This document shows positions 1 through 64,000 of a stretch of 64,000 bases of DNA, piece after piece (within the stretch, counting starts at the first letter, position 1; each line of letters starts with the position of its first letter). Origin of the DNA: Betaproteobacteria bacterium (lineage in GTDB: Bacteria; Pseudomonadota; Gammaproteobacteria; Burkholderiales; SG8-39). Location: contig VBCA01000001.1 of assembly GCA_005881575.1 (NCBI GenBank), positions 21,611-85,610 on the forward strand, in the 5' to 3' direction. Both the position numbers and the translations under genes were made by a program. The notes below the pieces were generated by a model. The model made no database searches, was not told the origin of the DNA, and worked only from the letters and a program-made list of their open reading frames with translations.

Positions 1-694
1 ATCCGTGCAAGGGCGCCGTCACGACGTCATCGAACTCGCGCAGCGTGCGCGCGCGCCGCATCGCCTTGCCATCGAACAGTCCGGGGAAACGCTCGATCTT
101 ATGCTCGCCCTTTTTCTTCATCGTCGAGAGAAACGCTCGCGTATAGACTAGGTTGAATCCCCGGCCGAGCGCGTCGCCCGCCGCCATGAGATCGACCGGG
201 GCCGACACCGCGGCCGCCGCGGCGAGAACCTCCTTCGCCCGCGCGCCCCCACCGAGCCACTTGAGAAGCGCATTGCCGCCCAGCGACACGCCTACCGCGA
301 AGAGCGGTGCGCCGGAAGCCTCGCTCGAAAAACGCCGAAGAATCCAGCCTATCTCCTCCGCGTCACCGGAATGATAGGCCCGGGGTAGTCTGTTCGGCTC
401 GCCGGAACAGCCGCGAAAGTGCGGCAATGCGCACCGCCAAACGTTTCGGGCGAGCTCCCGCGCAAGCGCCCCGGCGTAATGGCTGCCCGAGCCGCCTTCG
501 AGGCCGTGAAACAGCACAACGAGCGGAGCATCGGCCGGACCTGCCAGACGATCGACATCGATGAAATCTCCGTCCGGCGTGTCCCAGCGCTCTCTCTTCC
601 AATCAACTCTCGAACCGTAGAATAGCGCCCCGTACAGAGTCTGCAGGTGTCCGCCCGGCAGCCACCAGGGAGCTCGGTAGGGCCCTGGACTCAA
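1..694 (-). CDS. alpha/beta-fold hydrolase, YheT-like (5' part; 3' end lies beyond the window edge)
   Basis: This ORF is absent from the ORF track because it has no stop inside the window. My own minus-strand translation reads ...PWWLPGGHLQTLYGALF..WKRERWDTPDGDFIDVDRLAGPADAPLVVLFHGLEGGSGSHYA...APLFAVGVSLGGNALLKWLG... It has a G-x-S-x-G nucleophile elbow and the YheT-type N-terminal motif. A candidate TTG start at 694-692 overlaps the stop of the upstream gene (TTGA). Confidence 0.6.
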   Translation of the reverse strand, partial: MSPGPYRAPWWLPGGHLQTLYGALFYGSRVDWKRERWDTPDGDFIDVDRLAGPADAPLVVLFHGLEGGSGSHYAGALARELARNVWRCALPHFRGCSGEPNRLPRAYHSGDAEEIGWILRRFSSEASGAPLFAVGVSLGGNALLKWLGGGARAKEVLAAAAAVSAPVDLMAAGDALGRGFNLVYTRAFLSTMKKKGEHKIERFPGLFDGKAMRRARTLREFDDVVTAPLHG

Positions 695-1188
695 TGCAGG
701 ATTTTCGGCGACTCGGCGGGAGCGCGGGGCCCCTGCGGCGCGGGTGAGCCGTGATGCAGGATCATTCGCCAGCCGTTGCCGGTGCGCAGGTAGACGTTGG
801 TGGCGGCGACCGGCGGGCGCGAGCGCGGCTCGCCCTGCACCAGGATATTCTCGTGCACGCTGTGGACCGCGAGCATCATCCCCGAGAGCACCACCTGGTC
901 GGAAACATGCACCTTGAGCCGCTGGCCTGAGCCGAAAATCTGCGCCCAGCTCTCGCGTACCTGATCGTAGCCCGCGAGCCTCGCTCCTCCCGGATGCACG
1001 CACACGATCTCCTCGTCTTCGGCCCACACTTCCATCATGGCCTCGAGCTCACCCGCCTCGAGCGCCTCGTAGAACGCGGCCTCTGCATCCTGCGGCGTCG
1101 GAAAGGTGCTTTTCTTCACGAGGGGCGGCTCCGGAGCCGCGTAGCGTAGCCGAAAAGGCGAGTCGCCGCCAGCGTACAAGACCCGCAC
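691..1188 (-). CDS. SnoaL-like / DUF4440 (NTF2-fold) protein
   Basis: 165-aa ORF. The C-terminal pattern ATNVYLRTGNGWRMILHHGSP and the overall size resemble NTF2-like SnoaL/DUF4440 proteins. High GC3 coding bias. Confidence 0.55.
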   Translation of the reverse strand: MRVLYAGGDSPFRLRYAAPEPPLVKKSTFPTPQDAEAAFYEALEAGELEAMMEVWAEDEEIVCVHPGGARLAGYDQVRESWAQIFGSGQRLKVHVSDQVVLSGMMLAVHSVHENILVQGEPRSRPPVAATNVYLRTGNGWRMILHHGSPAPQGPRAPAESPKILH

Positions 1189-1206
1189 CGAACGCGTTTT
1201 CGCGAT

Positions 1207-2541
1207 TCACCCGGGAGAATCTCTGAAACCGATCACCGCTTCGCACCAGCTTGCGACGCGCAAGAGGCGATCGTCGCCGCCTGCGGGACCGGCGAGCTGC
1301 ATTCCGTAGGGCAGGCCGCCGTCGGACAGACCGGTAGGCAGCGTAAGGGCCGGGAATCCCAGGAGCGTCCAGAGCGTGCAGAAGCTCGGATCTCCCGTGA
1401 CATCGAGCCGCTCCGGGGCTGCGCCGGGCGCAGGCAACGATGCGAGCGCGTCGCAGTCCTCGAACAGGTCGAGCGCGAGCTCGGCGAGCGCCGCACGCTT
1501 CACGAGCGCGCCACGATACTCGTCGTGCGACATCGCAAGCCCCTCGTCGATGGCGGCGTTCAACACTGCGCTCATGACGCGCCGATAGTTCGCCTGCCGA
1601 GTAGCGTGTTCGCGGGCTCCTTCGTAGAGCATGATCGTGCGGTGCACCCGATGCGCTTCGTCGAAGTCGTCGGGCAGCGCGACGGTTTTCAATTCCGTTC
1701 CGGCGTCCGCGAGACGCTTCAAGCTCGCTTGCAGATGCCGTGCTGCGCCCGGTTCCGCCGCGTTCCACGGAAAGCGCGGCAAGACTGCGATTTTCGGCGG
1801 ACGCGAGAGCCCCTCGATCTCGGGGGCAAACCTACCGGACTCCGCGACGCTGGCGGCGAAGTAGGCGGCGTCGGCGACCGCGCGCGCAAACACCCCCACC
1901 TGGTCCAGGGATTCGGCAAAAGGAAGCGCGCCTTGAATAGGCAGACTGTCCAGGCTCGGCTTGAACCCGACCACTCCGCAAAACGCCGCAGGCCGGATCA
2001 CCGAACCGTTGGTCTGCGTGCCCACGGCGACCGGAACATGGCCGGCCGCAACGGCCGCGGCCGACCCCGAGGAGGAACCGCCCGGTGTGTGCCTCGTGTT
2101 CCAGGGATTGCGCGTCTCGGCCGGATGCATGTAGGCGAATTCGGTGGTGGCGGTCTTGCCGAGCGCGTAGCCGCCAGCGGCGAGGATCCTTTCGACGAGC
2201 TCGGCGTTTTTTCCGGGCTGATTGCCGACGAACGCGGGCGAGCCCATTTCCGTGGGCAAGTCATCGGTGTCGTAGACGTCCTTCACCCCGACCGGAACAC
2301 CGTGCAGCGCCCCGGTGTGCCCGCCCTGCATGCGCTCGGCGTCGCGGCCGGCGGCGAGGGTGAGCGCCCGCTCATCGTCGAGCGCAACCCAGGCTCTCAG
2401 CCTGCCTTCGCCTGCGCGGATGCGTGCGAGGCAGGACTCGCAGTAGGCGCGAGCGGTCAGCGACCCGTCGGAGAGCGCCTGAACGGTCGCCTTCAAGTCC
2501 TCGGGCGAGGCCGGCTTCGCGGCTGGGCTCCTGAGCGGCAT
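1207..2541 (-). CDS. amidase (amidase-signature family, GatA-like)
   Basis: 444 aa containing the amidase signature GGSSSGSAAAVAAG with the conserved upstream K/S context (GVPVGVKD). Confidence 0.85.
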   Translation of the reverse strand: MPLRSPAAKPASPEDLKATVQALSDGSLTARAYCESCLARIRAGEGRLRAWVALDDERALTLAAGRDAERMQGGHTGALHGVPVGVKDVYDTDDLPTEMGSPAFVGNQPGKNAELVERILAAGGYALGKTATTEFAYMHPAETRNPWNTRHTPGGSSSGSAAAVAAGHVPVAVGTQTNGSVIRPAAFCGVVGFKPSLDSLPIQGALPFAESLDQVGVFARAVADAAYFAASVAESGRFAPEIEGLSRPPKIAVLPRFPWNAAEPGAARHLQASLKRLADAGTELKTVALPDDFDEAHRVHRTIMLYEGAREHATRQANYRRVMSAVLNAAIDEGLAMSHDEYRGALVKRAALAELALDLFEDCDALASLPAPGAAPERLDVTGDPSFCTLWTLLGFPALTLPTGLSDGGLPYGMQLAGPAGGDDRLLRVASWCEAVIGFRDSPG

Positions 2542-2557
2542 GCAGCGATGGCGCGTC

Positions 2558-3547
2558 CTAGCGGCGCCGCTTCGGCCAGGCTTCCGGATTCAGCAGATTG
2601 GGCGGACGTCTTCCCGACAGCGCAGCACTCAGGTTCTTGCTCGCGAGTAGGGCCATCGCCGTGCGCGTCGCGCGCGTGGCGCTGCCGATATGCGGAACAA
2701 GAGCGACGTTGTCCACCTCGAGAAACCCGGGGTTGAAATTCGGCTCGCCTTCGAACACGTCCAGGCCCGCCGCTGCGATGCGACGTTCCTTGAGCGCCTG
2801 GACGAGCGCCGCATCGTCGATGATCCCGCCGCGAGCGGCGTTGACGATCACCGCGGCCGGCTTCATCCGCGCGAGCTGCGCGGCGCCGATGAGATGGTGG
2901 ACTTGCGGCGAATACGGCATGTTGAGGCTGATGAAATCGGATTCCTTGAGGAGCCTCTCCATGTTCACGTACTTCGCGCCCAGCTGCTTTTCGACCGCCT
3001 TCGGCACGCGCCCGCGGTTATGGTAAAGGACGCGCATCGAGAACCCCTTCGCCCGCCGAGCGATCGCCTGGCCGATGCGGCCCATGCCGATGATGCCGAG
3101 CGTCGCGTGGTGCACGTCGACGCCGAGAAATTGGTCGTTCTTCCAACCCTTCCAGCTCCCGGCCCGAAGCCAGCGCTCGGCTTCGGTTACGCGCCGCGCA
3201 GCGGCCATGAGCAGCGCCCAGGTCATGTCCGCGGTCGTGTCGTCGAGTACACCCGGCGTATTGGTCGCGAGGATGCCTCGCTCGGTGCAGGCCGCGAGGT
3301 CGATGTTGTTGTAGCCGACCGCGATGTTGCACACGGCTTTCAGTCGCGGCGCCGCGGCGAGCGTCGCCGCGTCCACGCGGTCTGAGCCGGTGGGAAGGAC
3401 GCCGTCCTTGTCGGCAAGCCGGCGACAGAATTCCTCGGCGCTCCAGGGCGCATCTTCCTTCTGGTTGTCCTCGACTTCGAAGCGCTCGCGCAACTTGTCG
3501 ATGACGTCGTCGAAGGTCGCGCGCGTCACGAGAATCTTGGGTTTCAC
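2558..3547 (-). CDS. D-isomer-specific 2-hydroxyacid dehydrogenase (glyoxylate/hydroxypyruvate reductase-like)
   Basis: 329 aa. NAD-binding motif GIIGMGRIGQAIARRA and catalytic region PHIGSAT, as in the GhrB/TkrA family. Confidence 0.85.
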   Translation of the reverse strand: MKPKILVTRATFDDVIDKLRERFEVEDNQKEDAPWSAEEFCRRLADKDGVLPTGSDRVDAATLAAAPRLKAVCNIAVGYNNIDLAACTERGILATNTPGVLDDTTADMTWALLMAAARRVTEAERWLRAGSWKGWKNDQFLGVDVHHATLGIIGMGRIGQAIARRAKGFSMRVLYHNRGRVPKAVEKQLGAKYVNMERLLKESDFISLNMPYSPQVHHLIGAAQLARMKPAAVIVNAARGGIIDDAALVQALKERRIAAAGLDVFEGEPNFNPGFLEVDNVALVPHIGSATRATRTAMALLASKNLSAALSGRRPPNLLNPEAWPKRRR

Positions 3548-3620
3548 GACTTCTCCGGAACGCTATTCCTGCGGCAGGCCGGCTACGCCGGCAGCAATAC
3601 GAAATATAAGGTGAATCTCG

Positions 3621-3651
3621 GGCAAAAGGAAAGGGCGGCTCGAAGCCGCCC
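3621..3651 (-). terminator. rho-independent terminator after the TRAP large-permease gene
   Basis: On the minus strand the hairpin GGGCGGC-ttcga-GCCGCCC (3633-3651) is followed by TTTCCTTTTGCC (complement of 3621-3632). It lies 24 nt downstream of the stop at 3675. Confidence 0.55.
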
Positions 3652-3674
3652 CTCTCTAGAGAGCGAACCCGGAT

Positions 3675-5675
3675 TCAGCGGCCATAAACCAATTGCGGCA
3701 ACCACAGGCCGATGCCCGGGAACACGTACAAGAGGACCAGAGCGATGAGCTGGATCCCCATGAACGGCATCATCCCTGCGAAGATAGCATTGAGGGTCAC
3801 GTGCGGCGGCGACACGCCCTTCAGGTAGAACGCCGCCATCGCCACCGGCGGCGACAGGAACGCGGTCTGCAGGTTCAGCGCGACCAGCAGCCCGAAGAAC
3901 AGCGGGTCGATGCCGAAGTGCGGGAGCAGCGGCAGGAAGATCGGCATGAAGATGATGATGATCTCGGTCCACTCGAGCGGCCAGCCGAGGATGAAGATGA
4001 TGAACTGCGCGAGGATCATGAACTGCACCGGCGTCATGTTGAGCGACAGCACCCACTTCTCGATGACTTCCTGCCCGCCGAGCAGCGCAAACGCCGCCGA
4101 GAAAATCCCAGAGCCGACAAATAGCCAGCACACCATGGCGCTCGTCTTGGCGGTGAGGAAGGACGACTCCTTCACGATGACGCCCAGCTCCTTCACCGTG
4201 CTCCAGACCGCCTTGCCGGTATCCCTGCCGCTGGATTTCTCCTCGCGCCAATACTCGATGAAGCGGTAGACCCCCGCCAGGATGAATCCGCCGAATCCGC
4301 CGATTGCCGCCGCCTCGGAGGGTGTCGCCAGCCCGAATACGATCGAGCCCAGCACCGCCAGGATCATGAGCGCCAGCGGAAAGAACGAGGTGAGCAGCAT
4401 CTTGAATACTTCCAGCCGCTCCCAGTTCCAGAGCCAGTAGATAAGCACGATGATGACGATACCGACGGCGAAGGTGATCCAGAGCCAAACGGGCACGGGT
4501 AGTCGTACGGATTCTGCCGCGGTCGGCGGCTCCTTCGCACCCTCCGCGGTCCTCGTCTCGGCGGGTGGAGTCTCCTTCGCCCCTTCGACCGGGGGCTCCG
4601 TGACTCCCGGTTCCTTTTCATCGGCTGCGGGTGCGCCGATGAGGCCCGTAGACTGCTCTCTTTCCTGTTCGGGCGCCGCGATGAGGCCCCCGGCCTCGAT
4701 CAGCCCGGCCGTGCTGGCCTCGACTTCCGGCGCCGTCGCCGTGCGATAGGTGACGCCCAGCAACGCGGCGATGAAGAGTGCCGGCACCAGCGTGACGAAG
4801 AGTTGCGCGAGCACGGTGCGTTTTGCGACACCGGCGTTGCCGCCGATCGCTGCGCGCCCGAGCCCGGCCAACGCGTTTCTGCCGCGCGGCGCCAGCGTCT
4901 GCGCCCAGCGCGGAAGCTCCACGCGCCGCTCGCTCTCGGGGAGCGGAGGCATGAGCCTGGGTTTCCACTTTGCGAGCACGATGATGTAGCCGATATAGAG
5001 CCCCGCGAGCATGAACCCGGGCAGGAAGGCGCCGGCGTAGAGTTGCACGACCGACACGCCCGCAACTGAGCCATAGACGATCAGCAGCACCGAGGGCGGA
5101 ATCAGGATGCCGAGGCACCCTCCCGCGGTCACCGCTCCCGCGGCCACCTTGACGTTGTAGCCCGCCTTGAGCATCGCCGGAAACGCGAGCAGTCCCATCA
5201 ACGTCACCACCGCACCGACGATGCCGGTCGCGGTCGCGAAGATCGCGCAGGTGACGACGGTCGCTACCGCAAGCGACCCGGGCACGCGCGCGGTGGCGAG
5301 ATGCAGGCTCCTGAACAAGCGGTCGATCAGCTGCGCCCGCTCGACGACATAGCCCATGAACAGGAACAGCGGCACCGCAATCAGCACGTCGTTCGACATC
5401 ACGCCGTAGGTGCGCTGCACGAAGAGGTCGAGCACCTGCCGGCCCGCGGTCGCCGGATCCACGCTGCGGTAGGCGAGCCAGGCGAAGAACACGCCCATCC
5501 CCATGAGCGTGAAGGCTGTGGGAAAGCCGAGCATGATGCCCACGCAGATCAGCGCGAGCATCATGAGCCCCAGGTGGCCGTTCGTGAGATGCCCCCAGGG
5601 CATGAGCACGACCACCGGGATGACGATCGCCGCCATGAGCGAGAAACCGAACCACAGTTCCTTGCGCAGCTTCAT
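3675..5675 (-). CDS. TRAP transporter large permease (DctM family, long form with internal low-complexity loop)
   Basis: The track ORF 3675..5975 is trimmed to the ATG at 5675 (MKLRKELWFGFSLMAAIV...), which overlaps the upstream small-permease stop as ATGA. It is a multi-TM DctM-like sequence. The first 100 codons of the track ORF overlap the DctQ gene and are Arg-rich shadow sequence. Confidence 0.85.
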   Translation of the reverse strand: MKLRKELWFGFSLMAAIVIPVVVLMPWGHLTNGHLGLMMLALICVGIMLGFPTAFTLMGMGVFFAWLAYRSVDPATAGRQVLDLFVQRTYGVMSNDVLIAVPLFLFMGYVVERAQLIDRLFRSLHLATARVPGSLAVATVVTCAIFATATGIVGAVVTLMGLLAFPAMLKAGYNVKVAAGAVTAGGCLGILIPPSVLLIVYGSVAGVSVVQLYAGAFLPGFMLAGLYIGYIIVLAKWKPRLMPPLPESERRVELPRWAQTLAPRGRNALAGLGRAAIGGNAGVAKRTVLAQLFVTLVPALFIAALLGVTYRTATAPEVEASTAGLIEAGGLIAAPEQEREQSTGLIGAPAADEKEPGVTEPPVEGAKETPPAETRTAEGAKEPPTAAESVRLPVPVWLWITFAVGIVIIVLIYWLWNWERLEVFKMLLTSFFPLALMILAVLGSIVFGLATPSEAAAIGGFGGFILAGVYRFIEYWREEKSSGRDTGKAVWSTVKELGVIVKESSFLTAKTSAMVCWLFVGSGIFSAAFALLGGQEVIEKWVLSLNMTPVQFMILAQFIIFILGWPLEWTEIIIIFMPIFLPLLPHFGIDPLFFGLLVALNLQTAFLSPPVAMAAFYLKGVSPPHVTLNAIFAGMMPFMGIQLIALVLLYVFPGIGLWLPQLVYGR

Positions 5676-6295
5676 TTGTGCTGCTCCTGCTGCACGACGA
5701 ACTGGTCGAGCTTCGCGATATCCTCGTCCTTGACGTGCACCATTTCCTTGAGTTTCTCGACGTCGACTTCCTCGACGTCCTCTTCGCGCATGGGCCACTC
5801 GCCCTCTTTGATGCAGATGACGCAGCGGATGATCTCGACGATGCCCTGCACCAGCACGAAAGCGCCGGCGAGCGGGATGACCGTCTTGAAGGGATAGACC
5901 GGCGGGCCTTCGGAGGTGATGTTCGAATGCTCGTTGATCGACCAGGACTCGGCGGCGTAGGTGTAGCCGGCCCACACGAGCGCGATGACGCCCGGGATGA
6001 AGAACACGATGTACAGCGTCAGGTCGAGCACCGCCTGCGCCCGCGGCGTAAAGAAGCCGTAGATGACGTCCCCGCGCACGTGGCCGTTCTTCGCGAGCGT
6101 ATAGGCGCCCGCCATCATGAACAGCGTTCCGTACATCATGATCATCGCGTCGAAGGCCCAGGCGCGCGGGTGGTCCAGAACGTAGCGCGAGAACACTTCC
6201 CAGCTGACGTGCAGGGTGAGCGCCACGATGAACCAGGAAAACGCCTGCCCCACCCAGGTGCTTATCTTGTCGACGAAAAGCAGCAGTTTCTGCAT
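5672..6295 (-). CDS. TRAP transporter small permease (DctQ-like)
   Basis: 207 aa with 4 predicted TM helices, located between the binding-protein and large-permease genes. It has an acidic C-terminal tail. Translationally coupled to the large permease (ATGA overlap). Confidence 0.75.
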   Translation of the reverse strand: MQKLLLFVDKISTWVGQAFSWFIVALTLHVSWEVFSRYVLDHPRAWAFDAMIMMYGTLFMMAGAYTLAKNGHVRGDVIYGFFTPRAQAVLDLTLYIVFFIPGVIALVWAGYTYAAESWSINEHSNITSEGPPVYPFKTVIPLAGAFVLVQGIVEIIRCVICIKEGEWPMREEDVEEVDVEKLKEMVHVKDEDIAKLDQFVVQQEQHK

Positions 6296-6368
6296 GGTTG
6301 AAATCCTGCGGCGATAGGGCGGAGGATGAAGCCTATTCCGCCGATCCTGTCACAACTCTGAGGAGAAT

Positions 6369-6404
6369 CCAAAAAAAACACCATCCGGTCGGCCGGATGG
6401 TGTT
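6369..6404 (-). terminator. rho-independent terminator/attenuator between the TRAP binding-protein and permease genes
   Basis: A perfect 12-bp stem AACACCATCCGG / CCGGATGGTGTT (6377-6404) with a 4-nt loop. On the minus strand it is followed directly by a run of 8 T (complement of 6369-6376). Confidence 0.65.
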
Positions 6405-6423
6405 CCCACGGGTGCGCTCGCCG

Positions 6424-7578
6424 TCAGGCCTTCTTGGCGGCGGGCTTCTTGCCGAAGTAGTAGTTATAAGCCATGCGCGCGCCCACCTGGGTGTCGAGAT
6501 ACCAGCGCACGGTCCTCTCCGCATATTTTTTCTGGGATTCGGTGATCTCCTTCCACATCGGATTCTCGGCCGCCTTCTTCTTGTCGACCTGGTCAAAGAT
6601 TTCGAGCTGTTTCTGCAGCACCGAGTCCGGAGTCTTGTAGAATCTCACCTTGTCCTTGGTCTGCAGCTCGATGTAGTCCTGCGAGTAGCGGTTGATCGCC
6701 TTCCAGGACATGTCCGCGGATGCCGCTTCCACCGCGTTTGCGATGATCGCCTGCATCTTGGCCGGAAGGGCATCGTACTTGGTCTTGTTGAACGTGATCT
6801 CGAACTGCTCGCCGTTCTGGTGGTAGCTCTGCAGCATGCAGATCTTGGACACGTCGGGGAAGCCGAGGATGCGGTCGGAGGTCGCGTTGTTGAACTCCGC
6901 GGCGTCGAGCAGCCCGCGGTCGATTGCCGGGACGATCTCGCCGCCGGGCAGCGCGTTCACAGCGGCGCCCATTCCGGTGAACAGGTCGATCGAGATGCCG
7001 ACAGTGCGGTACTTCATGCCCTTGAAATCGTCCGGCTTGGTGATCGGCTTCTTGAACCATCCGAGCGGCTGCGTCGGCATCGGACCGTACGGGAAGGACA
7101 CCACGTTGGCGCCGATCGAGGCGTAGAGCTTGTTGAGCAACTCCTTGCCGCCGCCGTACTTGTGCCAGGAAAGCAGCGTGTTGGCGTCCATCGCGTACGC
7201 GGGGCTCGATCCCCAGAGCGCGAGCGCGTTCTGCTTGCCGTAATGGTAGACGAGCACGCCGTGCCCGCCGTCGAGCGTACCCTTCGACACTGCGTCGAGC
7301 AGGCCGAAGGCCGGCACCACCGATCCGGCCGGCAGCACTTCGATCCTGAGATCGCCGCCGGTCATGTCGTTCACCTTCTTGGCGTAGTCGAGAGCGTATT
7401 CGTGGAAGATGTCTTTTGCAGGCCAGGTGCTCTGCCAGCGCATCGAGATCGGGCCAGCCTGACCCTTGGCGATCATGGGAAAGCCGAGCGTCGCAGCGCC
7501 GGCCGTGGCCACCGCAGCGCTCGTCAAGAACTTGCGGCGCGAAGCCGTCTCGGTTTTCTTGGATTGTTCCTTGCTCAT
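6424..7578 (-). CDS. TRAP transporter substrate-binding protein (Tat-signal; mannitol/chloroaromatic-type family)
   Basis: The track ORF is trimmed to the ATG at 7578 (MSKEQSKKTETASRRKFLTSAAVATAGAATLG...), which is preceded by AAGGAGGAG. It carries a twin-arginine signal and is paralogous to the 10291..11415 product. Confidence 0.85.
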   Translation of the reverse strand: MSKEQSKKTETASRRKFLTSAAVATAGAATLGFPMIAKGQAGPISMRWQSTWPAKDIFHEYALDYAKKVNDMTGGDLRIEVLPAGSVVPAFGLLDAVSKGTLDGGHGVLVYHYGKQNALALWGSSPAYAMDANTLLSWHKYGGGKELLNKLYASIGANVVSFPYGPMPTQPLGWFKKPITKPDDFKGMKYRTVGISIDLFTGMGAAVNALPGGEIVPAIDRGLLDAAEFNNATSDRILGFPDVSKICMLQSYHQNGEQFEITFNKTKYDALPAKMQAIIANAVEAASADMSWKAINRYSQDYIELQTKDKVRFYKTPDSVLQKQLEIFDQVDKKKAAENPMWKEITESQKKYAERTVRWYLDTQVGARMAYNYYFGKKPAAKKA

Positions 7579-7832
7579 TAGCTCCTCCTTCGGATGGTGA
7601 CATTCATGGATAGTCGTCCCGGCGTCGTTCTTCTTGTTCCCCGGAACCTTCTGCGGTAAACGATTCATGGGGCCTAGTTGTTCTTCCCGCGGGCCCTTGG
7701 GGCGTGCCTACGCCAAAGCCCGCGAATCGTATTCCTAGTGCGTCCTGAAATCAAGCTGCCTCGGGCGCCTTCCGCATTGTGAAACCGGGGGTCTTGCTCG
7801 CCTCGGGATTCCCATGGCGCGGTTCAAGGGCC

Positions 7833-9083
7833 TCAGTGCCCCACGTAAAACTTGCTCGGCAGGTAAAGGATGATCTGGGGAAAAATGATGCACAGAGCGT
7901 TGCCGACCGCCTGCAAGCCGATGAACGGCACGGCCGCCTTGAAGATCATCGCCATGCTGATCTGCGGCGGCGCCACGCTTTTCAGGTAGAAGAGTGAATA
8001 GCCGAAGGGCGGCGAGAGGAACGCCATCTGCATGTTGACGATGAAGATCACCCCGTACCACAGCGGGATGTCGTCCGGTTGCACGCCGGGAATGCCGAAC
8101 ACGCCCGTGAAAGTGAGCTTGGTGAGAATGGGCACGAAGATCGGCACGGTGAGGAGCAGGATGCCGACCCAGTCGAGGAACATGCCGAGGACGAACAGGA
8201 TCAGCATCATCAGGCCCAGGATGCCGTAGGGCGCGAGGCCCGTGCCGATGATCGAGTCGGCGACGAAGGTCTGGCCGCCCTTCACGATGAAGAAGCCGAC
8301 GAACATGGTCGCGCCGAAGAAGATCCACATCACCATCGAGGTCGCCTTCAAGGTCGCAATCGCCGCCTCGTGGACGTTGATCCAGTTCAACCGCCGATTC
8401 AGCGCGCACACGACCAGCGCACCGAAGGTGCCGATTCCGGCCGCTTCGACCGGCGTCGCGATGCCAAAGAAGATCACCCCCAGAACAAGCAGGATCAGGG
8501 CGATCGGGGCGATGGTATTGCGCAGCAGGCGCAGCTTCTCGCGGAAATTCACCCGTTCCTCGGGCGCAAGCGCCGGTCCGAGCGCCGGGTTGATGTAGCA
8601 GCGGATCGTGATGTAGACGATGTACATCCCGGAGAGCAGCAGGCCGGGGAAGACCGACCCGATCAGCAGTTCGCCCAGGGATTGCTGCGCCACGACGGCA
8701 TAAACGATCGCCATCACCGAGGGCGGGATCAGGATGCCGAGCGTGCCGCCGGCGAGGAGCGACCCGCAGGCGAGCTTGGCGTCGTAGTTGCGTCTGAGCA
8801 TCGCCGGGAGCGCGATCATGCCCATGGTCACCTCGGTCGCGCCGACCACGCCCACCATGGCGGCGAGCACGGTGCACGCGAGCACGGTCGCCGAAGCGAG
8901 CCCGCCCTTCAAGAAGATGCGCGCCGGCATCATGTTGAGGATCGCCGGCGTGCCGAAGACGAACAGGAAGATGGTAGCGAGGCTGCCGGTGCAGAACGCC
9001 ATCGGCAGGCCGAGCATGAGCAGCAGGGCGAGCGAGCCGAAGAGCAGCAGGGTCAGCCACGCGATCGGAATCTCGATTCCCAC
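7833..9083 (-). CDS. TRAP transporter large permease (DctM family)
   Basis: 416-aa polytopic membrane protein with DctM-like sequence, at the last position of the second P-Q-M operon. Confidence 0.85.
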   Translation of the reverse strand: MGIEIPIAWLTLLLFGSLALLLMLGLPMAFCTGSLATIFLFVFGTPAILNMMPARIFLKGGLASATVLACTVLAAMVGVVGATEVTMGMIALPAMLRRNYDAKLACGSLLAGGTLGILIPPSVMAIVYAVVAQQSLGELLIGSVFPGLLLSGMYIVYITIRCYINPALGPALAPEERVNFREKLRLLRNTIAPIALILLVLGVIFFGIATPVEAAGIGTFGALVVCALNRRLNWINVHEAAIATLKATSMVMWIFFGATMFVGFFIVKGGQTFVADSIIGTGLAPYGILGLMMLILFVLGMFLDWVGILLLTVPIFVPILTKLTFTGVFGIPGVQPDDIPLWYGVIFIVNMQMAFLSPPFGYSLFYLKSVAPPQISMAMIFKAAVPFIGLQAVGNALCIIFPQIILYLPSKFYVGH

Positions 9084-9087
9084 TCTT

Positions 9088-10230
9088 CTACGCCCCCTTC
9101 CCGCGGACCAGCAGGATGTCCTTGATCAATTTCGACACGCCCTGCAGCACGATCAGCGCCGCCCCGACGGGGATCGTCAGCTTTACCGGCCAGTACTGCA
9201 CCGTCCATTCGGTGAACGACGTTTCGGAGTTCTGAACCGCGTCCCAGGCGAATTTCCAGCCCGTGTAGAGCATGGTGAGGGTGAAGACGAAGAAGAAGAC
9301 GGAGGAGAGGATGTCGGCGATCGCCTTCCCGCGTTCCGACAGATGCGAGTACACGACGTCCACGCGTACGTGCTGGTCCTCGCGGTAGGCGTAGGCGCCC
9401 GAGATCATGTACTGCATGCCGTACATCAGGAACATGCTCTCGTGCACCCAGTTCGTAGGCGAATTGAAGACGAAGCGCGCGACCACCTCGTAGTAGTAGG
9501 CGAACACCGAGATCACCGCCCAGTAGGCGACGTACTCGCCCGCCTTGACGTTCACCCATTCGATCGCGTCGGTGAAGCGCGAGTGCAGCCGCATGGTCGG
9601 GTCTTCCGCCGTGCCGATCGCGGGGACGTCCGGTGGCGGCGCGTGCGGCGCGGCGGCTCCGGCTTCGCCCTTGGCGTGCAGCCGGCGCACGATGCCGGGC
9701 ATCAGGAAGGCGTCGACGAGGAGCAGCAGCGCGAGCGCAATGCCGAAGCCGCGGGACAGGTCGAACCAGTGGTCGGACACCGCTTTCGCCTCGCGGTATT
9801 CGGCCTCGTCCCTCTTCACCGCTTCCCGCGCCTGCTCCAGCGCGGCGGAATTGGAGGGCTCGACCTGCTCCACAGCCGTGTGCGCCTGCTCGAGCGCGGC
9901 GAAGGTGCGCGATACGTCGTCGCGCACCTCGCGCAGCTGGCTGTTGCAATAGACGACCGCGAGAAAAAGAGGCACGAAGGCGAAGCCCCACCAGCTCTTC
10001 AGGTAGAAGCGGTGGATGCCGGCAAAGCCTGCCGTCAGCCAGAACAGGTAGGCGTTGAAGAGAATCGGCTCGCGCGGCGCGCCGCGGCGGCGCTGCTGCG
10101 CGACCAGGTACATCGCGACCAGCGGAAACAGCGCCAGCCCGCCCCAATACATCCAGTGGGGCAAAATGAAGTTCAGCGTCGGCATGCGGCGGATCCCCCC
10201 CAAGAGCGCGCGAAGGGCGGAGGCGCCCAT
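9088..10230 (-). CDS. TM2 domain - coiled-coil linker - TRAP small permease (DctQ-like) fusion protein
   Basis: The N-terminus carries a TM2-domain signature (YLFWLTAGFAGIHRFYLKSWWG). A ~70-aa Ala/Glu-rich helical linker follows. The C-terminal ~170 aa resemble the DctQ of the first operon (EWVNVKAGEYVAYWAVISV... 4 TM). An alternative start, MPTLNF, lies at 10185. Confidence 0.7.
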   Translation of the reverse strand: MGASALRALLGGIRRMPTLNFILPHWMYWGGLALFPLVAMYLVAQQRRRGAPREPILFNAYLFWLTAGFAGIHRFYLKSWWGFAFVPLFLAVVYCNSQLREVRDDVSRTFAALEQAHTAVEQVEPSNSAALEQAREAVKRDEAEYREAKAVSDHWFDLSRGFGIALALLLLVDAFLMPGIVRRLHAKGEAGAAAPHAPPPDVPAIGTAEDPTMRLHSRFTDAIEWVNVKAGEYVAYWAVISVFAYYYEVVARFVFNSPTNWVHESMFLMYGMQYMISGAYAYREDQHVRVDVVYSHLSERGKAIADILSSVFFFVFTLTMLYTGWKFAWDAVQNSETSFTEWTVQYWPVKLTIPVGAALIVLQGVSKLIKDILLVRGKGA

Positions 10231-10251
10231 GCGGGCGCTTGCCCCTCGTGC

Positions 10252-10282
10252 GGGAAAAAAGGCCCGGCGAACCCGCCGAGCC
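10252..10282 (-). terminator. rho-independent terminator/attenuator after the second TRAP binding-protein gene
   Basis: On the minus strand GGCTCGGCG-ggtt-CGCCGGGCC (one G.U pair) is followed by TTTTTTCCC. It lies 9 nt downstream of the stop at 10291. Confidence 0.5.
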
Positions 10283-10290
10283 CGCGGGCT

Positions 10291-11415
10291 TCACGCGATG
10301 AGCTTCAATCCCCTGGTCATGTCGGGCGTGACGTAGCCGAACGTCGGCGACTCCATGACCTCGAGCTGCAGCTTGAAGATCCGCGCGGCATCGGCGTCCT
10401 TGTTCGCCCACTTGTACCAGATCGGCACGGCGACACGCTGGAACTTCGGCAGGTCCTCGGCGGGCAGCCGGGTGACCGTGGTACCGGCTTTGGCGAACTT
10501 GCCCCAGGCTTCCATGTCCGCCTTCTGGATCGCCGCATGGTGGATGTTCGAGTACACCTGGATCTCGTCGTCCAGCCACTCCTGCGTCTTCTTCGAGAGC
10601 TTCTTCCACACTTCCATGCGCACGACGAAATCCATCAGGTCGACCGGCTGGTAAATCGACTCGAGGCCCGCGGGCCCGGTCCAGATGTACTTGGTGACCT
10701 GCTGGAAGCCGAGGTCCCAGTTGACCGCCGGGCCGGTGTAGTCGGCCGCGTCGACCGTGCCTTTCTCCAGCGCCGAGAACACTTCCCCGCCGGGAAGCAA
10801 GGTCGTGCGCGCGCCGATGGCGGCGAAGCCTTCTGCAATCATGCCGCCCGGAACGCGCAGCTTCAGCCCCTTGAAGTCCTCGATGGTGCGGATCGGCTTC
10901 TTCGAGTGGATGATGTTCGGGCCGTGGTGGATGCGGTTGACGTAGTACAGGCCCTGCTTCGCGAACAGGTCGCGCGCCGCCTGCAATCCGCCCTTCGAGT
11001 AGAAGAACACGTCCCACTCGTGCGGATAGCGCAGCCCCATCAGATACGAGCTGAGGAACGCCGTCGCCGGGATCTTGCCCGCCCAGTAGAGCGTGAACGA
11101 GTTCATCGCCTCGAGCACGCCGTTCTTCACGCCGTCGAGTAGCTCGAAGTCGCCGACGATCTCCTTCGCGGCGTAGGGCTTGAACTCGAGCTCGCCCCCG
11201 GTCTTTTCCTTGATGGTGTTGCACCAGGCTTTGAACGTCGCCAGGCCGACGCCCGCGGGCCAGGATGTCTGCACCTTCCAGGTGGTGGTCGCTGCCGCCG
11301 CGGTGCGGATGAACGGCGCCCCGACCATGGTCGCGGCGCCCGCCGTGGCGGCCGCCGTGGTCAGAAATTTCCGCCGCGATGCGGCGCCCGGTTTCTTGGT
11401 TTCTTCGCTCCTCAT
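10291..11415 (-). CDS. TRAP transporter substrate-binding protein (Tat-signal)
   Basis: 374 aa with the signal MRSEETKKPGAASRRKFLTTAAATAGAATMVGAP. Paralogue of the 6424..7578 product. Confidence 0.85.
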   Translation of the reverse strand: MRSEETKKPGAASRRKFLTTAAATAGAATMVGAPFIRTAAAATTTWKVQTSWPAGVGLATFKAWCNTIKEKTGGELEFKPYAAKEIVGDFELLDGVKNGVLEAMNSFTLYWAGKIPATAFLSSYLMGLRYPHEWDVFFYSKGGLQAARDLFAKQGLYYVNRIHHGPNIIHSKKPIRTIEDFKGLKLRVPGGMIAEGFAAIGARTTLLPGGEVFSALEKGTVDAADYTGPAVNWDLGFQQVTKYIWTGPAGLESIYQPVDLMDFVVRMEVWKKLSKKTQEWLDDEIQVYSNIHHAAIQKADMEAWGKFAKAGTTVTRLPAEDLPKFQRVAVPIWYKWANKDADAARIFKLQLEVMESPTFGYVTPDMTRGLKLIA

Positions 11416-11550
11416 CAGGGTCTCCTTTGGTGAAAACGGTTGAACGTTGGTTCAGCGTTATCCGGTATTGTTGTTCCGGCACGACCCAATTCGTCGCCAC
11501 CCGGCCGTGGAAATCCTCCCTGAGGACTGTGACGCCAAGCGGGTGAAATC

Positions 11551-12927
11551 CTATGCCCTTGCCGGGATCATGGCAAGGCGGGTGTGGCGGCCTTCCGCAG
11601 GGTGAAACGCCGCAGACCGGGAAACCGCGGTCGGGTCGGCGCCTGCTGCGGCGGCGCGGGTGCCGCTCTTGTGGGGCGCGTTGGGATGCCAGCCCATTAC
11701 GAGGAGCAGGACGAAAAAGCCGATCACGTAGGCGAGGGTCACGTGCCAGCCGTGGTAGAGCCAGCGGCCGACCGACTTCGCCTCCGGGAACATGTTCGAC
11801 AAGGCGACCCCCGCGGACGACCCGAACCAGATCATGGAGCCGCCGAAGCCCACCGCGTAGGCGAGATACCCCCAGTCGTACCCGCCCTGCCTCAGCGCGA
11901 GGGCGGTGAGCGGGATATTGTCGAAGACCGCGGACACGAAGCCGAGTCCCATGGCGGTGTGCCAGGAGGCGGCGGGCAACTTCTCCACCGGCATCATCGT
12001 CGCCGCGGTGACGAGCGACAGCAGGAAGATGCTGCCCTTGAAGCTCTCGGGCAGCACTTCCCAGTCGGGACGGCGCAGGGGAACGGTGAGCAGCAGCGCG
12101 ATCACGACTGATGCGCCGATGAAGGGGAAATGATCCGAGCTTTCCGGGAATTTCACGTTCATGGCTACGTTGGTCACGATCGCCGCGATGAGGATGAAGA
12201 ACACGATTCCGAGCCGCGGCCAGTCGACGTGGATGTGTTGGTGCTCATGCTTGAGGATCGGCGAATAGCGCTGCTGCTGCAGCGCCGCCGGGATGCCGCA
12301 GATCACCACGGCAACGGAGGCAGCCACGTAGGCCTCGAGCACGTCGAGCGGGTCGACGCCGTCGATCCACATCATGGTGGTGGTGGTGTCGCCGACCACG
12401 CTGCCCGAGCCGCCCGCGTTCGACGCGGCCACGATCGCCGCGAGGTAGCCTATATGCACCTTGCCGCGGAACAGCGTGTGCGCCATGGCGCCGCCGATCA
12501 GCGCCGCCGCGATATTGTCGAGGAACGAGGACAGCACGAAGACGATCACCAGCAGCACGAAGCAACCCTTCCAATCGTGCGGCAGGAAGCGCGGCAGCAC
12601 CGCGGGCAGATGCGTTTTCTCGAAGTGCCGCGACAGCAGGGCGAAACCGAGAAGCAGGCAGAGCAGATTCGTGAGGATCACCCATTCACTGTGCATGTGG
12701 GCGCCGAGCCCGGCCAGCCCGGCGCCTTCCTTGAAGCCGGGGAAGCCGAGCTTGTACAGGGTAATGGCCGCAAGGCCCGCGAGCGCGACGTAGAGCGTGT
12801 GGCGGTGAAACAGCGCCACCCCGAGCAGCGTGACGCCGAAGAGGATGAAATCGACCGAGACGCCCAGCACGGCCGGGCCGGCGGCGGCGCAAGCCGGGGC
12901 CGACGCGGTCAGCGCGATGACGCCCAC
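11551..12927 (-). CDS. ArsB/NhaD-superfamily permease (citrate-transporter-like / Na+:H+ antiporter NhaD-like)
   Basis: 458 aa with ~11-12 TM helices. Motifs SSFLDNIAAALIGG and VFDNIPLTALAL are typical of the NhaD/ArsB ion-transporter superfamily. Confidence 0.65.
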   Translation of the reverse strand: MGVIALTASAPACAAAGPAVLGVSVDFILFGVTLLGVALFHRHTLYVALAGLAAITLYKLGFPGFKEGAGLAGLGAHMHSEWVILTNLLCLLLGFALLSRHFEKTHLPAVLPRFLPHDWKGCFVLLVIVFVLSSFLDNIAAALIGGAMAHTLFRGKVHIGYLAAIVAASNAGGSGSVVGDTTTTMMWIDGVDPLDVLEAYVAASVAVVICGIPAALQQQRYSPILKHEHQHIHVDWPRLGIVFFILIAAIVTNVAMNVKFPESSDHFPFIGASVVIALLLTVPLRRPDWEVLPESFKGSIFLLSLVTAATMMPVEKLPAASWHTAMGLGFVSAVFDNIPLTALALRQGGYDWGYLAYAVGFGGSMIWFGSSAGVALSNMFPEAKSVGRWLYHGWHVTLAYVIGFFVLLLVMGWHPNAPHKSGTRAAAAGADPTAVSRSAAFHPAEGRHTRLAMIPARA

Positions 12928-13078
12928 AACGATTCTGTGTGCAGACTGCAGCGTTCCTCCCCGAGCGAGGCGGCGATTGTAGCATCCGCCCGGGGCATTT
13001 TTACTCCGGGTCGTATCGTGTTACATTGCTTCCGAGCCCCCGTTTTCCGCACGACCCAGAAACCCGACAGGAGTCCGC

Positions 13079-15328
13079 ATGAGACTGTCGCTTCGGTTCA
13101 TCCTTCCCCTCGCCCTCACGCTCGCGGCCATCGCGTACGCGGTCATACCGCTCGTCGACAAGTTTACGCTCCAGTGGTTCGTGCGCGACCTCGACATCCG
13201 CACCTCGCTCATCGCGAACACGATCCAGGATCCGTTGCGGGACCTCGTTCGCGAGGGCTCGCGAACGAAGGTATTGCGTTTTTTCGACCGGATCATGCAG
13301 GACGAACGATTGTTCGCGGTCGCCTTCTGCGACCCGTCCCGCAGGATGATCTACAAGACCGCGGTGTTCCCCGCTTCGATCACCTGCGCGAGCGACGGCG
13401 GCGACGCGCTCGTCAGCGAGAGCCGCCTGGTGAACCTCCAGCGCGGCCCGATCCACGTGGCGATCCACCGTGTCGAATCCGAAGGCACGGCCTACGGCTA
13501 TCTGATGCTGGTGCACGACATGAGCTTCGTGCAGCGGCGCAGCGACGACACCAAGAAATACATCTTCTATCTCTTTGCCGCGATCGGGGCGATCGTTTCG
13601 CTGGTGACCGTGGTGATAGCGGAAATCAGCTGGCGCGGCTGGGTCGCGGGCCTGAAGGCCGTGATCCGGGGCGAAGCGTTCGGTCGCGGCGAGACGACGA
13701 AGGTGCCCCCGCGCGAATTGCGGCCGGTGGCGCGCGATCTCCGGGCGCTGATCCGCGATCTCGAGTCGGAGCGCAGGGCGCGGGACGAGAGCCAGATCAA
13801 CTGGTCGGCCGATACGCTCCGGGGAATACTGCGCAACGACCTCAAAGGCGAGGAAGTGCTCATCGTTTCCAACCGAGAACCCTACATCCACATGCGGCGC
13901 AACGATCGCATCGAGGTGCAGCGGCCCGCGAGCGGCCTAGTGACCGCGCTCGAGCCCGTAATGCGGGCGTGCTCGGGAACCTGGATCGCGCACGGCAGCG
14001 GCAACGCGGACCGCGAAACGGCGGATTCAACGGACCACGTCATGGTCCCGCCCGAGCGTCCCGCTTACCGGATCAGGCGCGTCTGGCTCTCCAAGGAGGA
14101 GGAGGCCGGGTACTACTACGGGTTCTCGAACAGCGGCCTGTGGCCCTTGTGCCATATCGCGCACACGCGCCCGATCTTTCGCACCGCGGACTGGAACACC
14201 TACCTCACCGTGAACCGCCGCTTCGCCGACACGGTGGTGCGCGAAGCCAAGACCGCCGATCCCATCGTCCTGGTCCAGGACTATCACTTCGCGCTGCTGC
14301 CCCGCATGATCCGGGAACGGCTGCCGGAAGCGACCGTCATCACGTTCTGGCACATCCCCTGGCCCAACGCCGAGGCCTTCGGAATCTGCCCGTGGGGCGA
14401 AGCGATCATCGACGGGCTTCTCGGCAGCAGCATCCTGGGATTTCACACCCAGTTCCACTGCAACAATTTCATCGACGCCGTGGACCGCTACGTCGAGGCG
14501 CGAATCGACCGCGAGACCTTCACCATCTCCTACGGCGGAGACCAGACCGCGGTGCGTCGATATCCGATCTCGATAGAATGGCCGCTCAACTCCAAGACCA
14601 TGCAAAAGCCGCTGCTGGAATGCCGCGCCGACGTGCGCAAGCGAAACGGCCTCACCGCGGACGCGGTGATCGGCGTCGGCGTGGACCGCCTCGACTATAC
14701 CAAGGGGATACTCGAACGATTCCTCGCGGTCGAGCGCTTTCTCGAGCTCGAGCCCGAATGGATCGGCAAGTTCGTGTTCGTCCAGATCGCGGCGCCTTCG
14801 CGCTCCAGCATCGACGAGTACCAGAACTTCGACGCGCGCGTGCGCGCGCTCGCCCGCCGGATCAACGACAAATTCTCGAACAAGCTGCACGAACCGATCC
14901 TTCTCAAGATCGAGCACTACGATCCCGATGACGTCTACGAGTACTACCGGGCGTCGGATCTGTGTTTCGTGAGCAGCCTGCACGACGGCATGAACCTCGT
15001 CGCCAAGGAGTTCGTGGCGTCGCGCGACGACGAGCGCGGGGTGCTCATCCTCAGCCAGTTCACGGGGGCGTCGCGGGAGCTGCCGGAAGCCCTGATCGTC
15101 AATCCCTACAACGTCGACCAGTGCGCGGGAGCCCTGAAGACGGCGCTCACGATGCCGCCCGCGGAGCAGCGCGACCGGATGCGCAGCATGCGCGGCCTCA
15201 TCCAGGAATTCAACGTGTACCGCTGGGCCGGGCGCATGCTGCTCGACGCGGGCCAGATGCGCATGCGCTCGCGCCTGTTCGCCCGCGCGGACCGCGGACG
15301 CAAGCGCGTTCCCCTGCGCAGCGTCTGA
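13079..15328 (+). CDS. otsA: trehalose-6-phosphate synthase (GT20) with N-terminal two-TM sensor-like extension
   Basis: The C-terminal ~480 aa carry OtsA motifs ([41 protein letters not shown]). The N-terminal ~260 aa have TM1 ([20 protein letters not shown]), a ~150-aa loop, TM2 ([23 protein letters not shown]) and a helical linker. Confidence 0.85.
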
Positions 15329-15334
15329 TCACGG

Positions 15335-16180
15335 GTGCCGATGCCGAAATCCAGCAGCCGGAGTCGCGACGTGGCCCCCGCGCGACCGCGAAGACAGCCG
15401 CTCCAGGACGGGGCGGTCGCGGACATCGGGTTCCCGCTCGGAACCGTGCCGCGCCTGCCCGCGGACGCGGGATTCTTCCTGGACATCGACGGGACGCTTC
15501 TGGACATCGCCGAAAGCCCGCACCTCGTGCGGATCGACGACGATCTCGGGCATCTGCTCGCGACGATACGCGACGCTTCGGGCGGGGCGGTCGCGCTCAT
15601 CAGCGGGCGCTCGGTCGCGGAAATCGACCGGCTTTTCGGCAGGAATTTCTGCGCAGCCGGGCAGCACGGGGCGGAGCGCCGCGACGCCGCGGGAAGGATG
15701 CACCAGCACCGCGTCCCGCTCGCGGGACTTCGCAGGGCGCTCGAGCGCCTGAGGGCGATGGCCGCCGAACACCCCGCGCTCGTGCTCGAGGACAAGGGCA
15801 TGAATCTCGCGCTCCATTACCGCTCGGCGCCGGAGCTGGGCGCGACGGTGCGCGAAACCCTCCGCCGGCTGGTCGAGGAGCTCGGCGACGACTTCGAGCT
15901 GCAATCGGGAAAAATGGTGTTGGAAATCAAACCGAGCGGAAAGGACAAGGGTACGGCGATCGAGGAGTTCCTCGCGGAGGCTCCGTTCCGGGACCGCCTC
16001 CCGGTGTTCATCGGCGACGATCTCACGGATGAATTCGGTTTCGAGCTCATCAACCGGGTCGGAGGCTGCTCGGTCAAAGTGGGCGAAGGCAGCTCGGCCG
16101 CGCATTGGCGGTTGCGGAACGCGGACGCAGTGCGGGCGTGGCTCAAGCGCTTCGTCGAGCGAGAGCGGCACAAGCCGTGA
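15335..16180 (+). CDS. otsB: trehalose-6-phosphate phosphatase (HAD family)
   Basis: HAD motif I FFLDIDGTLLD, plus KGTAIEEFL and FIGDDLTDE motifs. It follows otsA after 6 nt. The exact start is uncertain. Confidence 0.8.
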   Translation: MPMPKSSSRSRDVAPARPRRQPLQDGAVADIGFPLGTVPRLPADAGFFLDIDGTLLDIAESPHLVRIDDDLGHLLATIRDASGGAVALISGRSVAEIDRLFGRNFCAAGQHGAERRDAAGRMHQHRVPLAGLRRALERLRAMAAEHPALVLEDKGMNLALHYRSAPELGATVRETLRRLVEELGDDFELQSGKMVLEIKPSGKDKGTAIEEFLAEAPFRDRLPVFIGDDLTDEFGFELINRVGGCSVKVGEGSSAAHWRLRNADAVRAWLKRFVERERHKP

Positions 16181-17964
16181 CCAGCCTCGACCTCGCACTG
16201 ATCGGGAACTCGAGCGTCGCGGCGCTGATCGATGCGAGCGGGACGATCGTCTGGTCCTGCCTGCCGCGCTTCGACAGCGACGCGGTGTTCTGCTCCCTCT
16301 TGCGCGACGCGCGCGGCGCGGATGACCACGGGTTTTTCGAGATCGAGCTCGCCGATTTCGCCCGCGCCGAGCAGGCCTACATCGCGCACACGCCGATCCT
16401 CAAGACCCGGCTTTTCGACCGGCACGGCAGCGGCGTCGAGATCACCGACCTCGCCCCGCGGTTCGAGCAGTTCGGCAGGCTCTTCTGCCCCGTGATGCTC
16501 ATGCGCCAGGTGCGCCCGATCTCGGGCAGCCCGCGCATCCGCATGCGCATCCGGCCCGCGTGCGAGTACGGAGCGCGCCGCCCCGCGACCACCTGGGGCA
16601 GCAATCACGTGCGCTACGTCATGCCCGAGATGGTCCTCCGGGCGACCTCCGACTACTCGATCACCGCGATCCTGGAGGAGACGCCGGTCGTGCTGCGGGA
16701 GCCGGTGTCGGTCGTGCTCGGGCCGGACGAGACCCTGCAGGGCTCCGCCGGGGAAGTGTTTCGCAGGTTCCTCGACGACACCGCCGCCTTCTGGCGGGCC
16801 TGGGTGCGCAATCTCGGCATCCCGTACGAATGGCAGGAGAACATCATCCGCGCGGCCATCACCTTGAAGCTCAACGCCTACGAGGATACCGGCGCGATCG
16901 TGGCGGCGGTGAGCACCTCGATCCCGGAGTCGCGCGCGAGCGGCCGCAACTGGGACTACCGCTACTGCTGGCTGCGCGACGCGTACTTCGTCGTGAATGC
17001 GCTCAACCGGATGAACGCAACGCTACCGATGGAGCGCTACCTCGACTACATCATCAATATCGCCACGAGCACCAACGGCCGCGACCTGCAGCCGGTGTAC
17101 GCCATCAGCGGCAAGGCGGGGATCGAGGAGCGTGAAATCGGATCGCTGCCCGGCTACCGCGGCATGGGGCCGGTGAGGGTCGGCAACCAGGCGTATTCCC
17201 AGGTCCAGCACGACGTCTACGGCGCGGCGATCCTGGCCGCGGCGCACGTGTTCTTCGACGCGCGGCTCGCGCTGCGCAGCGACGAGTCGCTTCTCCGCCA
17301 ACTCGAGCAGCTCGGCGAACGCGCCGCTGCGCTCTTCGACCAGCCCGATGCGGGCCTGTGGGAGCTGCGCGGGTCGAAGCGCGTCCACACTTTTTCCAGT
17401 GTTATGTGCTGGGCCGGGTGCGACCGCCTCGCAAAGATCGCAGCGCGTATCGGGCTCGCGGACCGCGCGCGCAGCTGGCGCGCGCGCGCCGACACCATGC
17501 ATTCGGCGATATGCGACCGGGCCTGGAACGGGAAGCGCAAGACCTTCGCCGCCACTTTCGGCGGCGAGGACCTGGACGCGAGCCTGCTCCTCCTGCACGA
17601 ACTCAATTTCCTGCGCGCCGACGACCCGCGCTTCGCCGCGACGGTCCAGGCGGTCGAGCGCGAGCTGCGGCGCGGCGAGTACCTGTTCCGCTACAGCGTG
17701 CCGGACGACTTCGGCGTCCCCGAGAACGCCTTCGTGGTCTGCACCTTCTGGTACATCGACGCGCTGTCGGCGCTGGGCCGGAAGGACGAGGCCCGCGCCC
17801 TGTTCCAGAGCATACTCGCCCGCTGCAACCGCCACGGGCTGCTCTCAGAGCATATCGACCCGCGCACCGGCGAATTGTGGGGGAATTTCCCGCAGACCTA
17901 CAGCATGGTCGGCATGATCAATTCCGCCATGCGTCTCAGCATCCCCTGGGACGAGGCCTATTGA
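16177..17964 (+). CDS. glycoside hydrolase family 15 protein (glucoamylase/trehalase-like)
   Basis: Trimmed to the GTG at 16177, which overlaps the otsB stop (GTGA): (M)TSLDLALIGNSSVAALIDASGTIVWSCLPRFDSD... GH15 catalytic-domain motifs are present (NWDYRYCWLRDA, FWYIDAL). Confidence 0.8.
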   Translation: MTSLDLALIGNSSVAALIDASGTIVWSCLPRFDSDAVFCSLLRDARGADDHGFFEIELADFARAEQAYIAHTPILKTRLFDRHGSGVEITDLAPRFEQFGRLFCPVMLMRQVRPISGSPRIRMRIRPACEYGARRPATTWGSNHVRYVMPEMVLRATSDYSITAILEETPVVLREPVSVVLGPDETLQGSAGEVFRRFLDDTAAFWRAWVRNLGIPYEWQENIIRAAITLKLNAYEDTGAIVAAVSTSIPESRASGRNWDYRYCWLRDAYFVVNALNRMNATLPMERYLDYIINIATSTNGRDLQPVYAISGKAGIEEREIGSLPGYRGMGPVRVGNQAYSQVQHDVYGAAILAAAHVFFDARLALRSDESLLRQLEQLGERAAALFDQPDAGLWELRGSKRVHTFSSVMCWAGCDRLAKIAARIGLADRARSWRARADTMHSAICDRAWNGKRKTFAATFGGEDLDASLLLLHELNFLRADDPRFAATVQAVERELRRGEYLFRYSVPDDFGVPENAFVVCTFWYIDALSALGRKDEARALFQSILARCNRHGLLSEHIDPRTGELWGNFPQTYSMVGMINSAMRLSIPWDEAY

Positions 17965-17986
17965 ATTCCCGCGCCTTCCGCCCGAA

Positions 17987-18880
17987 ATGATCCGCATCGG
18001 CGTGGACATCGGCGGCACCAAGATGGAGATCGCCGCGATCGACGAATCGGGCGCGGAGCTGCTGCGGCGCCGCGAGTCCGCACCCCGCGCGGGTTACGCG
18101 CAGGCGATCGAGGCGATCGCGCAATTCGTTCTCGCGGTCGAAAGCGAGCTCGGCGCGCGCTGCACCGTGGGAATCGGCACGCCGGGCGCAGTGTCGCGCA
18201 CGACGGGGGTGCTCAGGAACGCGTACGCGAGCGCGCTGAACGGGATGCCGGTGAGGCCCGATCTCGAGCGGCTGCTCGGCCGCGAGGTGCGCTTCGCCAA
18301 CGACGCCAACTGCTTCGCGCTCTCGGAGGCGATCGACGGCGCGGCAAAAGGCGCGGGGATCGTTTTCGGCGTGATTCTAGGCACCGGCGTCGGCGGCGGG
18401 GTCGTCGTCGACGCCCGCGCCATCGAGGGCGCGAACGCGATCTGCGGCGAGTGGGGCCACAATTCCCTGCCGTGGCCGGCGCCCGAGGAAATGCCGGGCC
18501 CGCGCTGCGCGTGCGGCCGCGACGGGTGCATCGAAGCCTTCCTGTCGGGTCCGGGACTCGCCCGCGATCACCTGCTCGCGACGGGAGAGGCGCGCGCCCC
18601 CGCCGACATCGCCGCGCGCGCCGAATCGGGCGACCGCGGCTGCGCGGCTACGCTCGAGCGCTACGAGGGGCGGCTCGCGCGCGCGCTCGCGAGCGTCATG
18701 AATCTGCTCGATCCCGAGGTCATCGTGCTCGGCGGCGGGCTGTCGAACACCGCTCGGCTGTACCGCAACGTGCCCGCGCGCTGGGGACCCTACGTTTATT
18801 CGGAGTCCGTCGTGACGTCGCTCGTAAAGGCGGCGCACGGCGACGCGAGCGGGGTCCGCGGCGCGGCGCGGCTTTGGTGA
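17987..18880 (+). CDS. ROK-family sugar kinase (glucokinase/fructokinase-like)
   Basis: ATP-binding N-terminus MIRIGVDIGGTK and the ROK zinc motif CACGRDGCIEAFLSG. Last gene of the trehalose operon. Confidence 0.8.
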   Translation: MIRIGVDIGGTKMEIAAIDESGAELLRRRESAPRAGYAQAIEAIAQFVLAVESELGARCTVGIGTPGAVSRTTGVLRNAYASALNGMPVRPDLERLLGREVRFANDANCFALSEAIDGAAKGAGIVFGVILGTGVGGGVVVDARAIEGANAICGEWGHNSLPWPAPEEMPGPRCACGRDGCIEAFLSGPGLARDHLLATGEARAPADIAARAESGDRGCAATLERYEGRLARALASVMNLLDPEVIVLGGGLSNTARLYRNVPARWGPYVYSESVVTSLVKAAHGDASGVRGAARLW

Positions 18881-18891
18881 CGCCCCTCCGG

Positions 18892-19545
18892 TCAGGAGCG
18901 CACCAGGACGATATGCACGCGGTACGGACCGTGTGCGCCGAGCACGATCGTCTGGTCGATATCGGCGGTGCGCGAGGGTCCGGAGACGAAGTTGATCGCG
19001 CGCGGCAGTTGCCCGAGTTCAGCGCGCGCAAGGTCCCAGGCTTCCTCCATGTGCGCGACGATGCGGCGTGCCGATACCACCGCGACGTGCGTTTCCGGCA
19101 GTAGGCTCACGGCAGCGGGCGTATCCGGACCGGAGGCGAACATGAGCGTTCCCGTCTCGGCGATGGCGGCGAACGCGCCGGTCACGCCGACGGCGTCCTG
19201 GGAGTTCGCTGCCCGCGGCTCGAGCGCGAGCCCGGCGCCCTTCCAGTCGAGATCGTCCAGCTGCGGCCAGACGCAGCCGGCAAGCGGCAAGTCGCTCGAC
19301 TTCAAGTAGCGCGCGACTGCGGCAGGGACTTCCGCTTTTGCGGTAACCTCCTCGGTCGTGCACTGCGTCGCTTCGGCGCGGGCGCGGAAGCGCGCGACGA
19401 GATCCGCTTCGACCTTCGGCAGAGTACCGCGCGGGTGCGCGCGCAGATAGGTTTCGACCGCTTCCAGCTCGGCCCCGGAGGGCTTGCTCCCGCCTCGGCC
19501 TTGCGCCTTGCGGATGCGCTCAAGAATCCTCTCGCGGCTGCTCAT
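18892..19545 (-). CDS. LUD-domain protein (LutC/YkgG-like)
   Basis: 217 aa with N-terminus SRERILERIRKA and C-terminal motifs GPSRTADIDQTIVLGAHGP typical of LutC/YkgG. Its start overlaps the pntB stop by 4 nt. Confidence 0.65.
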   Translation of the reverse strand: MSSRERILERIRKAQGRGGSKPSGAELEAVETYLRAHPRGTLPKVEADLVARFRARAEATQCTTEEVTAKAEVPAAVARYLKSSDLPLAGCVWPQLDDLDWKGAGLALEPRAANSQDAVGVTGAFAAIAETGTLMFASGPDTPAAVSLLPETHVAVVSARRIVAHMEEAWDLARAELGQLPRAINFVSGPSRTADIDQTIVLGAHGPYRVHIVLVRS

Positions 19546-20939
19546 TCAAGCGCCTTCACCAAGTCTTCGACGACTTTCTTGGCGTCGCCGAACACCATCA
19601 TGGTCTTGTCCATGTAGAAGAGCGGGTTGTCGAGGCCCGCGTATCCCGCGGCCATCGAGCGCTTGTTGACCAGCACCGTGCGCGCCTTGTGCGCTTCGAT
19701 GATCGGCATTCCGTAGATCGGACTGCCCTTCTCGTGGGCGAGCGGATTGACCACGTCGTTGGCGCCGAGGACGAGCACGACGTCGGTCGTTCCGAGCTCG
19801 CCGTTGATGTCCTCCATCTCGAACACCTGATCGTACGGCACTTCGGCCTCGGCAAGCAGCACGTTCATGTGGCCGGGCATGCGGCCCGCCACCGGATGGA
19901 TCGCGTAGCGGACGTTCACGCCCTTCGCGATGAGCTTCTGCGCCATCTCCTTCACCGCGTGCTGGGCGCGCGCGACCGCCAGGCCGTAACCCGGCACGAT
20001 AACCACGGACTCGGCGTTGGCGAGAAGAAAGCTCGCGTCTTCCGCCGATCCGGAGCGCACCGTCTTGTCGGCGCTGCCCGCCGCCGCCGCGCCTTCGGCC
20101 GCGCCGAACCCCCCCATGATCACCGAGATGAAGGAGCGGTTCATCGCCTTGCACATGATGTAGGAGAGGATCGCGCCCGAGGAGCCGACGAGCGACCCGG
20201 CGATGATCAGCATGCTGTTGTTGAGCGAGAACCCGATTCCCGCGGCGGCCCAGCCCGAGTAGCTGTTCAACATCGAGATCACCACCGGCATGTCGGCGCC
20301 GCCGATGGGGATGATGATGAGCACACCGAGCGCGAAGGCGATCGCGAGCATGACGAGAAACGGCGTCCAGGCCTTGCCCTCCGCGAGGAAGAACGCGACG
20401 CCGAAGCCGATCATCACGATCGCCAGAATCAGGTTGAGCGGATGCTGGCCCTTGTAGACCACGGGCGCGCTGGAGAAAAGACGGAACATTTTCCCGAGGC
20501 CTGCGAGCTTGCCGAAAGCGATCACGCTGCCCGAGAACGTGATCGCGCCGACGAAGCTGCCGATGAAGAGCTCGAAGCGGCTGCCGCCCGGCAAGGGATC
20601 GTGCTCGCCGAAGGCCGCGGGGTTGTTGACCACGGCGACGGCTATGAGCACCGCCGCCATGCCGACCAGCGAATGCATGGCCGCGACCAGCTGCGGCATC
20701 TGCGTCATCTGCACGCGCCTTGCGACAAAGGCGCCGATCATTCCGCCGATTACGGCGGCGATGAGGATGAAGGCGACTTTCTTGGTGATGGCGAGCGTGA
20801 CCAGCACCGCGATCGCCATGCCGATCATGCCGAAGAGATTGCCGCGCCGCGCCGCCACGGGCGAGGAGAGGCCTTTCAGCGCCAGGATGAAAAGCACGCT
20901 GGCGACGAGATACCAGAGCGCGAGCTGGTTGGCGCTCAT
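19542..20939 (-). CDS. pntB: NAD(P) transhydrogenase subunit beta
   Basis: 465 aa with an N-terminal membrane domain and a C-terminal NADP(H)-binding domain ([34 protein letters not shown]). Confidence 0.9.
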
Positions 20940-21253
20940 GCCTTTTCCTTCTCCGCCTTCGGCGCCTTCTTCTTGAACATCTCGAGCATGCGCTGCGTGA
21001 CCAGAAACCCGCCGAACACGTTCACCGCGGCAAGCCCGACCGCGACCGCGCCGAGGATCGCGCCGAAATCGGTCTCGTACGGACCCGCCGCGAGGATCGC
21101 GCCGACGATGATCACGCTCGAGATGGCGTTCGTCACGCTCATGAGCGGCGTGTGCAGCGCGGGCGTCACGTTCCAGATGACGTGATAGCCGACGAAGACC
21201 GCCAAGACGAACACGACGAGGTTGACGATGGTGGGGTCGATGGCTCCGGTCAT
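20936..21253 (-). CDS. pntAB: NAD(P) transhydrogenase subunit alpha part 2 (membrane part)
   Basis: Trimmed to the ATG at 21253 ([27 protein letters not shown]...), which overlaps the pntAA stop as ATGA. About 105 aa with 3 TM. Confidence 0.8.
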
Positions 21254-22377
21254 GATTTCTTCACCACTTCTCCGTTGATGCACACCAGGCTTCCCGCGAT
21301 GATCTCGTCTTCACGGTTCAACTTCAGTTCCCCGGTCTTGGGATCGACGAGCAAGTTCAGGAAATTGAGGAGATTCCGCGCGTAGAGCGCGCTCGCGTCC
21401 GCAGCGACCAGCGCCGGCAGGTTCGCGAGGCCGACGAGCTTCACGCCGTGCTTCACCACGATCTTGTCCTTTTCGGTCAGCGGGCAGTTGCCGCCCTGCT
21501 CGATCGCCATGTCGACGACGACCGAGCCCGGCTTCATGGCTTTGACCGTTTCCTCTCTCAAGAGGACGGGAGCAGGCCGGCCGGGAATGAGTGCGGTGGT
21601 GATGACGATGTCCGCGGCCTTGGCGCGCTCGTGCACGAGCTCCGCCTGGCGGCGCATCCAGTCGACCGGCATGGGCCGCGCGTAGCCGCCGACGCCTTGC
21701 GCGATCTCGCGCTCCTCGTTGGTGAGGTAGGGAACGTCGAGGAATTTCGCGCCGAGCGACTCGATCTGCTCCTTCACCGCCGGACGCACGTCGGACGCCT
21801 CGATCACCGCGCCCAGGCGCTTCGCCGTGGCGATCGCCTGCAGCCCCGCGACGCCCGCGCCGAGGACGAGCACGCGCGCCGCCTTCACCGTGCCGGCGGC
21901 GGTCATCAACATCGGCATGAAGCGGCCGTATTCGGCGGCGGCGAGGATCACCGCCTTGTAGCCGCCGATGTTCGCCTGCGAGGAGAGCACGTCCATGCCT
22001 TGAGCGCGCGTGGTGCGCGGCAGCCATTCCATGGCGAAGCAGGTGAGCCCCGCGGCTGCATAGGATTCCATGGTCGCGCGGTCGTAGGGATTGAGAAGCC
22101 CGATGAGGATCGCGCCGCGCTTGAAAAGGCCCACCTCCCCGTCCTGCGGACCGCGCACCTTGAGCACGATGTCTGCGATGGAAAGGTCTTTCGCCTCCGC
22201 GACGATTTTCGCGCCGGCCGCCTCGAAATCCCTGTCGGGAACGCTCGCGGCCACGCCCGCGCCGGACTGCACCAGGATCGCGTGGCGCCCGCCGGCGGCG
22301 AGCTTCTTGACGGTCTCGGGAGTGGCAGCGACGCGCGTCTCGCCCGCGCGGGTTTCCGCGGGTATGCCGATGTTCAT
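21250..22377 (-). CDS. pntAA: NAD(P) transhydrogenase subunit alpha part 1
   Basis: Trimmed to the ATG at 22377 ([26 protein letters not shown]...). Rossmann motif [22 protein letters not shown]. Confidence 0.9.
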
Positions 22378-22457
22378 GGATTTTTTCTCTCGCGGCCGAA
22401 ACGAAGCCCGATGATACACGGCCTCGTATAATCGGCTCAACTCAACAGGGAGGAGTC

Positions 22458-22937
22458 ATGACCCTCAAGGTGCGGCGCGTGGTGACGGGGCACGACGGCA
22501 ATGGGCGCGCCGTCGTGAAGATAGACGAAGTGTCGAAGAACATCGTCTCGAACCGGCCCGGGGCCTCGGCCTGCGTGGTGTGGACCACCGACACGATCCC
22601 GGCCGACAACTCGGGCGATTCCGACGCTTCCACGAAGAAAGTCGGCACCACGCTTCCCGGCGGAACGGTTTTCCGCGTGATCGAGTTCTCGCCCGGCGTC
22701 GCGCCGCGCGTGCACCGCACCGACTCGATCGACTACGCCGTGGTGATCTCGGGCGAGATCGACATGGAGCTGGAGAAAGGCAGCGAGGTGCACCTCAAGG
22801 CGGGCGACGTCCTCGTGCAGCGCGGCACCGTGCACTGCTGGATCAACCGCGGCAAGGCCCCGTGCGTGATGGCCTTCGTGCTGGTCGACGCAAAACCCGC
22901 GATGGCGGGAGGCAAGCTGCTCAGCGCGTTCGGATGA
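22458..22937 (+). CDS. cupin-domain protein
   Basis: 159 aa. SD GGGAGGAG lies 5 nt upstream of the ATG. The C-terminal beta-barrel region (HRTDSIDYAVVISGEIDMELEKGSEVHLKAGDVLVQRGTVHCW) is cupin-like. Confidence 0.6.
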   Translation: MTLKVRRVVTGHDGNGRAVVKIDEVSKNIVSNRPGASACVVWTTDTIPADNSGDSDASTKKVGTTLPGGTVFRVIEFSPGVAPRVHRTDSIDYAVVISGEIDMELEKGSEVHLKAGDVLVQRGTVHCWINRGKAPCVMAFVLVDAKPAMAGGKLLSAFG

Positions 22938-22946
22938 GGCCAAGCC

Positions 22947-23588
22947 TCAACATTTGCCGATCGCAGTCAGCCTTCCGTCGTCCTCGATCTTGATCCTCAG
23001 CGCCCGCGTGAACAGCGCCGTGCCGACATAGGTGTCCACCGTGATGGTTATCTCCACGATTTCCTGCGTATCGAAGAATTTCTCGAACGCGGCGAAGGTC
23101 GCGTCGTCGACGTCGCCGCGGGCGGCCTGGTCGACGTAGGCCAGGAGCGCGCGTTGCCGGTCGTTGAACAGAGTGCTCGCACGCCAGTTGCCGACGGCCT
23201 CGATCTGCTGCGGCGTGTAGCCGCAGGCGCGCATCATCGGACGGTGCTGGTTCATTTCGTAATCGCCCTCCCAAAGCTGGGCCGTGCGCAGGATGGCAAG
23301 CTCCACCAGCGGACGCGGCGTCTTGGTGTCGAAGCGGATGGCGTAGGCCATGGCCGAAGCGGCCCTGGCGAGTTTCGGCGCGTTGCCCCGGACAAGGGCG
23401 AGGTTGATGACCTGACCGCCGCGGCTGCGCGCGTTGTCGAACATCGCCTTCAGATCCGGATCGGTGGAATTTTCCTGCGCCGCCGGCACGCGGGCGACCG
23501 GCCCTTCAGCGCGTGCGGGGATTGCGAACGCTGCCACGATCGTCACAAGAGCGGAAACCGGCAGCGACCGCTTAGTTGGTTTGTTCAT
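22947..23588 (-). CDS. carboxymuconolactone decarboxylase-family (AhpD-like) protein with signal peptide
   Basis: 213 aa with N-terminal signal MNKPTKRSLPVSALVTIVAAFAIPARA. The helical body resembles the AhpD/CMD fold (EGDYEMNQHRPMMRACG). Confidence 0.55.
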   Translation of the reverse strand: MNKPTKRSLPVSALVTIVAAFAIPARAEGPVARVPAAQENSTDPDLKAMFDNARSRGGQVINLALVRGNAPKLARAASAMAYAIRFDTKTPRPLVELAILRTAQLWEGDYEMNQHRPMMRACGYTPQQIEAVGNWRASTLFNDRQRALLAYVDQAARGDVDDATFAAFEKFFDTQEIVEITITVDTYVGTALFTRALRIKIEDDGRLTAIGKC

Positions 23589-23650
23589 CGCGTCATTCCT
23601 TTCTGCGCTTCGTGAAGAGACCGGGTAGTGGATAGCGTTTTATTGCGATT

Positions 23651-24541
23651 TTAGGTAGTCGCCACTAGCAGTTCCTCTGAATTGTTTGGCGGACGAAGGC
23701 CATCTGTCCTGCCCGCGAAGTAGCGTTGGGCAAGCGTAGCTGCCGATACGTGCTGGACATCTCTAAAGCCGGCATCGCGGGCGAGTGTCAGCATCTCCGT
23801 CGGTGTGAAGAAGCTGATGAAGGGCGTGCCGTTTGCTCGCGCCCCCGCTGCCGCTCGCTCAATCCCGGGACGCACCTCGGGGTCCGCCAGCTCGATCGGA
23901 AGCATGAACGACATGGCGAGCGTGGAGCCCGGAGCGAGCGCCGCGACCTGGCGCAGCGTCGCCGCGATCGCCTCCTTGGTCAAGTACATGCTGACACCGG
24001 TGGACGCGACGAGCGCCGGCCGCCCGGAATCGAAGCCCGACGCGACCAGCTGCTCCCACCACGCGTCGCCTGCCTCGAAGTCGACTGGCACGAGCCGCAG
24101 GAACGACGGGACGCCGAGGCCGAGGTCGACGAGGCGCTGGCGCTTCCACGCCTGAGGGCCGGGCCGATCGATCTCGAACACGAGCAGACGGGAGGCAAGC
24201 TCCGGCCGACGCTGGGCGAAGGTGTCCAGGCCCGCTCCGAGGATGACGTACTGCCCGACGCCACGCGCAGCTTGTTCCGCGACGAGATCTTCGATGAAGC
24301 GGGCGCGGGCCACGATGGAGGCGCGGAATGGCCGCGTGAACGGGCTCATGTCCGGACGGCTGCGCCATCCGTCGTCTGGAGCGGCCAGCTTCAAGCCGAC
24401 TTCGTCTTCGAGCACGTGCGGCGGCGAATCGACTTCAACGTGCAGCGCCCGCCACAAGGCGACCCGCACCGCCGTGTTGTCTGGCGCCGCCACTTGCTTA
24501 TCATGCATGACGGAATCCCTTAGGACTTCGCGGAGCTCCAT
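23651..24541 (-). CDS. class I SAM-dependent methyltransferase (TIGR00027-like O-methyltransferase family)
   Basis: 296 aa with the SAM motif QYVILGAGLDTFAQR and the downstream VFEIDRP, as in the mycobacterial-type putative O-methyltransferase family. Confidence 0.7.
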   Translation of the reverse strand: MELREVLRDSVMHDKQVAAPDNTAVRVALWRALHVEVDSPPHVLEDEVGLKLAAPDDGWRSRPDMSPFTRPFRASIVARARFIEDLVAEQAARGVGQYVILGAGLDTFAQRRPELASRLLVFEIDRPGPQAWKRQRLVDLGLGVPSFLRLVPVDFEAGDAWWEQLVASGFDSGRPALVASTGVSMYLTKEAIAATLRQVAALAPGSTLAMSFMLPIELADPEVRPGIERAAAGARANGTPFISFFTPTEMLTLARDAGFRDVQHVSAATLAQRYFAGRTDGLRPPNNSEELLVATT

Positions 24542-24608
24542 GACGCCGACCGCCGAGAAATCTCTTCATCACGAATAACGCCCTGCGCCTGGAAGTGCAG
24601 CAACCTCC

Positions 24609-25094
24609 TCAGCTCACCGCTTTCTTCACGAGCGCGCCGATCCTTGCCTCGTCGGCGGCGGTCAACTCCTTCAGCGCGAAGGCGACCGGCCACACTGTGT
24701 CCTCGTCGAGGTTCGCCTTGTCGCTGAACCCAAACGTCGCGTACCTCGCCTTGAACTTGTGCGCGCTTTGGAAGAAGCAGACGACATTGCCGTCCTTGGC
24801 GTACGCTGGCATCCCGTACCAGGTTCTCGGCGAGAGGGCTGGCGCGCTGGCATTGATGATGGCATGGACCCGCTCGGCCATGGCGCGATCCGGTTCCGGC
24901 ATCTCGGCAATCTTCGCGAGCACGTCGCTTTCCCCGTCCGCCTTCTCTGCGCGCGGGCCGCGGCGCGCTTCCGCCTTCAGCTCTTGGGCGCGCTCCTTCA
25001 TCGCGGCTCGTTCCTCGTCCGTGAATCCCTTGACCTTCTTGCCGGTCACGGTGGCGCTCTTGGCGGACTTCTGTGTATCCTTCTTTGGGCTCAT
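24609..25094 (-). CDS. DUF1801 (YdhG-like) domain protein
   Basis: 161 aa with a Lys/Glu-rich N-terminus followed by ...[32 protein letters not shown]..., which is typical of DUF1801. SD GGAGG lies upstream of the ATG. Confidence 0.6.
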
Positions 25095-25171
25095 AGAGCC
25101 TCCGCATACTGACTTTGGTTGGACACCTCGCCGCAGTGCGAATGCGGATCCGCGCTATTCTGACATGCGCC

Positions 25172-25262
25172 GCCTAACGTTCACGCCCACCAGCGCGCGC
25201 TTTCAGAGCCGGCGCAAAGCACGACGCTCGCGCGCGCGTCCGCGTTGGGCGTGCTGTTAGTC
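25172..25262 (-). repeat. attC-like recombination site 1 (91 bp)
   Basis: The minus strand reads GACTAAC-AGCACGCCCA...(GC-rich imperfect dyad)...TGGGCGTGAAC-GTTAGGC. This gives an RYYYAAC-like inverse core and a GTTRRRY core flanking an imperfect palindrome. It begins 7 nt after the stop of the 25270..25716 ORF. Confidence 0.5.
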
Positions 25263-25269
25263 CGCCGCA

Positions 25270-25716
25270 CTACGCCTCACGCTCGAATTCAATGATGCCC
25301 CTCGTTGTTCGGCTGGGATCAAACGGGCTGGGCGCCCACTTCGAGATGAACTGCAGCCTTGATCCCACGAAGCGGCAAGTGCGAACCTGCTCGGCGCCCG
25401 TCCATTCCACCAACGATGCCACATCCACATCGGTGACGAAATTATCGCCGTCGAACGTATATTTGCCGGAGTACGCGAACATCGACTTGAAGGCTCTTGC
25501 GCGGTCCGCTTCCGTATTCGCGGGTTGTCTGCCCTCGGCAGTCAAGATCACCATCATGTATCCGTCCGGCATGAGCATCAGGCGCCCTCTCGGTGATTTG
25601 CCAAACGTGGGCCATCGCTCCCCGGTCGCTTGGTCTTCGGCATCAAATGAGGCCAGACGCCAGGTGCCGATGATGGAGCTGTCACGGTTCTTGTGATTGT
25701 CACGTTCAGGGTTCAC
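25270..25716 (-). CDS. lipocalin-like domain protein (candidate gene cassette)
   Basis: Trimmed to the GTG at 25716, which is preceded by GAGGAGGAG. The sequence IIGTWRLASFDAED...GRLMLMPDGYMMVILTAEGR...YSGKYTFDGDNF matches the lipocalin-like (PF13924-type) pattern. GC is lower than the flanks. Confidence 0.55.
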   Translation of the reverse strand: MNPERDNHKNRDSSIIGTWRLASFDAEDQATGERWPTFGKSPRGRLMLMPDGYMMVILTAEGRQPANTEADRARAFKSMFAYSGKYTFDGDNFVTDVDVASLVEWTGAEQVRTCRFVGSRLQFISKWAPSPFDPSRTTRGIIEFEREA

Positions 25717-25778
25717 GATAAGCTCCTCCTCTCGTGCACTATTAGAATTTCGAATTGACGCTCGAGACCAATCTAGCG

Positions 25779-25848
25779 GACTAACGTTCACGGTAAGGGG
25801 CGGGCGCCAGCTTGCTGGCGACCGTCCCGCTCGACCGTGTGGTTAGAC
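25779..25848 (-). repeat. attC-like recombination site 2 (70 bp)
   Basis: The minus strand reads GTCTAAC-CACACGGT...CGCCAGCaagCTGGCG...ACCGTGAAC-GTTAGTC. It shares the 12-mer CTAACGTTCACG (plus strand) with site 1 and begins 7 nt after the stop of the 25856..26167 ORF. Confidence 0.5.
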
Positions 25849-25855
25849 GGCAACC

Positions 25856-26167
25856 TCATAGGTTTGCTCCAACGGAGCGTTGCGTCGACGGAGTATTTGA
25901 AACTAGGACAAGACGGAATTTCCCGAAGTCTTTTCCCAGAATCAGCTTCATCGGAATTATGGAAAGAGCGATGCCGATCGCGGCACCTATGGGAGCAGTA
26001 ACAAATTGAATTGTGGTTACCGGCACTCCGAGCATTCCCATCACAAACCCGAGAATGCCGCCCACTATGGCACCGATAACTACAGCAGCAATGAGCGCAA
26101 TGAGATTCCGCCAGAAGTATGCCCACCAAACCCGAATTACATTACCCCAGGTGATCTCCATTTCCAT
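25856..26167 (-). CDS. small hypothetical membrane protein (candidate gene cassette)
   Basis: 103 aa with two or three hydrophobic helices (LIALIAAVVIGAIVGGILGFVMGMLGV; APIGAAIGIALSIIPM). SD GGGAGG lies 6 nt upstream of the ATG. GC is about 50%, clearly below the surroundings. Confidence 0.5.
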   Translation of the reverse strand: MEMEITWGNVIRVWWAYFWRNLIALIAAVVIGAIVGGILGFVMGMLGVPVTTIQFVTAPIGAAIGIALSIIPMKLILGKDFGKFRLVLVSNTPSTQRSVGANL

Positions 26168-26193
26168 AGTGCCTCCCGTTTTTCTCTATTGCC

Positions 26194-26236
26194 GTCTAAC
26201 GTATAGTGAACTTCCGAAAAGTCTCCTATATTAGAC
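26194..26236 (-). repeat. short or degenerate attC-like site 3 (43 bp)
   Basis: The minus strand reads GTCTAAT-ATAGGAGACTTttcgGAAGTTCACTATAC-GTTAGAC. It folds as an imperfect hairpin with cores at both ends and lies 26 nt upstream of the 26167 start. It is shorter than typical attC sites. Confidence 0.3.
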
Positions 26237-26484
26237 ACCCGAACGCCCGCCCTTGCCATCCCTTCTAAGAATCAACGCGTTACGGTACTGTATGTACGTA
26301 TAGTCTTGTTGTTGCGATGCGGTTTCGTGCCAATCAACACAGGATAGGTGGCGCGGAGGGAATTAATGGCCGGTGAATCAAGGGGATTCTACGGACGGAT
26401 TCTACGGACGCGCGGGATGAAGGGAAGCGCCCCGGTCCGCGGCTGCTCCACGGGGTGCGGTGCCGCCGCTGCAATTGAGAGCCG

Positions 26485-27975
26485 CTACGAACGCCCCTGC
26501 GCGCGCGCCATCCAGCCGAATTGCCGTTCGCCGAGCTCGAACGCGCCCTGGATCAACAGGGCGAGCGCGGCCGCGGGTATGGCTCCCGCGAGCAGGGTCA
26601 CGTTGTCGTTCAGCGCGAGCCCCGAGGCGATGCGCTCGCCGTAGCCGCCCGCGCCTATGAACGCGGCGATGGTGGCGGTGCCGACGTTGATGACCGCGGA
26701 AGTCTTGACGCCGGCGAGGATCGAAGGCAGCGCGAGCGGCACTTCGACGAGCCAAAGCCGGTCGCGCGGCTTGAGGCCCAAGGCCATCGCCGCCTGCCGC
26801 ATGCCGCGGACGATGCCGGTGAGCCCAGTGCAGGTGTTGCGCACGATCGGCAGCAGTGCGTAGAGGAGAAGCGCTATGAGCGCAGGCCAGGTGCCGATCG
26901 TGCCCGTCAGCGCGATGAGGAAAGCGAAGAGCGCGAGCGACGGGATCGTCTGGATCACGCCCACCGTTCCGAGAATCGCCTGCTCCGTCTTCGGCAGCTT
27001 CGCCGCCGCGACGCCGAGCGGCACGCCGAGCACGATGCTCGCGGCGAGCGACACGAACACGAGCAGCAGGTGCTCGCCCGTGAGCCGCAGGAAATCCGGA
27101 CCGAACAGCGCGCTAAAGAAATCCCGCCGGGCCGCGCGCTGCGGTCCGCCTTCGACGTCGATAAGCGCCGCTGCTTCGGCGAAGCTCTTTCCTTCCAGCT
27201 CCGCCGCCGCGTTCATGCGGATCATCTTGCGCGCGTCGATGCGCCCTTCGAGCTTCTCCAGCGCGCGCCAGGCTTCGGGAAAGCGCATCGGCACCTCGAG
27301 CCGGTAAAGGAGCGCCGCCTCGTAGCTCGGAAAATATTTCCTGTCGTCCTCGAGCACGCGAAGTTTGTAGCGCTCGATCTTGGCGTCGGTGGAATAGATG
27401 TCCATGACATCGATCTTGCCGGCGGCGATCGCTTCGTAAGCGAGGCCGTGATCGAGACCCGAGGGTGTCGCGTAGGGCAGCCGGTACGCGGACTTCAGTC
27501 CCGGCCAACCGTCCCCACGGCCGATGAATTCCTGCGACAGGCCGAGCTTCAGGCCCGGGTGCCTCGCGAGGTCCGAGAGCGTGCGGATCCTGAGCGCCTC
27601 CGCGCGGTCCTCGCGCATCGCGAGCGCGTAAGTGTTGTTGAAGCCGAGCCGCACCGCGACACCGAGGCCCTGAGGCGCGAGGGCGGCATTGAGATCCCCG
27701 ATGCCCGGATTACCGTTGACCTTGAGGATCTCCCTCGCGATCGTCCCCGTGTATTCGGGGTAGAGGTCGATCGAGCCGGCCTTGAGCGCGGCGAACACGA
27801 TGCCGGTGTTGCCGAGGCCCGGTCGGTGCTCGACGGGGATTTTGCCTTCGACCGTCCGGCGCAGCACCTCGCCGAGGATGTAGGACTCGGTAAAGCGCTT
27901 GGAGCCGATGCGCAGCGCGTCGGCGTGCACCGGCAGCGCGATGAGCAGCGCGAGGAGCGGGAGGAGCCTCGTCAT
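26485..27975 (-). CDS. osmoprotectant-type ABC transporter, fused substrate-binding domain + permease
   Basis: 496 aa. A signal peptide (MTRLLPLLALLIALPVHA) is followed by an OpuAC/OpuBC-like binding domain (~290 aa). A C-terminal BPD-type permease follows, with an EAA-like loop (GMRQAAMALGLKPRDRLWLVEVPLALP). Confidence 0.8.
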   Translation of the reverse strand: MTRLLPLLALLIALPVHADALRIGSKRFTESYILGEVLRRTVEGKIPVEHRPGLGNTGIVFAALKAGSIDLYPEYTGTIAREILKVNGNPGIGDLNAALAPQGLGVAVRLGFNNTYALAMREDRAEALRIRTLSDLARHPGLKLGLSQEFIGRGDGWPGLKSAYRLPYATPSGLDHGLAYEAIAAGKIDVMDIYSTDAKIERYKLRVLEDDRKYFPSYEAALLYRLEVPMRFPEAWRALEKLEGRIDARKMIRMNAAAELEGKSFAEAAALIDVEGGPQRAARRDFFSALFGPDFLRLTGEHLLLVFVSLAASIVLGVPLGVAAAKLPKTEQAILGTVGVIQTIPSLALFAFLIALTGTIGTWPALIALLLYALLPIVRNTCTGLTGIVRGMRQAAMALGLKPRDRLWLVEVPLALPSILAGVKTSAVINVGTATIAAFIGAGGYGERIASGLALNDNVTLLAGAIPAAALALLIQGAFELGERQFGWMARAQGRS

Positions 27976-29774
27976 TCAACCGCCGCGGGCGAGATTTCGC
28001 CGAGAAACTGCAGCGCGGCGAGCCTCGCGTACAAACCCTCCTCGCGCACCAGCTCCGAGTGCGTGCCCGCGGCGATCACCCGGCCCTGGTCCATGACCAC
28101 GATGCGGTCGGCGTTCTTCACGGTGGCGAGGCGGTGCGCGACGACGAGCGTGGTGCGGCCCCGCATCAGATGCTCGAGCGCCTTCTGCACGTAGCTTTCG
28201 CTTTCGGCGTCGAGCGAGCTCGTCGCCTCGTCGAGGAGCAGCAAGGCGCGGTCGGCGAGCAGCGCGCGGGCGATCGACAGGCGCTGGCGCTGGCCTCCAG
28301 AAAGGCGCACGCCGCGCTCTCCGAGAAACGAGTTCATGCCCTCCGGCAAACGCTCGATGAATTCGCTCGCGTAGGCGGCCTTGCAGGCGGCGAGGACCTC
28401 GGCGTCGCTCGCCTCCGGCCTGCCGTAGCGCACGTTCTCGGCGACGCTCGCGGCGAAGATCACCGGGTCCTGCGGCACGAGCGCGATGCGCCTGCGCACC
28501 GCCTTGGGGTCGGCTTTTTTCAGCTCGACGCCGTCCAGCGTGATCGCGCCGCCGTCGGGATCGTAGTAGCGCAGCAGCAACTGCAACACCGTGGACTTGC
28601 CGGCGCCGGAAGGCCCCACCAGCGCGACCTTCTCGCCGCGCGAAACGGAAAGCGAAAAATCGGCGAGCGCCGCGGCGTCCGGGCGCGAGGGATAGTGAAA
28701 CGTGACGCGCTCGAAGCGCATTTCCCCGCGCGGAGGGTCGGGCAGCGCCTGCGGATTGGCCGGCGCGCGGATGGCGGGCTCGGTCACGAGCAGCTCCATC
28801 AGGCGCTCGGTCGCGCCCGCCGCGCGTTGCAGATCGCCGATCACTTCGGACACCGCGCCCACCGCGCCGGCGACGAGCACTGCGTAGAACACGAAGGCCG
28901 AGAGCTCGCCCGCGCTGATCCGTCCGGCAAGCACGTCGTGGCCCCCGATCCAGAGGATGACGCCCACCGCGCCGAACGCGAGCAGCATCACCAGAGCGAC
29001 GAGGAGCGCCCGCTGGCCGATGCGCCTCACCGCGGTGCCGAAGGCCTGCTCGACGCGCTCGCCGAAGCGCTCGCGGTCTCTGTCCTCGTGGACGTAGGAC
29101 TGCACCGTGCGGATCTCGTGCAGGGCTTCGTCGATATAGGCGCTCACGTCGGCGATCCGGTCCTGGCTCGCGCGCGAGAGTTTTCGCACGCGCCGGCCGA
29201 ACAGCAGGATCGGAGCGATCACGAGGGGCACGCCGAGCACCACGAGCGCCGTGAGCTTGGGACTGGTGATCACCAGCATCACCAATGCCCCGAGCATGAT
29301 GAGCGTGTTCCGCAGCGCAAACGAAGCCGAGGAGCCGATCACCACTTCCAGGAGCGCCGTGTCGTTGGTGAGGCGCGAGATCGCTTCGCCGGTGCGTATG
29401 GTCTCGAAGAACCCGGGAGACTGTTCGAGCAGGTGCCCGAACACCGCCCGGCGGATATCGGCCGAAACGCGCTCGCCGATCCAGGACACGGAGTAGAAAC
29501 GCGTATAGGTCGCCAGAGCGAGCACGCAGACGATGGCGAGCAGGGCAAAGAGCGCCGTGTCCAGGGACGCGGGGTCGCTGCCCGAGAAGCCGGCATCGAC
29601 GACGCGCTTCAGGCCCTGGCCCAGGACGAGCACGCAGCCGGCGGCGACCCCGAGCGCGACGCCCGCGACCGCCATGCGCGAACGGTACGGCCAGAGAAAC
29701 CGCAACACCCGTTTGAGCTGGCGGATGTCGCGGTTGGGCGGGCGCTCGGGGATGTTGTCTGTTAGACGCGCCAT
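27972..29774 (-). CDS. ABC transporter ATP-binding/permease protein (exporter-type half transporter, MsbA/Atm1-like)
   Basis: 600 aa with a 6-TM N-terminal domain and an NBD carrying Walker A GPSGAGKST, signature LSGGQRQR and Walker B LLLDEATS. Its stop overlaps the start of the downstream binding-protein/permease gene by 4 nt. Confidence 0.85.
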   Translation of the reverse strand: MARLTDNIPERPPNRDIRQLKRVLRFLWPYRSRMAVAGVALGVAAGCVLVLGQGLKRVVDAGFSGSDPASLDTALFALLAIVCVLALATYTRFYSVSWIGERVSADIRRAVFGHLLEQSPGFFETIRTGEAISRLTNDTALLEVVIGSSASFALRNTLIMLGALVMLVITSPKLTALVVLGVPLVIAPILLFGRRVRKLSRASQDRIADVSAYIDEALHEIRTVQSYVHEDRDRERFGERVEQAFGTAVRRIGQRALLVALVMLLAFGAVGVILWIGGHDVLAGRISAGELSAFVFYAVLVAGAVGAVSEVIGDLQRAAGATERLMELLVTEPAIRAPANPQALPDPPRGEMRFERVTFHYPSRPDAAALADFSLSVSRGEKVALVGPSGAGKSTVLQLLLRYYDPDGGAITLDGVELKKADPKAVRRRIALVPQDPVIFAASVAENVRYGRPEASDAEVLAACKAAYASEFIERLPEGMNSFLGERGVRLSGGQRQRLSIARALLADRALLLLDEATSSLDAESESYVQKALEHLMRGRTTLVVAHRLATVKNADRIVVMDQGRVIAAGTHSELVREEGLYARLAALQFLGEISPAAVE

Positions 29775-29784
29775 GGGTTTGCTG

Positions 29785-31023
29785 TCATGACACCTCCTTC
29801 AGTCGTTCTTCCAGCGCTACGATCCAGTGCTGCACCGTCAATCCGGCAATGGCCGCGAGATGCACTTGGCAGCCGATGTTGGCGGTTGCGATCAGCTCGG
29901 GGCCGCCAGAGCGGAGCGCAGTGAGCTTGTTCCGCCTCAACTTCTCGGACAGATCCGGTTGCAATAAGGAATAAGTCCCGGCGGAACCGCAGCACAGGTG
30001 CGAATCAGGCACCGGCGTCAGCTCGAACCCCGCGCGCGCCAGCACGCGCTCGGTCAGGCCTTTTATGTTTTGCCCGTGCTGCAGGGTGCAGGGGGGGTGG
30101 AAGGCCATGCGAACGCGCGCCTTCTTGGCGAGAATCGGCTCGATGCGGCCGAACTCCGCTTCGATCACCTCGCTGATGTCGCGCGTCATTGCGCTGATTT
30201 TCTCAGCCTTTCCGGCGTATTGCGGATCGTGCCGAAGGAGATGCGCGTAATCCTTTACGACCACCCCGCAGCCGCTCGCGGTCATGACGATGGCCTCGAC
30301 CCCACCGCGTTCGACCATCGGCCACCAGCGGTCGATCATCGCGCGCATGTCGGCGAGACCCTCTTCCTGGTAGCCGATATGGAAGCGCAGCGCGCCGCAG
30401 CAGCCGGCGCCTTTCTCCTCGACGAGCGAGATGCCGATTCGATCGAGCACGCGCGCCGCCGCCGCGTTGATGTCGGGGGAGAGCGCAGGCTGCACGCAGC
30501 CGGCGAGCGCGAGCATTTTCCTGGCGTGGCGCGGCGCGGGCCACTCGCCCGCTGCCGGCGTCGCGGGCGGCACTTTTTCGGCGAGGCTCTCGGTGAGGAA
30601 CGGCCGCGCGAGCCGGCCGAGCTTCAAGAGAGGCGCGAACAGGGAACGACGCGGCACGATCGCCGCGAGCGCGCGGCGCTTGACGCGTTCCCACGCGGGC
30701 CGCGCCGTTTTTTCCTCGACCAGCTTGCGCCCGATGTCGAGCAGGCGCCCGTACTGCACGCCCGACGGGCAGGTCGTCTCGCAGGCGCGGCAGGTGAGAC
30801 AGCGGTCGAGGTGCAGCCGCGTCCTGTCGGTGATCTCCTGCCCCTCGAGCGCCTGCTTCATGAGGTAAATGCGGCCGCGCGGGCCGTCGTTCTCGTCGCC
30901 GAGGAGCTGATAGGTCGGACAGGTGGCGGTGCAGAAGCCGCAGTGCACGCACTTACGCAGGATGGAGTCGGCCTCGCGTCCTTCCGGCGTGTCGCGGATG
31001 AAATCGGCCAGAGCGGTCTGCAT
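29785..31023 (-). CDS. glcF: glycolate oxidase iron-sulfur subunit
   Basis: 412 aa with two ferredoxin-type clusters (CVHCGFCTATCP; CLTCRACETTCP) and C-terminal CCG domains. Confidence 0.85.
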   Translation of the reverse strand: MQTALADFIRDTPEGREADSILRKCVHCGFCTATCPTYQLLGDENDGPRGRIYLMKQALEGQEITDRTRLHLDRCLTCRACETTCPSGVQYGRLLDIGRKLVEEKTARPAWERVKRRALAAIVPRRSLFAPLLKLGRLARPFLTESLAEKVPPATPAAGEWPAPRHARKMLALAGCVQPALSPDINAAAARVLDRIGISLVEEKGAGCCGALRFHIGYQEEGLADMRAMIDRWWPMVERGGVEAIVMTASGCGVVVKDYAHLLRHDPQYAGKAEKISAMTRDISEVIEAEFGRIEPILAKKARVRMAFHPPCTLQHGQNIKGLTERVLARAGFELTPVPDSHLCCGSAGTYSLLQPDLSEKLRRNKLTALRSGGPELIATANIGCQVHLAAIAGLTVQHWIVALEERLKEVS

Positions 31024-31036
31024 CAGGGAATTCCCG

Positions 31037-32119
31037 TCACAGCTCCGGGTACATCCGCCCGCGGTTGAAGACGCCCTGCGGATCGAACTCCCGCTTGAGC
31101 TCCTTGTGGATCTTCATGAGGGCCGGGGCGAGCGGCTGAAAAACGCCGACCGACTTGTCGCCGCCGCGAAAGAGCGTGGCGTGACCGCGCGCCCGTTTCG
31201 CCGCATCGCGGACGGTGCGCGCGTCGGCGCGCGAGCAAAGCCAGCGCAGCGCCCCGCCCCACTCGATAAGCGGCTCCCCGGGAAGCTTGAGGGGCGGGGT
31301 GGTCGACGGAACCGAGATGCGCCACAGCGGCGCGTCGTTCCTGAAAAACGGATCGGTCTGCTCGCGAATCCCCGTCCAGAAGCGCTCGCCTTGCTCAGGC
31401 TCGACGAGCTCGCCGCCGATTTGTTTTTGCGCGGCGGCGACCGCGGCAGCCGCGCCCGAGAGGCGCACCGCGAGCTCTCCGCCGGTCCAGGCGCTCGCGC
31501 CGATCGGCAGGGGCTTTCCGCCCCAGCGGTTGAGTTGTTCGATCGCCTTGTCCTCGGGCAGCTCGAGCCTGAGCGTCGCCTCGGCCGCGGGGCGAGGCAG
31601 CGCCTTGAGCGAGACGTCCAGGATGATGCCGAGGGTGCCGAGCGACCCCGCCATCAGGCGCGAGACGTCGTAGCCGGCGACGTTTTTCATGACCTGCCCG
31701 CCGAAGCTGAGCACGTCCCCGCGCCCGTCCATGATCTTCACGCCGAGCACGAAATCGCGCAGCGCGCCAGCCGCTTGGCGGCGCGGTCCCGAAAGCCCGG
31801 CCGCCACCATGCCGCCTAGCGTGGCCCCTTCGCCGAAATGCGGCGGCTCGAAGGCGAGCATCTGCCCGCGTTCGCGCATTGCCGACTCGGTGGCGGCGAG
31901 CCGTGTGCCGCAGCGCGCGGTGATCACGAGCTCCGAGGGCTCGTAGGTAACGATGCCGCTGTAGCCGCGCGTATCGAGAACCTCGCCTTCGAGAGCGTTG
32001 CCGTAGAAGTCCTTGGTGCCGCCGCCGCGCAAGCGCAGCGCGCGCTTCGAGCGACTCGCCGCGCGTACCGTTTCGGACAGCTTCTCGAGCACCGCGTCCA
32101 TTGCGTCGGACAGTATCAC
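31037..32119 (-). CDS. glcE: glycolate oxidase FAD-binding subunit
   Basis: 360 aa with an FAD-binding PCMH-type domain (LRLRGGGTKDFYG). Positioned between glcD and glcF. Confidence 0.8.
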   Translation of the reverse strand: MILSDAMDAVLEKLSETVRAASRSKRALRLRGGGTKDFYGNALEGEVLDTRGYSGIVTYEPSELVITARCGTRLAATESAMRERGQMLAFEPPHFGEGATLGGMVAAGLSGPRRQAAGALRDFVLGVKIMDGRGDVLSFGGQVMKNVAGYDVSRLMAGSLGTLGIILDVSLKALPRPAAEATLRLELPEDKAIEQLNRWGGKPLPIGASAWTGGELAVRLSGAAAAVAAAQKQIGGELVEPEQGERFWTGIREQTDPFFRNDAPLWRISVPSTTPPLKLPGEPLIEWGGALRWLCSRADARTVRDAAKRARGHATLFRGGDKSVGVFQPLAPALMKIHKELKREFDPQGVFNRGRMYPEL

Positions 32120-32126
32120 CGGAGCC

Positions 32127-32906
32127 TCAATTGAAGGAAATCCCGACGATGGCCTTGACGGTCCAGTTATCGGTGGCGGGCGTCAGCCCGTGGCCGACTC
32201 CGAAATTGAGCGACCAGGACTTGCGCTCGATTTCCATCACCGCGTACAGCGTGCGGTTCTGCTGGTCGCGCGGCAGCCGGTTCGCGAGCGTGCCGATGTC
32301 CCCGTAATACTCGGCACCGAGCGCAACTCCTTGAGCGACGTCGTGCACTGCCTTCCAGGCGAGGTTGACGTCGGGACTGCCGCGAAACCCCGGTGAAAGC
32401 CCCCACTCGAGTATGGGATTCACTCCGATCAGCCAGTCGGGGCCGCGGTAGCCTCCGATGACGCGAACCTCGTCGTTCCAGCGGGAGTCGGAGAAGGCCT
32501 TGGTGAGGTTGGAGAGCTCGTTGTTGATCCCGAAGTACCAGCCGCCCTTGCCTTCCACGCCGTGCAGCGGCAGCCATTTCGTGCGCAGCTTCACGCCTCC
32601 GAAATGATAGTGCCACTGCGCATCGGTCGCTGTCGGAAGATACAAGCCCCAATCGAAATCATTGCCCAAGCCCCAGGAAAATTCCGGCGTGATCCGGACT
32701 CCGTGATGAGGCGGTACATCGCCAGGGTAATCGGGCGTCCTTCTTCCGCTCGGCGTGGTATTGACGTGGAGCTCGAGGCCGCTCTCGCCGCGGTAATCGA
32801 GATCGTCGGTATACACCTGGATCTCGTCGACGATCGCGAGCGCATCGGGCCACCAGCACAAGCCGGCGCCCAGCATCAGGGCCGAGGCCAGCCAACCGGC
32901 ACGCAC
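32127..32906 (-). CDS. putative outer-membrane beta-barrel protein (MetA-pathway/transporter-like)
   Basis: 259 aa with a signal-like N-terminus ending ALA. It shows an alternating amphipathic beta-strand pattern rich in G/Y/W and ends ...WTVKAIVGISFN. The GTG start immediately follows the glcD stop. Confidence 0.5.
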   Translation of the reverse strand: MRAGWLASALMLGAGLCWWPDALAIVDEIQVYTDDLDYRGESGLELHVNTTPSGRRTPDYPGDVPPHHGVRITPEFSWGLGNDFDWGLYLPTATDAQWHYHFGGVKLRTKWLPLHGVEGKGGWYFGINNELSNLTKAFSDSRWNDEVRVIGGYRGPDWLIGVNPILEWGLSPGFRGSPDVNLAWKAVHDVAQGVALGAEYYGDIGTLANRLPRDQQNRTLYAVMEIERKSWSLNFGVGHGLTPATDNWTVKAIVGISFN

Positions 32907-34391
32907 CTAGAATCTCGGCAGCTCGGGATGCGGCAGCTGCCCGGCCTTCACGCGCGTGCGGCCGAACTCGGCGCAACGGTGCAGGGTCGGGATGTTCTTG
33001 CCGGGATTGAGGAGGCCCTCGGGGTCGAAAGCGCGTTTCACGCCTTGGAAGCGCTCGATCTCGGCCGGGGCGAACTGCACGCACATCTGGTTGATCTTCT
33101 CCACGCCCACGCCGTGCTCGCCGGTGATGGTGCCGCCGACCTCGACGCACTTCTCCAGCACTTCGCCCGCGAAGCGCTCGGTGCGCTCGAGCTCCCCGGG
33201 GTCGTTCGCATCGAAAAGGATGAGCGGATGCAGGTTGCCGTCGCCGGCATGGAACACATTGGGACAGCGCAGGCCGTACTTCTTCTCCATCGCGGCGATG
33301 AATTTCAGGATCTCGCCCAATTTCTTCCGCGGTATGGTCCCGTCCATGCAGTAGTAGTCCGGCGAGATGCGGCCCACCGCGGGGAAGGCGGCCTTGCGCC
33401 CGGCCCAGAACTTCTGGCGCTCCGCTTCGGAGCTCGAGACGCGGATGGCCGTCGCACCTGCACGCCGCAGCACCTCCGTCATGCCGGCAATGCCCTCCTC
33501 GACTTCCTCGGGCGTGCCGTCCGCCTCGCAAAGCAGAAGCGCCGCGGCCTCCAGATCGTAGCCGGCGTGCACGAATTCCTCCACCGCGCGCGCGGCCGGC
33601 CGGTCCATCATCTCCAGGCCGGAAGGCACGACGCCCGCCGCGATGACGTCGGCCACCGCATTGCCCGCCTTCTCCACGTCGTCGAACGAAGCGAGGATGA
33701 CGCGGGCCGTTTCGGGGCGGGGCAATAGCTTCACCGTGATCTCGGTCGCGACCGCGAGCATGCCCTCGGACCCGATCATGAGCGCGAGAGTATCGAGCCC
33801 GGGCGAGTCGAGCGCCTCGCTGCCGAACTCGACGACCTCGCCCTCGATCGTGATTGCGCGCACCCGCAGGACGTTGTGCAGCGTGAGGCCGTATTTCAGG
33901 CAGTGGACGCCGCCCGAGTTCTCGGCGACGTTGCCGCCGATCGAGCAGGCGATCTGCGAGGAAGGATCGGGCGCATAGAAGAGACCGAAGGGCGCGGCCG
34001 CATCCGAGATCGCGAGATTGGTGACCCCGGGCTGCACGCGCGCCGTTCGCTCTACCGGGTCGAGCGCGAGGATGCGCCGCATTTTCGCAAGCGACAGCAG
34101 CACGCCGTCCCCCATGGGAAGCGCGCCGCCCGAGAGGCCCGTGCCCGCGCCCCGGGCGACGACCGGTGCTTTCAGCTCGTGGCAGGCGGCGAGCACCTGC
34201 CGCACTTCCTCCTCGTTCGAGGGCAGCGCCACCACCATCGGCAGCTGCCGGTACGCCGAGAGGCCGTCGCATTCGTAGGAGCGCGTGTCTTCTTCCGCGT
34301 GAAGCACGGCTTCCGCAGGCAGTATTTGGCGCAGACGTGCGGCGACTTCCGCTTGGCGGATAAAGTTGATTCCAGTCACCGCGATGTTCAT
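32907..34391 (-). CDS. glcD: glycolate oxidase subunit GlcD (FAD-linked oxidase)
   Basis: 494 aa with FAD-binding domain motifs (VVARGAGTGLSGGA) and a C-terminal FAD-linked oxidase domain (GTITGEHGVG). Confidence 0.9.
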   Translation of the reverse strand: MNIAVTGINFIRQAEVAARLRQILPAEAVLHAEEDTRSYECDGLSAYRQLPMVVALPSNEEEVRQVLAACHELKAPVVARGAGTGLSGGALPMGDGVLLSLAKMRRILALDPVERTARVQPGVTNLAISDAAAPFGLFYAPDPSSQIACSIGGNVAENSGGVHCLKYGLTLHNVLRVRAITIEGEVVEFGSEALDSPGLDTLALMIGSEGMLAVATEITVKLLPRPETARVILASFDDVEKAGNAVADVIAAGVVPSGLEMMDRPAARAVEEFVHAGYDLEAAALLLCEADGTPEEVEEGIAGMTEVLRRAGATAIRVSSSEAERQKFWAGRKAAFPAVGRISPDYYCMDGTIPRKKLGEILKFIAAMEKKYGLRCPNVFHAGDGNLHPLILFDANDPGELERTERFAGEVLEKCVEVGGTITGEHGVGVEKINQMCVQFAPAEIERFQGVKRAFDPEGLLNPGKNIPTLHRCAEFGRTRVKAGQLPHPELPRF

Positions 34392-34401
34392 CCCGACCAG
34401 C

Positions 34402-35178
34402 TTACAAGTATTTCTTTACCCACGCCAAGCCGTCTTCGGTTCTCCCCGCGGGCGCGTATTCCGCACCGATCCAGCCCTTGTAGCCGAGCCGGTCGATGAG
34501 ATCGAACAGGGGCGGGAAATCGATCTCTCCGGTTCCGGGCTCGTGCCGGCCGGGAACGTCGGCGACCTGCATATGCCCGATCCTCGCGATATTCGCCGTC
34601 AGGGTCCCGGCGAGATCGTCTCCCATGGTCCGCATGTGAAAGAGGTCGTACTGCAATCTGAGATTGGCGGCGCCCACCTCGTCCATGAGCGCGAGCGCCT
34701 GCGCCGAGTTGTTCAGATAGAACCCGGGAATCGTCCGCGTGTTGATGGGCTCGACGAGCAAGGTCATGCCATGGCGCGCCAGCTCCACCGCCGCGTAGCG
34801 CAGGTTCCATACGTAGGTCTCGTGCAGCGTCGCTACCTGAACGTCCGGTGGCGTGACGCCGGCGAGACAATTCACTTGTTTGCAACCGAGGGCTTTGGCG
34901 TACTCGAGTGCCTGCGCGATGCTGTCACGGAATTCCGGGACGCGAGAAGGCAAACAAGCGATGCCGCGGTCGCCTTTCTCGGGATCGCCCGCCGGGATGT
35001 TGATGAGCACCACCTCGACGCCGGCATGCTGTGCGATCTGCGCGAGCCGGCCCTTCTCCCAGGTGTAGGGAAACTGGATTTCGACCGCCTTGAAGCCGGC
35101 GTGCGCCGCCGCCTCGAAGCGCTCGGGAAACTCGAGCTCCTTGAACAGCATGCTGATGTTGGCGCAAAACCTCGGCAT
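34402..35178 (-). CDS. hyi: hydroxypyruvate isomerase
   Basis: 258 aa with N-terminus MPRFCANISMLFKELEFPERFEAAAHAGFKAVE and a TIM-barrel xylose-isomerase-like fold characteristic of Hyi. Confidence 0.85.
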   Translation of the reverse strand: MPRFCANISMLFKELEFPERFEAAAHAGFKAVEIQFPYTWEKGRLAQIAQHAGVEVVLINIPAGDPEKGDRGIACLPSRVPEFRDSIAQALEYAKALGCKQVNCLAGVTPPDVQVATLHETYVWNLRYAAVELARHGMTLLVEPINTRTIPGFYLNNSAQALALMDEVGAANLRLQYDLFHMRTMGDDLAGTLTANIARIGHMQVADVPGRHEPGTGEIDFPPLFDLIDRLGYKGWIGAEYAPAGRTEDGLAWVKKYL

Positions 35179-35202
35179 GGTTCCGGGCCTCGAGCGAGAA
35201 CC

Positions 35203-36414
35203 TCAGGCGGGCACGGGCTTGCGGGCAACCGGCCGCTCGTCGATCGGCAGATTCACGACCACGGAAATCACCGACAGCCCGATCGCGATCAGCCACACGA
35301 GCTGGTACGAGCCGGTGCGATCGAAGAGGTAGCCGCCGAGCCAGCCGCCGAAGAAGCTGCCGAGCTGGTGGAAGAAGAACACGAAGCCCGACAGCATGGC
35401 GAGGTGCTTCACGCCGAAAATTCCGGCGACGACGCCGTTGGTGAGCGGCACGGTGCCGAGCCAGAGGAAGCCCATCGCTGCGGCGAAGAGGTAGGCCGAC
35501 ATCGGCGTGAGGGGAAAGACGAGCAGCAGGGCGATTGCGAACCCGCGCGCGGCGTAGAGGCCGGAAAGCAGGTAGGTCTTCGAGAAACGGCTGCCGAGTT
35601 GTCCGGCGAGGTAGGATCCGAAAATATTGAACAAGCCTATCAGCGACAAGCAGATGGTGCCGTCGCGGGCGCTCAGTCCCTGGTCCATCAGGAATGCGGG
35701 AAAGTGCGTGCCGATGAAGACGACCTGGAAGCCGCAGGCGAAGTACCCCACGCCGAGCAGCCAGAAGCCTCTGTGGCGAAAAGCCTCCGCGAGCGCTTCC
35801 TTGAGCGACACGCCCGCGCCGGCGGCTAGCGTACCGTGGTAGCCCTTGTCGGCCACACCGAATGAAGCGGGCACCACCACGGCCACGAGCAGCGACAAGG
35901 CGATCAGCGCGGAATACCAGCCGAGACCGGTGATCAGGACGAGCGCAAGGGGCAGCAGCGCGAACTGGCCGAAGGAGCCCGCGGCGCTCGCGATGCCGAG
36001 CACGACGCTCCGCTTCTCCGCGGAATAGGCGCGCCCGAGCGCGCCGAAGACGATATTGAAAGTCGTGCAGCTCATGCCGATGCCGACAAAGATGCCGATC
36101 GCGAGCGTGAGCCCGAGGGCGCTGCTCGAGTTCGCCATGAACACGAGACCGAGCGCGTAGAGTAGCCCTCCGGCGAAGAGCACCCGCCGCGCGCCGAAGC
36201 GATCCGCGAGCATTCCGGTAAAAGGCTGCGTGATGCCCCACAGCAGGTTCTGCAGCGCCACGGCGAAACCGAACACCTCGCGGCCCCAGCCGTTGTCCAT
36301 GCTCATCGGCTGCAGGAACAGCCCGAAGCCGTGGCGGATGCCGAGCGCGAGCGTGAGGATCAGGCTCGCGCACACCAGCATGACGGTAGGACTGGATTTG
36401 CGGAAATCGGGCAT
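35203..36414 (-). CDS. MFS transporter
   Basis: 403 aa with 12 TM. The MFS loop motif GMLADRFGARRV lies between TM2 and TM3. Confidence 0.8.
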   Translation of the reverse strand: MPDFRKSSPTVMLVCASLILTLALGIRHGFGLFLQPMSMDNGWGREVFGFAVALQNLLWGITQPFTGMLADRFGARRVLFAGGLLYALGLVFMANSSSALGLTLAIGIFVGIGMSCTTFNIVFGALGRAYSAEKRSVVLGIASAAGSFGQFALLPLALVLITGLGWYSALIALSLLVAVVVPASFGVADKGYHGTLAAGAGVSLKEALAEAFRHRGFWLLGVGYFACGFQVVFIGTHFPAFLMDQGLSARDGTICLSLIGLFNIFGSYLAGQLGSRFSKTYLLSGLYAARGFAIALLLVFPLTPMSAYLFAAAMGFLWLGTVPLTNGVVAGIFGVKHLAMLSGFVFFFHQLGSFFGGWLGGYLFDRTGSYQLVWLIAIGLSVISVVVNLPIDERPVARKPVPA

Positions 36415-36469
36415 GTCGGGATTTCAGCGCGGGAAAAGCGTGACAGGATATCACGCAGCGAGCTTCGTG

Positions 36470-36525
36470 ACGGCGTTTGATACCATAGGGATTCCGGTCT
36501 TCACCACGACGTGACGCTTTCGACC
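36470..36525 (+). repeat. 56-bp direct repeat, left copy (degenerate duplicate of the sulP 5' end)
   Basis: acggcgtttgataccatagggattccggtcTtcaccAcgacgtgacgcTttcgacc is 53/56 identical to 39496-39551. It retains GTG ACG CTT TCG ACC (MTLST), against the functional sulP start MTPST in the right copy. Confidence 0.85.
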
Positions 36526-36670
36526 TTTCCCTTCGATGATGCCGCTGGAAATGATCTGAACAACAAAGCGAAAGTCACGATGGGAGAATCCTATGGATTC
36601 CTTATCGTGTCACGGAACTGGCCCTATACCACTCACTTGGTACGTTGCCCGAACCGACTTACCACAAATT

Positions 36671-37981
36671 TTACTGACGAGGGTGTTTAAAGAAATGCTC
36701 TGCAATGGCCTTGGCAATGATGCCGTTTGCCAATTTATTATGGTGACCACTTTCCTCATAATACAGGCTAGCAAAGTCGCCAGGTTTCGGTTTCGCCATC
36801 GACTCAATTAAAACAGGTTCGGTATCAAGATAAGGTATTCCCCAACGTTCGATTTCTCTTATTAGGAATGCCTTTCGCCAGCCGCCGCCAGAAGTGGGGA
36901 CGAAGATTACGAAACGTAAATCGAGGCTGTTGGCGTTTGCCTCTTGCACGATTCCTTCAATTAGGCTTTTGCTAACCCGCTCTATTTCTCCTCGCCGATG
37001 CTCACTGTCCATTAAATTCCCACCCGTTTCTAGATACTCCGCAAACTGGACAAGGGCAGCTCCGAAATAGCTTGTTATTCCGACCGGATTTTTCTTGAGA
37101 TAGGAATCATTATTCGTTTCGACCGGGACGCCGCTTAGGACAAGCTCATTCTCTTTGATCAAGAAATATGGCTTGGGACGACTTCGATTTTTCATAATAC
37201 AGCGATCCAGGTCGACCGTAAGAATCCCAATAATGACCACAGGTTTCTTAAAATGGTCGTGAGATTGCTTAAATCGAAGATAGATTTGGTCCAAGCCATA
37301 ACCCGGTACACCGAAATTGTAGACTGTCTTACCCGGTAATAGGCTTTGCAATTGCTGAGGGATTTTATCCGCCATCAGCTTTCCAGCTCCAACAAAGGAA
37401 TCACCGTAAAACAATACACTCCCTTCCGTCGCTTCCAAAACATAAGGGGTATCGGCAATTACACCCAAGGGGTTCTGAGGGGTCCTTTTGTAAGCCCACC
37501 CCAAAATAGGATCGTACGCTAGCCCTGAACTGCTTCTTTGGAATTCGTTGAGATCGGCACTTTCGGCCATTTCCTTATCGATATTATCTAATCCCCATAC
37601 GATTCGAAGTTTGTAGTAATCGTCATCGGAAAGTACATTCGCATATAACCCAGGAGTACGAAACTTAGGGTGCCCAATGGCTATGCCGGTTCGAAGCGTG
37701 ATTTCCATTAACAGGGGACTCATTATGACAATACTAACAAGAAGGAGATTAAGATTCGCGACCAGATCCGTTCTCCGGTAGGTAATAGTGGTAAGCCCCC
37801 AACAGACCAGGATGAAAACAACGCTCCCCATCACAATTAGAACCAGTTCTCTATGCCTTGGAGAGATAGGTCCCAGTTGGTAAAGCAAAAAGTTTCTCAC
37901 AGGCAAAAATGCAACTGCGCCTCCCACAATCCATGTGACACCAATCAAAATGAGGACCTTTTCTCGGATACTTGTCTTCAT
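36671..37981 (-). CDS. membrane-anchored SGNH/GDSL-like hydrolase or acyltransferase (hypothetical)
   Basis: 436 aa with 3-4 N-terminal TM helices. Block I-like FYGDSFVGAG, block II-like NFGVPGYG and block V-like EESGHHNKLANGIIAKAI are present. AT-rich codon usage. Confidence 0.5.
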   Translation of the reverse strand: MKTSIREKVLILIGVTWIVGGAVAFLPVRNFLLYQLGPISPRHRELVLIVMGSVVFILVCWGLTTITYRRTDLVANLNLLLVSIVIMSPLLMEITLRTGIAIGHPKFRTPGLYANVLSDDDYYKLRIVWGLDNIDKEMAESADLNEFQRSSSGLAYDPILGWAYKRTPQNPLGVIADTPYVLEATEGSVLFYGDSFVGAGKLMADKIPQQLQSLLPGKTVYNFGVPGYGLDQIYLRFKQSHDHFKKPVVIIGILTVDLDRCIMKNRSRPKPYFLIKENELVLSGVPVETNNDSYLKKNPVGITSYFGAALVQFAEYLETGGNLMDSEHRRGEIERVSKSLIEGIVQEANANSLDLRFVIFVPTSGGGWRKAFLIREIERWGIPYLDTEPVLIESMAKPKPGDFASLYYEESGHHNKLANGIIAKAIAEHFFKHPRQ

Positions 37982-37990
37982 AAAACCACT

Positions 37991-39211
37991 TCAATTCCTT
38001 GAAAACACTTCAGGCAATTCTTTTATTAGAATTTCTGCAACAATCTTATTCCCCGACGGATTAAGGTGTCCATCGTGACTCCAATACAGATCCCTCAGGC
38101 GCAAATGACTCTCGCGAAAATGAAATGTTAGATCGATAAACCTAATGCCATCATGAGTGAGAAACTCTCGTAACTGTTCGTAGTATTTCGCGTCGGAATA
38201 CACCGTTTTGAAAGGCATAAGCACCATTACGAAGGGAATGTTATTCTCAGTTGCGAACTTCTTGAAGGCTAGGACTGCTTTCTTATTCTTAATCGCTTTT
38301 GGGTTATTACCATACCAATACTGTCCATTGCTGTCCATGTGGTCTCTATACTGTCCATTCGAGTCTTTATCGACAAAATACAAATTCCTAACCGAGGGCT
38401 TTTCGGCTGAAGCCGTCTCAGTCGAATCCGTCTTTTCTACCAACGATTTCACTAGATGTGCTGACAGCGAATATTGTCTGAGGAAATATTTGACTCTTTG
38501 CGACCATGTCCGTCCTTCCAGACTACGTCCTCGCAGACTAAGATCGAGTAACCTTTTATCAATGAATCTTCTTAATTCTATTTCCGGAATCTTCACACGC
38601 CTATCATCTTTATCAAGGCCTACATTATCCACTAGCCAACCATCCATTACAGTAGAATGAGGATAGGCATAGTCATTTGCAATATCATTCGCACAATAAA
38701 AAACAATTATCGCCTTAGGCAAAATTCCAATTTGTTCTACTATCTCAACGAATTTGTCGTATTGGTGTTGCTGGCCTGTATGTGTTACCCCGCATTTTAG
38801 TATTTGAGTGCCGGTCAAATTCTCGATTACAGTGCCAAATTTTTCATCGAAAGGTGCATACCCCCACGTATAACTGTCTCCCGTTAAATAAACATATTCT
38901 TCGTATTGAGCATGCTCTTTATCAAAGCAGCCTATTGAGTTCGACCAAATCGGATAAGTGATGCCATTTACCCAGTGATAGCCCTTTTTGTTTTTGCCAT
39001 TATCAAATCCTCTTTTTTCATGTTTTACAAAATAGCCTTTGGAAAAAGGACCTTGGATCCCAATATCCGGCGCAAGTGTGTCGCGTTGAAAATCCTCACG
39101 ATATTCATTGAAGTTAAGCGCATACTCATTAGGCAAGAAGAAGAACGTTATGACATCGAAAAATATGATGGTTAACAATACAAGTAAAAGAGTTAATAGG
39201 ATTTTCATCAT
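37991..39211 (-). CDS. membrane-anchored SGNH/GDSL-like hydrolase or acyltransferase (hypothetical)
   Basis: 406 aa with a single N-terminal TM (ILLTLLLVLLTIIFFDVITFFF). Block I LTGDSYTWGY, block III-like FYCANDIAND and block V-like WSHDGHLNPSGNKIVAEIL are present. The stop lies 9 nt before the next ORF's ATG. Confidence 0.55.
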   Translation of the reverse strand: MMKILLTLLLVLLTIIFFDVITFFFLPNEYALNFNEYREDFQRDTLAPDIGIQGPFSKGYFVKHEKRGFDNGKNKKGYHWVNGITYPIWSNSIGCFDKEHAQYEEYVYLTGDSYTWGYAPFDEKFGTVIENLTGTQILKCGVTHTGQQHQYDKFVEIVEQIGILPKAIIVFYCANDIANDYAYPHSTVMDGWLVDNVGLDKDDRRVKIPEIELRRFIDKRLLDLSLRGRSLEGRTWSQRVKYFLRQYSLSAHLVKSLVEKTDSTETASAEKPSVRNLYFVDKDSNGQYRDHMDSNGQYWYGNNPKAIKNKKAVLAFKKFATENNIPFVMVLMPFKTVYSDAKYYEQLREFLTHDGIRFIDLTFHFRESHLRLRDLYWSHDGHLNPSGNKIVAEILIKELPEVFSRN

Positions 39212-39495
39212 TTCTAGACGATCGGCGGTTTAAATCGTTTGTACAAACTAAAGCGGGATTTGAGTGATGGGAAAATCAATTTGGCTGTTGCCGGCGTCCC
39301 CTGCGGCTGAAACCTTGTAGCGCCGCCTGAGCGGTGCACCCGCACTCGGTTGCGCTCGATCCAGGTTGCCGGCGCGCGTTCGGCGGTCGGATCGACGCTC
39401 CCTGGGCGCTGCGTAACGGGCGTTGCGGCAAATCATGCAGTCGCCGGGCGCAGCAAGTCAAGCGCAGAGGCGCTCGCCTCGGAAAATCAATCGCA

Positions 39496-39551
39496 ACGGC
39501 GTTTGATACCATAGGGATTCCGGTCCTCACCCCGACGTGACGCCTTCGACC
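39496..39551 (+). repeat. 56-bp direct repeat, right copy (contains the sulP start codon and first 5 codons)
   Basis: 53/56 identical to 36470-36525. It includes the GTG at 39537. Confidence 0.85.
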
Positions 39552-41324
39552 GCATCGATCACTCCGCTCTCGCGGCGCTTGCTCCCGCTCCTCAGGTGGT
39601 GGCCGCGGGTCGACCGCGCAACGCTGAAGGCCGACGCGCTCGCGGGCCTCATCGGCGCCATCGTGGTGCTGCCGCAGGGCGTGGCGTTCGCGACTCTCGC
39701 GGGACTCCCTCCCGAGTACGGCCTGTACTGCGCGATGGTGCCCACCATCGTCGCGGCTCTGTTCGGCTCGTCCCTGCATACCGTCGCCGGCCCGACCAAT
39801 CCGGTCTCGCTCATGGTGTTCGCGGTGCTGAGCCCTCTCGCGACGCCGATGACCCCGCATTACATCGAGCTCGCCTTCACACTCGCCCTGATGTCGGGAA
39901 TCATCATGCTGGCGATGGGCCTTCTGCGGTTCGGGTCGCTGGTGAATTTCATGTCGAGCTCGGTCGTTGTCGGCTTCACCGCGGCGCTCGGCGTGTTCAT
40001 TTTCGCGAGCCAGCTCGGCAACTTTCTCGGCATCGCGTCGGCTCCGGCGGGGTTCGCCGGTCTGGTGCTCGCGACGCTCAGGCGCCTCGGCGACGCGCAA
40101 CCGTGGGTCATCGCCGTGGCAACCGCAACGATCGCGATCGGCGCGCTGTCGCGCCGCGTGCTGCCGAAAGTCCCGCCGATGCTGGCGGCGATGGTTTTGG
40201 GAAGCCTCATGGCCTACGTCATCAGCCATGCGCTCGGCGCGGAGCGCACGGGCCTGCGCACGCTCGGTCCGCTGCCCGGCGCGCTGCCGCCGCTCTCGTT
40301 CCCGGACGTCTCTGCGGCGACGCTGCAAAATCTCCTGCCGGGCGCAGTCGCCGTCGCGCTCGTGTCGCTGACGCAGGCGCTCTCGATCGCCCACGCCATC
40401 GCGCTCAAATCGGGACAGCGCCTGGACAACAACCAGGAATTCATCGCGCAGGGCCTTGCCAACGTCGCCGCGGCGTTCTTCTCGGGCTTTCCGACGAGCG
40501 CCTCAGCCAACCGTTGCGGCATCAACTACGACGCGGGCGCGAAGACGCCGATGTCGGCGATATTTTCCGCGCTGCTGCTGGTGCTCGTGCTCCTCGCGGT
40601 CGCGCCGCTCGTCGCCTACCTGCCGATCGCGGTCGTCGCGGGGCTGCTTTTCCTCGTCGCCTGGAACCTGATCGACTTTCGGCGCATCCGGAAGATCCTC
40701 GCGACGAGCCGCGGAGAGAGCGCGGTGCTCGCGGTCACCTTCTTTGCGACGCTCCTGCTCGACCTCGAGTTCGCGATCCTCGTGGGCGTGCTCGTCTCGT
40801 TGGTGTTGTACCTCAATCGCACATCCCACCCGATCCTGCGCAGCCTCGTGCCCGATCCGCGCCATACCGGGCGCAAGATGACGGAGGTCGAGGACAGCCT
40901 GCTCGAGTGCCCCCAGCTCAAGATCCTGCGCATCGAGGGCTCGATCTACTTCGGCGCGGTCGGCCACGTGGAGCGGCACCTCGACACGCTGCGCGAGCAC
41001 AGTCCCGGCCAGAAGCACCTGCTCCTCATGTCGAAGAGCATCAATTTCGTGGACATGGCGGGCGCCGAGCTGCTCGTGGAGGAAGCGCGCAGGCGGCGCG
41101 CGCTCGGCGGGGAGCTCTACTTCTACAGCCTGAGGAAACCGGCGGAGGAGCTGCTCGAGCGCGGCGGCTACATGGCGGAGCTCGGCCGCGAAAACGTCTT
41201 CCGCGGCAAGCGCGAGGCGATCGGCGGGGTGTTCACGCGGCTCGACCTCTCGATCTGCGCCACCTGCCGCGCGCGCATTTTCGAGGAGTGCGCGAGCGTG
41301 CCCGGACCCGGGGAGGCGGGATGA
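39537..41324 (+). CDS. sulP: SulP-family anion (sulfate/bicarbonate) permease with C-terminal STAS domain
   Basis: 595 aa with the SulP N-terminal motif (ADALAGLIGAIVVLPQGVAFATLAGLPPEYGLY) and a STAS domain (LKILRIEGSIYFGAV...LLLMSKSINFVDMAGAELL). Confidence 0.85.
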   Translation: MTPSTASITPLSRRLLPLLRWWPRVDRATLKADALAGLIGAIVVLPQGVAFATLAGLPPEYGLYCAMVPTIVAALFGSSLHTVAGPTNPVSLMVFAVLSPLATPMTPHYIELAFTLALMSGIIMLAMGLLRFGSLVNFMSSSVVVGFTAALGVFIFASQLGNFLGIASAPAGFAGLVLATLRRLGDAQPWVIAVATATIAIGALSRRVLPKVPPMLAAMVLGSLMAYVISHALGAERTGLRTLGPLPGALPPLSFPDVSAATLQNLLPGAVAVALVSLTQALSIAHAIALKSGQRLDNNQEFIAQGLANVAAAFFSGFPTSASANRCGINYDAGAKTPMSAIFSALLLVLVLLAVAPLVAYLPIAVVAGLLFLVAWNLIDFRRIRKILATSRGESAVLAVTFFATLLLDLEFAILVGVLVSLVLYLNRTSHPILRSLVPDPRHTGRKMTEVEDSLLECPQLKILRIEGSIYFGAVGHVERHLDTLREHSPGQKHLLLMSKSINFVDMAGAELLVEEARRRRALGGELYFYSLRKPAEELLERGGYMAELGRENVFRGKREAIGGVFTRLDLSICATCRARIFEECASVPGPGEAG

Positions 41325-41923
41325 CTCTCCGCCGCACCGCGGTTTTTCTGCTCGCGCTGCTCGCGGCCTGCGGCGGCCAGCCGAAGCTCCCTCCCCTCGC
41401 ACCGAACGCGGTGGTGCTCGCCTTCGGCGACAGCCTGACCTTCGGGATCGGTGCGAACGCGGGCGAAAGCTATCCGGCGCGGCTCGAAGCGCTGATCGCG
41501 CGCAAGGTGGTGTCGGCGGGCGTTCCGGGAGAAGCGAGCGCCGAAGGGCTTGTGCGCCTGCCCGCTGCGCTCGACGAGGCCAAGCCGCAGCTCGTCATCC
41601 TCTGTCACGGCGGCAACGATTTCCTGAGAAAGCTCGACGAGGCGCAGGCGGCGAACAACATCCGCGCCATGGTGCGCCTCGCGAGAAGCCGGGGTGCTCA
41701 GGTCGTGCTCATCGGCGTTCCCAAGCCCGGCCTGCTCCCTTCGCCCGCGGGCTTCTACGCGGATATCGCAAGGGAATTTCGCCTGCCCTACGAGGAGACG
41801 GCGCTGAAGAAGATCCTCACCGACAACGCTCTGAAGTCCGATCTCGTTCATCCGAACGCGGCCGGCTACGCGCGGCTCGCGGAAGCGATCGCCGCGCTTC
41901 TGAGGAAAACCGGGGCGGTGTGA
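41321..41923 (+). CDS. SGNH/GDSL arylesterase-like lipoprotein (TesA-like)
   Basis: Only the last 603 nt of track ORF 39596..41923 are used. The ATG at 41321 overlaps the sulP stop (ATGA). Lipobox LLAAC is present. Block I is AFGDSLTFG, block III is HGGNDF and block V is DLVHPNAAGY. Confidence 0.75.
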   Translation: MTLRRTAVFLLALLAACGGQPKLPPLAPNAVVLAFGDSLTFGIGANAGESYPARLEALIARKVVSAGVPGEASAEGLVRLPAALDEAKPQLVILCHGGNDFLRKLDEAQAANNIRAMVRLARSRGAQVVLIGVPKPGLLPSPAGFYADIAREFRLPYEETALKKILTDNALKSDLVHPNAAGYARLAEAIAALLRKTGAV

Positions 41924-42089
41924 AGGCGCACTACGCCTGAAATCGGGATGTCCTGTCAGGGCGCACCCTCGACTCCGTGTCCGGGGGCTCCGTGAGCTCG
42001 CGCTTTTCCGCGGTTCTAGGGGGACAACGACTATCTTCCGGGCACGCGCCGTACTATGCTGACGACATAGTCAATCTCGTGGATGTCCC

Positions 42090-42239
42090 GTGGAACACCC
42101 CGCAGTCGACCACCACCTCTGGATCGAAGTCACGGAGTATATCGTGGCGGTGGTCGGCGTCATTCTCATCGCCTGGTTGCTCGCCGAGGATCTCGCCTCG
42201 CCCCTGTGGGGCGGGCTCACCAGCATTCGCCTACGCTGA
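42090..42239 (+). CDS. possible small (49-aa) membrane protein
   Basis: Not in the track because it is under 60 aa. GTG-start ORF VEHPAVDHHLWIEVTEYIVAVVGVILIAWLLAEDLASPLWGGLTSIRLR, with about 43 of 49 codons ending in G or C and one clear TM helix. No convincing SD. Confidence 0.25.
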   Translation: MEHPAVDHHLWIEVTEYIVAVVGVILIAWLLAEDLASPLWGGLTSIRLR

Positions 42240-42256
42240 AGGCGCTCCGGTCCCGG

Positions 42257-42661
42257 CTATCTCGCGCCGAGCAGCCGCGACGTCCGCGCGATGTCCTTGG
42301 GCTTCACCCAGAAAATCGCGCCGAAGCGGCGGTTGCCCGCGGTCACCGCGTCCATCGCGACCATGTTGATTTTCGCCTTGGCGAGCTTATCGAGGACGCG
42401 GAGAAGCGCGCCGACGCGGTCCTCGCCCTGGACCAGAAACGCCGTTTTCCGTTTGCCCAGATTCACGCGGTGCTTCTTCGCCCCCTTGGCGAATTGCACC
42501 GGATTGGCGGGAACGAAGTCTACCTGTGCCTTGCCGCCCTGGGGAAACCCGGTGAAGGCGAGCAGATTTTGCTTGCCCATGGCGATCGATTTCAGCATTT
42601 GCAGGCCGATGCCCGGGCGGTTCGGTACTTTCATCGAAAAATAAACGACTTTTCGGATCAT
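42257..42661 (-). CDS. small conserved hypothetical protein (possibly ACT-like regulatory fold)
   Basis: This is the tail of track ORF 42257..43597 in its real frame. The ATG at 42661 overlaps the upstream stop (ATGA) and follows CAGGAGGGA. Sequence MIRKVVYFSMKVPNRPGIGLQMLKSIAMG...GEDRVGALLRVLDKLAKAKINMVAMDAV. Confidence 0.45.
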   Translation of the reverse strand: MIRKVVYFSMKVPNRPGIGLQMLKSIAMGKQNLLAFTGFPQGGKAQVDFVPANPVQFAKGAKKHRVNLGKRKTAFLVQGEDRVGALLRVLDKLAKAKINMVAMDAVTAGNRRFGAIFWVKPKDIARTSRLLGAR

Positions 42662-43767
42662 GGTCCCTCCTGTGGTGTGTCGCCGAACCGGTATTGTCCT
42701 ACGAAGCGACGGTCGATGCGATCCTTCCAGCGCCACACCCAGGCACCTTCCAGGGCGAGTCCTCCCCAGGAGGCCACAGCGTAACGATCGCCGCAGCTGA
42801 TGAGCGCGAGCGAGCGCGAGGGCGGGCGGAAGCGTTCGGGGGCTTCGCCCGCGAGCGCGCGGCGCAGGTTGCGCGCGAGAACCGGCCCCTGCCTCACGGC
42901 GAAAACCCCGGATTTCGGCCTGGGCTCGTCGATCACGGTCGCGACGTCCCCCGCGGCGAATATCTCGGGCCGCGACCGCGATTGCAGCGTTTCGCTCACC
43001 GCGAGAAAGCCCCGCGCGTCGGTGGCGAGCCCGCTCTGCGCGATCCACGAAGGGGCGTACGCTCCGGTTGCCCATACCGCGGCCTGAGCCTCGAAGCGCC
43101 CGCCGCCATCGAGCTCGATCCCGTTTTCGCCGGCGGCAATGACCTTTCGGCCGAAGTGCACCGGGACGCCGCGAGCGCCGAGGATGCGAGCGATACGGCG
43201 GCGCGCGCCGTGTCCGGCGAGGATGGGCAGCTCGCTGAACAGCGCGAATTGCGCGGCGGATCCGGCGAGTCCGTGCCGCATGGCGAGCAGCACCTCGACC
43301 CCGGCCGCGCCGCCGCCGATCACGGCGATGCGCCGCACCTCGCCCCTCCTCGCCCGCTCGCGCAGCCGTTCCCAGCCCGCGAGAAACGGCTCGACCGGGC
43401 GGACACGGAGAGAGTGTTTTGCGGCGGCGGCCGGATCGCCGGCGCTCGACCCGGTGTCGAAGGACAGGATGTCGTAGCGAAGACGCTCGCCCCGGGCGGT
43501 GGTCACCTCGCGCCGCGCGGCATCGACGCCGGCCGCGGAGTCCAGGAGAAAGCGCGCGCCTGCGCGCGCGGCGAGCGCTCCGAGATCGATGCGGCAATCC
43601 TCGGACCGGTAGTGCCCCGCGACGACGCCGGGAACCATGCCCGAGTAGAAAGCGTGGCGGCTCGGACTCAGCAAGGCAAGGTGAACGCCCTCGGCCGGCG
43701 CATCGCCGAAGCTTTTCAGTACAGCGAGATGGCTGTGCCCTCCGCCGACGAGAAGAAGATGTTTCAC
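42658..43767 (-). CDS. FAD-dependent pyridine nucleotide-disulfide oxidoreductase-family protein (type found fused N-terminally to SelD)
   Basis: 369 aa with dinucleotide-binding N-terminus MKHLLLVGGGHSHLAVLK and a second Rossmann motif IAVIGGGAAGVE. It resembles the NDH-2-like family that, as I recall, is described as Nterm_to_SelD. Confidence 0.7.
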   Translation of the reverse strand: MKHLLLVGGGHSHLAVLKSFGDAPAEGVHLALLSPSRHAFYSGMVPGVVAGHYRSEDCRIDLGALAARAGARFLLDSAAGVDAARREVTTARGERLRYDILSFDTGSSAGDPAAAAKHSLRVRPVEPFLAGWERLRERARRGEVRRIAVIGGGAAGVEVLLAMRHGLAGSAAQFALFSELPILAGHGARRRIARILGARGVPVHFGRKVIAAGENGIELDGGGRFEAQAAVWATGAYAPSWIAQSGLATDARGFLAVSETLQSRSRPEIFAAGDVATVIDEPRPKSGVFAVRQGPVLARNLRRALAGEAPERFRPPSRSLALISCGDRYAVASWGGLALEGAWVWRWKDRIDRRFVGQYRFGDTPQEGP

Positions 43768-43843
43768 CGGGTCCTGGACGGGTGTTGGGTCATTCTAACA
43801 GGCGTGATACACTTCTGACGGTTTGTATCTCAGCAGACAGGTT

Positions 43844-44110
43844 ATGCCCAAATCCCTCCGACTGGGAACCGAGCTGGAGAAGACGCTCGAGCGCTACTGC
43901 ACCGAGACCGGGGAGACGAAGAGTGCCGTCATCCGTCAGAGCTTGGCGGAATATATCGCCCGCCGCCAACGCAAGCGGCGCGCACCTTCCGCGTGGGAAC
44001 TAGGCAAAGACTTGTTCGGCGCCGACCGCTCCGCGGCGGGGCAAGGCAACGTCTCGGGGCGGGTCAAGACGCTGATCCGCGCGAAGCTCCGTGCGAAACA
44101 TCATCGTTGA
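43844..44110 (+). CDS. vapB: ribbon-helix-helix antitoxin (VapB/CopG-like)
   Basis: MPKSLRLGTELEKTLERYCTETGETKSAVIRQSLAEYI is a classic RHH N-terminus. The gene overlaps the downstream PIN gene by 20 nt. The track start at 43823 (TTG) is an alternative. Confidence 0.75.
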   Translation: MPKSLRLGTELEKTLERYCTETGETKSAVIRQSLAEYIARRQRKRRAPSAWELGKDLFGADRSAAGQGNVSGRVKTLIRAKLRAKHHR

Positions 44111-44492
44111 TACGGGGCCGCTCGTTGCGCTGTTTCACGCCCGCGACAAGCACCACGAGGCGGCCAAAGCCGTTCTCGAATCGAACCCGGCGGCATTGGT
44201 AAGCACCTGGCCCGTAATCGCCGAGGCCTGCCACTTCCTCGCTGAGGCCGGGAGGCGCGCGCTGCTTACTTTTGTCCGTCGCGGCGCATTGCGTCTGGAA
44301 GCTCTTTCAGTTGAAGATGTGCCGCAACTCGATGAGCTGCTCGCGCGCTACGAGCGGATGGATTTCGCCGACGCCACGCTCGTGCTGATCGCGGAAAAGA
44401 CCGGGATCACCGAGATATTCACGATAGACCGCCGCGATTTCGAGGTGTACCGGACGCGTTCGGGTCGCCGACTCCGCCTGCTGCTGGCATAA
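44091..44492 (+). CDS. vapC: PIN-domain toxin (VapC)
   Basis: 133 aa with N-terminal IIVDTGPLVALF containing the catalytic Asp, a mid-protein acidic residue context and C-terminal DFADATLV. Confidence 0.8.
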   Translation: MRNIIVDTGPLVALFHARDKHHEAAKAVLESNPAALVSTWPVIAEACHFLAEAGRRALLTFVRRGALRLEALSVEDVPQLDELLARYERMDFADATLVLIAEKTGITEIFTIDRRDFEVYRTRSGRRLRLLLA

Positions 44493-45120
44493 AGCTCTCC
44501 TGCATCTCTTGCGGGAGGCGCTCGAGATCTTCGGGACGGTCTACGTCCCACAGGGCGGGAAGTTCGCTCAGGCGCCAGCCGAGCGCGGCAATGCGACGGC
44601 GGGTCTCCGGCAAAACCTTTGGGCCGCCCCAGGGAATGCCGCGAAACAGTTCGGGATCGCAATGCGAAAGGCCGACCAGCACGTACCCACCGTCTTCCGC
44701 CGGCCCGATCACGGCGTCATCGCCGCCGGCAAGGGCCCGTTCTGCGTCGCGGAGGTATTGCGCCGAAAGCGCAGGGATATCACTGCCGATCAGGATCGCG
44801 CGAGCGGCGTGCACGAGCGCCGACTCGAACGCGCGCTGCATGCGCGCGCCCAGATCGCCCTCGCCCTGCGCCCAGAGACTGATCCCGAGTCGGCGCTCGC
44901 ATTCGCGGAAGAAGGGATCACTCGTATCGGGCGCGCACCACAGCTCGACCGGCCCGAGCCGCGAATCCCTCGCCGCGCGCAGGCAGTGCATCACGAGCCG
45001 GCGATGCAGAGCGCCGGCGCCCGCGGCGCCGAGCGCCGGAATCAGCCGGGTCTTGGCCTCGCCCGGCGCCTTCGCGAAAACCATCACCGGGCAGACGGTG
45101 TCAGCCGCGCTCGCCGTCAT
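44419..45120 (-). CDS. DUF2064 / rSAM-selenodomain-associated transferase 2-like protein
   Basis: 233 aa with VMVFAKAPGEAKTRL...IGSDIPAL...GPAEDGGYVLVGL...WDVDRPEDL (nucleotidyl-transferase-like fold of the DUF2064 family). The last ~25 codons run antisense through the vapC 3' end. Confidence 0.7.
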   Translation of the reverse strand: MTASAADTVCPVMVFAKAPGEAKTRLIPALGAAGAGALHRRLVMHCLRAARDSRLGPVELWCAPDTSDPFFRECERRLGISLWAQGEGDLGARMQRAFESALVHAARAILIGSDIPALSAQYLRDAERALAGGDDAVIGPAEDGGYVLVGLSHCDPELFRGIPWGGPKVLPETRRRIAALGWRLSELPALWDVDRPEDLERLPQEMQESFMPAAGGVGDPNASGTPRNRGGLS

Positions 45121-45787
45121 AGAGGCGGGCCAGCTTGGCGGGAGCGGCGCCGAAGAAAAACGCGAGGCGCAGCCACGCCATCAGCAGCACCGTGCGCAGG
45201 ACCCCGCGGCGCTCCCAGCGCCGGCCCGACGTGACCGCCTTGTCCGCGAGACACAGCGGCCGCGACACGCGCTTGAGCGAGCGCGACAGCGCGATGTCTT
45301 CCATCAGCTCGAGTGGCGGGAAGCGCCCGGCGCCCTCGAACGCCTCGCGCCGGACGAAGATGGCCTGATCGCCGGTGGCGATTCCGGTCGCGCGCGAGCG
45401 CAGGTTCATGAAAAACGCGATCACGGGTAGGCAGAGGCTGGCGCCTTCGATGCGCACGTCGAACCGCCCCCATGCCTTGCCGCTCGCGGCGAGCCCCTGC
45501 AGGACGCTCGCGTCGGCATTTTCCGGAAGGCGCGTGTCGGCGTGAAGGAATAGGAGGACTTCACCGCGCGCGAGCGCCGCTCCCGCGTTCATCTGGCTCG
45601 CGCGACCGCGCGCTGCCGAGGCGACGCGATCCGAGGCGCGACGCGCGAGAACCGCAGTGTCGTCGCTCGAGCCGCCGTCGACGACGATCACTTCGTGACC
45701 GCGCTGGCGCAGCGATGCGAGCCCCGCGAGCTCCGCGGCAATCCCTTCCGCCTCGTTCAGCGCCGGGACGATGATCGAAATCCTCAA
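45101..45787 (-). CDS. family-2 glycosyltransferase, rSAM-selenodomain-associated transferase 1-like
   Basis: (M)RISIIVPALNEAEGI...VIVVDGGSSDDT. The proposed TTG start at 45787 overlaps the upstream stop (TTGA). The track start at 45820 (GTG) is an alternative. Confidence 0.7.
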   Translation of the reverse strand: MRISIIVPALNEAEGIAAELAGLASLRQRGHEVIVVDGGSSDDTAVLARRASDRVASAARGRASQMNAGAALARGEVLLFLHADTRLPENADASVLQGLAASGKAWGRFDVRIEGASLCLPVIAFFMNLRSRATGIATGDQAIFVRREAFEGAGRFPPLELMEDIALSRSLKRVSRPLCLADKAVTSGRRWERRGVLRTVLLMAWLRLAFFFGAAPAKLARLYDGERG

Positions 45788-47931
45788 CCGCGCCTCCACG
45801 CGTGGAACTTCTCCGCCCACTTGAGCAGCCCCTGCGGGGCGTGCGCTCTCTTCCAGCTGCCCGCCGCGTACTTGTTGCCCTCGGCGAGCGTGGGGTAGAT
45901 GTGGATGGTGCCGAGGATCTTGTTGAAGCCGATGCCGTGCTTCATCGCCGTGATGAATTCGACGATGAGATCGGCTGCGTGTTCCCCGGCGATCGTTGCG
46001 CCGAGGATCCTGTCCTTGCCGGGCACGGTGAGGACTTTCACCACTCCTGTCGTCTCCCCGTCGGCGATCGCGCGGTCGAGGTCTTCGAGACGGTAGTTAG
46101 TGACGTCGTAAGCGACGTTTTTCTCCCTGGCCTCGGTTTCGTTCAACCCTACGCGCGCGACCTCGGGATCGGTAAACGTCGCCCAGGGGATCACCGAGTA
46201 GTCGGCGCGAAATCTCTTCACTCCGCCGAAGAGCGCGTTCACCGCCGCGTACCAGGCCTGGTGCGAGGCAGTATGCGTAAACTGATACGGGCCGGCGACA
46301 TCGCCGCAGGCGTAGATGTTGGGATAGAGGGTCTGCAGGTATTCGTTCGTGCTCACAGTGCGCGCGCGGCTCAATTCGATGCCGAGCTCCTCCAGGCCGT
46401 ACCCCTCGGTATTGGCGACGCGCCCGACCGCGCACAGCAGCTCGTCGAACGGGATGCGGACCTCGCTGCCGTCGTTCTCGCACAAAAGCAGCTTCTCGCC
46501 GCCCTCCCGGAGTACGCGCACCGCCTTGTGATCGGTGCGGACGTCGATGCGCTCCTCGCGGAACTGCCGCGCGACCATCTCGGAGATCTCCGGGTCTTCC
46601 CGGATCAGGATGCGCGGAAGCATCTCGACCTGCGTCACGCGCGATCCGAACCTCGCGAAGCACTGGGCGAGCTCGCAACCGATCGGCCCTCCCCCGAGGA
46701 CGATCAGCCGCGGCGGCAACGCCCTCAGGTTCCAGACCGTATCCGAGGTGAGGCAACCGATTTCGGCGAGCCCGGGGATCGGCGGCACGAAGGGCTGCGC
46801 GCCCGCGGCGATGACGATCGCCCGGGTGGTGAGCACGCGCCTGCCCGTTTCGCTCTTCACCTCCACCGTCCAAGGCGAGGTGATTTTTGCCTCGCCCTGC
46901 AGGCATTCGACGCCGAGCTCGGTGTAGCGCTCGGCCGAGTCGTGCGGCTCGACGGTTCTCACCACGCGCTGCACGCGCTCCATGACGTCGGCGAAATCGA
47001 AGTCGACCTGCATGGCCCTGAAGCCGAATTCGCGGGGGCGCTTCGCCTGCGCCACGAGCCGCGCCGACTTGATCAGGGCCTTCGAGGGCACGCAGCCCGT
47101 GTTGAGGCAGTCCCCGCCCATCTTGTCCTTCTCGATCAGCGTCACTTTCGCCTTGACCGCGGCCGCGATGTAAGCCGACACCAGACCGGCGGAACCCGCG
47201 CCGATCACGACGAGGTTGCGGTCGAATCTGGCCGGCTTCGGCCATCTCGCAAGACGCCGGCGCGCTTTGGCGGACTCGATGACGTACCTCGCGACGAGCG
47301 GAAATATGCCGAGCAGCGCGAGCGAGCCGATCAGCGCCGGGGAAAGGATCCCCGAAATCGATTGGATGGTCGCAAGCTGCGTACCCGCGTTCACGTAAAC
47401 GATCGTGGCGGGAAGCATGCCGATCTGGCTCACCCAGTAGAACGTCCGGGCCCGGATCGGCGTGAGCCCCATGAGGAGATTGACTACCACGAACGGAAAC
47501 GCCGGCACCAGCCGCAGGGCGAACAAGTAGAACGCCCCCTCCTTCTCCAGGCCCGCGTCGATCGCCCGCAGTCTGTCCCCGAAGCGGTCCCGCACCAGGT
47601 CGCGAAACAGAAAGCGGGAGGAGAGAAAGGCGAGCGTTGCGCCGATGCTCGAGGCGAACGACACGACCAAGGTACCCCACAAGAGCCCGAATATCGCGCC
47701 GACCGCGAGCGACAGCACCGCCGCCCCGGGCACCGACAGGCCGGTGACGGCGACGTAGATCGCGAAAACGATTCCGGCGGCTGCGAGCGGATTCGCCCGC
47801 CGGAATTCCTCGATCGCCGACTGCTGTGACTTGAAATATTCGAGCTGCAGGTACTGGCCGAGGTCGAGCGCGAAAAACGCCGCGATCAGGCCAAGGACAA
47901 GGGCCGCAACGAGCAGCCGGCGACGCGACAT
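45784..47931 (-). CDS. fusion protein: DedA/VTT (TVP38/TMEM64) membrane domain + pyridine nucleotide-disulfide oxidoreductase (mercuric reductase/dihydrolipoamide dehydrogenase-like)
   Basis: Trimmed to the ATG at 47931 (MSRRRLLVAALVLGLIAAFF...). The N-terminal ~230 aa form a VTT-type membrane domain. Next come VVIGAGSAGLVSA and the redox-active disulfide GGDCLNTGCVPSK, followed by a C-terminal dimerisation domain. Confidence 0.8.
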   Translation of the reverse strand: MSRRRLLVAALVLGLIAAFFALDLGQYLQLEYFKSQQSAIEEFRRANPLAAAGIVFAIYVAVTGLSVPGAAVLSLAVGAIFGLLWGTLVVSFASSIGATLAFLSSRFLFRDLVRDRFGDRLRAIDAGLEKEGAFYLFALRLVPAFPFVVVNLLMGLTPIRARTFYWVSQIGMLPATIVYVNAGTQLATIQSISGILSPALIGSLALLGIFPLVARYVIESAKARRRLARWPKPARFDRNLVVIGAGSAGLVSAYIAAAVKAKVTLIEKDKMGGDCLNTGCVPSKALIKSARLVAQAKRPREFGFRAMQVDFDFADVMERVQRVVRTVEPHDSAERYTELGVECLQGEAKITSPWTVEVKSETGRRVLTTRAIVIAAGAQPFVPPIPGLAEIGCLTSDTVWNLRALPPRLIVLGGGPIGCELAQCFARFGSRVTQVEMLPRILIREDPEISEMVARQFREERIDVRTDHKAVRVLREGGEKLLLCENDGSEVRIPFDELLCAVGRVANTEGYGLEELGIELSRARTVSTNEYLQTLYPNIYACGDVAGPYQFTHTASHQAWYAAVNALFGGVKRFRADYSVIPWATFTDPEVARVGLNETEAREKNVAYDVTNYRLEDLDRAIADGETTGVVKVLTVPGKDRILGATIAGEHAADLIVEFITAMKHGIGFNKILGTIHIYPTLAEGNKYAAGSWKRAHAPQGLLKWAEKFHAWRRG

Positions 47932-47944
47932 GGTGCGCGCCGCT

Positions 47945-48904
47945 TCAGGCCGCGCGCGAGAAAGCGCCCGTCCGCACGGCCTGCTCCACCTCGTACCCCG
48001 GACCGGAAGCGATGCGCTTGCGATACGAGAGCGCGGCGGGCGAGCCTGCGGGCCAGACGCGGTCGAATCGCGCCATCCACGCTTCGTGGTCGTAGCGCAC
48101 GGGAACGGCTTCGACGACCGTCGCTCCGAGCCGCGCCCCGTAGAGCGCCTGCGCCGAGGGTGTGCTCGCGATGCGCGTCGCGAGGCCGAAACGCGTGTCG
48201 CGGAAATTCGGCATTCCGGCGGCGCCGTTGTTGACGATGAGCGCCTTCCCGCGCGGCGCATCGAATTCCCGCATCACCGGCAGGCAGGTATGCGTACAGG
48301 CAAAGACGTCGACGCCGGATCCGGCGAGCAGCGCCGCCGCGCGTTCGGGACGCTCGCGCAGCGCCTCCTGCGAGAACTGCCAGCCGGCGAGCGATTCGGC
48401 GTCGCCGTGCACGATGCCGATGCGCAGGCCCGCGATTTCCGCGACGAGGTGCATGGGCAGGACGCCGAGGCGCTCGCGCAATTCCGGATACGCGCTTGCG
48501 GTCCCGCGCAATCGCGTGAGAATCTCGTTCGAGCGCCCCACTTCGGCCTCGCCCACCCATTCGGGGTAGGCGCAGCCGCAGCCCGCGCCGGAATCCTCGC
48601 CGGCGATCTCGGTCTCCACGTTGCCGCGCACGGCCGCGTGCCGAAGGACAGTCTCGTTGATGCTTTCGAATTCCGCCGGGTCGACGTTGAACCAGTTGAA
48701 ATCGCCGTTGAAGGCGAGCGTCGCGCCCTCCCGCCGCGCCATGGCAAGGACCGCTTCGAGCGCGAAGGGATTGCCGTAGAGTCCGCCGACGATGAAGAGG
48801 GATTGCGCCCTGAGTTCTGCGGCGCGCGCGAAGACCGCAGGCGAGTAACGGTAGTGGCGCGGACAGGACCGGCCGGGCCGCGTTCTAGCCATCGAGCGCG
48901 CCAC
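47945..48904 (-). CDS. metallophosphoesterase-like protein
   Basis: 319 aa with calcineurin-like motifs (FIVGGLYGN, FNGDFNWFN, GIVHGDAESL, CTHTC). It overlaps the upstream radical-SAM gene's end by 20 nt. Confidence 0.6.
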   Translation of the reverse strand: MARSMARTRPGRSCPRHYRYSPAVFARAAELRAQSLFIVGGLYGNPFALEAVLAMARREGATLAFNGDFNWFNVDPAEFESINETVLRHAAVRGNVETEIAGEDSGAGCGCAYPEWVGEAEVGRSNEILTRLRGTASAYPELRERLGVLPMHLVAEIAGLRIGIVHGDAESLAGWQFSQEALRERPERAAALLAGSGVDVFACTHTCLPVMREFDAPRGKALIVNNGAAGMPNFRDTRFGLATRIASTPSAQALYGARLGATVVEAVPVRYDHEAWMARFDRVWPAGSPAALSYRKRIASGPGYEVEQAVRTGAFSRAA

Positions 48905-49841
48905 CGCAGCTCGAGCCCTGCCCGGCCGTGCACCCGAAGCAATGGTCCTTCACCACGATCGGGTTGCCGGCGAGGTCGCGGCCGACGAGATCGGCGAGCC
49001 TGACCCGCTGCCGGCCCGCGATTCTGAGAGGCAGACCCAGCATCTGGTTGAAATCGCAGTCGTAGACCGTGCCCTGCCAGTCAACCGAGATCAGGGTACG
49101 ACACATCACGGCGCCCAGATTCTCCTCGCGGTAGGACTCCTGCAGCAGCTTCATGTAGGCGTTGAACTGTCCCCTGGAGATGAGCGTCGAGCCGAATCGG
49201 GCGATCGGCATATTGGCGAGCGTGTAGAGCCGGTTGAAGCGGATGCCGAAACGCTCGCCCAGCACCCGCTTGTAATCTGCCTCGAGCTTTTCCTGCGGGG
49301 GCGGGAGCGAAGCTCCTTGAGGGTTGTACACGAGGTTGAGCGCGAGGCGCGAGCCCTCCACTGCGTAGCCGAGCGCGTTGAGACACCGAAGAGCACGAAT
49401 GCTCGTCTCGTATACGCCTTTGCCGCGCTGCCTGTCGACCAGCTCCTCCGTGTAGCAGGGAAGCGAGGCTATGATCTCGACGTCCTCGCGCGCGAGAAAC
49501 TCCGCGAGGTCCTCCTGGCCGGGCTCTTCGAGAACGGTGAGATTGCAGCGGTCGATCACGTGCGCGCCGAGCGCGCGGGCGCGCTCGACCAGCTCCCTGA
49601 AATGCAGATTCAACTCGGGCGCGCCGCCGGTAACGTCGAGCGTGCGGACGCCCGAGGCCTCGAGGTAGCGCAGCACGGTATGCACCGTCTCGCGGTCCAT
49701 CTCCTCAGTGCGCGTGGGACCCGCGTTGACGTGGCAGTGCACGCAGCTCTGGTTGCATTTGTAGCCGAGATTGACCTGGAGCGTCTCGAGACGCTCGCGG
49801 CGTATTCCTGGAAAGTTTGAGACTTCGAGGAGAGGGAGCAT
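48885..49841 (-). CDS. radical SAM / Cys-rich domain protein (ArsS-like; Cys variant of the 'selenodomain' family)
   Basis: MLPLLEVSNFPGIRRERLETLQVNLGYKCNQSCVHCHVNAGP contains the CxxxCxxC cluster. The C-terminal Cys-rich tail is HCFGCTAGQGSSCGGALDG. The track start at 49916 is an alternative. Confidence 0.75.
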   Translation of the reverse strand: MLPLLEVSNFPGIRRERLETLQVNLGYKCNQSCVHCHVNAGPTRTEEMDRETVHTVLRYLEASGVRTLDVTGGAPELNLHFRELVERARALGAHVIDRCNLTVLEEPGQEDLAEFLAREDVEIIASLPCYTEELVDRQRGKGVYETSIRALRCLNALGYAVEGSRLALNLVYNPQGASLPPPQEKLEADYKRVLGERFGIRFNRLYTLANMPIARFGSTLISRGQFNAYMKLLQESYREENLGAVMCRTLISVDWQGTVYDCDFNQMLGLPLRIAGRQRVRLADLVGRDLAGNPIVVKDHCFGCTAGQGSSCGGALDG

Positions 49842-50053
49842 CGCGTGCACGGGCGGTTCTCCTTCTCCTCTATCTGGCGCCGGCGAGCTGTACGGGCGGG
49901 CACTTGACGGAACCATAAGCGGCCGCGGCGATGAGCGCTCCGAAGCTGCCGACCTTTTCAGGATGAGTTTTCATCGTGCGCATGCTAGAGGATACACCGT
50001 GCAAGTGTGCCAAACGGCGTCGTAACCTTTCGTCGTACGGAATCCGTGCTTGC

Positions 50054-50446
50054 TTACATTTTCTGCATGGCCCAGAGCGTATCCAGGTCCCGAAGCAGGT
50101 ACAGCGTGATGCATGCGGCGAGCATCGGCCACGCGGCGAAGAAGAGCAGATTGTCGAGCGGTGCTAGATATTGCTGATAGGACGAGAGCGTCGAGATCGC
50201 ATGAAGCAGCAGCACCAGCCCGTAGGTGTAGCGCTTGGCGGTCCCCGTCACGAAACCGACCAGCAACAGCAGCTCAAGAGCGGCGATGACGTAGAACACA
50301 GTCGGGGAAATGCCGTCGATGCCGTAGAACTTCTTGAAGATCCCGGCAGCGTGTCCCGGGCGGATGAACTTGTCGAGCGTCCACATCAGCATAACGATGA
50401 AGACGCCGATGCGAAGCAGAAAGAGCGGCAGGCGAATGCGGTCCAT
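50054..50446 (-). CDS. DoxX-like small membrane protein
   Basis: 130 aa with 4 TM helices. The size and topology match the DoxX/DoxD-like family. Confidence 0.5.
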   Translation of the reverse strand: MDRIRLPLFLLRIGVFIVMLMWTLDKFIRPGHAAGIFKKFYGIDGISPTVFYVIAALELLLLVGFVTGTAKRYTYGLVLLLHAISTLSSYQQYLAPLDNLLFFAAWPMLAACITLYLLRDLDTLWAMQKM

Positions 50447-50610
50447 GACTCCTCCTTTGGCTGTTATACGAACAGATTGCTGCGAGAAGCGCTATCGAGT
50501 GTTTGTCTCATTGTAGCCGAGTGCTTTCTCCGGCGTTTCTTACGGGAAATAAATCACCTGACTATTCTCGGCATGCTACATTAGGAGCCGCGCAAAGCCT
50601 CCGCTCGCTC

Positions 50611-51162
50611 ATGGGCCACCGCCTCTCCAAGATCTACACCCGCACCGGCGACGGCGGCGACACCGGGCTCGGCGACGGTTCGCGAACGCGCAAGGACAGC
50701 CCGCGCATCGCTGCTCTCGGCGAGATCGACGAGCTGAATTCCGCGATCGGCGTGCTTCTCGCCGAGCCGCCGCCGGAAAAGATTCGCGCAATTCTCGAGA
50801 GCGTCCAGCACGATCTTTTCGACCTGGGTGGCGACGTCTCGATCCCCGGCCGCGCGACGATGACCGAAGATCAGGTCAAGCGGCTCGAGGCGCTGCTCGA
50901 CGAACTCAACTCCGCGCTGCCTCGGCTCAAGGAATTCATTCTTCCGGGCGGAACGCGCGCCGCGAGCCTCGCGCACCTCGCGCGCGCGGTGTGCCGGCGC
51001 GCCGAGCGCTCGATAGTCACCCTGTCGTCTTCGGAAAAAGTCGCCGACCCGGCGAGGATCTACCTGAACCGGCTGTCCGACCTGCTGTTCGTCCTCGCCC
51101 GTGTCCTCAACCGCGAGGGCAGCCGCGGCGACGTGCTGTGGCAGCAGGGGAAGAACCGCTAG
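50611..51162 (+). CDS. ATP:cob(I)alamin adenosyltransferase, PduO-type
   Basis: Trimmed to the ATG at 50611. The N-terminus MGHRLSKIYTRTGDGGDTGL is characteristic, followed by GEIDELNSAIG and FILPGG. Confidence 0.8.
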   Translation: MGHRLSKIYTRTGDGGDTGLGDGSRTRKDSPRIAALGEIDELNSAIGVLLAEPPPEKIRAILESVQHDLFDLGGDVSIPGRATMTEDQVKRLEALLDELNSALPRLKEFILPGGTRAASLAHLARAVCRRAERSIVTLSSSEKVADPARIYLNRLSDLLFVLARVLNREGSRGDVLWQQGKNR

Positions 51163-51163
51163 C

Positions 51164-52666
51164 TCACGCCTCGACGAAGGCTTCCTCGCGCTTCTTGCGC
51201 ACGGTCGGCGCCACAACGATAGTCAGCAGGAGACCCGCAATGACAAGCATGGTGAGGCTGATCGGTCGCTGGAAGAACACCAACGGGTCCCCGCGCGACA
51301 AGAGCATCGCGCGGCGCAGGTTTTCCTCCATGAGCGGCCCGAGGATGAAGCCGAGAATCAGCGGCGCAGGCTCGCATTCGAGCTTCACGAAGATGTAGCC
51401 GACCACGCCGAACGCCGCCGTCTGCATGACGTCGAACGGGCTGTTCGAGATGCTGTAGACGCCGATGCAGCAGAAGACCAGTATCGCAGGGTAGAGTATC
51501 CGGTAGGGCACCATCAGCAGCTTGATCCACATTCCGATCAACGGCAGGTTGAGCACCACCAGCATCAGGTTGCCTACCCACATCGAGGCGATCATTCCCC
51601 AGAAGAGCTGCGGCCGCTCGGTCATCACCTGCGGGCCGGGTGCGATGCCCTGGATCATCATCGCCCCGATCATCAGCGCCATCACCGGATTCGACGGGAT
51701 GCCGAGCGTGAGCAACGGGATGAAGGAGGTCTGGGCGCCGGCGTTGTTCGCCGATTCGGGCGCCGCCACGCCCTGGATCGCGCCCTTGCCGAAGTTCGCC
51801 GAATTCTTCGAGACCTTTTTCTCCAGCGTGTAGGCGGCGAACGAGGCGAGCAGCGCTCCTCCCCCGGGCAGAATGCCGAGGAACGAGCCGAGAGCGGTCC
51901 CGCGCAGGATCGACGCCCACGAATCCTTGAAGTCCTGCAAGGAAGGGAGCAGGTTGCTCACCTTCTTGGTGAAGACTTCGCGCTGCTCCTTCTGTTCGAG
52001 GTTGGCGATGATCTCGGCGAAGCCGAACACGCCCATCGCCACCGAGACGAAGCCGATACCGTCGGAGAGTTCCGACACGCCGAAGCTGAACCGCGCGACC
52101 CCCGAGTTGACGTCGGTGCCCACCAGGCCCAGCAGCAGGCCGAGAATCACCATCGCGATCGCCTTGATGAGCGAGCCGTGGGCGAGCACCGTCGCCGCGA
52201 TCAGGCCGAGCACCATCAGCGAAAAGTACTCCGCCGGGCCGAACTTCAGCGCGACTTCGGCGAGCGGAGGCGCAAACAGCGCGATGATCACCGTGGCGAC
52301 GCATCCGGCGAAGAACGAGCCGATCGCCGCGATGCCGAGCGCGGGCCCCGCCCGGCCCTGTCGGGCCATCTGGTAGCCATCGAGGCAGGTCACCACCGAC
52401 GACGACTCGCCCGGAATGTTGACCAGAATAGCGGTGGTCGATCCGCCGTACTGCGCGCCGTAATAGATCCCGGCAAGCATGATCAGCGCGGAAGTCGGGT
52501 TGAGCGTGAAAGTAACCGGCAGCAGCATGGCGATGGTGGCCACCGGCCCGATGCCGGGCAGCACGCCGATCAGCGTGCCGAGCAGACAGCCCATCAAACA
52601 GTAGAAAATATTCTGGAAAGAGAGCGCAACCTGGAAGCCGATGGCGAGATTGTGAAAGAGTTCCAT
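51164..52666 (-). CDS. tctA: tripartite tricarboxylate transporter large permease
   Basis: 500-aa polytopic protein with typical TctA sequence (GVLPGIGPVATIAMLLP, GGSTTAILVNIPGE). Confidence 0.9.
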   Translation of the reverse strand: MELFHNLAIGFQVALSFQNIFYCLMGCLLGTLIGVLPGIGPVATIAMLLPVTFTLNPTSALIMLAGIYYGAQYGGSTTAILVNIPGESSSVVTCLDGYQMARQGRAGPALGIAAIGSFFAGCVATVIIALFAPPLAEVALKFGPAEYFSLMVLGLIAATVLAHGSLIKAIAMVILGLLLGLVGTDVNSGVARFSFGVSELSDGIGFVSVAMGVFGFAEIIANLEQKEQREVFTKKVSNLLPSLQDFKDSWASILRGTALGSFLGILPGGGALLASFAAYTLEKKVSKNSANFGKGAIQGVAAPESANNAGAQTSFIPLLTLGIPSNPVMALMIGAMMIQGIAPGPQVMTERPQLFWGMIASMWVGNLMLVVLNLPLIGMWIKLLMVPYRILYPAILVFCCIGVYSISNSPFDVMQTAAFGVVGYIFVKLECEPAPLILGFILGPLMEENLRRAMLLSRGDPLVFFQRPISLTMLVIAGLLLTIVVAPTVRKKREEAFVEA

Positions 52667-52669
52667 CCC

Positions 52670-53488
52670 TTACTCCAGACTCGGCCAGACGTTCATCGGC
52701 AGCCCCAAGCCGTGGACGAACGATGCTACCGAGAATACCGCAAGAGCGAAGCTGAGGACGGTGACGTGCCCCGCCGTGATCTGCGGCCACTTGTACCGAC
52801 CTGCGAAAAACGCGAGCACTGCGCCCAAACCGATCTCCATCAATAGGAGCACCAGCACTGGGGGTAAATTTAGACCCACTGCGCCGAACACAGTGAGCAC
52901 AGGATGCTGTATCCACGATGACACGACCAGCGTAAGGTAGGTCAAGAGGACTCCGACGGCTACGTAGGCCGGCAACATCTGGAAATCCTTGCGCGTCCAC
53001 GCGAACCCTGGTACCGCCGAAACGATCGTCAGTACGAAGACCGCCATTACGAGTCCGAGAGGCTTCAACAGATAGCCAAAAAGAACGACCGCGAACAGGA
53101 CCACCCACAGCGAACGCTCACCGAAGGCCGCAAAGAGCAACAGGATTGCGACGCCCGCAAGCAACGCGTGGGCAATCTGCGCGAATATCGTCGCGTCGCG
53201 CTGTGGCTGGGTGTAATAGGCGATTACGCCCAATATCAGCCCGCCGACGATCAGCCAGAAACGAAACGGAAAGACAGCCAGCGGATTGGATATCTTTGAC
53301 ACGAAGCCCCGGAACAATACGACCGCCCCGAGCACCGCGAGAATGCCCCCGAGCACCGTGGGAAAATATGCCGGCCCCATGCGCACCGCGTTCCCCATGG
53401 CGTAGTTCTGGGCCACGGCCATGAAAGCCAACCCGAACGCGATGAACATCACCCCGGCCCAGAAATCCTTGCCGTTCGTTATTTTCAT
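52670..53488 (-). CDS. tripartite tricarboxylate transporter TctB-like small subunit, unusually long (~272 aa)
   Basis: Trimmed to the ATG at 53488, preceded by GGAGGG. The N-terminal ~70 aa resemble TctB (KDFWAGVMFIAFGLAFMAVA...RMGPAYFPTVLGGILAVLG). There are about 8 TM helices rather than the usual 4. Confidence 0.55.
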   Translation of the reverse strand: MKITNGKDFWAGVMFIAFGLAFMAVAQNYAMGNAVRMGPAYFPTVLGGILAVLGAVVLFRGFVSKISNPLAVFPFRFWLIVGGLILGVIAYYTQPQRDATIFAQIAHALLAGVAILLLFAAFGERSLWVVLFAVVLFGYLLKPLGLVMAVFVLTIVSAVPGFAWTRKDFQMLPAYVAVGVLLTYLTLVVSSWIQHPVLTVFGAVGLNLPPVLVLLLMEIGLGAVLAFFAGRYKWPQITAGHVTVLSFALAVFSVASFVHGLGLPMNVWPSLE

Positions 53489-53552
53489 TTCACCCTCCAC
53501 CACTCCGGCCGCGTATTGTGCCACAGGTTCTTCGGCCGGTATGACCCCCTGA

Positions 53553-54083
53553 TCAAGTCTTTTCGCGATCCATGTAGTCGAGCAGCTTGGAGCTGGTCAG
53601 ACGCAGCCGCTGCGACAGTATAAGCACCAGTTCCATTAGGATTTTCGCCCCGAGCGTTGTCTGCTCCAGAATGATGCGGGCCAGGCTGTCGCGCGACAGC
53701 ACCGCGATCATGCAGGACTCCGCGGCGATGCAGCTCGCAAAGCGTGGCTCGCCGTCGATCATCGACATTTCGCCGAACGACTGCCCCGGCGCGATCAGGG
53801 CAATCAGCCGCGGGGCGTTCCACCGGTCCTGCTTGAACACTTCGATCCGACCTTCGATGAGAAATACCATGAAATCGCCCGCGTCACCTTCGCGGATGAT
53901 CTCCGCTCCCGGGCCTGCGCGGTAGACCTGCATGAACTCGCTCAGCACGCGGATCTCTGTCAGGTTGAAAGTTTCGAAAAGCGGCGAGAAGGTGATGAGG
54001 CCGTGAATCCTCTTGGCGAACCGCGTGGGATCGCCCAGCGATTCCAGCTGTGCCAGCCGGGCCCTTTCCGCTGTTTCTGCCAT
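53553..54083 (-). CDS. cyclic-nucleotide-binding domain protein
   Basis: Trimmed to the ATG at 54083. The cNMP-binding beta-barrel region reads IIREGDAGDFMVFLIEGRIEV...GQSFGEMSMIDGEPRFASCIA. Confidence 0.7.
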   Translation of the reverse strand: MAETAERARLAQLESLGDPTRFAKRIHGLITFSPLFETFNLTEIRVLSEFMQVYRAGPGAEIIREGDAGDFMVFLIEGRIEVFKQDRWNAPRLIALIAPGQSFGEMSMIDGEPRFASCIAAESCMIAVLSRDSLARIILEQTTLGAKILMELVLILSQRLRLTSSKLLDYMDREKT

Positions 54084-54198
54084 CTTCGCACTCGCCTCGG
54101 TGAGCCGCCGCGCGCGGGCCCGGCGTCCCGCCCCTCGCGCCGGTGACGGCGAGATTATGCCCAAACGCCGTACCGATCACAAATACCGGAGTCGCGTC

Positions 54199-55077
54199 TC
54201 ACCCGGCAAGGAACCATCCGGTCGCGCCCAGCCACCCCGCTGTCGCCGCGATCAGGTGCGGATTGCGCAGCATCTCCCAGGCGGGATCACTGCCGCCCCC
54301 CTTCGAATACACGACTTGCAGGTACCGAAACAAGCCGTACAGCACGAACGGAAACGTGAGAAAGAGCCGGTCGGTGCGATGCAGGGCTATGGTGTCCGGG
54401 TCCACGGTGTACAGCGCGTAGCCGAGCGCGGCGCAAGCGACGCTGACCGCGATCAGGCAATCGAGCAGCGGCATGCTGTAGCCGTCGAGCGCGACGCGAT
54501 GCCCGCTCCCTGAATTCGCGGGGTCGGTCACCGCGAGCAGTTCGGCCCGCCGCTTGCAGAAGCCGAGAAACAGAGTGAGCATGAGGCCGCAGAGCAACAG
54601 CCAGTTCGACGGGGGAATGCCGATTCCCGCGGTGCCTGCGAGGATGCGCAGCATGAATCCGCCGGCGATCATGAACACATCGAGAATCGCCACGCGCTTG
54701 AGCCCGGCGCTGTATCCGATGTTGAGTACGATATAGGCGGCGGCGACCAGCAGCGCCGCAAGCGAGACGGCGGCCGCGAGGGCGACCCCGGCCAGCGCGA
54801 GGGCGATGCACAGCGCGATCGGGACGCCCAAGCCGATCTCGCCCCGCGCCAGCGGCCGCTCGCGCTTGTACGGATGCACCCGGTCGGCATCCCGGTCGGC
54901 GATGTCGTTGAGGATATACACCGCGCTCGAGGCGAGGCAGAAGGCGACGAACAAGACGAGCGCTTCCGCGACCAGCCTTGCGTCGTTCCATCCGTGGCCG
55001 AAAACCACGCCGATGAAAAGGAACCCGTTCTTGATCCACTGGTGGGGGCGCATCAGGCGGATGAGGGCGCTGGTCAT
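54199..55077 (-). CDS. UbiA-family prenyltransferase, decaprenyl-phosphate phosphoribosyltransferase-like
   Basis: 292 aa with LMRPHQWIKNGFLF and the Asp-rich motif YILNDIADRDADRVHPYKRERPLA, as in DPPR synthase (Rv3806c-type) homologues. Confidence 0.7.
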   Translation of the reverse strand: MTSALIRLMRPHQWIKNGFLFIGVVFGHGWNDARLVAEALVLFVAFCLASSAVYILNDIADRDADRVHPYKRERPLARGEIGLGVPIALCIALALAGVALAAAVSLAALLVAAAYIVLNIGYSAGLKRVAILDVFMIAGGFMLRILAGTAGIGIPPSNWLLLCGLMLTLFLGFCKRRAELLAVTDPANSGSGHRVALDGYSMPLLDCLIAVSVACAALGYALYTVDPDTIALHRTDRLFLTFPFVLYGLFRYLQVVYSKGGGSDPAWEMLRNPHLIAATAGWLGATGWFLAG

Positions 55078-55081
55078 CGGG

Positions 55082-56560
55082 TCAGTCCTTTGCAGGGCAG
55101 GTCGGCGTGCCCAGATAGCGTTCGCAGAAATAGCAGTATCCCTGCGGCAAGTACCAGGGAATGGCGTAGTACCGCTGTTGCAGCGGCTTCAGGATCTTCT
55201 CCCGGTACGCGGCGAAATCGAACCCGTGGCCGAGGACCACATGAAAGGTCGCGCCGGCGGATGAGATCGTGCGGTATCCGACGGACCGGAAGTAGGGTCG
55301 GTAGTCGGCATCCACGGGGGGGTCCTTGCGCAGCACCAGGATGTTCCTGCCGTCGAGTCGCCTGAAATCGGTCAGGATGTCGTCGTGGCGCGCGTGCGAG
55401 GAGGCGACACCGAATACGGCCACGTGCCGGCGCGAATGAAAGGACGCGACCGCCGACATCGAGTACCCGTCGGTGGCGAAATCAAATTCCTCGGCATAGG
55501 TTTCCATCTCCCTGAGGATTTCAGGCATGCGGGCGTGATACACGATGCCGTCGTAGAAACGCACGCTCTTCCAGGTGTCGAGCGGCAGCATCGCCGCGGC
55601 GAGGATCGCCGCGACGTGGAGGGCGCTGAACGCCCCGAGATAGAGCACCGAGCGCAGCAGCTGCTCGCGCGACAGCAAGCCGCCCGCCGCGACGAAAAAG
55701 AAAGGCACGAAGGCGAGCATCCAGTGCAAGCCGATCAGCTTGACCGCGGAGAGCAAGGCGAAAAATCCGAAGGGGAGCGCGAAGACGACGGCGAAAAACC
55801 GCGCCGCCGGCTCGCCGAGCGCGACCGCCACGCGCCGGCGCTCTTTTGCGAGCTGCCACAGGGCGACCGGGCTGAGCACGTAGAGCACCGAGACGCCATA
55901 GACGAGCGGCGTCTTCCAGGACCAGCCGGCGGTGTCGTGCCGGTTGTAGAGATTGAACATCAGGTTCGCCCAGCAATGCTCGTAGTTCCACCACAGGTTG
56001 ACGGCGGCGAAAGGAAGCGAACACAGGAGGACGAGCGCAAGCGCGCGCCAGTCGCGCTGCCCGCGCGGGGAAAGCGCGACATGAGCCACGTAGGCCAGTC
56101 CCAGCAGGACCGCGAAATACTTCGAGAGAAACGCCAGCCCGAGAAAGATGCCGGCGAGCGCGTGCCAGCCCGGTGCGCGCCGGACGATCCCCAGCCAGAA
56201 GGCGAACGCCGAGGCGAAGCAAAAGAAAACGAGCGGCGTGTCGGTGGTGATGAAGACGCCCCAGACATTGGCGGGCAGCAGCATGAACGCGAGCGCGGCG
56301 AGCGCCGCCTTCGTTCCGTCCGCGCGGCGCAGAACGACGTAGATTCCCGCCGCGAGCGCGAAGGGCAGCAGGGTCACCGGCAGGCGCAGCAGCCATTCCG
56401 CGCGCGACAGCTTGAGCAGAAGAGCGAGCAGCCAGCCGATCATCGGCGGATGATCGTAATAGCCGTAGTCCGGATAAGCGCCCCATTCGGCGAAATACGC
56501 TTCGTCGCCGGTGAAGGGAAAGACCGCGGACAGCCACAGCTTGAACGCGAGGATCAGCAC
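55082..56560 (-). CDS. GT-C fold glycosyltransferase (family 39 / ArnT-PMT-like)
   Basis: 492 aa with an N-terminal DEAYF motif in the first loop (FPFTGDEAYFAEWG), ~11 TM helices and a soluble C-terminal domain. The GTG start directly abuts a 21-bp inverted repeat, so the true start is uncertain. Confidence 0.7.
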   Translation of the reverse strand: MLILAFKLWLSAVFPFTGDEAYFAEWGAYPDYGYYDHPPMIGWLLALLLKLSRAEWLLRLPVTLLPFALAAGIYVVLRRADGTKAALAALAFMLLPANVWGVFITTDTPLVFFCFASAFAFWLGIVRRAPGWHALAGIFLGLAFLSKYFAVLLGLAYVAHVALSPRGQRDWRALALVLLCSLPFAAVNLWWNYEHCWANLMFNLYNRHDTAGWSWKTPLVYGVSVLYVLSPVALWQLAKERRRVAVALGEPAARFFAVVFALPFGFFALLSAVKLIGLHWMLAFVPFFFVAAGGLLSREQLLRSVLYLGAFSALHVAAILAAAMLPLDTWKSVRFYDGIVYHARMPEILREMETYAEEFDFATDGYSMSAVASFHSRRHVAVFGVASSHARHDDILTDFRRLDGRNILVLRKDPPVDADYRPYFRSVGYRTISSAGATFHVVLGHGFDFAAYREKILKPLQQRYYAIPWYLPQGYCYFCERYLGTPTCPAKD

Positions 56561-56575
56561 CGCGGTGCCCCAGAA

Positions 56576-56659
56576 AACCGGGGACAGACCACGTTTATCG
56601 CTGGATCCCGGGTCGCCGGTTTCCCTGACTCGATGGAAAAACGTGGTCTGTCCCCGGTT
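56576..56659 (-). terminator. long perfect inverted repeat (21-bp arms, 42-nt spacer); candidate terminator of the DAHP synthase gene or a REP-like element
   Basis: aaccggggacagaccacgttt (56576-56596) and aaacgtggtctgtccccggtt (56639-56659) are exact reverse complements. On the minus strand the structure is followed by TTTTCT. It starts 5 nt after the stop at 56664. Confidence 0.45.
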
Positions 56660-56663
56660 GTCG

Positions 56664-57734
56664 CTAGGATTCTTCGGCTTTCACCAGCCGGCGCTTGCGC
56701 ACCGCTTCGGCGAGATTCCTGAGCAGCGGCACGCTGTCCTCCCAGCCGACGCAAGCGTCGGTGATGCTCTGGCCATATACGAGGGGCTTTCCCGGGACGA
56801 GATCCTGGCGGCCCGCCTTCAGGTGCGATTCGACCATGAGGCCGATGACTCGATCCTCGCCGGCGGCGACCTGGCGCGCGACCTCGCGCGCGACGTCGAT
56901 CTGACGCTGATATATCTTCTGGCTGTTCGAATGGCTGCAATCGACCATCAGGCGCTGCTCGAGCCCGGCGCCGGCCAGCTCCTTGGCCGCAGCGTCGACG
57001 CTTCCGGCGTCGTAATTAGGATGTTTTCCGCCGCGCAGGATGATGTGGCAGTCCTCGTTTCCGTTGGTCGAGACGATGGCGGAGTGCCCCTCCTTGGTCA
57101 CCGAAAGGAAATGGTGGGGAGTGCGCGCAGCCTTCAGCGCGTCGACCGCGATGCGCACGTTCCCGTCGGTGCCGTTCTTGAAGCCGACCGCGCACGACAG
57201 CCCGGAGGCGAGCTCGCGATGCACCTGCGATTCCGTGGTGCGTGCGCCGATCGCGCCCCAGCTCACCAAGTCCGCATAGTACTGCGGCGAGATCATGTCC
57301 AGAAACTCCGTGCCGGCAGGCAGCCCCGCCTCGTTGATGTCCATGAGCAGCTCGCGCGCGAGGCGCAGCCCCTTGTTGATTTGAAAGCTGCCGTCGAGGT
57401 CCGGATCGTTGATCAGCCCCTTCCAGCCCACGGTCGTGCGGGGCTTCTCGAAGTAGACCCGCATGACGATGACGAGGTCGCGCTCGAGTTCCTTTCTCAT
57501 TTCGACGAGCCTGCGCGCGTACTCGAGGCCCGCCTTGGCATCGTGGATCGAGCACGGGCCGATGATGACGAGAATCCTGTCGTCCGAACCGTGAAGCAGG
57601 CGGTGAATCGCCTGCCGCGTGTTATAGGTCAGCTCCTCGGTTTTTTCCGAGCAGGGAAATTCGCGCAGCAGGAGTGCGGGCGGCGCGAGCTCCTTGATCT
57701 CCCGGATTCTGACGTCGTCGACCTTGAAGTGCAT
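56664..57734 (-). CDS. aroG: 3-deoxy-7-phosphoheptulonate (DAHP) synthase, class I
   Basis: Trimmed to the ATG at 57734 (MHFKVDDVRIREIKELAPPALLLREFP...). Motifs IIGPCSIHD and KPRTTVGWKGLINDP are present. Which isozyme (aroF/G/H type) cannot be told from the sequence alone. Confidence 0.85.
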   Translation of the reverse strand: MHFKVDDVRIREIKELAPPALLLREFPCSEKTEELTYNTRQAIHRLLHGSDDRILVIIGPCSIHDAKAGLEYARRLVEMRKELERDLVIVMRVYFEKPRTTVGWKGLINDPDLDGSFQINKGLRLARELLMDINEAGLPAGTEFLDMISPQYYADLVSWGAIGARTTESQVHRELASGLSCAVGFKNGTDGNVRIAVDALKAARTPHHFLSVTKEGHSAIVSTNGNEDCHIILRGGKHPNYDAGSVDAAAKELAGAGLEQRLMVDCSHSNSQKIYQRQIDVAREVARQVAAGEDRVIGLMVESHLKAGRQDLVPGKPLVYGQSITDACVGWEDSVPLLRNLAEAVRKRRLVKAEES

Positions 57735-58018
57735 GCTTGTCGCCGGTCCGTGGCGGGCCTTCTCTAAGGAGCTGAAAAGTTTGAATTTTACCCGAATAAA
57801 TCGGTTGCGGCCGGTCAGCGGCAAGCAAGCCTTGCAGCCCCATAACGACGGCCTCGGCTCCTGCCAGTGCCCAAAAAGTCACGCCGCTGGCAGACGCGGC
57901 GCGAGAGTGCCAGAAACCGGCGGTCAACGCCGCGAAACCGCAGGCCGTTGAAGGTGTCAGATTGGATTGTGGGCATCGTTCCTGCGTGATAAGTTGCATT
58001 CGCGTGGAGAAAAACCAG

Positions 58019-58990
58019 ATGACGACAGCAGCGGTCAACATCCCGATCGGAGGATTCAAGGATGTCTATGACGTCGCGGAAGTCGACCGCGCGCTGCAGG
58101 AGCTTTCCGCTTCGGCGAACGAAGCGCTGAAGTCCACTTATGAAAAAATGATCAAGGCGGGCGGCACCCGCCTCACGGTGAAGCCCTCGGGGATTCCGGC
58201 GATGGAAAGTCTCTACGAAGAGCTTCCCAACTTCGCGGGGGTCCTCGACGACGTCAAGAAGCACATCGCGCTGTGCGCTTCGTCCAACGACTGCCTGGAG
58301 GTGCCGCCGATGCTCCTGCTCGGAGAACCGGGAATCGGCAAGACCTATTTCGCCAGGCGCCTGGCGCAGCTCCTTTCCACGGGTTTCGGCCTGTGCTCGA
58401 TGAGCTCGATGACTGCAGGCTGGGTCCTCTCCGGAGCTTCATCGCAATGGAAGAACGCCAAGCCCGGAAAAGTATTCGAGACCATTCTGAACGGTACCTA
58501 CGCCAACCCGGTGATCATGGTCGACGAGCTCGACAAGGCAGGCGGCGGCAATCAATATGATCCTCTGGGCGCGCTCTACACGCTGCTCGAGCGCGACACG
58601 GCAGCGGAGTTCGTGGATGAGTTCGTCGAGATCCCGATCGATGCCTCGGGCGTCGTGTGGATCGCGACTGCGAACGACGGAGGCAAGATCCCGGATCCCA
58701 TCCTCAACCGGATGAATGTCTACGAGGTCGCCTCGCCCGACCGGGACGGATCGGCCCGCATCGCGCAGGCGATCTACGCGGAGATCCGCGGCAGCCACGA
58801 CTGGGGCAAGGACTTTCCCGAAAGGCTCGCGGAGGAGGTGCAGGAGCGGGCCGCGGAGCTCTCTCCCCGGGAGATGCGCCGCGCCATCATGAACGCGTTC
58901 GGCACCGCGAAGCTCGCAGGCCGGGATGAAATCGACGTCTCCGACATCGACGACGCTCGCTCGCCGAAAAAGCAGCGGATAGGCTTCTAG
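58019..58990 (+). CDS. AAA+ ATPase (Lon-like ATPase core, no protease domain)
   Basis: Trimmed to the ATG at 58019 (MTTAAVNIP...). Walker A LLGEPGIGKT, Walker B VIMVDELDK and a sensor region IATANDGGKIPDPILNRM. Confidence 0.65.
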   Translation: MTTAAVNIPIGGFKDVYDVAEVDRALQELSASANEALKSTYEKMIKAGGTRLTVKPSGIPAMESLYEELPNFAGVLDDVKKHIALCASSNDCLEVPPMLLLGEPGIGKTYFARRLAQLLSTGFGLCSMSSMTAGWVLSGASSQWKNAKPGKVFETILNGTYANPVIMVDELDKAGGGNQYDPLGALYTLLERDTAAEFVDEFVEIPIDASGVVWIATANDGGKIPDPILNRMNVYEVASPDRDGSARIAQAIYAEIRGSHDWGKDFPERLAEEVQERAAELSPREMRRAIMNAFGTAKLAGRDEIDVSDIDDARSPKKQRIGF

Positions 58991-59000
58991 CCGATCGCTC

Positions 59001-61616
59001 TCAAAGCCGCTGCTCCACCCACTGGCGCACCGAGCCGAGCGCGGCCGGGACTTTGGCGGGTTCGGTACCGCCCGCCTGCGCCATGTCCGGCCTGCCGCCG
59101 CCTTTGCCGCCCACCTGCTGCGCGACGTAGTTGACGAGCTCGCCGGCCTTGAGCCTCGCGGTGAGATCCGCTGTCACGCCGGCGATGAGGTTCACCTTCC
59201 CCCCTTCGGTCGAGCCGAGCACGATCGCGGCGGATTTCAGCTTGTCTTTCAGCTTGTCGAGCGTCTCGCGCAGGGTTTTCGCATCGGCGCCGTCGAGCGC
59301 GGCCGCGAGCACCTTGATGCCCTTCACCTCGACGGCCTGCGCCGCGAGATCGTCGCCCTGGCTGGCCGCGAGCCTGGACTTGAGGCGCGCGAGCTCCTTT
59401 TCCAACGCCCTCTTCTCCTCCCGCTCCGCCTTGAGCTTTTCCTTCAGCGCGTCGCCCGACGCTTGATAGAACCCTTCGACGAAATGCCGCTCGTCCTCCA
59501 TGGCCTGCACCCAGGCGAGCGCGCCCTCGCCGGTGGTCGCCTCGACGCGGCGCACGCCCGCAGCGACGCCGCCCTGGGAGATGATCTTGAAGAAGCCGAT
59601 GTCGCCGGTGCGGGCGACGTGCGTGCCCCCGCACAGCTCGCGCGAGGAGCCGATGTCCAGAACCCGCACCTCGTCGCCGTACTTCTCGCCGAACAAGGCC
59701 ATGGCACCGCCTTTGACGGCGTCGTCGAACTTCATGATGCGCGCCGAAGTCGCCTCGTTTCTGAGAATTTCCGCGTTGACCATCGCTTCGATGCGGCGGA
59801 CCTGTTCGTCGGTCATCGTCGCGTCGTGCGAGAAGTCGAAGCGCGTCTTGTCGGCGTCCACGAGCGACCCCTTTTGCTGCACGTGCGGCCCCAGCACCTC
59901 GCGCAGGGCCCGGTGCATCAAATGGGTGGCCGAATGATTGCGCATGGTGCGCGCGCGCCGCTGCGCGTCCACTCGCGCCACCACCTTGTCGCCAACGGCG
60001 AGCCGGCCGGTCGCGAGCGCGCCGTGATGGCCGAACACTTCTGACTGGATTTTCTGCGTGTCGGAAACGACGAAGGTCCCGCCCGGGGCGACGATCTCGC
60101 CCGCGTCGCCCACTTGGCCGCCCGATTCGGCGTAGAACGGGGTCTTGTTCAGCACGACGATGGCGGCTTCGCCCGCCGCGATGGCCGGCACCGAAGTCCC
60201 CTCCCTGTAGAGGGCCTCCACTTTGGCGTCGTCGAGCGCAAGCGTGTCGTAGCCGCGGAACTCCGTCGCGCGGCCGGAGTACTCGACGCCCGCGTCGATC
60301 TTGAATTTGCCCGCGGCCCGGGCGCGCTCGCGCTGGCGCTGCATCGCCGCCTCGAACCCCGCGTGGTCGATCATGATGCCGCGCTCGCGCGCCATGTCCG
60401 CGGTCAGATCGACCGGAAAACCGAAGGTGTCGTAGAGCTGGAACACGGTTTCGCCGTCGAGCATGCGGTCTTCGCGGTGCAGCGCGCCCTCGAGCACTTT
60501 CATGCCGTTCTCCAGCGTCTCGGCGAAGCGCTCCTCCTCGACCTCGAGCACCTGGGTGACGCGCTCCTTCGCCCGCGGGAGGTCCGGATAGGCCTCGCCC
60601 ATCGCGCGCGACAAGTCCCCGACGAGGCGGTGGAAGAAAGGCTTCTTGCGCCCGAGCTTGTAGCCGTGGCGGATGGCGCGGCGGATGATGCGGCGAAGCA
60701 CGTAACCGCGTCCTTCGTTTCCGGGTATGACGCCGTCCACGACGAGAAACGCGCACGCGCGGATGTGATCGGCGATCACGTTCAGCGAATTGTTCGCGAG
60801 GTCTTTCGTCCCCGTCTCCCGCCCCGCGGCGCGTATCAGATCCCGGAACAGGTCGATCTCGTAGTTCGAGTGCACGCCCTGGAGAACGGCTGCGATCCGC
60901 TCCAGGCCCATGCCCGTGTCCACGCAGGGTTTGGGCAGCGGCGCCACCGCGCCCTTGTCGTCCCGATTGAACTGCATGAAAACGAGATTCCAGATCTCGA
61001 TGTAGCGATCGCCTTCGGCTTCGCTCGAGCCGGGCGAGCCGCCAGGGATCCCGGGCCCGTGGTCGTAGAAAATCTCGCTGCAGGGACCACAGGGGCCCGT
61101 GTCGGCCATCTGCCAGAAGTTGTCGCTCTGGTATCTCGGGCCTCCGGGCTTGTCGCCGATGCGTATGCAGCGCCCTTTCGGCACGCCGATCTCCTTCGTC
61201 CAGAGATCGTAGGCTTCGTCGTCCTCGTGATACACCGTCGTCCACAGGCGTTCCGGTGGCAGCTTGTACACCTGGGTCAGCAGGTCCCAGGCGTAGCGGA
61301 TCGCGTCGCGCTTGAAGTAATCGCCGAATGAAAAGTTGCCGAGCATCTCGAAGAACGTCTGGTGGCGCGCGGTGTAGCCGACGTTCTCCAGATCGTTGTG
61401 TTTTCCGCCCGCGCGCAGGCACCGCTGTGCGGTCGTGGCGCGCTTGTAGGCGCGGGTCTCCCTGCCGAGAAACACATCCTTGAACTGCACCATGCCCGAG
61501 TTCGTGAAAAGCAGCGTGGGGTCATTTACCGGCACGAGCGGGCTCGAGGCGACGACCGCGTGGCCGCGCTCTTCGAAGAACTTGAGAAACTTTGCCCTGA
61601 TTTCGGACGATTTCAT
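59001..61616 (-). CDS. alaS: alanine--tRNA ligase
   Basis: Trimmed to the ATG at 61616 ([29 protein letters not shown]...). A full-length class II AlaRS with the editing-domain HxxxH motif (HSATHLMH) and a C-terminal DHHA1-like region. Confidence 0.95.
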
Positions 61617-61710
61617 GAATTCCCGGGACGACTCCTTGAAGCGCCCGATTTTCGCCCGATTCACCGGCTCGTGCAACGACTCTTCGGTATTGAGTTAAGC
61701 TTAGCGCGGC

Positions 61711-62772
61711 ATGCTGGGACGGATACTGAAAGATCTATTCGCGCCGAACGTCCGCCTGCGGCCCGGGCAGACCGCCTTCCAAGCCGGGGTGGAGGCGTAC
61801 AAGGCGGGTGAGCTTGCCGCCGCCGCAGAGCATTTTGCCGCCACGCTGCGCGCAGAACCCGAACACCTTGAGGCGCACAGCTACGCAGGCGGGATCGATT
61901 TGCGGACGGGGCGCTTCCGAGAGGCGCTCGGGCATTTCGAGCGGGCCCGCATGCTCGACCCGCGAAACGCCGAGTGCCATTTCGGCGCGGCCGTGGCGCA
62001 GCGGGAGCTGGGCGCGAACGAGGCCGCGCGCGAATGCTGCGAAACGGCGCTTGCGCTCGACCCCGGGATGCACCCCGCGCATGACTTCCTCGCGGGCCTC
62101 AACTTTCCCGGCCCCTACTATCTCGAAGTCATCTCGATGTTCCATTCGCATTTGCGTCCGCGCACTTACCTGGAGATCGGCGTCGAGACCGGGCAATCGA
62201 TCGCGCTCGCCCGGCCCGAAACGCGCGCGATCGGTATCGACCCCGAACCCAAGATCGCCCAGCGACTCCCTCCCGGCGCGAGCATACATTCGACCACGAG
62301 CGACGAGTACTTCGCCGCTCACGACGTGCAAGCGGAGCTCGGCGGCTTGCCCATCGATCTCGCTTTCATCGACGGGATGCACCGATTCGAATTTGCGCTG
62401 CGCGACTTCATCAATATCGAGAAGCACTGCACGTCACGATCGACGATACTGATTCACGACTGCTACCCCTTGTCCCGCCACACCGCCGAACGAGAGCGCC
62501 GAACCACCTTCTGGAGCGGCGACATATGGCGACTCGTCCTCCTCCTGAGGAAATATCGTCCCGATCTGAGCGTGAAAGTGATCGGCACGGCGCCGACCGG
62601 CCTGGGCGTGGTGCGCCGTCTCGACCCCGGTTCGGGCGTCCTGCGAGAGAAGTACGATGCGATCGTCGGGGAGTTTCTGGCGCTCGACTATTCGGTGCTC
62701 GACGCCGACAAGCCGGGAATGCTCGCCCTCTATCCCAACGACTGGGAGAAGGTGAAGGCGATTCTCCAGTAA
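61711..62772 (+). CDS. TPR-repeat + class I SAM-dependent methyltransferase (Methyltransf_24-like) protein
   Basis: 353 aa. The N-terminal ~130 aa are TPR-like (AFQAGVEAYKAGELAAAAEHFAATLRAEPEH...). The C-terminal part carries YLEIGVETGQS and DLAFIDGMHRFE motifs. Confidence 0.65.
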   Translation: MLGRILKDLFAPNVRLRPGQTAFQAGVEAYKAGELAAAAEHFAATLRAEPEHLEAHSYAGGIDLRTGRFREALGHFERARMLDPRNAECHFGAAVAQRELGANEAARECCETALALDPGMHPAHDFLAGLNFPGPYYLEVISMFHSHLRPRTYLEIGVETGQSIALARPETRAIGIDPEPKIAQRLPPGASIHSTTSDEYFAAHDVQAELGGLPIDLAFIDGMHRFEFALRDFINIEKHCTSRSTILIHDCYPLSRHTAERERRTTFWSGDIWRLVLLLRKYRPDLSVKVIGTAPTGLGVVRRLDPGSGVLREKYDAIVGEFLALDYSVLDADKPGMLALYPNDWEKVKAILQ

Positions 62773-62788
62773 GCCTCCCCGCGCGGGC

Positions 62789-64000
62789 TCAATACAGCAT
62801 GCCGACGACCGAGCCCGCGACACAGGTCGCGAGCGTTCCGGAGAGGATCGTCTTTCCGCCGAGCGACACGATCTCGTCCCGGCGCTCCGGGGCCATGGTC
62901 GCCAGTCCCCCGATCATGATGCCGAGGCTGCCGAAATTGGCGAAGCCGCACAGCGCATAGGTCATCATGAGTCGGCTGCGCGGGCTGAGGGCGCTCTCGG
63001 GGAGCCTCGCGAGATCGACGTAGGCGAGCAATTCGTTGAGCACGGTCTTCGTACCCATCAACGCGCCCGCTGCCGTCGCCTCCGCCCACGGAATGCCCAT
63101 GATCCATACAAGAGGCGCCAATGCGATGCCGAACAGCCGCTGCAGCGTAACCGGGGCTCCCGCGATCTCCGGAAGCAGCGCGAGAACCTGGTTGGCGAGG
63201 CTGACCAGCGACACCAGTACCAGCAGCATCGCGACGATGTTGACGAGGAGCTGCGCCCCGTCGACCGTCCCGCGGGTCACCGCGTCCATGCTCGAGGTCG
63301 CGGCCTGCGATGCGAGCTTTCCCTCGGTGGCCGACGCCTTCCCCGGAACCATCAGCACCGAGATCGCGATCGCCGCCGGAGTGCTGATGATCGACGCGAT
63401 CAGGATGTGCCCCAGCGCGTCGGGAATCACCTTCGAAAGGATGCTCGCATAGAGCGCCATCACGGTGCCGGCGACGGTCGCCATGCCGCAGCTCATGAGA
63501 ATGAACAGCTCACCGCGGCTCATGTTCCGGATGTAGGGCTTGACGATCAGCGGGGCCTCGACCATGCCGACGAACACGTTCGCCGCGGAGGACAAGCCGA
63601 TCGCGCCGCCGACGCCCATCGTCTTCTCCAGGACGAGCGAAAAACCCCTCACGATCCAGGGCAGCACCCGCCAATGGAACAGCAGCGCCGACAAGGCGCT
63701 CACCACGAGCACGAGGGGCAGCGCCCGGAACGCGAGCACGAAGCTCGCACCGGGATAGGTTTCGGCGAAAGGCAGCGGTCCGCCCCCGAGAAAGCCGAAC
63801 ACGAACGCGGTCCCGTCCCGGGTCGCTTTCTCGAGCGCGTCGAGCGCGCCGTTCAAGGCGAGAAAAGCGCCCTTGGCGTAGGGCGCCTTCAACAGCACCA
63901 GTCCCAGCCCGAAGGTCAGCAGCATGCCGGCGATGACCGGCCGCCAAACGATGGTTCTGCGGTCTTCGCTCAGAGCCCAGGCGATGGCATGCAGGAGGAA
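62789..64000 (-). CDS. NupC/CNT-family nucleoside transporter (5' end beyond the window edge)
   Basis: The track ORF 62789..63925 continues in frame upstream to the window end (...FLLHAIAWALSEDRRTIVWRPVIAGMLLTF...). CNT motifs are present (FVFGFLGG, GELFILMSCGMATVAGTVM). Confidence 0.8.
   Translation of the reverse strand, partial: FLLHAIAWALSEDRRTIVWRPVIAGMLLTFGLGLVLLKAPYAKGAFLALNGALDALEKATRDGTAFVFGFLGGGPLPFAETYPGASFVLAFRALPLVLVVSALSALLFHWRVLPWIVRGFSLVLEKTMGVGGAIGLSSAANVFVGMVEAPLIVKPYIRNMSRGELFILMSCGMATVAGTVMALYASILSKVIPDALGHILIASIISTPAAIAISVLMVPGKASATEGKLASQAATSSMDAVTRGTVDGAQLLVNIVAMLLVLVSLVSLANQVLALLPEIAGAPVTLQRLFGIALAPLVWIMGIPWAEATAAGALMGTKTVLNELLAYVDLARLPESALSPRSRLMMTYALCGFANFGSLGIMIGGLATMAPERRDEIVSLGGKTILSGTLATCVAGSVVGMLY

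Follow-up and report, generated by a model that had tools for sequence, protein, structure and literature searches.

Clusters of attC sites that lack an integrase (CALINs) comprise two or more attC sites on one strand, spaced by less than 4 kb, with small, co-oriented, promoterless ORFs of unknown function lying between the sites and no intI gene nearby (Cury et al., 2016, PMC4889954; Néron et al., 2022, PMC9024848), and most of these arrays are small (PMC4889954). Cassettes are also found outside an integron platform as SALINs, which arise by an attC × attG route and consist of one cassette placed directly downstream of a host operon able to drive its expression, with a left junction that is not an attC (Loot et al., 10.1101/2022.09.11.507474). 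Both systems resemble the locus analyzed here, a chromosomal region of an uncultured soil Burkholderiales (Betaproteobacteria) contained in a 64-kb stretch of DNA (the window). We are highly confident that this region is a CALIN, a set of integron gene cassettes clustered in the chromosome, without an integrase inside the window. It contains three promoterless cassettes, arranged head to tail on the minus strand: the first encodes a membrane protein and carries an attC (site B), the second encodes a lipocalin-like protein and carries another (site C), and the third encodes a DUF1801 protein and has had its attC deleted. The site spacing, the ORF layout and the small size are those of CALINs, none of the cassettes carries a resistance gene, and a search for an intI pseudogene was negative. 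Nothing essential differs, except that one of the three cassettes here lacks an attC and the upstream boundary is merely an R-box repeat, so that IntegronFinder would probably report two attC sites. The SALIN likewise lies behind a host operon and has a non-attC left junction, but it holds one cassette against three here, and insertion at a genomic site is, for this locus, a candidate route.

To assess the attC sites, two home-made covariance models were used in place of IntegronFinder's attC_4.cm, so that E-values are rough. R1 was built from 19 class 1 attC sites from plasmids, and R2 from 107 sites adjoining intI genes that were found with R1; all training sites of both models come from outside the window. 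Applied to 80 IntI-encoding metagenome loci, R1 gave 107 matches, every one of them (107/107) on the strand and side expected of cassettes. Within the window, R2 ranks site B first (36.4 bits, E = 3e-6; 4.7 bits on the other strand) and site C second (22.4 bits, E = 5e-3; 8.2 bits on the other strand), both over their full length, on the ORF strand and with exactly the ends given in the original prediction; the next match reaches 12.5 bits, 10 bits below site C. With the narrower class 1 model R1, site B is the only significant match in 64 kb (25.8 bits, E = 8e-4), and site C scores just 7.5 bits. In related Burkholderiales DNA totaling 1.06 Mb, R2 found no match at E ≤ 10. Rfam gave no match at sites A–C even at E ≤ 10, and it therefore says nothing about them either way. 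Both significant sites fall within the 40–200 nt range of attC sites, lie 516 bp apart on the minus strand and have no intI within 4 kb. They also show the attC architecture, with R'' and R' boxes, an L''/L' stem, an unpaired central spacer (5 nt and 6 nt in the model alignments) and an extra base on the R''-L'' arm, which in attC sites is an extrahelical G on the bottom strand and which both sites show as a bulged C in the consensus column. The motif CGTGAACGTTAG occurs at these two sites only in the window, against 0.17 matches expected by chance. When the bottom strands were folded, site B was far more stable than its shuffles (z = -4.7), and site C (z = -1.6) and site A (z = -2.1) were weakly better than theirs.

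Cassette 1 (25785–26199, minus strand, 415 bp) starts with TTAGAC and runs through its ORF and site B up to the G of the core. The ORF (25856–26167, minus strand) encodes a small hydrophobic (membrane) protein of 103 amino acids that belongs to no Pfam family. Site B itself (25779–25848, minus strand, 70 bp) opens with R'' GTCTAAC and closes with R' GTTAGTC, and has a spacer of 5 nt and an L'' arm that carries the bulged C in the canonical column; three bases of the spacer are also able to pair, so that it may be shorter. Its closest sibling is a site (L173:2297-2387) adjoining an intI gene 76% identical to IntI1, and attC sites of class 1 and related betaproteobacterial origin, such as those of aac(6')-Ib and blaOXA-1, share with it the layout and much of the sequence (..CTAACC....TCGAG.GGGACG...GCCCCT.A....AAACGTTAG), whereas the cassette contents here are unrelated to resistance genes. 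An allele of site B in L012 contains a large insertion, whose terminal repeat is absent elsewhere in the window and in the fetched loci.

The unit made up of this ORF and its attC recurs in different contexts. In L225 and L226, it is found at 95.7–96.0% nucleotide identity over window positions 26202–25781, with unrelated DNA on both sides; the homology starts at GTTAGAC of site A (26202, just upstream of R') and ends at GAACGTTAG of site B, so that the breakpoints lie at the core sites. As at our locus, the junction ahead of the cassette in L225 is not an attC. A further copy, at 79%, is part of another attC array (L227). Distant homologues of the 103-residue protein were considered as evidence for a cassette and set aside: those in Desulfobulbus, on a low-GC contig, in an ATP-synthase operon and elsewhere lack a cassette-like context, which counts against the cassette reading, and it is the close copies that are informative.

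Cassette 2 (25178–25784, minus strand, 607 bp), with boundaries taken from the sites, consists of TTAGTC, the lipocalin-like ORF and site C up to the G. The ORF (25270–25716, minus strand; 148 amino acids, GTG start) matches Pfam Lipocalin_5 (PF13924), which bears out its earlier description. Site C (25172–25262, minus strand, 91 bp), bounded by R'' GACTAAC and R' GTTAGGC, is less canonical than site B. Among the matches listed, cassette 2 was seen in no second context. A re-reading of the minus strand reproduced the coordinates and strings of the sites and ORFs as originally given, including a gap of exactly 7 nt between each stop codon and its palindrome, measured to the R'' heptamer, and the cassette lengths of 415 bp (26199–25785) and 607 bp (25784–25178) that result from cutting at G|TT. 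Each of the three ORFs also has its own SD, as had been claimed for the first two (GGGAGG, GAGGAGGAG and GCGGAGG). The proposed local dip in GC content holds for cassettes 1 and 2, with 0.49–0.59 over 25250–26450 against 0.65–0.70 in the flanks (53% for cassette 1 and 59% for cassette 2, both below the flanking genes), but not for cassette 3, as DUF1801 is at 64%.

The integron integrase IntI is a tyrosine recombinase that recombines the folded bottom strand of attC at G|TT, and the last six bases of every R' therefore belong to the next cassette. In real arrays, R'' accordingly matches the preceding R' perfectly in 41/51 informative pairs and its own R' in 0/51. The same signature is seen here: the R'' boxes of B and C score 4/4 against the preceding R' and 3/4 against their own, as at cassette boundaries. 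The R' of site A is exactly complementary to the R'' of site B, and the TTAGTC at the start of cassette 2 is exactly complementary to the R'' GACTAAC of site C. The one-base deviations from the heptamer consensus that had been noted in GACTAAC and GTTAGTC are thus present, but they are not imperfections, being predicted by the array form of cassettes.

On its left, the array is bounded by site A (26194–26236, minus strand), an AT-rich inverted repeat of 43 bp (GTCTAAT...GTTAGAC) whose R', G|TTAGAC, sets the 5' limit of cassette 1. It had been put forward as a third attC-like site; the repeat and its boundary role were recovered on re-reading, but at 5.4 bits (R1) and 6.1 bits (R2) it is not an attC by the models. 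Site A is an R-box inverted repeat only, and because it fails the attC model, the array lacks a canonical site at its left end. Between it and the stop codon of the OpuAC/permease gene lies a non-coding leader of 59% GC (26237–26484, minus strand) with a tandem 13-mer, CGTCCGTAGAATC, present twice at 26385–26410. The leader and site A show no similarity to intI-adjacent regions in the 80 integron loci.

Cassette 3 (24580–25177, minus strand) is made up of TTAGGC, an 83-nt leader, the DUF1801 ORF and a 29-nt tail. The ORF (24609–25094, minus strand) encodes a DUF1801/YdhG-like protein of 161 amino acids, with a Pfam DUF1801 score of 24.8 bits, just under the curated cut-off of 27.2. In agreement with the original prediction, R2 found no attC match downstream of the gene in the window; its placement in a resident block together with a methyltransferase gene, on the other hand, did not hold, since the copy in L216 is a cassette with an attC. 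The two sequences are 95% identical from 25176, one base inside the G|TT of site C, to 24580 and 33–48% identical just outside, and the L216 unit runs on into an intact 35.6-bit attC whose R'' GCCTAAC is the complement of the TTAGGC in the window. Because this homologue extends from G|TT into an attC with a complementary R'', DUF1801 is a third cassette that has lost its attC. The breakpoint of the loss lies 8 nt before the expected R'', and in L215 a parallel 72-nt deletion has removed the 5' half of the same attC. The gene ('iron chaperone', YdhG-like) is ∼92% identical in nucleotide sequence to copies in Bryobacteraceae (Acidobacteriota) and Gemmatimonadales MAGs, and its protein has relatives in at least 120 protein clusters at 88–96% identity, the named ones being from Bryobacteraceae, other Acidobacteria and Gemmatimonadales. 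Divergent DUF1801 alleles were also considered as a case of cassette replacement; this was rejected, as the divergent tract begins inside the ORF and not at G|TT.

No integrase was detected in the window, as originally claimed: a tblastn search of the 64 kb with 11 integron integrases returned nothing (best E = 0.46) and revealed no intI pseudogene. A complete integron, with intI, an adjacent attI and a Pc promoter, is therefore not present in the window. Searches of the minus strand found neither promoter-like nor terminator-like sites, and no T-tract terminators, and the cassette proteins had no tblastn match in the 80 integron loci. Each cassette began as a circle that was inserted by an integron integrase. 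Transcription of the cassette genes probably comes from read-through of the ABC-transporter operon, their immediate upstream neighbor, which has the same orientation. As there is no nearby intI, the array is presumably static; sites B and C retain the look of recombination substrates, so that an IntI acting in trans could excise the lipocalin cassette.

Could the palindromes instead be generic REP-like or terminator-like repeats of this genome that only mimic attC cores? REP/BIME elements are likewise imperfect GC-rich hairpins that follow stop codons, as both sites do, and the fold of site C is little better than chance. The sites here are not dispersed, however. REP elements would have many intergenic copies, and there are two sites in the window and none in the 1.06 Mb from related genomes; a search for T-tract terminators was negative. 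They are also strongly strand-specific with a model trained on integron attC sites only, are bounded by RYYYAAC/GTTRRRY, show the partner-swap signature at the junctions and move with the upstream ORF as a unit with breakpoints at G|TT. Taken together, we consider this alternative highly improbable. The reading of 24609–26484 as a CALIN-like array has instead been strengthened: the top two matches of the attC model are B and C, the junctions carry the G|TT signature, and two of the cassettes turn up almost unaltered in other DNA from soil, with breakpoints at core sites.

As to how the CALIN arose, there are three candidate routes: the cassettes may have inserted at a genomic site other than attI, a local intI may have been lost, or a fragment of an array may have been transferred. 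The block 22938–26484 is absent in the relative L025, and the array follows immediately on the stop codon that ends a conserved operon; in a relative, the next core gene comes 12 nt after that stop. One possibility, to which we give somewhat less than even chances, is that the cassettes were inserted directly at a non-attI ('attG' or secondary) site behind the ABC-transporter operon by an IntI from elsewhere in the genome or from a visiting plasmid, with an integron never having existed here. This would account for the lack of intI or any intI remnant for at least 24 kb on either side, the position of the array immediately behind the conserved operon, and the non-attC left junction at site A, which has its counterpart ahead of cassette 1 in L225; experimental work describes this route, and 1362 of 2961 CALINs contain just two cassettes (10.1101/2022.09.11.507474). 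A run of three different cassettes would, however, need repeated insertions or a pre-assembled fragment, and site A retains an R''-like half, GTCTAAT, that an arbitrary genomic site need not have. Moreover, LCM and CMD, which lack attC sites, are further additions at this locus compared with L025, so that the insertion history is more complex.

With a likelihood that we place just short of even, the array is instead a decayed remnant or translocated fragment of a longer one, in which the integrase was lost or separated and the attC sites are eroding by internal deletions. Erosion of this kind is visible in the attC loss of cassette 3, in the partial deletion of the same attC in L215 and in the large insertion in the L012 allele of site B, and site A resembles an R box with its center missing; loss of intI and rearrangement are among the CALIN origins listed by Cury et al. 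(PMC4889954). Against a decayed array stand the lack of an intI pseudogene in the window, the lack of an IS or transposase among the annotated neighbors and the lack of an integron at this locus in the sister species.

The array is fixed in its population. All of ∼25 conspecific contigs carry the same array, with no cassette presence/absence polymorphism among them, and there is thus no sign of current cassette turnover at the locus. In the genome collection, the best match to a flanking gene is 92%.

The array is an ordinary small CALIN, a known and common type of element, and alters nothing in our knowledge of integrons; it contributes one more documented CALIN, this one from an uncultured Burkholderiales of soil, and shows that a genuine integron cassette array can be recognized by a reader from raw sequence. 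As the locus displays cassette boundaries, attC decay and the re-use of cassettes in other genomes at once, it is a clean example, if of modest specific value. The DUF1801 cassette seems unusually widespread among soil phyla, and its copy at 95% identity, untranslated leader included, still has an attC. We tentatively entertain, as a rather unlikely scenario, that the locus captures cassettes on the move between phyla in grassland soil in recent times, a process in which a trans-acting integrase plants cassettes at non-attI sites behind active operons, where they are then fixed and lose their attC sites by internal deletion. If this were true, small CALINs would be a route by which integron cargo is turned into ordinary chromosomal genes.

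The original prediction had proposed an array of integron gene cassettes without an integrase (a CALIN), marked by three palindromes whose positions were borne out when the minus strand was re-read over 24300-26800 and its ORFs were tabulated: site A (26236-26194; 43 bp, GTCTAAT...GTTAGAC), site B (25848-25779; 70 bp, GTCTAAC...GTTAGTC), and site C (25262-25172; 91 bp, GACTAAC...GTTAGGC), all on the minus strand. As predicted, the gap between stop codon and first heptamer is exactly 7 nt for the ORFs preceding B and C, each ORF has its own Shine-Dalgarno motif, cuts at G|TT give cassettes of 415 and 607 bp, and the GC content (0.49-0.59 across 25250-26450) is below that of the flanks (0.65-0.70); the motif common to both sites, CGTGAACGTTAG, is restricted to B and C, with a chance expectation of 0.17 matches. 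The 148-aa protein encoded ahead of C is a Lipocalin_5 in Pfam, the 161-aa protein encoded after C matches DUF1801 slightly below threshold, and the 103-aa hydrophobic protein encoded ahead of B has no family in Pfam. Compared with shuffles, the bottom strand folded as single-stranded DNA does far better for B (z = -4.7) and only marginally better for C and A. The leader between the permease stop codon and site A contains a perfect tandem 13-mer, CGTCCGTAGAATC (26385-26410), that has no further occurrence in the window.

Because Rfam has no match at A, B, or C, we built an attC test independent of the window. Class 1 integrons on plasmids were found via the 5'-conserved segment, and 19 attC sites from ten of them, each following a known cassette (including aadA1, aadB, blaVIM-2, dfrA1, blaGES, aac(6')-Ib, blaOXA-1, catB3, and arr-3), were aligned with R-box and L-box pairs to give a covariance model, R1. 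Run with filters off on both strands of the 64 kb, R1 has a single significant match, site B, with exact ends (25.8 bits, E ~8e-4); scores at C and A are 7.5 and 5.4 bits. In 80 fetched metagenome loci that encode IntI1 or a relative of at least 67% identity, R1 has 107 matches; every one is oriented opposite to intI and lies upstream of it, i.e., where cassettes belong. A second model, R2, trained on these 107 sites, ranks B (36.4 bits, E ~3e-6) and C (22.4 bits, E ~5e-3) first and second in the window, both full-length, ending where predicted, and on the ORF strand, followed by a third-best match at 12.5 bits; on the opposite strand, B reaches 4.7 bits and C 8.2 bits. As a specificity control, R2 was run on 1.06 Mb of related Burkholderiales loci, where it has no match at E <= 10. 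By these models B and C thus qualify as attC sites, and A, at 6.1 bits with R2, does not. The model alignments give the L'' arm of both B and C a bulged C where the consensus has one, the counterpart of the bottom strand's extrahelical G. The nearest sibling of B is an attC (L173:2297-2387) adjoining an intI 76% identical to IntI1; among class 1 sites, B resembles those of aac(6')-Ib and blaOXA-1.

When recombination cuts at G|TT, the cassette that follows keeps the final six bases of the R' box before it. The R' of A (GTTAGAC) exactly complements the R'' of B (GTCTAAC), and the R' of B (GTTAGTC) exactly complements the R'' of C (GACTAAC), with the site's own array-form R' mismatched at one position in each case. 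When consecutive attC sites were scored in arrays adjoining intI (51 informative pairs), R'' fitted the preceding R' better in 45 and perfectly in 41, and its own R' perfectly in none. The one-position heptamer deviations that the original prediction had listed are therefore diagnostic of cassettes rather than defects.

Copies elsewhere point to the same boundaries. The 103-aa protein has its closest relatives on two contigs (L225/L226), which match cassette 1 (its gene plus attC B) at 95.7-96.0% nucleotide identity over window 26202-25781, beginning ...AC|GTTAGACGGCAATAG and stopping ...GTGAACGTTAG. The neighbors differ from the window on both sides, the copy's own attC scores 41.8 bits (R2), and the unit that follows opens with TTAGGC and has a gene for an unrelated 160-aa protein; a 79% copy lies amid other attC matches in L227. 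Likewise, L216, from another soil population, is 95% identical to window 25176-24580 (leader 95.1%, DUF1801 ORF 95.1%, tail 93.1%), falling to 48% and 33% right outside. On the 5' side, homology breaks off one base inside the G|TT of site C; 8 nt past the shared tail, L216 has a 35.6-bit attC, and the R'' of that site, GCCTAAC, exactly complements the window's TTAGGC. Cassettes 1 and 3 thus exist as units in other DNA. Because the L216 unit spans the G|TT breakpoint to a matching attC, the DUF1801 segment is a third cassette whose attC was deleted in the window, at the breakpoint ...CAGGGC|GTTATTCG (24580/24579); the sister allele L215 has a comparable 72-nt deletion removing the 5' half of the same attC. 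The predicted lack of an attC after DUF1801 thus stands, and its assignment to the flanking block does not.

In contigs L215-L224 the DUF1801 cassette lies among several attC matches (e.g., L216 207-308, 3024-3121, and 4861-4962), with no IntI-like sequence within 2.5-kb flanks; these alleles vary in the 72-nt deletion of the attC 5' half and in the presence of a 152-aa upstream ORF. A Bryobacteraceae (Acidobacteriota) MAG, L209, has two DUF1801 copies (4001-4486 and 6885-7295, both ~92-94% identical to the window in DNA), one full length without an attC and the other truncated at its 5' end, with an attC (R'' GCCTAAC) after it. Where homology is lost just before the expected attC, the new sequence starts with GTT both in the window (24579-24573; ...CAGGGC|GTTATTC) and in L209 copy 1 (about 4510; ...CAGGC|GTTGCGT), either by coincidence or perhaps through imprecise deletion by an integrase.

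Matches of the flanking OpuAC/permease protein in species-representative genomes are confined to Burkholderiales/Betaproteobacteria MAGs (best 92%), in which the gene order is GlcF, ABC ATPase, OpuAC-permease, cupin/pntA. After the permease gene, one relative has nothing (two stop codons 12 nt apart; L025 9447-9464), one a glyoxalase and small ORFs (L019 6613-7608), and two other genes (L021 6290-10811; L023 9425-10633). Window 22938-26484 (CMD, LCM, DUF1801, lipocalin gene, membrane protein gene, and 248 nt of leader) is therefore extra DNA at a variable spot; the cargo up to cupin/pntA differs between the four relatives and has no attC match in any of them. Elsewhere in the window, a 43% GC island (36600-39250; window 64.5%) with two minus-strand ORFs, 36671-37981 (436 aa, no Pfam match) and 37991-39211 (406 aa, weak GDSL/SGNH hydrolase match), looks like separately acquired foreign DNA.

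The window's proteins are matched exactly in MAG GCA_005881935.1 and in many grassland-soil metagenome contigs, which assigns the window to an uncultured soil bacterium. The strain comparison for cassette presence or absence at G|TT found the same array in all conspecific contigs (97.7-99.9% identical): the array is static. The sole structural variant is an allele of window 25848-25779 in MAG GCA_009772005.1 (L012 9627-9938), in which attC B measures 312 bp, its center and 3' arm being replaced by 276 nt that contain a ~216-bp element bounded by 23-bp terminal inverted repeats, TCATCCGATAATGTGGACACATC; this allele keeps an attC score of 20.7 bits, and the repeat has no other copy in the window or fetched loci.

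As predicted, no intI is present: tblastn with 11 integron integrases finds none in the 64-kb window (best E = 0.46), nor in any non-integron locus fetched. Since neither promoter-like nor terminator-like sites occur on the cassette strand from the ABC-transporter genes to LCM, the cassette genes would most likely be expressed by read-through from the ABC-transporter operon. The reading as an integrase-less cassette array is thus supported, with corrections for site A, the heptamers, and DUF1801. CALINs are common: 21,105 complete genomes hold 2961, 1362 of them with two cassettes only (10.1101/2022.09.11.507474). The origins proposed in the literature (loss of intI, rearrangement, or insertion at secondary or 'attG' sites) are all candidates here. 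Genomic insertion is favored by the array's place directly after the stop codon of an operon and by the lack of an attC at its left junction; the eroded attC sites and the R''-like half kept by site A favor instead an older array in decay.

Inside the DUF1801 ORF, at 24685-25037, lie 66 of the 86 positions that vary among conspecific contigs in the 2-kb region, including an 18-nt deletion allele, and the region outside this gene is nearly clonal. Near-identical copies occur in many soil taxa, so this variation likely stems either from foreign alleles recombined into the gene or from chimeric metagenome assembly. At least 120 protein clusters are 88-96% identical to the DUF1801 protein, those with a named source coming from Bryobacteraceae, other Acidobacteria, and Gemmatimonadales, and the ORF is ~92% identical at the DNA level in Bryobacteraceae and Gemmatimonadales MAGs. 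A DUF1801 cassette nearly identical across soil phyla is the most notable by-product of the analysis.

Follow-up and report, generated by a model that had tools for sequence, protein, structure and literature searches.

The closest described counterparts of the locus reported here are IS-associated islets and homology-facilitated insertions. It shares with them a low-GC cargo lying beside a transposase remnant, the lack of an integrase and of a conserved core at the junctions, and a pattern consistent with spread among relatives through flank homology. Elements of the ISL3 family typically duplicate 8 bp of their target, whereas the duplication found here is far longer (61 nt), and there is neither an intact IS nor inverted repeats. 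Homology-facilitated illegitimate recombination, in which one end is homologous and the other illegitimate, is an established route (PMC3240628).

The two proteins encoded by the cargo, A and B, have the alpha/beta/alpha fold, the GDS block, the block II glycine and the C-terminal histidine block of the SGNH/GDSL superfamily (PF13472; E. coli TesA, 1ivn; Axe2, Est2A). Compared with TesA they are double its size, carry N-terminal membrane helices (one in A, three in B) and add a beta module before the domain as well as a helical insertion of about 100 residues. With respect to the canonical DxxH motif, A has D-x-H, and B lacks a conserved block III Asn and a conserved block V Asp. Membrane-anchored extracytoplasmic SGNH-like domains working on envelope polymers are also those of AlgJ/AlgX (PF16822), PatA/PatB and DltB/DltD. 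The likeness to AlgJ extends to a weak match of the A-family profile to its D-x-H-W block (4o8v, E 0.003), and PF16822 was matched, also weakly, by 22 of the 52 A-family members. In AlgX and AlgJ the order of the serine and the D-x-H motif is unlike the canonical SGNH order; the serine of A, in contrast, lies N-terminal to D-x-H, which is the canonical arrangement. Unlike the MBOAT-SGNH pairs, A and B have no MBOAT or AT3 partner in the islet, and they differ from the AT3-SGNH fusions OafA and OafB, built on an Acyl_transf_3 domain of about 10 TM helices, in having just one and three helices, respectively, and no PF01757 match; PF19040 was weakly matched by one of 26 B-family members. The best Foldseek match of both proteins was CgnD (8a2n; A, E 1e-7, TMt 0.61; B, E 7.5e-6, TMt 0.56), which likewise has an enlarged SGNH domain. 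However, identity to CgnD is 12%, and no RiPP context surrounds A and B, while CgnD is a soluble SGNH-type leader peptidase of crocagin biosynthesis encoded in a RiPP cluster (PMC10070186).

The window (the whole stretch of 64 kb that was analysed) has a single trough in GC content, at positions 36526-39267, with about 0.43 against about 0.66 in its surroundings. In 300-nt windows the GC content was 0.37-0.49 from ~36450 to ~39300 and 0.61-0.72 on either side, and all 1-kb bins outside the islet were at 0.58 or above. By genes, it was 0.396 for A, 0.455 for B, 0.654 for the MFS gene and 0.682 for sulP. The preliminary description had placed a low-GC segment between the MFS gene and sulP, from ~36530 to ~39290. 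The block itself was recovered in the GC profile, but its right edge lies at ~39267, where a distinct GC-rich element, here called s, follows and fills the 210 nt leading up to the right repeat (Table 1). The two co-oriented ORFs separated by 9 nt were found as described. From the statement that integrase, transposase and tRNA are all missing, two parts hold, as no tRNA was found in the 64-kb window and neither the islet nor the ~22 kb covered by Pfam gene calls contains an integrase; the third holds only in part, since a remnant of an ISL3 transposase is present. Protein A is encoded in identical form by 22 contigs from ENA, JGI, NCBI and Logan assemblies. An assembly artefact was ruled out by the same gene order in all 18 islet-bearing loci fetched (10 through protein A and 9 through SulP, with one contig in both) and by the identity of 99.6-99.98% to the window of the six loci that were aligned to it.

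Table 1. Features of the islet and of its native flanks; positions are those of the window.
Feature	Position	Strand	Size	Characteristics
MFS transporter gene	35203..36414	-		Native flank; GC 0.65; Pfam MFS_1 E 1e-34
MFS-proximal intergenic DNA	36415..36464		50 nt	Native; aligns to the empty-site intergenic regions of L023-L029
Left repeat copy	36465..36525	+		Equals sulP -46..+15; relic start GTG ACG CTT TCG ACC
ISL3-family transposase 3' end	36530..36677	+		Decayed; about codons 366-415; one frameshift
Gene B	36671..37981	-	436 aa	Three N-terminal hydrophobic helices and SGNH-fold domain
Gene A	37991..39211	-	406 aa	One N-terminal TM helix, small beta-sheet module and SGNH-fold domain
Leader of A	39212..39261	-		AT-rich, GC 0.40; palindrome TTTGTACAAA at 39238-39247
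s element	39262..39478	-	~200 nt	GC 0.67; non-coding
GGAAAATCAAT	39481..39491		11 nt	At the s/right-repeat junction; repeats the other s end (39270-39280)
Right repeat copy	39491..39551	+		Last 46 nt of sulP upstream DNA, functional GTG and five codons
SulP-family anion transporter gene	39537..41324	+		Native flank; Pfam Sulfate_transp E 4e-90, and STAS

The islet is bracketed by a direct repeat. This had been described as 56 nt long (53/56 identical) and proved to be somewhat longer, with 56 identical positions out of 61. A 30-mer taken from it occurs exactly twice in the window, against zero occurrences expected from 100 shuffles. The right copy is continuous with sulP, the same as in the relatives, and holds the functional start (GTG ACG CCT TCG ACC, at 39537). 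Reading both copies upheld the earlier distinction between this start and the relic one of the left copy, which now serves only as upstream DNA of the MFS gene. Relative to the consensus of the relatives, three substitutions are private to the left copy and two to the right one. The site is empty in 14 related Burkholderiales MAG loci, in which the gap between MFS and sulP measures 73-109 nt and contains a single 61-mer. In the closest of them the distance from the MFS ATG to the sulP start is 92-97 nt, and the nearest locus (BP_12, L023) encodes a SulP that is 96% identical; the 50 nt of the MFS side and the 46 nt of the sulP side of the window reconstitute an empty site of 96 nt. As sister genomes hold the empty site with one copy of the repeat, which the preliminary description had proposed to look for, the locus represents a genuine insertion with target duplication. 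These single-copy sites and the GC contrast also support its proposal of a recent horizontal acquisition.

The transposase remnant, of ~150 nt, is convergent with gene B, overlaps the stop codon of B and abuts the left repeat. A tblastn comparison of the ISL3 transposase of Paraburkholderia pBN3 with the window gave two HSPs with a joint E of 7e-10; LNNKAKVTMGESYGF, in the remnant, is identical to the ISL3 transposase at 12 of 15 positions, and a nucleotide alignment of 132 nt with the transposase gene takes in its stop codon. The remnant reaches significance only when it is set against a real ISL3 transposase, pairwise or by tblastn: the fragment of the window alone gave no match against plasmids or Pfam, and a fragment stitched from the two placements described below reached 26.2 bits on PF01610. 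The match at 36530-36677 is missing from the empty-site relatives and is, therefore, not native DNA. That the left repeat continues through sulP +16..+38 was rejected, as this stretch is part of the transposase relic. Neither terminal inverted repeats nor a second IS copy were found at the islet, and the reference Paraburkholderia IS showed no convincing inverted repeats. With only about 50 transposase codons left, no inverted repeats and a duplication of 61 nt, an intact ISL3 IS or a composite transposon was discarded; since ISL3 elements usually duplicate 8 bp, transposition alone leaves the 61-nt duplication unexplained.

A and B occupy a second placement (type 2, that of the window being type 1) in a sister lineage (L025, L103, L104, L106, L108 and L109). 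There, a 3'-truncated MFS gene directly precedes A, and after B come the 20 terminal nt of MFS, with hyi next to them, so that the A-B core lies 1.3 kb from the site of the window, within the MFS 3' end and without the 61-nt repeats. The position of s also differs: in one placement it lies upstream of A, and in the other it separates A from B. At fourfold sites the two types diverge by 12-15% in A and 7.8% in B, against 26% in MFS, 21.5% in SulP and 17.8% in Hyi; the islet shows lower divergence than the flanking genes. The transposase pieces of both types are adjacent and colinear (residues 366-415 in type 1; 342-363 and 396-415 in type 2) and, therefore, both outer junctions are secondary breakpoints inside one ancestral IS. 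A clean circular permutation between the placements was rejected, as 28 nt (39234-39261) are present only in the window and the pieces close into no single circle. The same spot holds toxin-antitoxin modules in other relatives or, alternatively, the MFS gene is missing. In this clade the hyi-MFS-sulP locus represents a hotspot of accessory insertions.

Only the proximal ~22 nt of the leader of A (up to 39233) are common to the type-2 copy. The palindrome was discarded as a signal, because two perfect 10-mers were seen in the islet against 3.0 expected. The s element carries a promoter-like site (TTGACT-N18-CATGAT) and is absent from the empty sites; copies of it, 84-94% identical, lie upstream of unrelated genes (L105, L110) and between A and X (L103/L108). 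A promoter and leader are probably provided to A-B by s, and GGAAAATCAAT may be a microhomology joint. Other identities of s were considered. A small protein gene was rejected, given that indels between copies disrupt all frames, and so was an origin from MFS or neighbouring DNA, since s gave no blastn match elsewhere in the window or in the relatives with an empty site. An integron cassette with attC was likewise dismissed (folding z = 0.14 against shuffles, one covarying pair, no Rfam match and no integrase). Comparison of s with plasmids gave just a 35-nt chance match, and the apparent resemblance of the type-2 filler upstream of A to the 5' end of s scored the same as the shuffle mean.

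We consider, with a probability of about 0.65, that this is an accessory islet horizontally acquired with an ISL3 IS, whose target was duplicated by illegitimate or homology-assisted recombination and whose repeats were trimmed afterwards. The mechanism that we infer would begin with a low-GC core of ~2.6 kb (39233..36601) with the genes of the two distant paralogues, which would have arrived attached to the IS and become fixed at the hotspot; of the IS, the last ~150 nt of the transposase gene remain beside B. Integration doubled 61 nt of the target, comprising the common promoter region of MFS and sulP and sulP codons 1-5, and because of this duplication each flanking gene retains its own proximal upstream DNA. 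The present repeats would be the residue of that event after trimming by deletion, s, now upstream of A, would drive A-B, and the A-B core would later have moved between the sister lineages or been locally re-placed.

Integration of the Campbell type, or facilitated by homology, would be one particular form of the recombination step in this scheme. Incoming DNA, circular or linear, that carried the MFS/sulP intergenic segment of a relative would have recombined with the chromosome through this homology, duplicating the segment, which was later trimmed to 61 nt. Such a course is possible, although unlikely. The lower divergence of the islet suggests movement between relatives offering flank homology, no more than 1.3 kb separates the two placements, the outer junctions both appear to be secondary, and recombination with one homologous and one illegitimate end is an established route (PMC3240628). 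However, no intermediate was seen in which the duplicated arms are longer, 61 nt is less than the usual homologous anchors, and the private changes of the copies fit divergence after duplication as well as different parental alleles.

The preliminary description had favoured an att-like, site-specific integration, in which the repeats would be attL and attR of a small integrative element moved by a tyrosine or serine recombinase acting in trans. The exact flanking of the insert by the repeats and the single copy at the empty site are what such an event would leave, but we regard it as very improbable. Besides the absence of an integrase from the islet and the surrounding gene calls and of a tRNA from the window, the left repeat joins an internal breakpoint of the transposase pseudogene and, because the remnant abuts the repeat, the left junction is a secondary breakpoint and not an att site. 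The right repeat joins s with the 11-nt microhomology, and the sister lineage has the same cargo at another site, without repeats. Moreover, the islet was present in nine of nine contigs with identical SulP, excision being seen in none, and the repeat copies differ at five of 61 positions. The least probable alternative is an ancestral presence of both genes in the clade, with the empty sites produced by deletion through repeat recombination: this would restore the exact empty site, and the five differences between the copies suggest a duplication that is not very recent, but GC is 0.40-0.46 in the islet against 0.65-0.68 in the flanks, 14 relatives are empty (SulP identity 72-96%) and the islet is at this site in one population only, MFS itself is missing in more distant relatives, and synonymous sites place the islet after the host split.

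Concerning the cargo of the horizontally acquired islet, AF2 models of A (pLDDT 89.9, pTM 0.88) and B (pLDDT 88.5, pTM 0.86) matched TesA, GDSL lipases, acetyl-xylan esterases and CE2/CE3-type esterases of the PDB in Foldseek with probability 1.0 and TMt of 0.6-0.73 (for TesA, ~0.7 with A and ~0.72 with B); DltD and PatB were among the matches with probability 1.0. In A, the SGNH residues are G111-D112-S113, G146, N175-D176 and D380-x-H382; among 52 family sequences G111-D112-S113, G146 and D176 are invariant and N175 is at least 90% conserved, and block V (D380-G-H382) has the D-x-H spacing of AlgJ. In B they are S195, G229 and H413; G193, S195 and G229 are invariant among 26 family sequences and D194 and H413 at least 90% conserved; neither a conserved Asn for block III nor a conserved acid close to H413 was found in this family. 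The SGNH fold proposed from the sequence is, thus, present in both proteins, with the GDS serine, the block II glycine and the C-terminal histidine invariant or nearly so in each family. Neither protein reaches the curated Pfam or NCBIfam thresholds: A scores 31.9 bits on Lipase_GDSL_2 (PF13472; cut-off 32.9), 0.0046 on AlgX and has just a partial NCBIfam match of 30 bits (cut-off 300), and B gives an E of 0.13 on PF13472. PF13472 is matched at E<=1e-3 by roughly half of the A family and by a third of the B family (9/26). Comparison of their profiles (hhalign probability 97.9%, E 6e-13) shows A and B to be distant paralogues.

An enzyme of a novel kind is not supported: the SGNH subfamily of B, uncharacterised so far, is widespread and comprises 680 clusters (50% identity, E<=1e-30). 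Nor is the proposed paired membrane-bound SGNH system supported, given that homologues of A and B are not neighbours in any of the seven other contexts examined (L020, L021, L111, L112, L114, L115 and L116). The lack of an MBOAT partner was confirmed, as neither the islet region nor the 8-10 kb around each of the seven homologues contains an MBOAT (PF03062) or AT3 partner. Polysaccharide biosynthesis clusters hold two of the three B-family and one of the four A-family contexts, with Wzm/Wzt (L020), GT9/GT1/Wzx (L115) or Wza/GT4/Wzx/WbaP (L116) as neighbours, so that, of the suggested roles, one on an envelope glycan is plausible. A and B would be anchored in the inner membrane, with their predicted catalytic domains facing the periplasm, and, as putative SGNH esterases or acyltransferases, most likely take off or transfer acyl groups of an envelope polysaccharide or lipid. 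Their rough dN/dS of ~0.3-0.4 indicates weaker constraint than in MFS and SulP and, therefore, their continuing function is not assured. It is doubtful speculation that A and B are MBOAT-independent, membrane-embedded SGNH enzymes that (de)acylate surface glycans with a lipid-derived donor through their own TM helices, and that s is an undescribed portable promoter/leader or small mobile element activating foreign genes in soil Burkholderiales. A donor among the Bacteroidota, as proposed at first, is not supported; the nearest homologues are only 62-66% identical and lie on contigs of 52-54% GC, and no near-identical donor sequence was found. A Thiosymbion locus considered as a parallel case of insertion-linked target duplication was found instead to have A plus gatB duplicated in tandem.

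Altogether, a soil Burkholderiales genome has gained 2.7 kb of low-GC foreign DNA by an ordinary accessory-gene insertion at a variable spot. The islet is not a novel type of mobile element or enzyme system, and current concepts are unchanged by it. With the empty, filled and alternative-placement states all present in metagenomes, the locus offers a clean natural case of foreign DNA entering a divergent promoter region, and its 61-nt duplication illustrates the tolerance of shared regulatory regions to insertions. With A and B, uncharacterised SGNH subfamilies gain anchored and enlarged members; these subfamilies occur widely in metagenomes, frequently in glycan clusters, and membership of them could steer biochemical work.

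The GC content of the window falls from 0.61–0.72 on the flanks to 0.37–0.49 between ~36450 and ~39300, and this trough is the sole series of 1-kb bins below 0.58 in the 64 kb, confirming the low-GC island of the preliminary description. The trough is occupied by two minus-strand ORFs, A and B, and the genes on either side of this islet encode an MFS transporter and a SulP/STAS transporter. The 56-bp direct repeat described as bracketing it was also recovered and proved slightly longer (61 nt); two occurrences of a 30-mer taken from it were counted in the window, versus 0 expected. As described, the right copy includes the sulP GTG (39537) plus five codons, and the left copy the sequence GTG ACG CTT TCG ACC. 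Integrase, transposase and tRNA genes had been reported as absent: no tRNA gene was found within the window and there is no recombinase, but the relic of an ISL3 transposase gene is present. The palindrome TTTGTACAAA exists but is unremarkable, as the islet contains two perfect 10-mers versus 3.0 in shuffled sequences. Immediately beside the foreign A and B there is a native SGNH enzyme, a TesA-like GDSL lipase of 200 aa, whose gene lies downstream of sulP in every inspected contig of this population.

Features of the islet, its neighbourhood and related loci (L handles designate loci of relatives or metagenomes; other positions refer to the window or, where stated, to protein residues)
Feature	Position	Strand	Remarks
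Direct repeat, 61 nt	36465-36525 and 39491-39551		56/61 identical
Gene A	39211..37991	minus	406 aa ORF, co-oriented with B
Gene B	37981..36671	minus	436 aa ORF, co-oriented with A
ISL3-family transposase gene remnant, type 1	36530-36677	+	
Transposase gene remnant, type 2	L108 3137-3282	-	downstream of B
GC-rich block, 1.35 kb	L108 458-1830; L103 1407-2719		in the 9-nt A-B spacer
s element, ~210 nt	39262-39478	minus-strand orientation	GC 0.67; between AT-rich leader of A and right repeat
11-nt repeat at s borders	39270-39280; 39481-39491		
s copies elsewhere	L105 2080-2301; L110 4357-4564; L108 516-705		soil contigs
TesA-like GDSL lipase gene	41321-41923	+	overlaps sulP stop codon
Differing small inserts among hyi, MFS, sulP	L026 5753-6694; L029 796-1764; L030 3136-4008		
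Further small inserts, same neighbourhood	L027 3313-3784; L043 1966-6671		
ISL3-transposase-like fragment	L116 5689-5919		31% identity over 81 aa, E 5e-6
Two A-family paralogues, tandem duplication	L111 8096-13212		Candidatus Thiosymbion oneisti FLUY01000766.1
N-terminal helix, A	residues 2-25		one
N-terminal helices, B	residues 5-36, 41-67, 72-102		three, long, hydrophobic
Conserved residues, A	G111-D112-S113, G146, N175/D176, D380-x-H382		52-sequence alignment
Conserved residues, B	G193, S195, G229, D231-Q232, H413		26-sequence alignment

Contigs encoding an identical protein A (n=22) were collected from independent soil-metagenome assemblies (ENA, JGI, Logan) and the MAG GCA_005881935.1. 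The gene order was the same in all 18 island-bearing loci fetched, and the six loci aligned were 99.6–99.98% identical to the window; therefore, the arrangement is not an assembly artefact. Moreover, related genomes carry the empty site. A SulP scan of one genome per species gave 80 loci, of which nearly all have titles naming Burkholderiales or Betaproteobacteria MAGs. In 14 loci, a distance of 73–109 nt separates the MFS ATG from the sulP GTG, and this interval contains a single copy of the 61-mer. This distance is 92–97 nt in five of the 14 (L023, L024, L026, L027 and L029). The first of these, isolate BP_12, encodes a SulP 96% identical, and its alignment with the window stops at 36528 and resumes at 39491. 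In the window, the MFS ATG is 50 nt from the left repeat, and the right repeat begins 46 nt before the sulP GTG, distances which together rebuild a 96-nt empty site; therefore, the segment from -46 to +15 of sulP was duplicated by the insertion. With respect to the consensus of the relatives, three private changes were found in the left copy and two in the right one. The islet is a genuine horizontal insertion.

The A-B core was also present, at 94–95% identity, at another position in a sister lineage (L025, which is isolate BP_14, L103, L104, L106, L108 and L109), hereafter type 2, the window arrangement being type 1. In the type-2 contigs the MFS-sulP junction is empty, and 25 nt separate a 3'-truncated MFS gene from the start of A. 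Between A and B lies a GC-rich insert of 1.35 kb, flanked by AGTG/AGGTG and made up of a 5'-truncated copy of the non-coding element s and two small ORFs (a 96-aa lipoprotein-like and an 80-aa membrane protein), neither of which had a Pfam match; after B come 75 nt, the final 20 nt of the MFS gene and then hyi, the neighbour beyond MFS. At fourfold-degenerate sites, the divergence between both types was 12–15% for A and 7.8% for B, versus 26% for MFS, 21.5% for SulP and 17.8% for Hyi. By these values, the islet is younger than the host split, and it either passed between the two lineages or was acquired twice from closely related sources. No single event was found that turns one placement into the other.

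B and the left repeat are separated by an IS relic of 145 nt rather than by anonymous spacer DNA. Its + strand encodes ...FDDAAGNDLNNKAKVTMGESYGF and, past a frameshift, ELALYHSLGTLPEPTYHKFY followed by a stop codon. When the annotated ISL3-family transposase of Paraburkholderia aromaticivorans pBN3 was used as tblastn query against the whole window, the relic was the sole match, with HSPs covering residues 391–415 (68% identity) and 333–388 and a joint E of 7e-10. In pairwise comparison, LNNKAKVTMGESYGF matched the transposase at 12 of 15 positions (E 2e-6), and the nucleotide alignment with the transposase gene extends over 132 nt, running through the stop codon. The stop codons of the transposase and of B overlap, and B is intact relative to its closest homologues except for its last ~5 residues. 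In type 2, translation of the 75 nt that follow B gives MKTIVRMLRSHRDLILNYFRAR, which matches transposase residues 342–363 (14/22, E 2e-8), a piece immediately upstream of that kept in the window. Stitched together, both pieces match Pfam DDE_Tnp_ISL3 above threshold (26.2 bits) and are 57% identical to ISL3 transposases from plasmids of Polaromonas, Paraburkholderia and Caballeronia. As these are complementary pieces of one transposase gene, the islet that both lineages inherited carried a longer IS remnant. On the B side, the outer junctions of both lineages are deletions inside the transposase gene. An ISL3-transposase-like fragment was also observed in an unrelated MAG (L116), within an EPS gene cluster and ~2 kb from an A-family homologue.

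The bracketing repeats had been read as att-like, the product of a site-specific integration. This origin is unlikely: a recombinase is lacking, both junctions are illegitimate, the cargo occupies a second site without repeats in type 2, and no excised form was found in nine contigs with identical SulP. Plain ISL3 transposition leaves the 61-nt duplication unexplained. The islet would rather have been integrated through illegitimate or homology-assisted recombination in a region with flank homology among relatives, and deletions would have followed; PMC3240628 presents homology-facilitated illegitimate recombination as an established process. As an outcome of the duplication, the 96 nt upstream of MFS are complete and sulP retains 46 nt of its own upstream DNA, and this DNA kept by both flanking genes may be the reason why the insertion product survived. 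More distant relatives lack MFS and have hyi directly beside sulP, and several relatives harbor toxin-antitoxin-like pairs, including DUF433-like plus PIN-like ones, or other small inserts among hyi, MFS and sulP. The hyi-MFS-sulP region is a hotspot of accessory DNA insertion.

Proteins A and B were modelled with AlphaFold2 using family alignments of 52 and 26 sequences, respectively (pLDDT 89.9 and pTM 0.88 for A; 88.5 and 0.86 for B). Foldseek searches against the PDB assigned both models to the SGNH fold, in favour of the earlier proposal, with matches to CgnD (8a2n; E 1e-7 and 7.5e-6), TesA (TMt ~0.7), GDSL lipases, acetyl-xylan esterases, DltD and PatB. The family profiles aligned across the whole catalytic domain (hhalign, probability 97.9%, E 6e-13) and pairwise BLAST of A with B found nothing; A and B are distant paralogues. 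The A-family profile matched AlgJ over the D-x-H block (E 0.003). Pfam matches in this family were to AlgX (22/52) and Lipase_GDSL_2 (25/52), and in the B family to Lipase_GDSL_2 (9/26), the two window proteins themselves being below the curated thresholds. An exhaustive profile search with the B family yielded 680 clusters (50% identity) at E<=1e-30, and 5370 when the cut-off was E<=1e-10; this SGNH subfamily is common and uncharacterised. Judging from charge distribution and helix counts, the catalytic domains are probably periplasmic, and both proteins are putative esterases or acyltransferases with envelope glycans or lipids as substrates.

Among the B-like homologues, P0119 lies in a Wzm/Wzt glycan cluster, P0134 among epimerases, GT9, GT1 and Wzx, and P0135 near SpoIID, an amidase and an epimerase. 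The A-like P0015 adjoins a Wza/GT4/Wzx/WbaP cluster, and A-like genes are isolated in three contexts. Neither MBOAT nor AT3 genes were found in any of these three B-like and four A-like contexts. In them, A-like and B-like genes were never adjacent, and the "paired" SGNH system initially proposed was not upheld. The tandem duplication of A paralogues in Thiosymbion, which are 89–91% identical over 300-nt repeat blocks, includes a degenerate, internally deleted gatB copy, and the GC content of the block is 0.52–0.57 versus ~0.64 in its flanks.

The s sequence was found neither in the empty sites nor elsewhere in the window. An exact-match scan of metagenome contigs recovered copies 84–94% identical upstream of unrelated genes, such as a 387-aa ORF in L105 and a 517-aa secreted GDSL lipase in L110. 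Indels between the copies ruled out s as a coding sequence. It begins with a promoter-like site, TTGACT-N18-CATGAT; an Rfam search gave no match, its folding was no better than that of shuffled sequences and one covarying pair was detected (four sequences). The 11-nt direct repeat GGAAAATCAAT at both borders of s, one copy of which belongs to its conserved end, may be a microhomology joint. The s element probably provides a promoter and leader for A-B.

Overall, the islet is an ordinary accessory insertion, IS-associated and located in a hotspot, and A and B are members of widespread, uncharacterised SGNH subfamilies that form no conserved pair elsewhere. The most curious by-product of its analysis is s, which may act as a portable promoter and leader or else represent a small mobile element.

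Follow-up and report, generated by a model that had tools for sequence, protein, structure and literature searches.

A reduced, arsM-less gene cluster that probably belongs to a conserved family of Burkholderiales ArsS-type "arsenosugar" operons

We analyzed positions 42257-50446 of a 64-kb stretch of DNA (the window). An earlier note, made from the letters alone, had described a minus-strand cluster of five genes in this region, and all of the open reading frames that it named are present on the strands that it gave (Table 1). The products of these five tightly packed genes are an ArsS-family radical SAM enzyme, a metallophosphoesterase-like protein (MPE), a fusion of a DedA/VTT domain to a flavoprotein, a GT2-fold transferase, and a DUF2064 protein. 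Families were assigned by profile search, and the four that the note had proposed (TIGR04167, TIGR04283, TIGR04282, and TIGR03169) each scored above the curated cutoff. The radical SAM and MPE genes overlap by 8-20 nt, depending on which start is chosen for MPE; 13 nt separate the MPE and DedA genes; the stop codon of the DedA gene overlaps a TTG start of the GT2 gene (TTGA), or the overlap is 37 nt if GT2 begins at a GTG; and the GT2 and DUF2064 genes overlap by 20 nt. Because the core genes overlap or are at most 13 nt apart, they have the structure of an operon.

Table 1. Features of the cluster and its surroundings, in window coordinates
Feature	Position	Strand	Basis
130-aa membrane protein	50054..50446	-	neighbour only, upstream of the radical SAM gene
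ArsS-family radical SAM enzyme	48885..49850	-	TIGR04167; CNQSCVHC cluster motif; C-terminal PF12345 (DUF3641) domain ending in HCFGCTAGQGSSCGG
Divergent metallophosphoesterase-fold protein (MPE)	47945..48904	-	marginal Metallophos_2; AF2 fold match
DedA/VTT and class-I FAD/NAD(P)H disulfide reductase fusion	45784..47931	-	PF09335, PF07992, PF02852
GT2-fold transferase	45101..45820	-	TIGR04283, PF00535
CofC-like (nucleotidyl)transferase	44419..45120	-	TIGR04282, DUF2064
PIN-domain (VapC-like) toxin	44091..44492	+	PF01850, 44.6 bits (cutoff 23.6)
VapB/RHH-like antitoxin candidate	43823..44110	+	sub-threshold RHH, VapB, and PSK_trans_fac only
NDH-2/SQR-like flavoprotein	42658..43767	-	TIGR03169 (Nterm_to_SelD), 395.4 bits (cutoff 310)
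Small ACT-domain protein	42257..42661	-	PF01842, 28.3 bits (cutoff 27)

The radical SAM protein matches TIGR04167 over its full length, with 457.9 bits against a cutoff of 300, and scores 185.6 bits against PF12345. It could begin at GTG 49850 (321 amino acids) or at ATG 49841 (318 amino acids); the GTG start seems more likely because a length of 321 amino acids matches the homologues and because a ribosome binding site (GGAGAAGGAGAA) lies upstream. Across 81 aligned sequences, the HCxGC..GSSC motif and seven cysteines outside the cluster motif are invariant. Furthermore, 11 of 84 representatives of the family stop where the last cysteine of the window protein aligns, which marks this as the selenocysteine position, and selenoproteins with a GxxU motif have been described within the family (PMC13188914). 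This agrees with the note's proposal that the window encodes the cysteine version of an enzyme that contains selenocysteine elsewhere, with the cysteine of GSSC at the variable position. The hints of selenium bear on a catalytic residue and on a fusion partner rather than on the substrate.

MPE has a marginal hit to Metallophos_2 in Pfam (28.6 bits, cutoff 27), as do some of its relatives (13 of 33 reach E ≤ 0.01); it matched no NCBIfam family, and no sequence relative was found in the PDB, even by profile search. An AF2 model (pLDDT 71, pTM 0.78) matches PH1004, the Ap4A hydrolase SapH, LpxH, and Rv0805 in Foldseek, with E values of 4e-8 to 1e-4 and target-normalised TM-scores of 0.64-0.67 for the best matches. 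The Ap4A hydrolase and LpxH are the closest of these to the model, and its nearest structures are nucleotide pyrophosphatases. The invariant motifs of MPE are GRxCP, GGLYGN, FNGDFxWF, RGNVExE, GCGCxYP, HGD, xHxC, and NNGAAGMPNF. MPE shares the overall fold and the GD, GN, HGD, and xHxC motifs with calcineurin-like metallophosphoesterases such as SapH, LpxH, and Rv0805. In contrast to these enzymes, all 33 aligned members have GGLYGN in place of the DxH of motif I and a valine in place of the histidine of GNHE (within RGNVExE), and there are four invariant cysteines (C14, C109, C111, and C207), the first three of which lie in low-confidence segments of the model. Because the DxH and the catalytic histidine are missing, MPE may not be a hydrolase at all. 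Its start may be ATG 48892, which would give 315 amino acids, as in P0121/L121.

In the fusion protein, the N-terminal DedA/VTT domain has about 5-6 hydrophobic segments (amino acids 1-220; PF09335 at 71-184, 80.6 bits), and amino acids 239-713 form a class-I pyridine-nucleotide disulfide reductase (PF07992, 205 bits; PF02852, 97 bits) that carries GGDCLNTGCVPSK. The nearest PDB entries to the reductase are mercuric reductase (MerA) and dihydrolipoyl dehydrogenases (best, MerA 5x1y, 1.2e-74). In common with these enzymes, it has domains for FAD and NAD(P)H, a redox-active pair of cysteines (CxxxxC, here CLNTGC), and a dimerisation domain. Among the differences, it is attached to a membrane domain, it lacks both the C-terminal cysteine pair and the NmerA domain, it retains the His-Glu dyad (HxxPTxxE) that is characteristic of disulfide reductases, and it scores below the cutoffs for MerA (381.7 versus 454 bits) and for dihydrolipoyl dehydrogenase (396 versus 409 bits). 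The fusion also falls below the cutoff of NF004991 (510 versus 620 bits).

The GT2 protein, which could start at GTG 45820 or TTG 45787, matches TIGR04283 at 266.9 bits (cutoff 182); its secondary matches include glucosyl-3-phosphoglycerate synthase. The DUF2064 protein matches TIGR04282 (194.7 bits, cutoff 134) and the putative nucleotide-diphospho-sugar transferase 3cgx (1.3e-16). The TIGR04282 match stops at amino acid 199 of 233, and the final ~30 residues, whose codons extend into the 3' end of the oppositely oriented vapC gene (a 74-bp convergent overlap), are probably not native. Routes that use an anomeric sugar kinase, a nucleotidyltransferase, a GT2 enzyme, and a phosphatase include AmgK-MurU and the glucosylglycerate route GpgS-GpgP. 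The window's genes resemble these routes in their predicted activities: the DUF2064 protein has the CofC/MobA-like nucleotidyltransferase fold of 3cgx and is fused to an APH-family kinase in three other loci (L086, L087, and L093), the GT2 protein has the secondary match just mentioned, and MPE has a predicted phosphoesterase fold. However, the window's cluster has no kinase, and its phosphoesterase lacks the canonical metal ligands.

Beyond DUF2064 lie the two vapBC-like genes, which overlap by 20 nt. The antitoxin candidate is missing from this position in 80 of 80 related loci, and the PIN toxin is found in just one of them (L039), at a different position. The TIGR03169 flavoprotein recurs at the distal end of the cluster: 15 of the 48 loci have its gene immediately after DUF2064 or DUF3047, in the same orientation. 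The vapBC pair is therefore an insertion that splits the operon. As the note had stated, this NDH-2-like protein belongs to the type that is fused N-terminally to SelD in other organisms. Its stop codon overlaps the start of the ACT gene (ATGA), which couples the two translationally, again as the note had it; in L003 and L004, the nearest of the long relatives, the ACT gene directly follows DUF2064. At the other end, the note had placed a "DoxX-like" membrane protein upstream. The profile scores do not support this identity (DoxX, 12.7 bits versus a cutoff of 23.6; MauE, 19 versus 27). Only one of the 80 related loci has the gene beside the cluster, and in L121, a contig with 96% DNA identity, synteny ends at 49866 and a CMD-family gene takes its place. 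Judging from these neighbourhoods, the 130-aa protein is not a conserved member of the cluster.

We counted partners in the 48 related loci that extend at least 8 kb downstream, from a wider set of 80. GT2 is present in 46 of the 48, DedA/FAD in 45, DUF2064 in 40, DUF547 in 36, MPE in 26, DUF3047 in 19, and TIGR03169 in 15. The gene-neighbourhood check that the note had suggested therefore shows that the partners are conserved with the radical SAM enzyme. This includes the DedA-reductase fusion and the phosphoesterase, which is even fused to the N terminus of ArsS, with every MPE motif kept, in other organisms (P0284 and P0302). DUF547 and DUF3047, which are usual in relatives, are missing from the window.

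The relatives also point to arsenic as the element involved. In 12 sister loci, the slot held by MPE in the window is occupied by an arsenite methyltransferase (ArsM). In 11 of these, the "arsenosugar ArsM" of NF038099 (553 bits, cutoff 400) lies between the radical SAM and DedA/FAD genes; in L075, a different ArsM follows the radical SAM gene. Fusions of ArsS and ArsM are found in both orders. The distant cluster L086 encodes a DUF2064-APH kinase, two VTT proteins, GT2, ArsS, an SSS-like transporter, MPE, a MIP aquaglyceroporin, and ArsM. (Distant clusters contain a PiT-like transporter as well as the aquaglyceroporin.) The note had left the product open among selenium, arsenic, and sulfur compounds. 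This has been overtaken, as both adjacency and fusion connect the same core operon in relatives with dedicated arsenite methyltransferases, while its description of the biochemistry as uncharacterised still holds beyond ArsS. Its statement that no arsM or ars genes are adjacent was borne out: we found no arsM, ars, aquaglyceroporin, or sel gene in the 64-kb window (by tblastn for arsM, and by Pfam on about 40 of ~47 candidate genes).

The cluster is not an orphan, and databases already label its kind "arsenosugar biosynthesis." NCBIfam applies this term to TIGR04167, TIGR04283, and TIGR04282 and has a cluster-specific ArsM model, NF038099. The first three families are above cutoff in a single operon of the window and the fourth is the one found at the MPE position in sister loci. 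In contrast, MPE, DedA-FAD, and TIGR03169, and elsewhere DUF547, DUF3047, and the SSS-like transporter, have no arsenosugar-specific model. The "glycosyltransferase" names in NCBIfam appear to rest on gene context: our literature search found no experimental paper behind them, and no experimental test of any proteobacterial cluster member or of either transferase family.

The known chemistry comes from ArsS, which converts DMAs(III) to DDMAA by a redox-neutral adenosylation (PMC13598754); the adenine is subsequently cleaved off, and the ribose is derivatised (bioRxiv 10.64898/2026.04.29.721666). In Synechocystis, arsS and arsM are co-transcribed (bioRxiv 10.1101/2022.09.23.509062), and citing papers attribute the arsM-arsS arsenosugar pathway of Synechocystis sp. 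PCC 6803 to Xue et al. 2019 and Cheng et al. 2021. The Synechocystis ArsS and the window's enzyme belong to the same equivalog family and share the CxxxCxxC motif and the cysteine-rich DUF3641 domain, and both close and distant relatives of the window's enzyme adjoin or are fused to ArsM. However, the described unit in Synechocystis is an arsM-arsS pair, whereas the window's operon lacks arsM and places the radical SAM gene with MPE, DedA-flavoprotein, GT2, and DUF2064.

We think that the region is probably a reduced, arsM-less copy of a conserved Burkholderiales ArsS-type operon, and we propose a pathway of six steps. As arsM is missing from the operon, either the environment or an arsM at another site in the genome would have to supply the methylated arsenic. 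In the first step, the radical SAM enzyme would cleave SAM and attach the resulting 5'-deoxyadenosyl radical to a dimethylated, trivalent arsenical bound by its cysteine-rich C-terminal domain, to give 5'-deoxy-5'-dimethylarsinoyl-adenosine. This chemistry has been shown for ArsS, and we infer it for the window from equivalog-level family membership and from the linkage to arsM in relatives. Second, a housekeeping MTA nucleosidase or phosphorylase, which is not encoded in the cluster, could remove the adenine. Third, 5-arsinoyl-ribose-1-phosphate might be activated as a nucleotide-sugar by the CofC-like DUF2064 protein, as suggested by its fold and by a distant cluster in which it is fused to a kinase of the APH type. 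Fourth, GT2 would transfer the arsenoribosyl group to a membrane acceptor, such as glycerol phosphate or a lipid head group. Fifth, MPE might cleave a phosphate or pyrophosphate ester or deliver the arsenical; this step is the more tentative because the metal site is degenerate. Finally, the DedA domain would handle a lipid-linked species, and the fused reductase and the TIGR03169 flavoprotein could supply reducing power to keep the arsenical trivalent or the Cys/Sec sites reduced. Because the ArsS reaction needs no external reductant, the role of the flavoproteins is a conjecture. Two further points count against this reading: we found no arsM, ars, or aquaglyceroporin gene in the window, and among the 80 close relatives no locus has both MPE and ArsM, so MPE-type clusters could use another substrate.

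Methylated arsenic such as DMAs(V) and MAs(V) is common in soils, and the cluster might instead be a salvage or detoxification variant that does not begin with arsenite: environmental DMAs(V) or MAs(V) would be taken up, reduced by the DedA-flavoprotein and/or the TIGR03169 protein, and locked by ArsS and the transferases into a harmless riboside or lipid, with MPE (or SSS-MPE) as an alternative to ArsM for arsenic input. We consider this unlikely, but it would account for several observations. MPE and ArsM occupy the same slot and never occur in one locus among the 80 close relatives; loci of both slot types are intermixed where the radical SAM sequences are closely related, a sign of repeated swapping; SSS and MPE are tightly paired even in distant lineages; the cluster conserves two flavoproteins of the reductase type even though the ArsS reaction is redox-neutral; and the window has no detectable arsM. 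However, MPE and ArsM do occur together in the distant clusters L086, L087, and L115, so they are not simple alternatives, and arsM may lie elsewhere in this genome. Also, the window lacks the SSS-like transporter, and we know of no enzyme of this flavoprotein class that reduces methylarsenicals.

Two other readings dispense with arsenic. We view it as very unlikely that the nucleophile adenosylated by the enzyme is selenium, tellurium, or sulfur and that the product of the cluster is a conjugate of a seleno- or thio-sugar. The selenoproteins in the family, the representatives that stop at the selenocysteine position, the SelD-fused relatives of TIGR03169, and the missing arsM would all fit. 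But Sec or Cys is a residue of the enzyme and says nothing about the substrate (and the window has Cys), neither the window nor the set of conserved neighbours showed a selD, selA, or selB, every methyltransferase that is linked or fused to the family is of the ArsM type, and the transporters of the distant clusters also argue against it. Similarly, a metalloid-independent pathway for a cofactor or nucleotide-sugar, of the F420 or mycofactocin type (a CofC-like protein, an MftF-like GT2, and a radical SAM enzyme), is hardly plausible: the secondary scores that suggest it (36.5 bits for the TIGR04282 protein against CofC, 39.4 for GT2 against MftF, and 58.5 for the radical SAM enzyme against the mycofactocin maturase) are far below the cutoffs of 105, 280, and 265 bits and far below the family-specific matches, there is no precursor peptide or F420 gene nearby, and linkage and fusion to ArsM recur.

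Returning to the arsM-less arsenosugar-type operon, the window's copy could be partly decayed, with DUF547, DUF3047, and the SSS-like transporter missing and the tail of DUF2064 altered by the vapBC insertion. For such clusters, only the first chemical step has been shown experimentally, in a cyanobacterium. Clusters of this kind are widespread in uncultured Burkholderiales from soil and water, and the window's copy is a slimmed-down one.

The seven minus-strand genes at 42257-49850, all with high third-position GC, very probably form an ArsS-type gene cluster. The profile scores for ArsS (the radical SAM protein, TIGR04167), the GT2 glycosyltransferase (TIGR04283), the DUF2064 protein (TIGR04282), and the TIGR03169 flavoprotein all exceed the curated cutoffs, which bears out the families named in the earlier note. 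The GT2 gene lies in the same operon as the genes for TIGR04167 and TIGR04282. Among the five upstream genes of the cluster, neighbours overlap or leave gaps of no more than 13 nt, and the stop codon of the TIGR03169 flavoprotein gene overlaps the start of the ACT gene (ATGA). The rSAM gene most likely starts at the GTG at 49850, judging by a good ribosome binding site upstream and a protein length of 321 amino acids, like its homologues; the gene for the metallophosphoesterase-like protein (MPE) may start at the ATG at 48892. A scan for promoters and terminators found nothing that exceeded the expectation from shuffled sequence.

Genes of the ArsS-type cluster and other features of the window, with bit scores and, in parentheses, cutoffs
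Feature	Position	Strand	Score or remark
ArsS, TIGR04167 + PF12345/DUF3641	48885-49850	-	457.9 (300)
Metallophosphoesterase-like (MPE)	47945-48904	-	28.6 (27); without an NCBIfam model
VTT/DedA domain + class-I FAD disulfide reductase (DedA/FAD)	45784-47931	-	VTT (PF09335) 80.6 (33.9), aa 71-184
TIGR04283 GT2	45101-45820	-	266.9 (182)
TIGR04282 / DUF2064	44419-45120	-	194.7 (134)
RHH-like/PIN pair (vapBC-like)	43823-44492	+	between DUF2064 and TIGR03169 flavoprotein genes
TIGR03169 "N-terminal to SelD" flavoprotein	42658-43767	-	395.4 (310)
ACT domain protein	42257-42661	-	28.3 (27)
SGNH/GDSL hydrolase	~41318-41923	opposite to ACT gene	after SulP/STAS transporter
SulP/STAS anion transporter	39537-41324	opposite to ACT gene	downstream of ACT
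Large ORF, 406 aa	37991-39211	-	low-GC island
Large ORF, 436 aa	36671-37981	-	low-GC island
UbiA-family prenyltransferase	54199-55077		just past cNMP-binding gene
PMT_2/ArnT-like glycosyltransferase	55082-56560		adjoins UbiA-family gene

In a profile search, the window's ArsS covers positions 2-303 of the 303 positions of TIGR04167. It contains the CNQSCVHC (CxxxCxxC) motif and a C-terminal DUF3641 domain (PF12345, 185.6 bits). Across 81 sequences, the C-terminal HCxGC...GSS(C/U) motif is invariant, and so are seven cysteines beyond the cluster motif; in the window, the last position of the C-terminal motif is cysteine. Among 84 representatives of the family with a complete C-terminal region, 11 end exactly before the last cysteine of HCxGCTAGxGSSC, which agrees with the GxxU selenoprotein motif published for TIGR04167 (PMC13188914). 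This implies that selenocysteine is a residue of the enzyme, equivalent to Cys315 in the window (where cysteine had already been read in place of selenocysteine), and that its occurrence carries no information about the substrate. A sequence search of the PDB found no structure for ArsS.

Scanning a single genome from each species yielded 80 related loci, with rSAM proteins that are 68-90% identical, nearly all from uncultured Burkholderiales or Betaproteobacteria. We mapped the window's proteins onto the ±10 kb around each rSAM gene and clustered all of the ORFs in these loci. The resulting consensus order is rSAM, a variable slot, DedA/FAD, DUF547, GT2, DUF2064, DUF3047, and TIGR03169. Forty-eight loci extend 8 kb or more beyond the rSAM gene on its downstream side; in these, the partners are GT2 (46 loci), DedA/FAD (45), DUF2064 (40), DUF547 (36), MPE (26), DUF3047 (19), TIGR03169 (15), ArsM (7), and an SSS-like transporter (6). 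Because these partners are conserved in the relatives, we consider the window's cluster to be a genuine conserved system, though a reduced copy of it. The earlier note had proposed a check of gene neighbourhoods, and its DedA/FAD, GT2, DUF2064, and MPE genes do recur with the rSAM gene.

The window's operon is a somewhat eroded copy. DUF547 (PF04784), DUF3047 (PF11249), and the SSS-like transporter are absent throughout the 64 kb. The vapBC-like pair occurs at this position in the window and in none of the 80 loci, and it overlaps the 3' end of the DUF2064 gene by 74 bp. The DUF2064 protein's tail past residue 199 is non-homologous, with the family match ending 34 residues before the present stop. 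The PIN domain of the inserted pair scores 44.6 bits (cutoff 23.6); the antitoxin candidate, whose gene overlaps the PIN gene by 20 nt, has only sub-threshold RHH/VapB matches.

At the other end of the operon, a metagenomic contig (L121) is 96.3% identical to positions 47431-49866 and diverges exactly upstream of the rSAM gene: beyond 49866 (L121:1287), a CMD/AhpD-like gene replaces the window's DoxX/MauE-like gene. This indicates a recombination breakpoint at the 5' end of the operon. The DoxX-like gene had been listed beside the cluster, and neither its family nor its membership is supported: its scores are sub-threshold (12.7 bits against 23.6 for DoxX, PF07681; 19 against 27 for MauE), it is found in 1 of the 80 loci, and synteny breaks at 49866, so we rejected it as a member. 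CMD genes also lie near the rSAM gene in 8 further loci, and there is an ArsS-CMD fusion (P0303).

Other parts of the window stand apart from the cluster. The region 36000-39500 has a GC content of about 0.50, as compared to about 0.65 elsewhere in the window, and was probably acquired horizontally; its two large ORFs have a third-position GC of 0.40-0.46 and only faint similarity to SGNH/GDSL proteins. The SulP/STAS and SGNH/GDSL pair (39537-41923) is syntenic in one relative only (L004). The UbiA-family and PMT_2/ArnT-like genes (54199-56560) may be a separate pair for lipid-linked glycosylation, and they are not conserved with the ArsS cluster.

Which element the cluster handles (selenium, arsenic, or sulfur) had been left open. 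The earlier note saw no adjacent arsM or ars genes, and this holds more widely: tblastn with an ArsM found no ArsM-like sequence in the 64-kb window, and Pfam scans of about 40 of its roughly 47 candidate genes found no ars or sel genes. In the relatives, ArsM is linked to the rSAM gene in 12 of the 80 loci. In 11 of these, the slot holds a 324-amino-acid methyltransferase that scores 549-553 bits against NF038099 (cutoff 400), which NCBIfam names "arsenosugar biosynthesis arsenite methyltransferase ArsM"; in the other (L075), a different ArsM follows the rSAM gene. (A regular expression for SAM-methyltransferase motifs gave 3 matches and missed the NF038099 type, which was recovered by tblastn with the L075 ArsM.) Furthermore, among 1.84 billion representative proteins searched, 716 clusters of the ArsS family were found at E ≤ 1e-30, and the representatives include ArsS-ArsM and ArsM-ArsS fusions (P0260, P0274, P0301, P0343; P0336, P0337, P0348). 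The arsS and arsM genes of Synechocystis are co-transcribed (bioRxiv 10.1101/2022.09.23.509062). The adjacency and the fusions in relatives decide the question of the element for arsenic, and we think it likely that arsenic is the substrate in this organism as well. Further ArsS fusions among the representatives have an N-terminal domain that by eye resembles a flavin reductase (P0250) or a large N-terminal extension with no Pfam match (P0249, P0258).

How clusters of the window's type, with MPE in the slot, would obtain a methylated arsenical has two candidate answers. ArsM and MPE could be alternative supplies of the arsenic substrate: the two never occur in the same locus among the 80 close relatives, and in a neighbour-joining tree, rSAM proteins with ArsM in the slot and those with MPE (with or without the SSS-like transporter) interleave among near neighbours (L074/L079, L078/L067, L045-46/L071), which implies that the slot module has been exchanged repeatedly. 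It could equally be that arsM resides elsewhere in the MPE-type genomes. In the metagenomic surroundings of the fusions, MPE and ArsM do occur in one cluster, in L086, L087, and L115. The L086 cluster begins with a DUF2064-APH-type kinase fusion, two VTT/DedA genes, a TIGR04283 GT2, DUF6037, an HdrD-like Fer4/CCG protein, and ArsS; these are followed by C_GCAxxG_C_C, an SSS-like transporter, MPE, a MIP aquaglyceroporin, an ArsM-like methyltransferase, and a rhodanese. On another contig (L095), an ArsS-ArsM fusion is accompanied by a PiT-like transporter, a VTT gene, GT2, and a FAD reductase.

MPE is the least ordinary piece of the cluster. Its Pfam match is marginal, and neither single-sequence nor profile searches found a relative in the PDB. 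An AlphaFold2 model (pLDDT 71, pTM 0.78) has a metallophosphoesterase fold and matches 2gju, 3qfm, and LpxH with a probability of 1.00 in a structure comparison; the nearest structures are PH1004, the Ap4A hydrolase SapH, LpxH, and Rv0805. The invariant motifs of the family are GRxCP, GGLYGN, FNGDFxWF, RGNVExE, GCGCxYP, HGD, xHxC, and NNGAAGMPNF. The metal site is incomplete, with GGLYGN in place of the DxH of motif I and RGNVE in place of the GNHE of motif III, both invariant in 33 sequences. Three of the four invariant cysteines (C14, C109, and C111) lie in segments 1-17 and 95-113, which are of low confidence in this model, built from a shallower alignment (A2). Two MPE-ArsS fusions from the search of representative proteins (P0284, P0302) retain all of the invariant motifs seen in the window's MPE, which implies that MPE is a dedicated partner of ArsS. 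The genes for the SSS-like transporter and the MPE-like protein also lie side by side as a tight pair in distant lineages (L097 and L098; also L082, L085-L087, L093, L094, L103, L110, and L117). In L098 (with about 10 kb of far-side flank) and L097 (a shorter contig), the available sequence has the pair and no ArsS gene.

The flavoprotein part of DedA/FAD has a CLNTGC redox pair and an HxxPTxxE dyad, and its C-terminus (...KFHAWRRG) lacks cysteine. It scores 381.7 bits against the MerA model TIGR02053 (cutoff 454.45), and the Lpd score is likewise below its cutoff. Together these features predict a disulfide reductase tethered to a DedA domain. MerA has a C-terminal vicinal cysteine pair (and usually NmerA), whereas the window's protein has neither and begins with the VTT domain; given the low score, the missing cysteine pair, and the intact His-Glu dyad, we rejected its identification as MerA. 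The TIGR03169 flavoprotein has no SelD domain (230.8 bits against a cutoff of 700 for TIGR04369).

The DUF2064 protein resembles a putative nucleotide-diphospho-sugar transferase (PDB 3cgx) and, more distantly, CofC. In three distant clusters (L086:1386-2897, L087, and L093), an APH-family kinase domain (PF01636) is joined to DUF2064/TIGR04282 in one fusion protein. A kinase with a nucleotidyltransferase is the typical arrangement of anomeric sugar kinase pairs, and this fusion hints at the role of DUF2064.

ArsS adds a 5'-deoxyadenosyl radical to DMAs(III) to form 5'-deoxy-5'-dimethylarsinoyl-adenosine in a redox-neutral reaction (PMC13598754). Adenosylation is followed by removal of adenine and then by derivatisation of the ribose, for which enzymes are not named (bioRxiv 10.64898/2026.04.29.721666). 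For the window's cluster, we offer a downstream scheme that is tentative and rather doubtful in its specifics. Housekeeping MTA-type enzymes would strip the adenine to leave 5-arsinoyl-ribose(-1-phosphate), and the CofC-like DUF2064 protein would activate it; the kinase fusion in L086 fits the expectation for an anomeric-kinase/nucleotidyltransferase pair. GT2 would then move the activated arsenoribosyl unit onto a membrane acceptor, and the DedA domain would handle the lipid-linked species. MPE might cleave an ester of phosphate or pyrophosphate; in view of its odd site, it might instead bind or deliver the arsenical. The two flavoproteins would supply thiol/disulfide reducing power, a role that the Fer4/CCG protein and C_GCAxxG_C_C may take in the anaerobe-like L086 cluster.

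A bolder proposal, which we regard as a long shot, is that MPE (cysteine-rich, with a degenerate metal site, and usually paired with SSS) is not a phosphatase but an arsenic-input module that can take the place of ArsM, with the membrane-anchored DedA-flavoprotein as the long-sought reductase of pentavalent methylarsenicals. Heterotrophic soil Burkholderiales would thereby salvage environmental DMAs/MAs into membrane arsenosugar lipids. If so, arsenosugar and arsenolipid formation would be a widespread trait of non-photosynthetic bacteria, by a route free of arsenite methylation in the same cell.

Because NCBIfam labels TIGR04167, TIGR04283, TIGR04282, and NF038099 as arsenosugar biosynthesis, this type of system is already known, and the window holds a further, somewhat eroded member. 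These labels partly overtake the earlier description of the product as unknown. Our literature searches found no experimental study in this context of DUF2064 or the TIGR04282/3 transferases, of the MPE-like family, of the fusion of DedA with a flavoprotein, or of DUF547, DUF3047, or TIGR03169, nor any report showing that Burkholderiales make arsenosugars.

In algae and seafood, organoarsenic compounds are mainly arsenosugars and arsenosugar lipids. To our knowledge, enzymes have been named for only the first two steps of arsenosugar synthesis, methylation by ArsM and adenosylation by ArsS. The window's locus is one ordinary copy among thousands; the interest is in the partner genes and in hypotheses at the level of the family rather than in this copy. 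Candidates to fill the missing steps and to supply trivalent arsenic are the near-universal core of ArsS, DedA/disulfide reductase, GT2, and DUF2064; further candidates are the exchangeable ArsM or (SSS-)MPE modules and the MPE-ArsS, ArsS-ArsM, and DUF2064-kinase fusions. The comparison of these clusters also suggests that uncultured heterotrophic Burkholderiales participate in arsenosugar chemistry.
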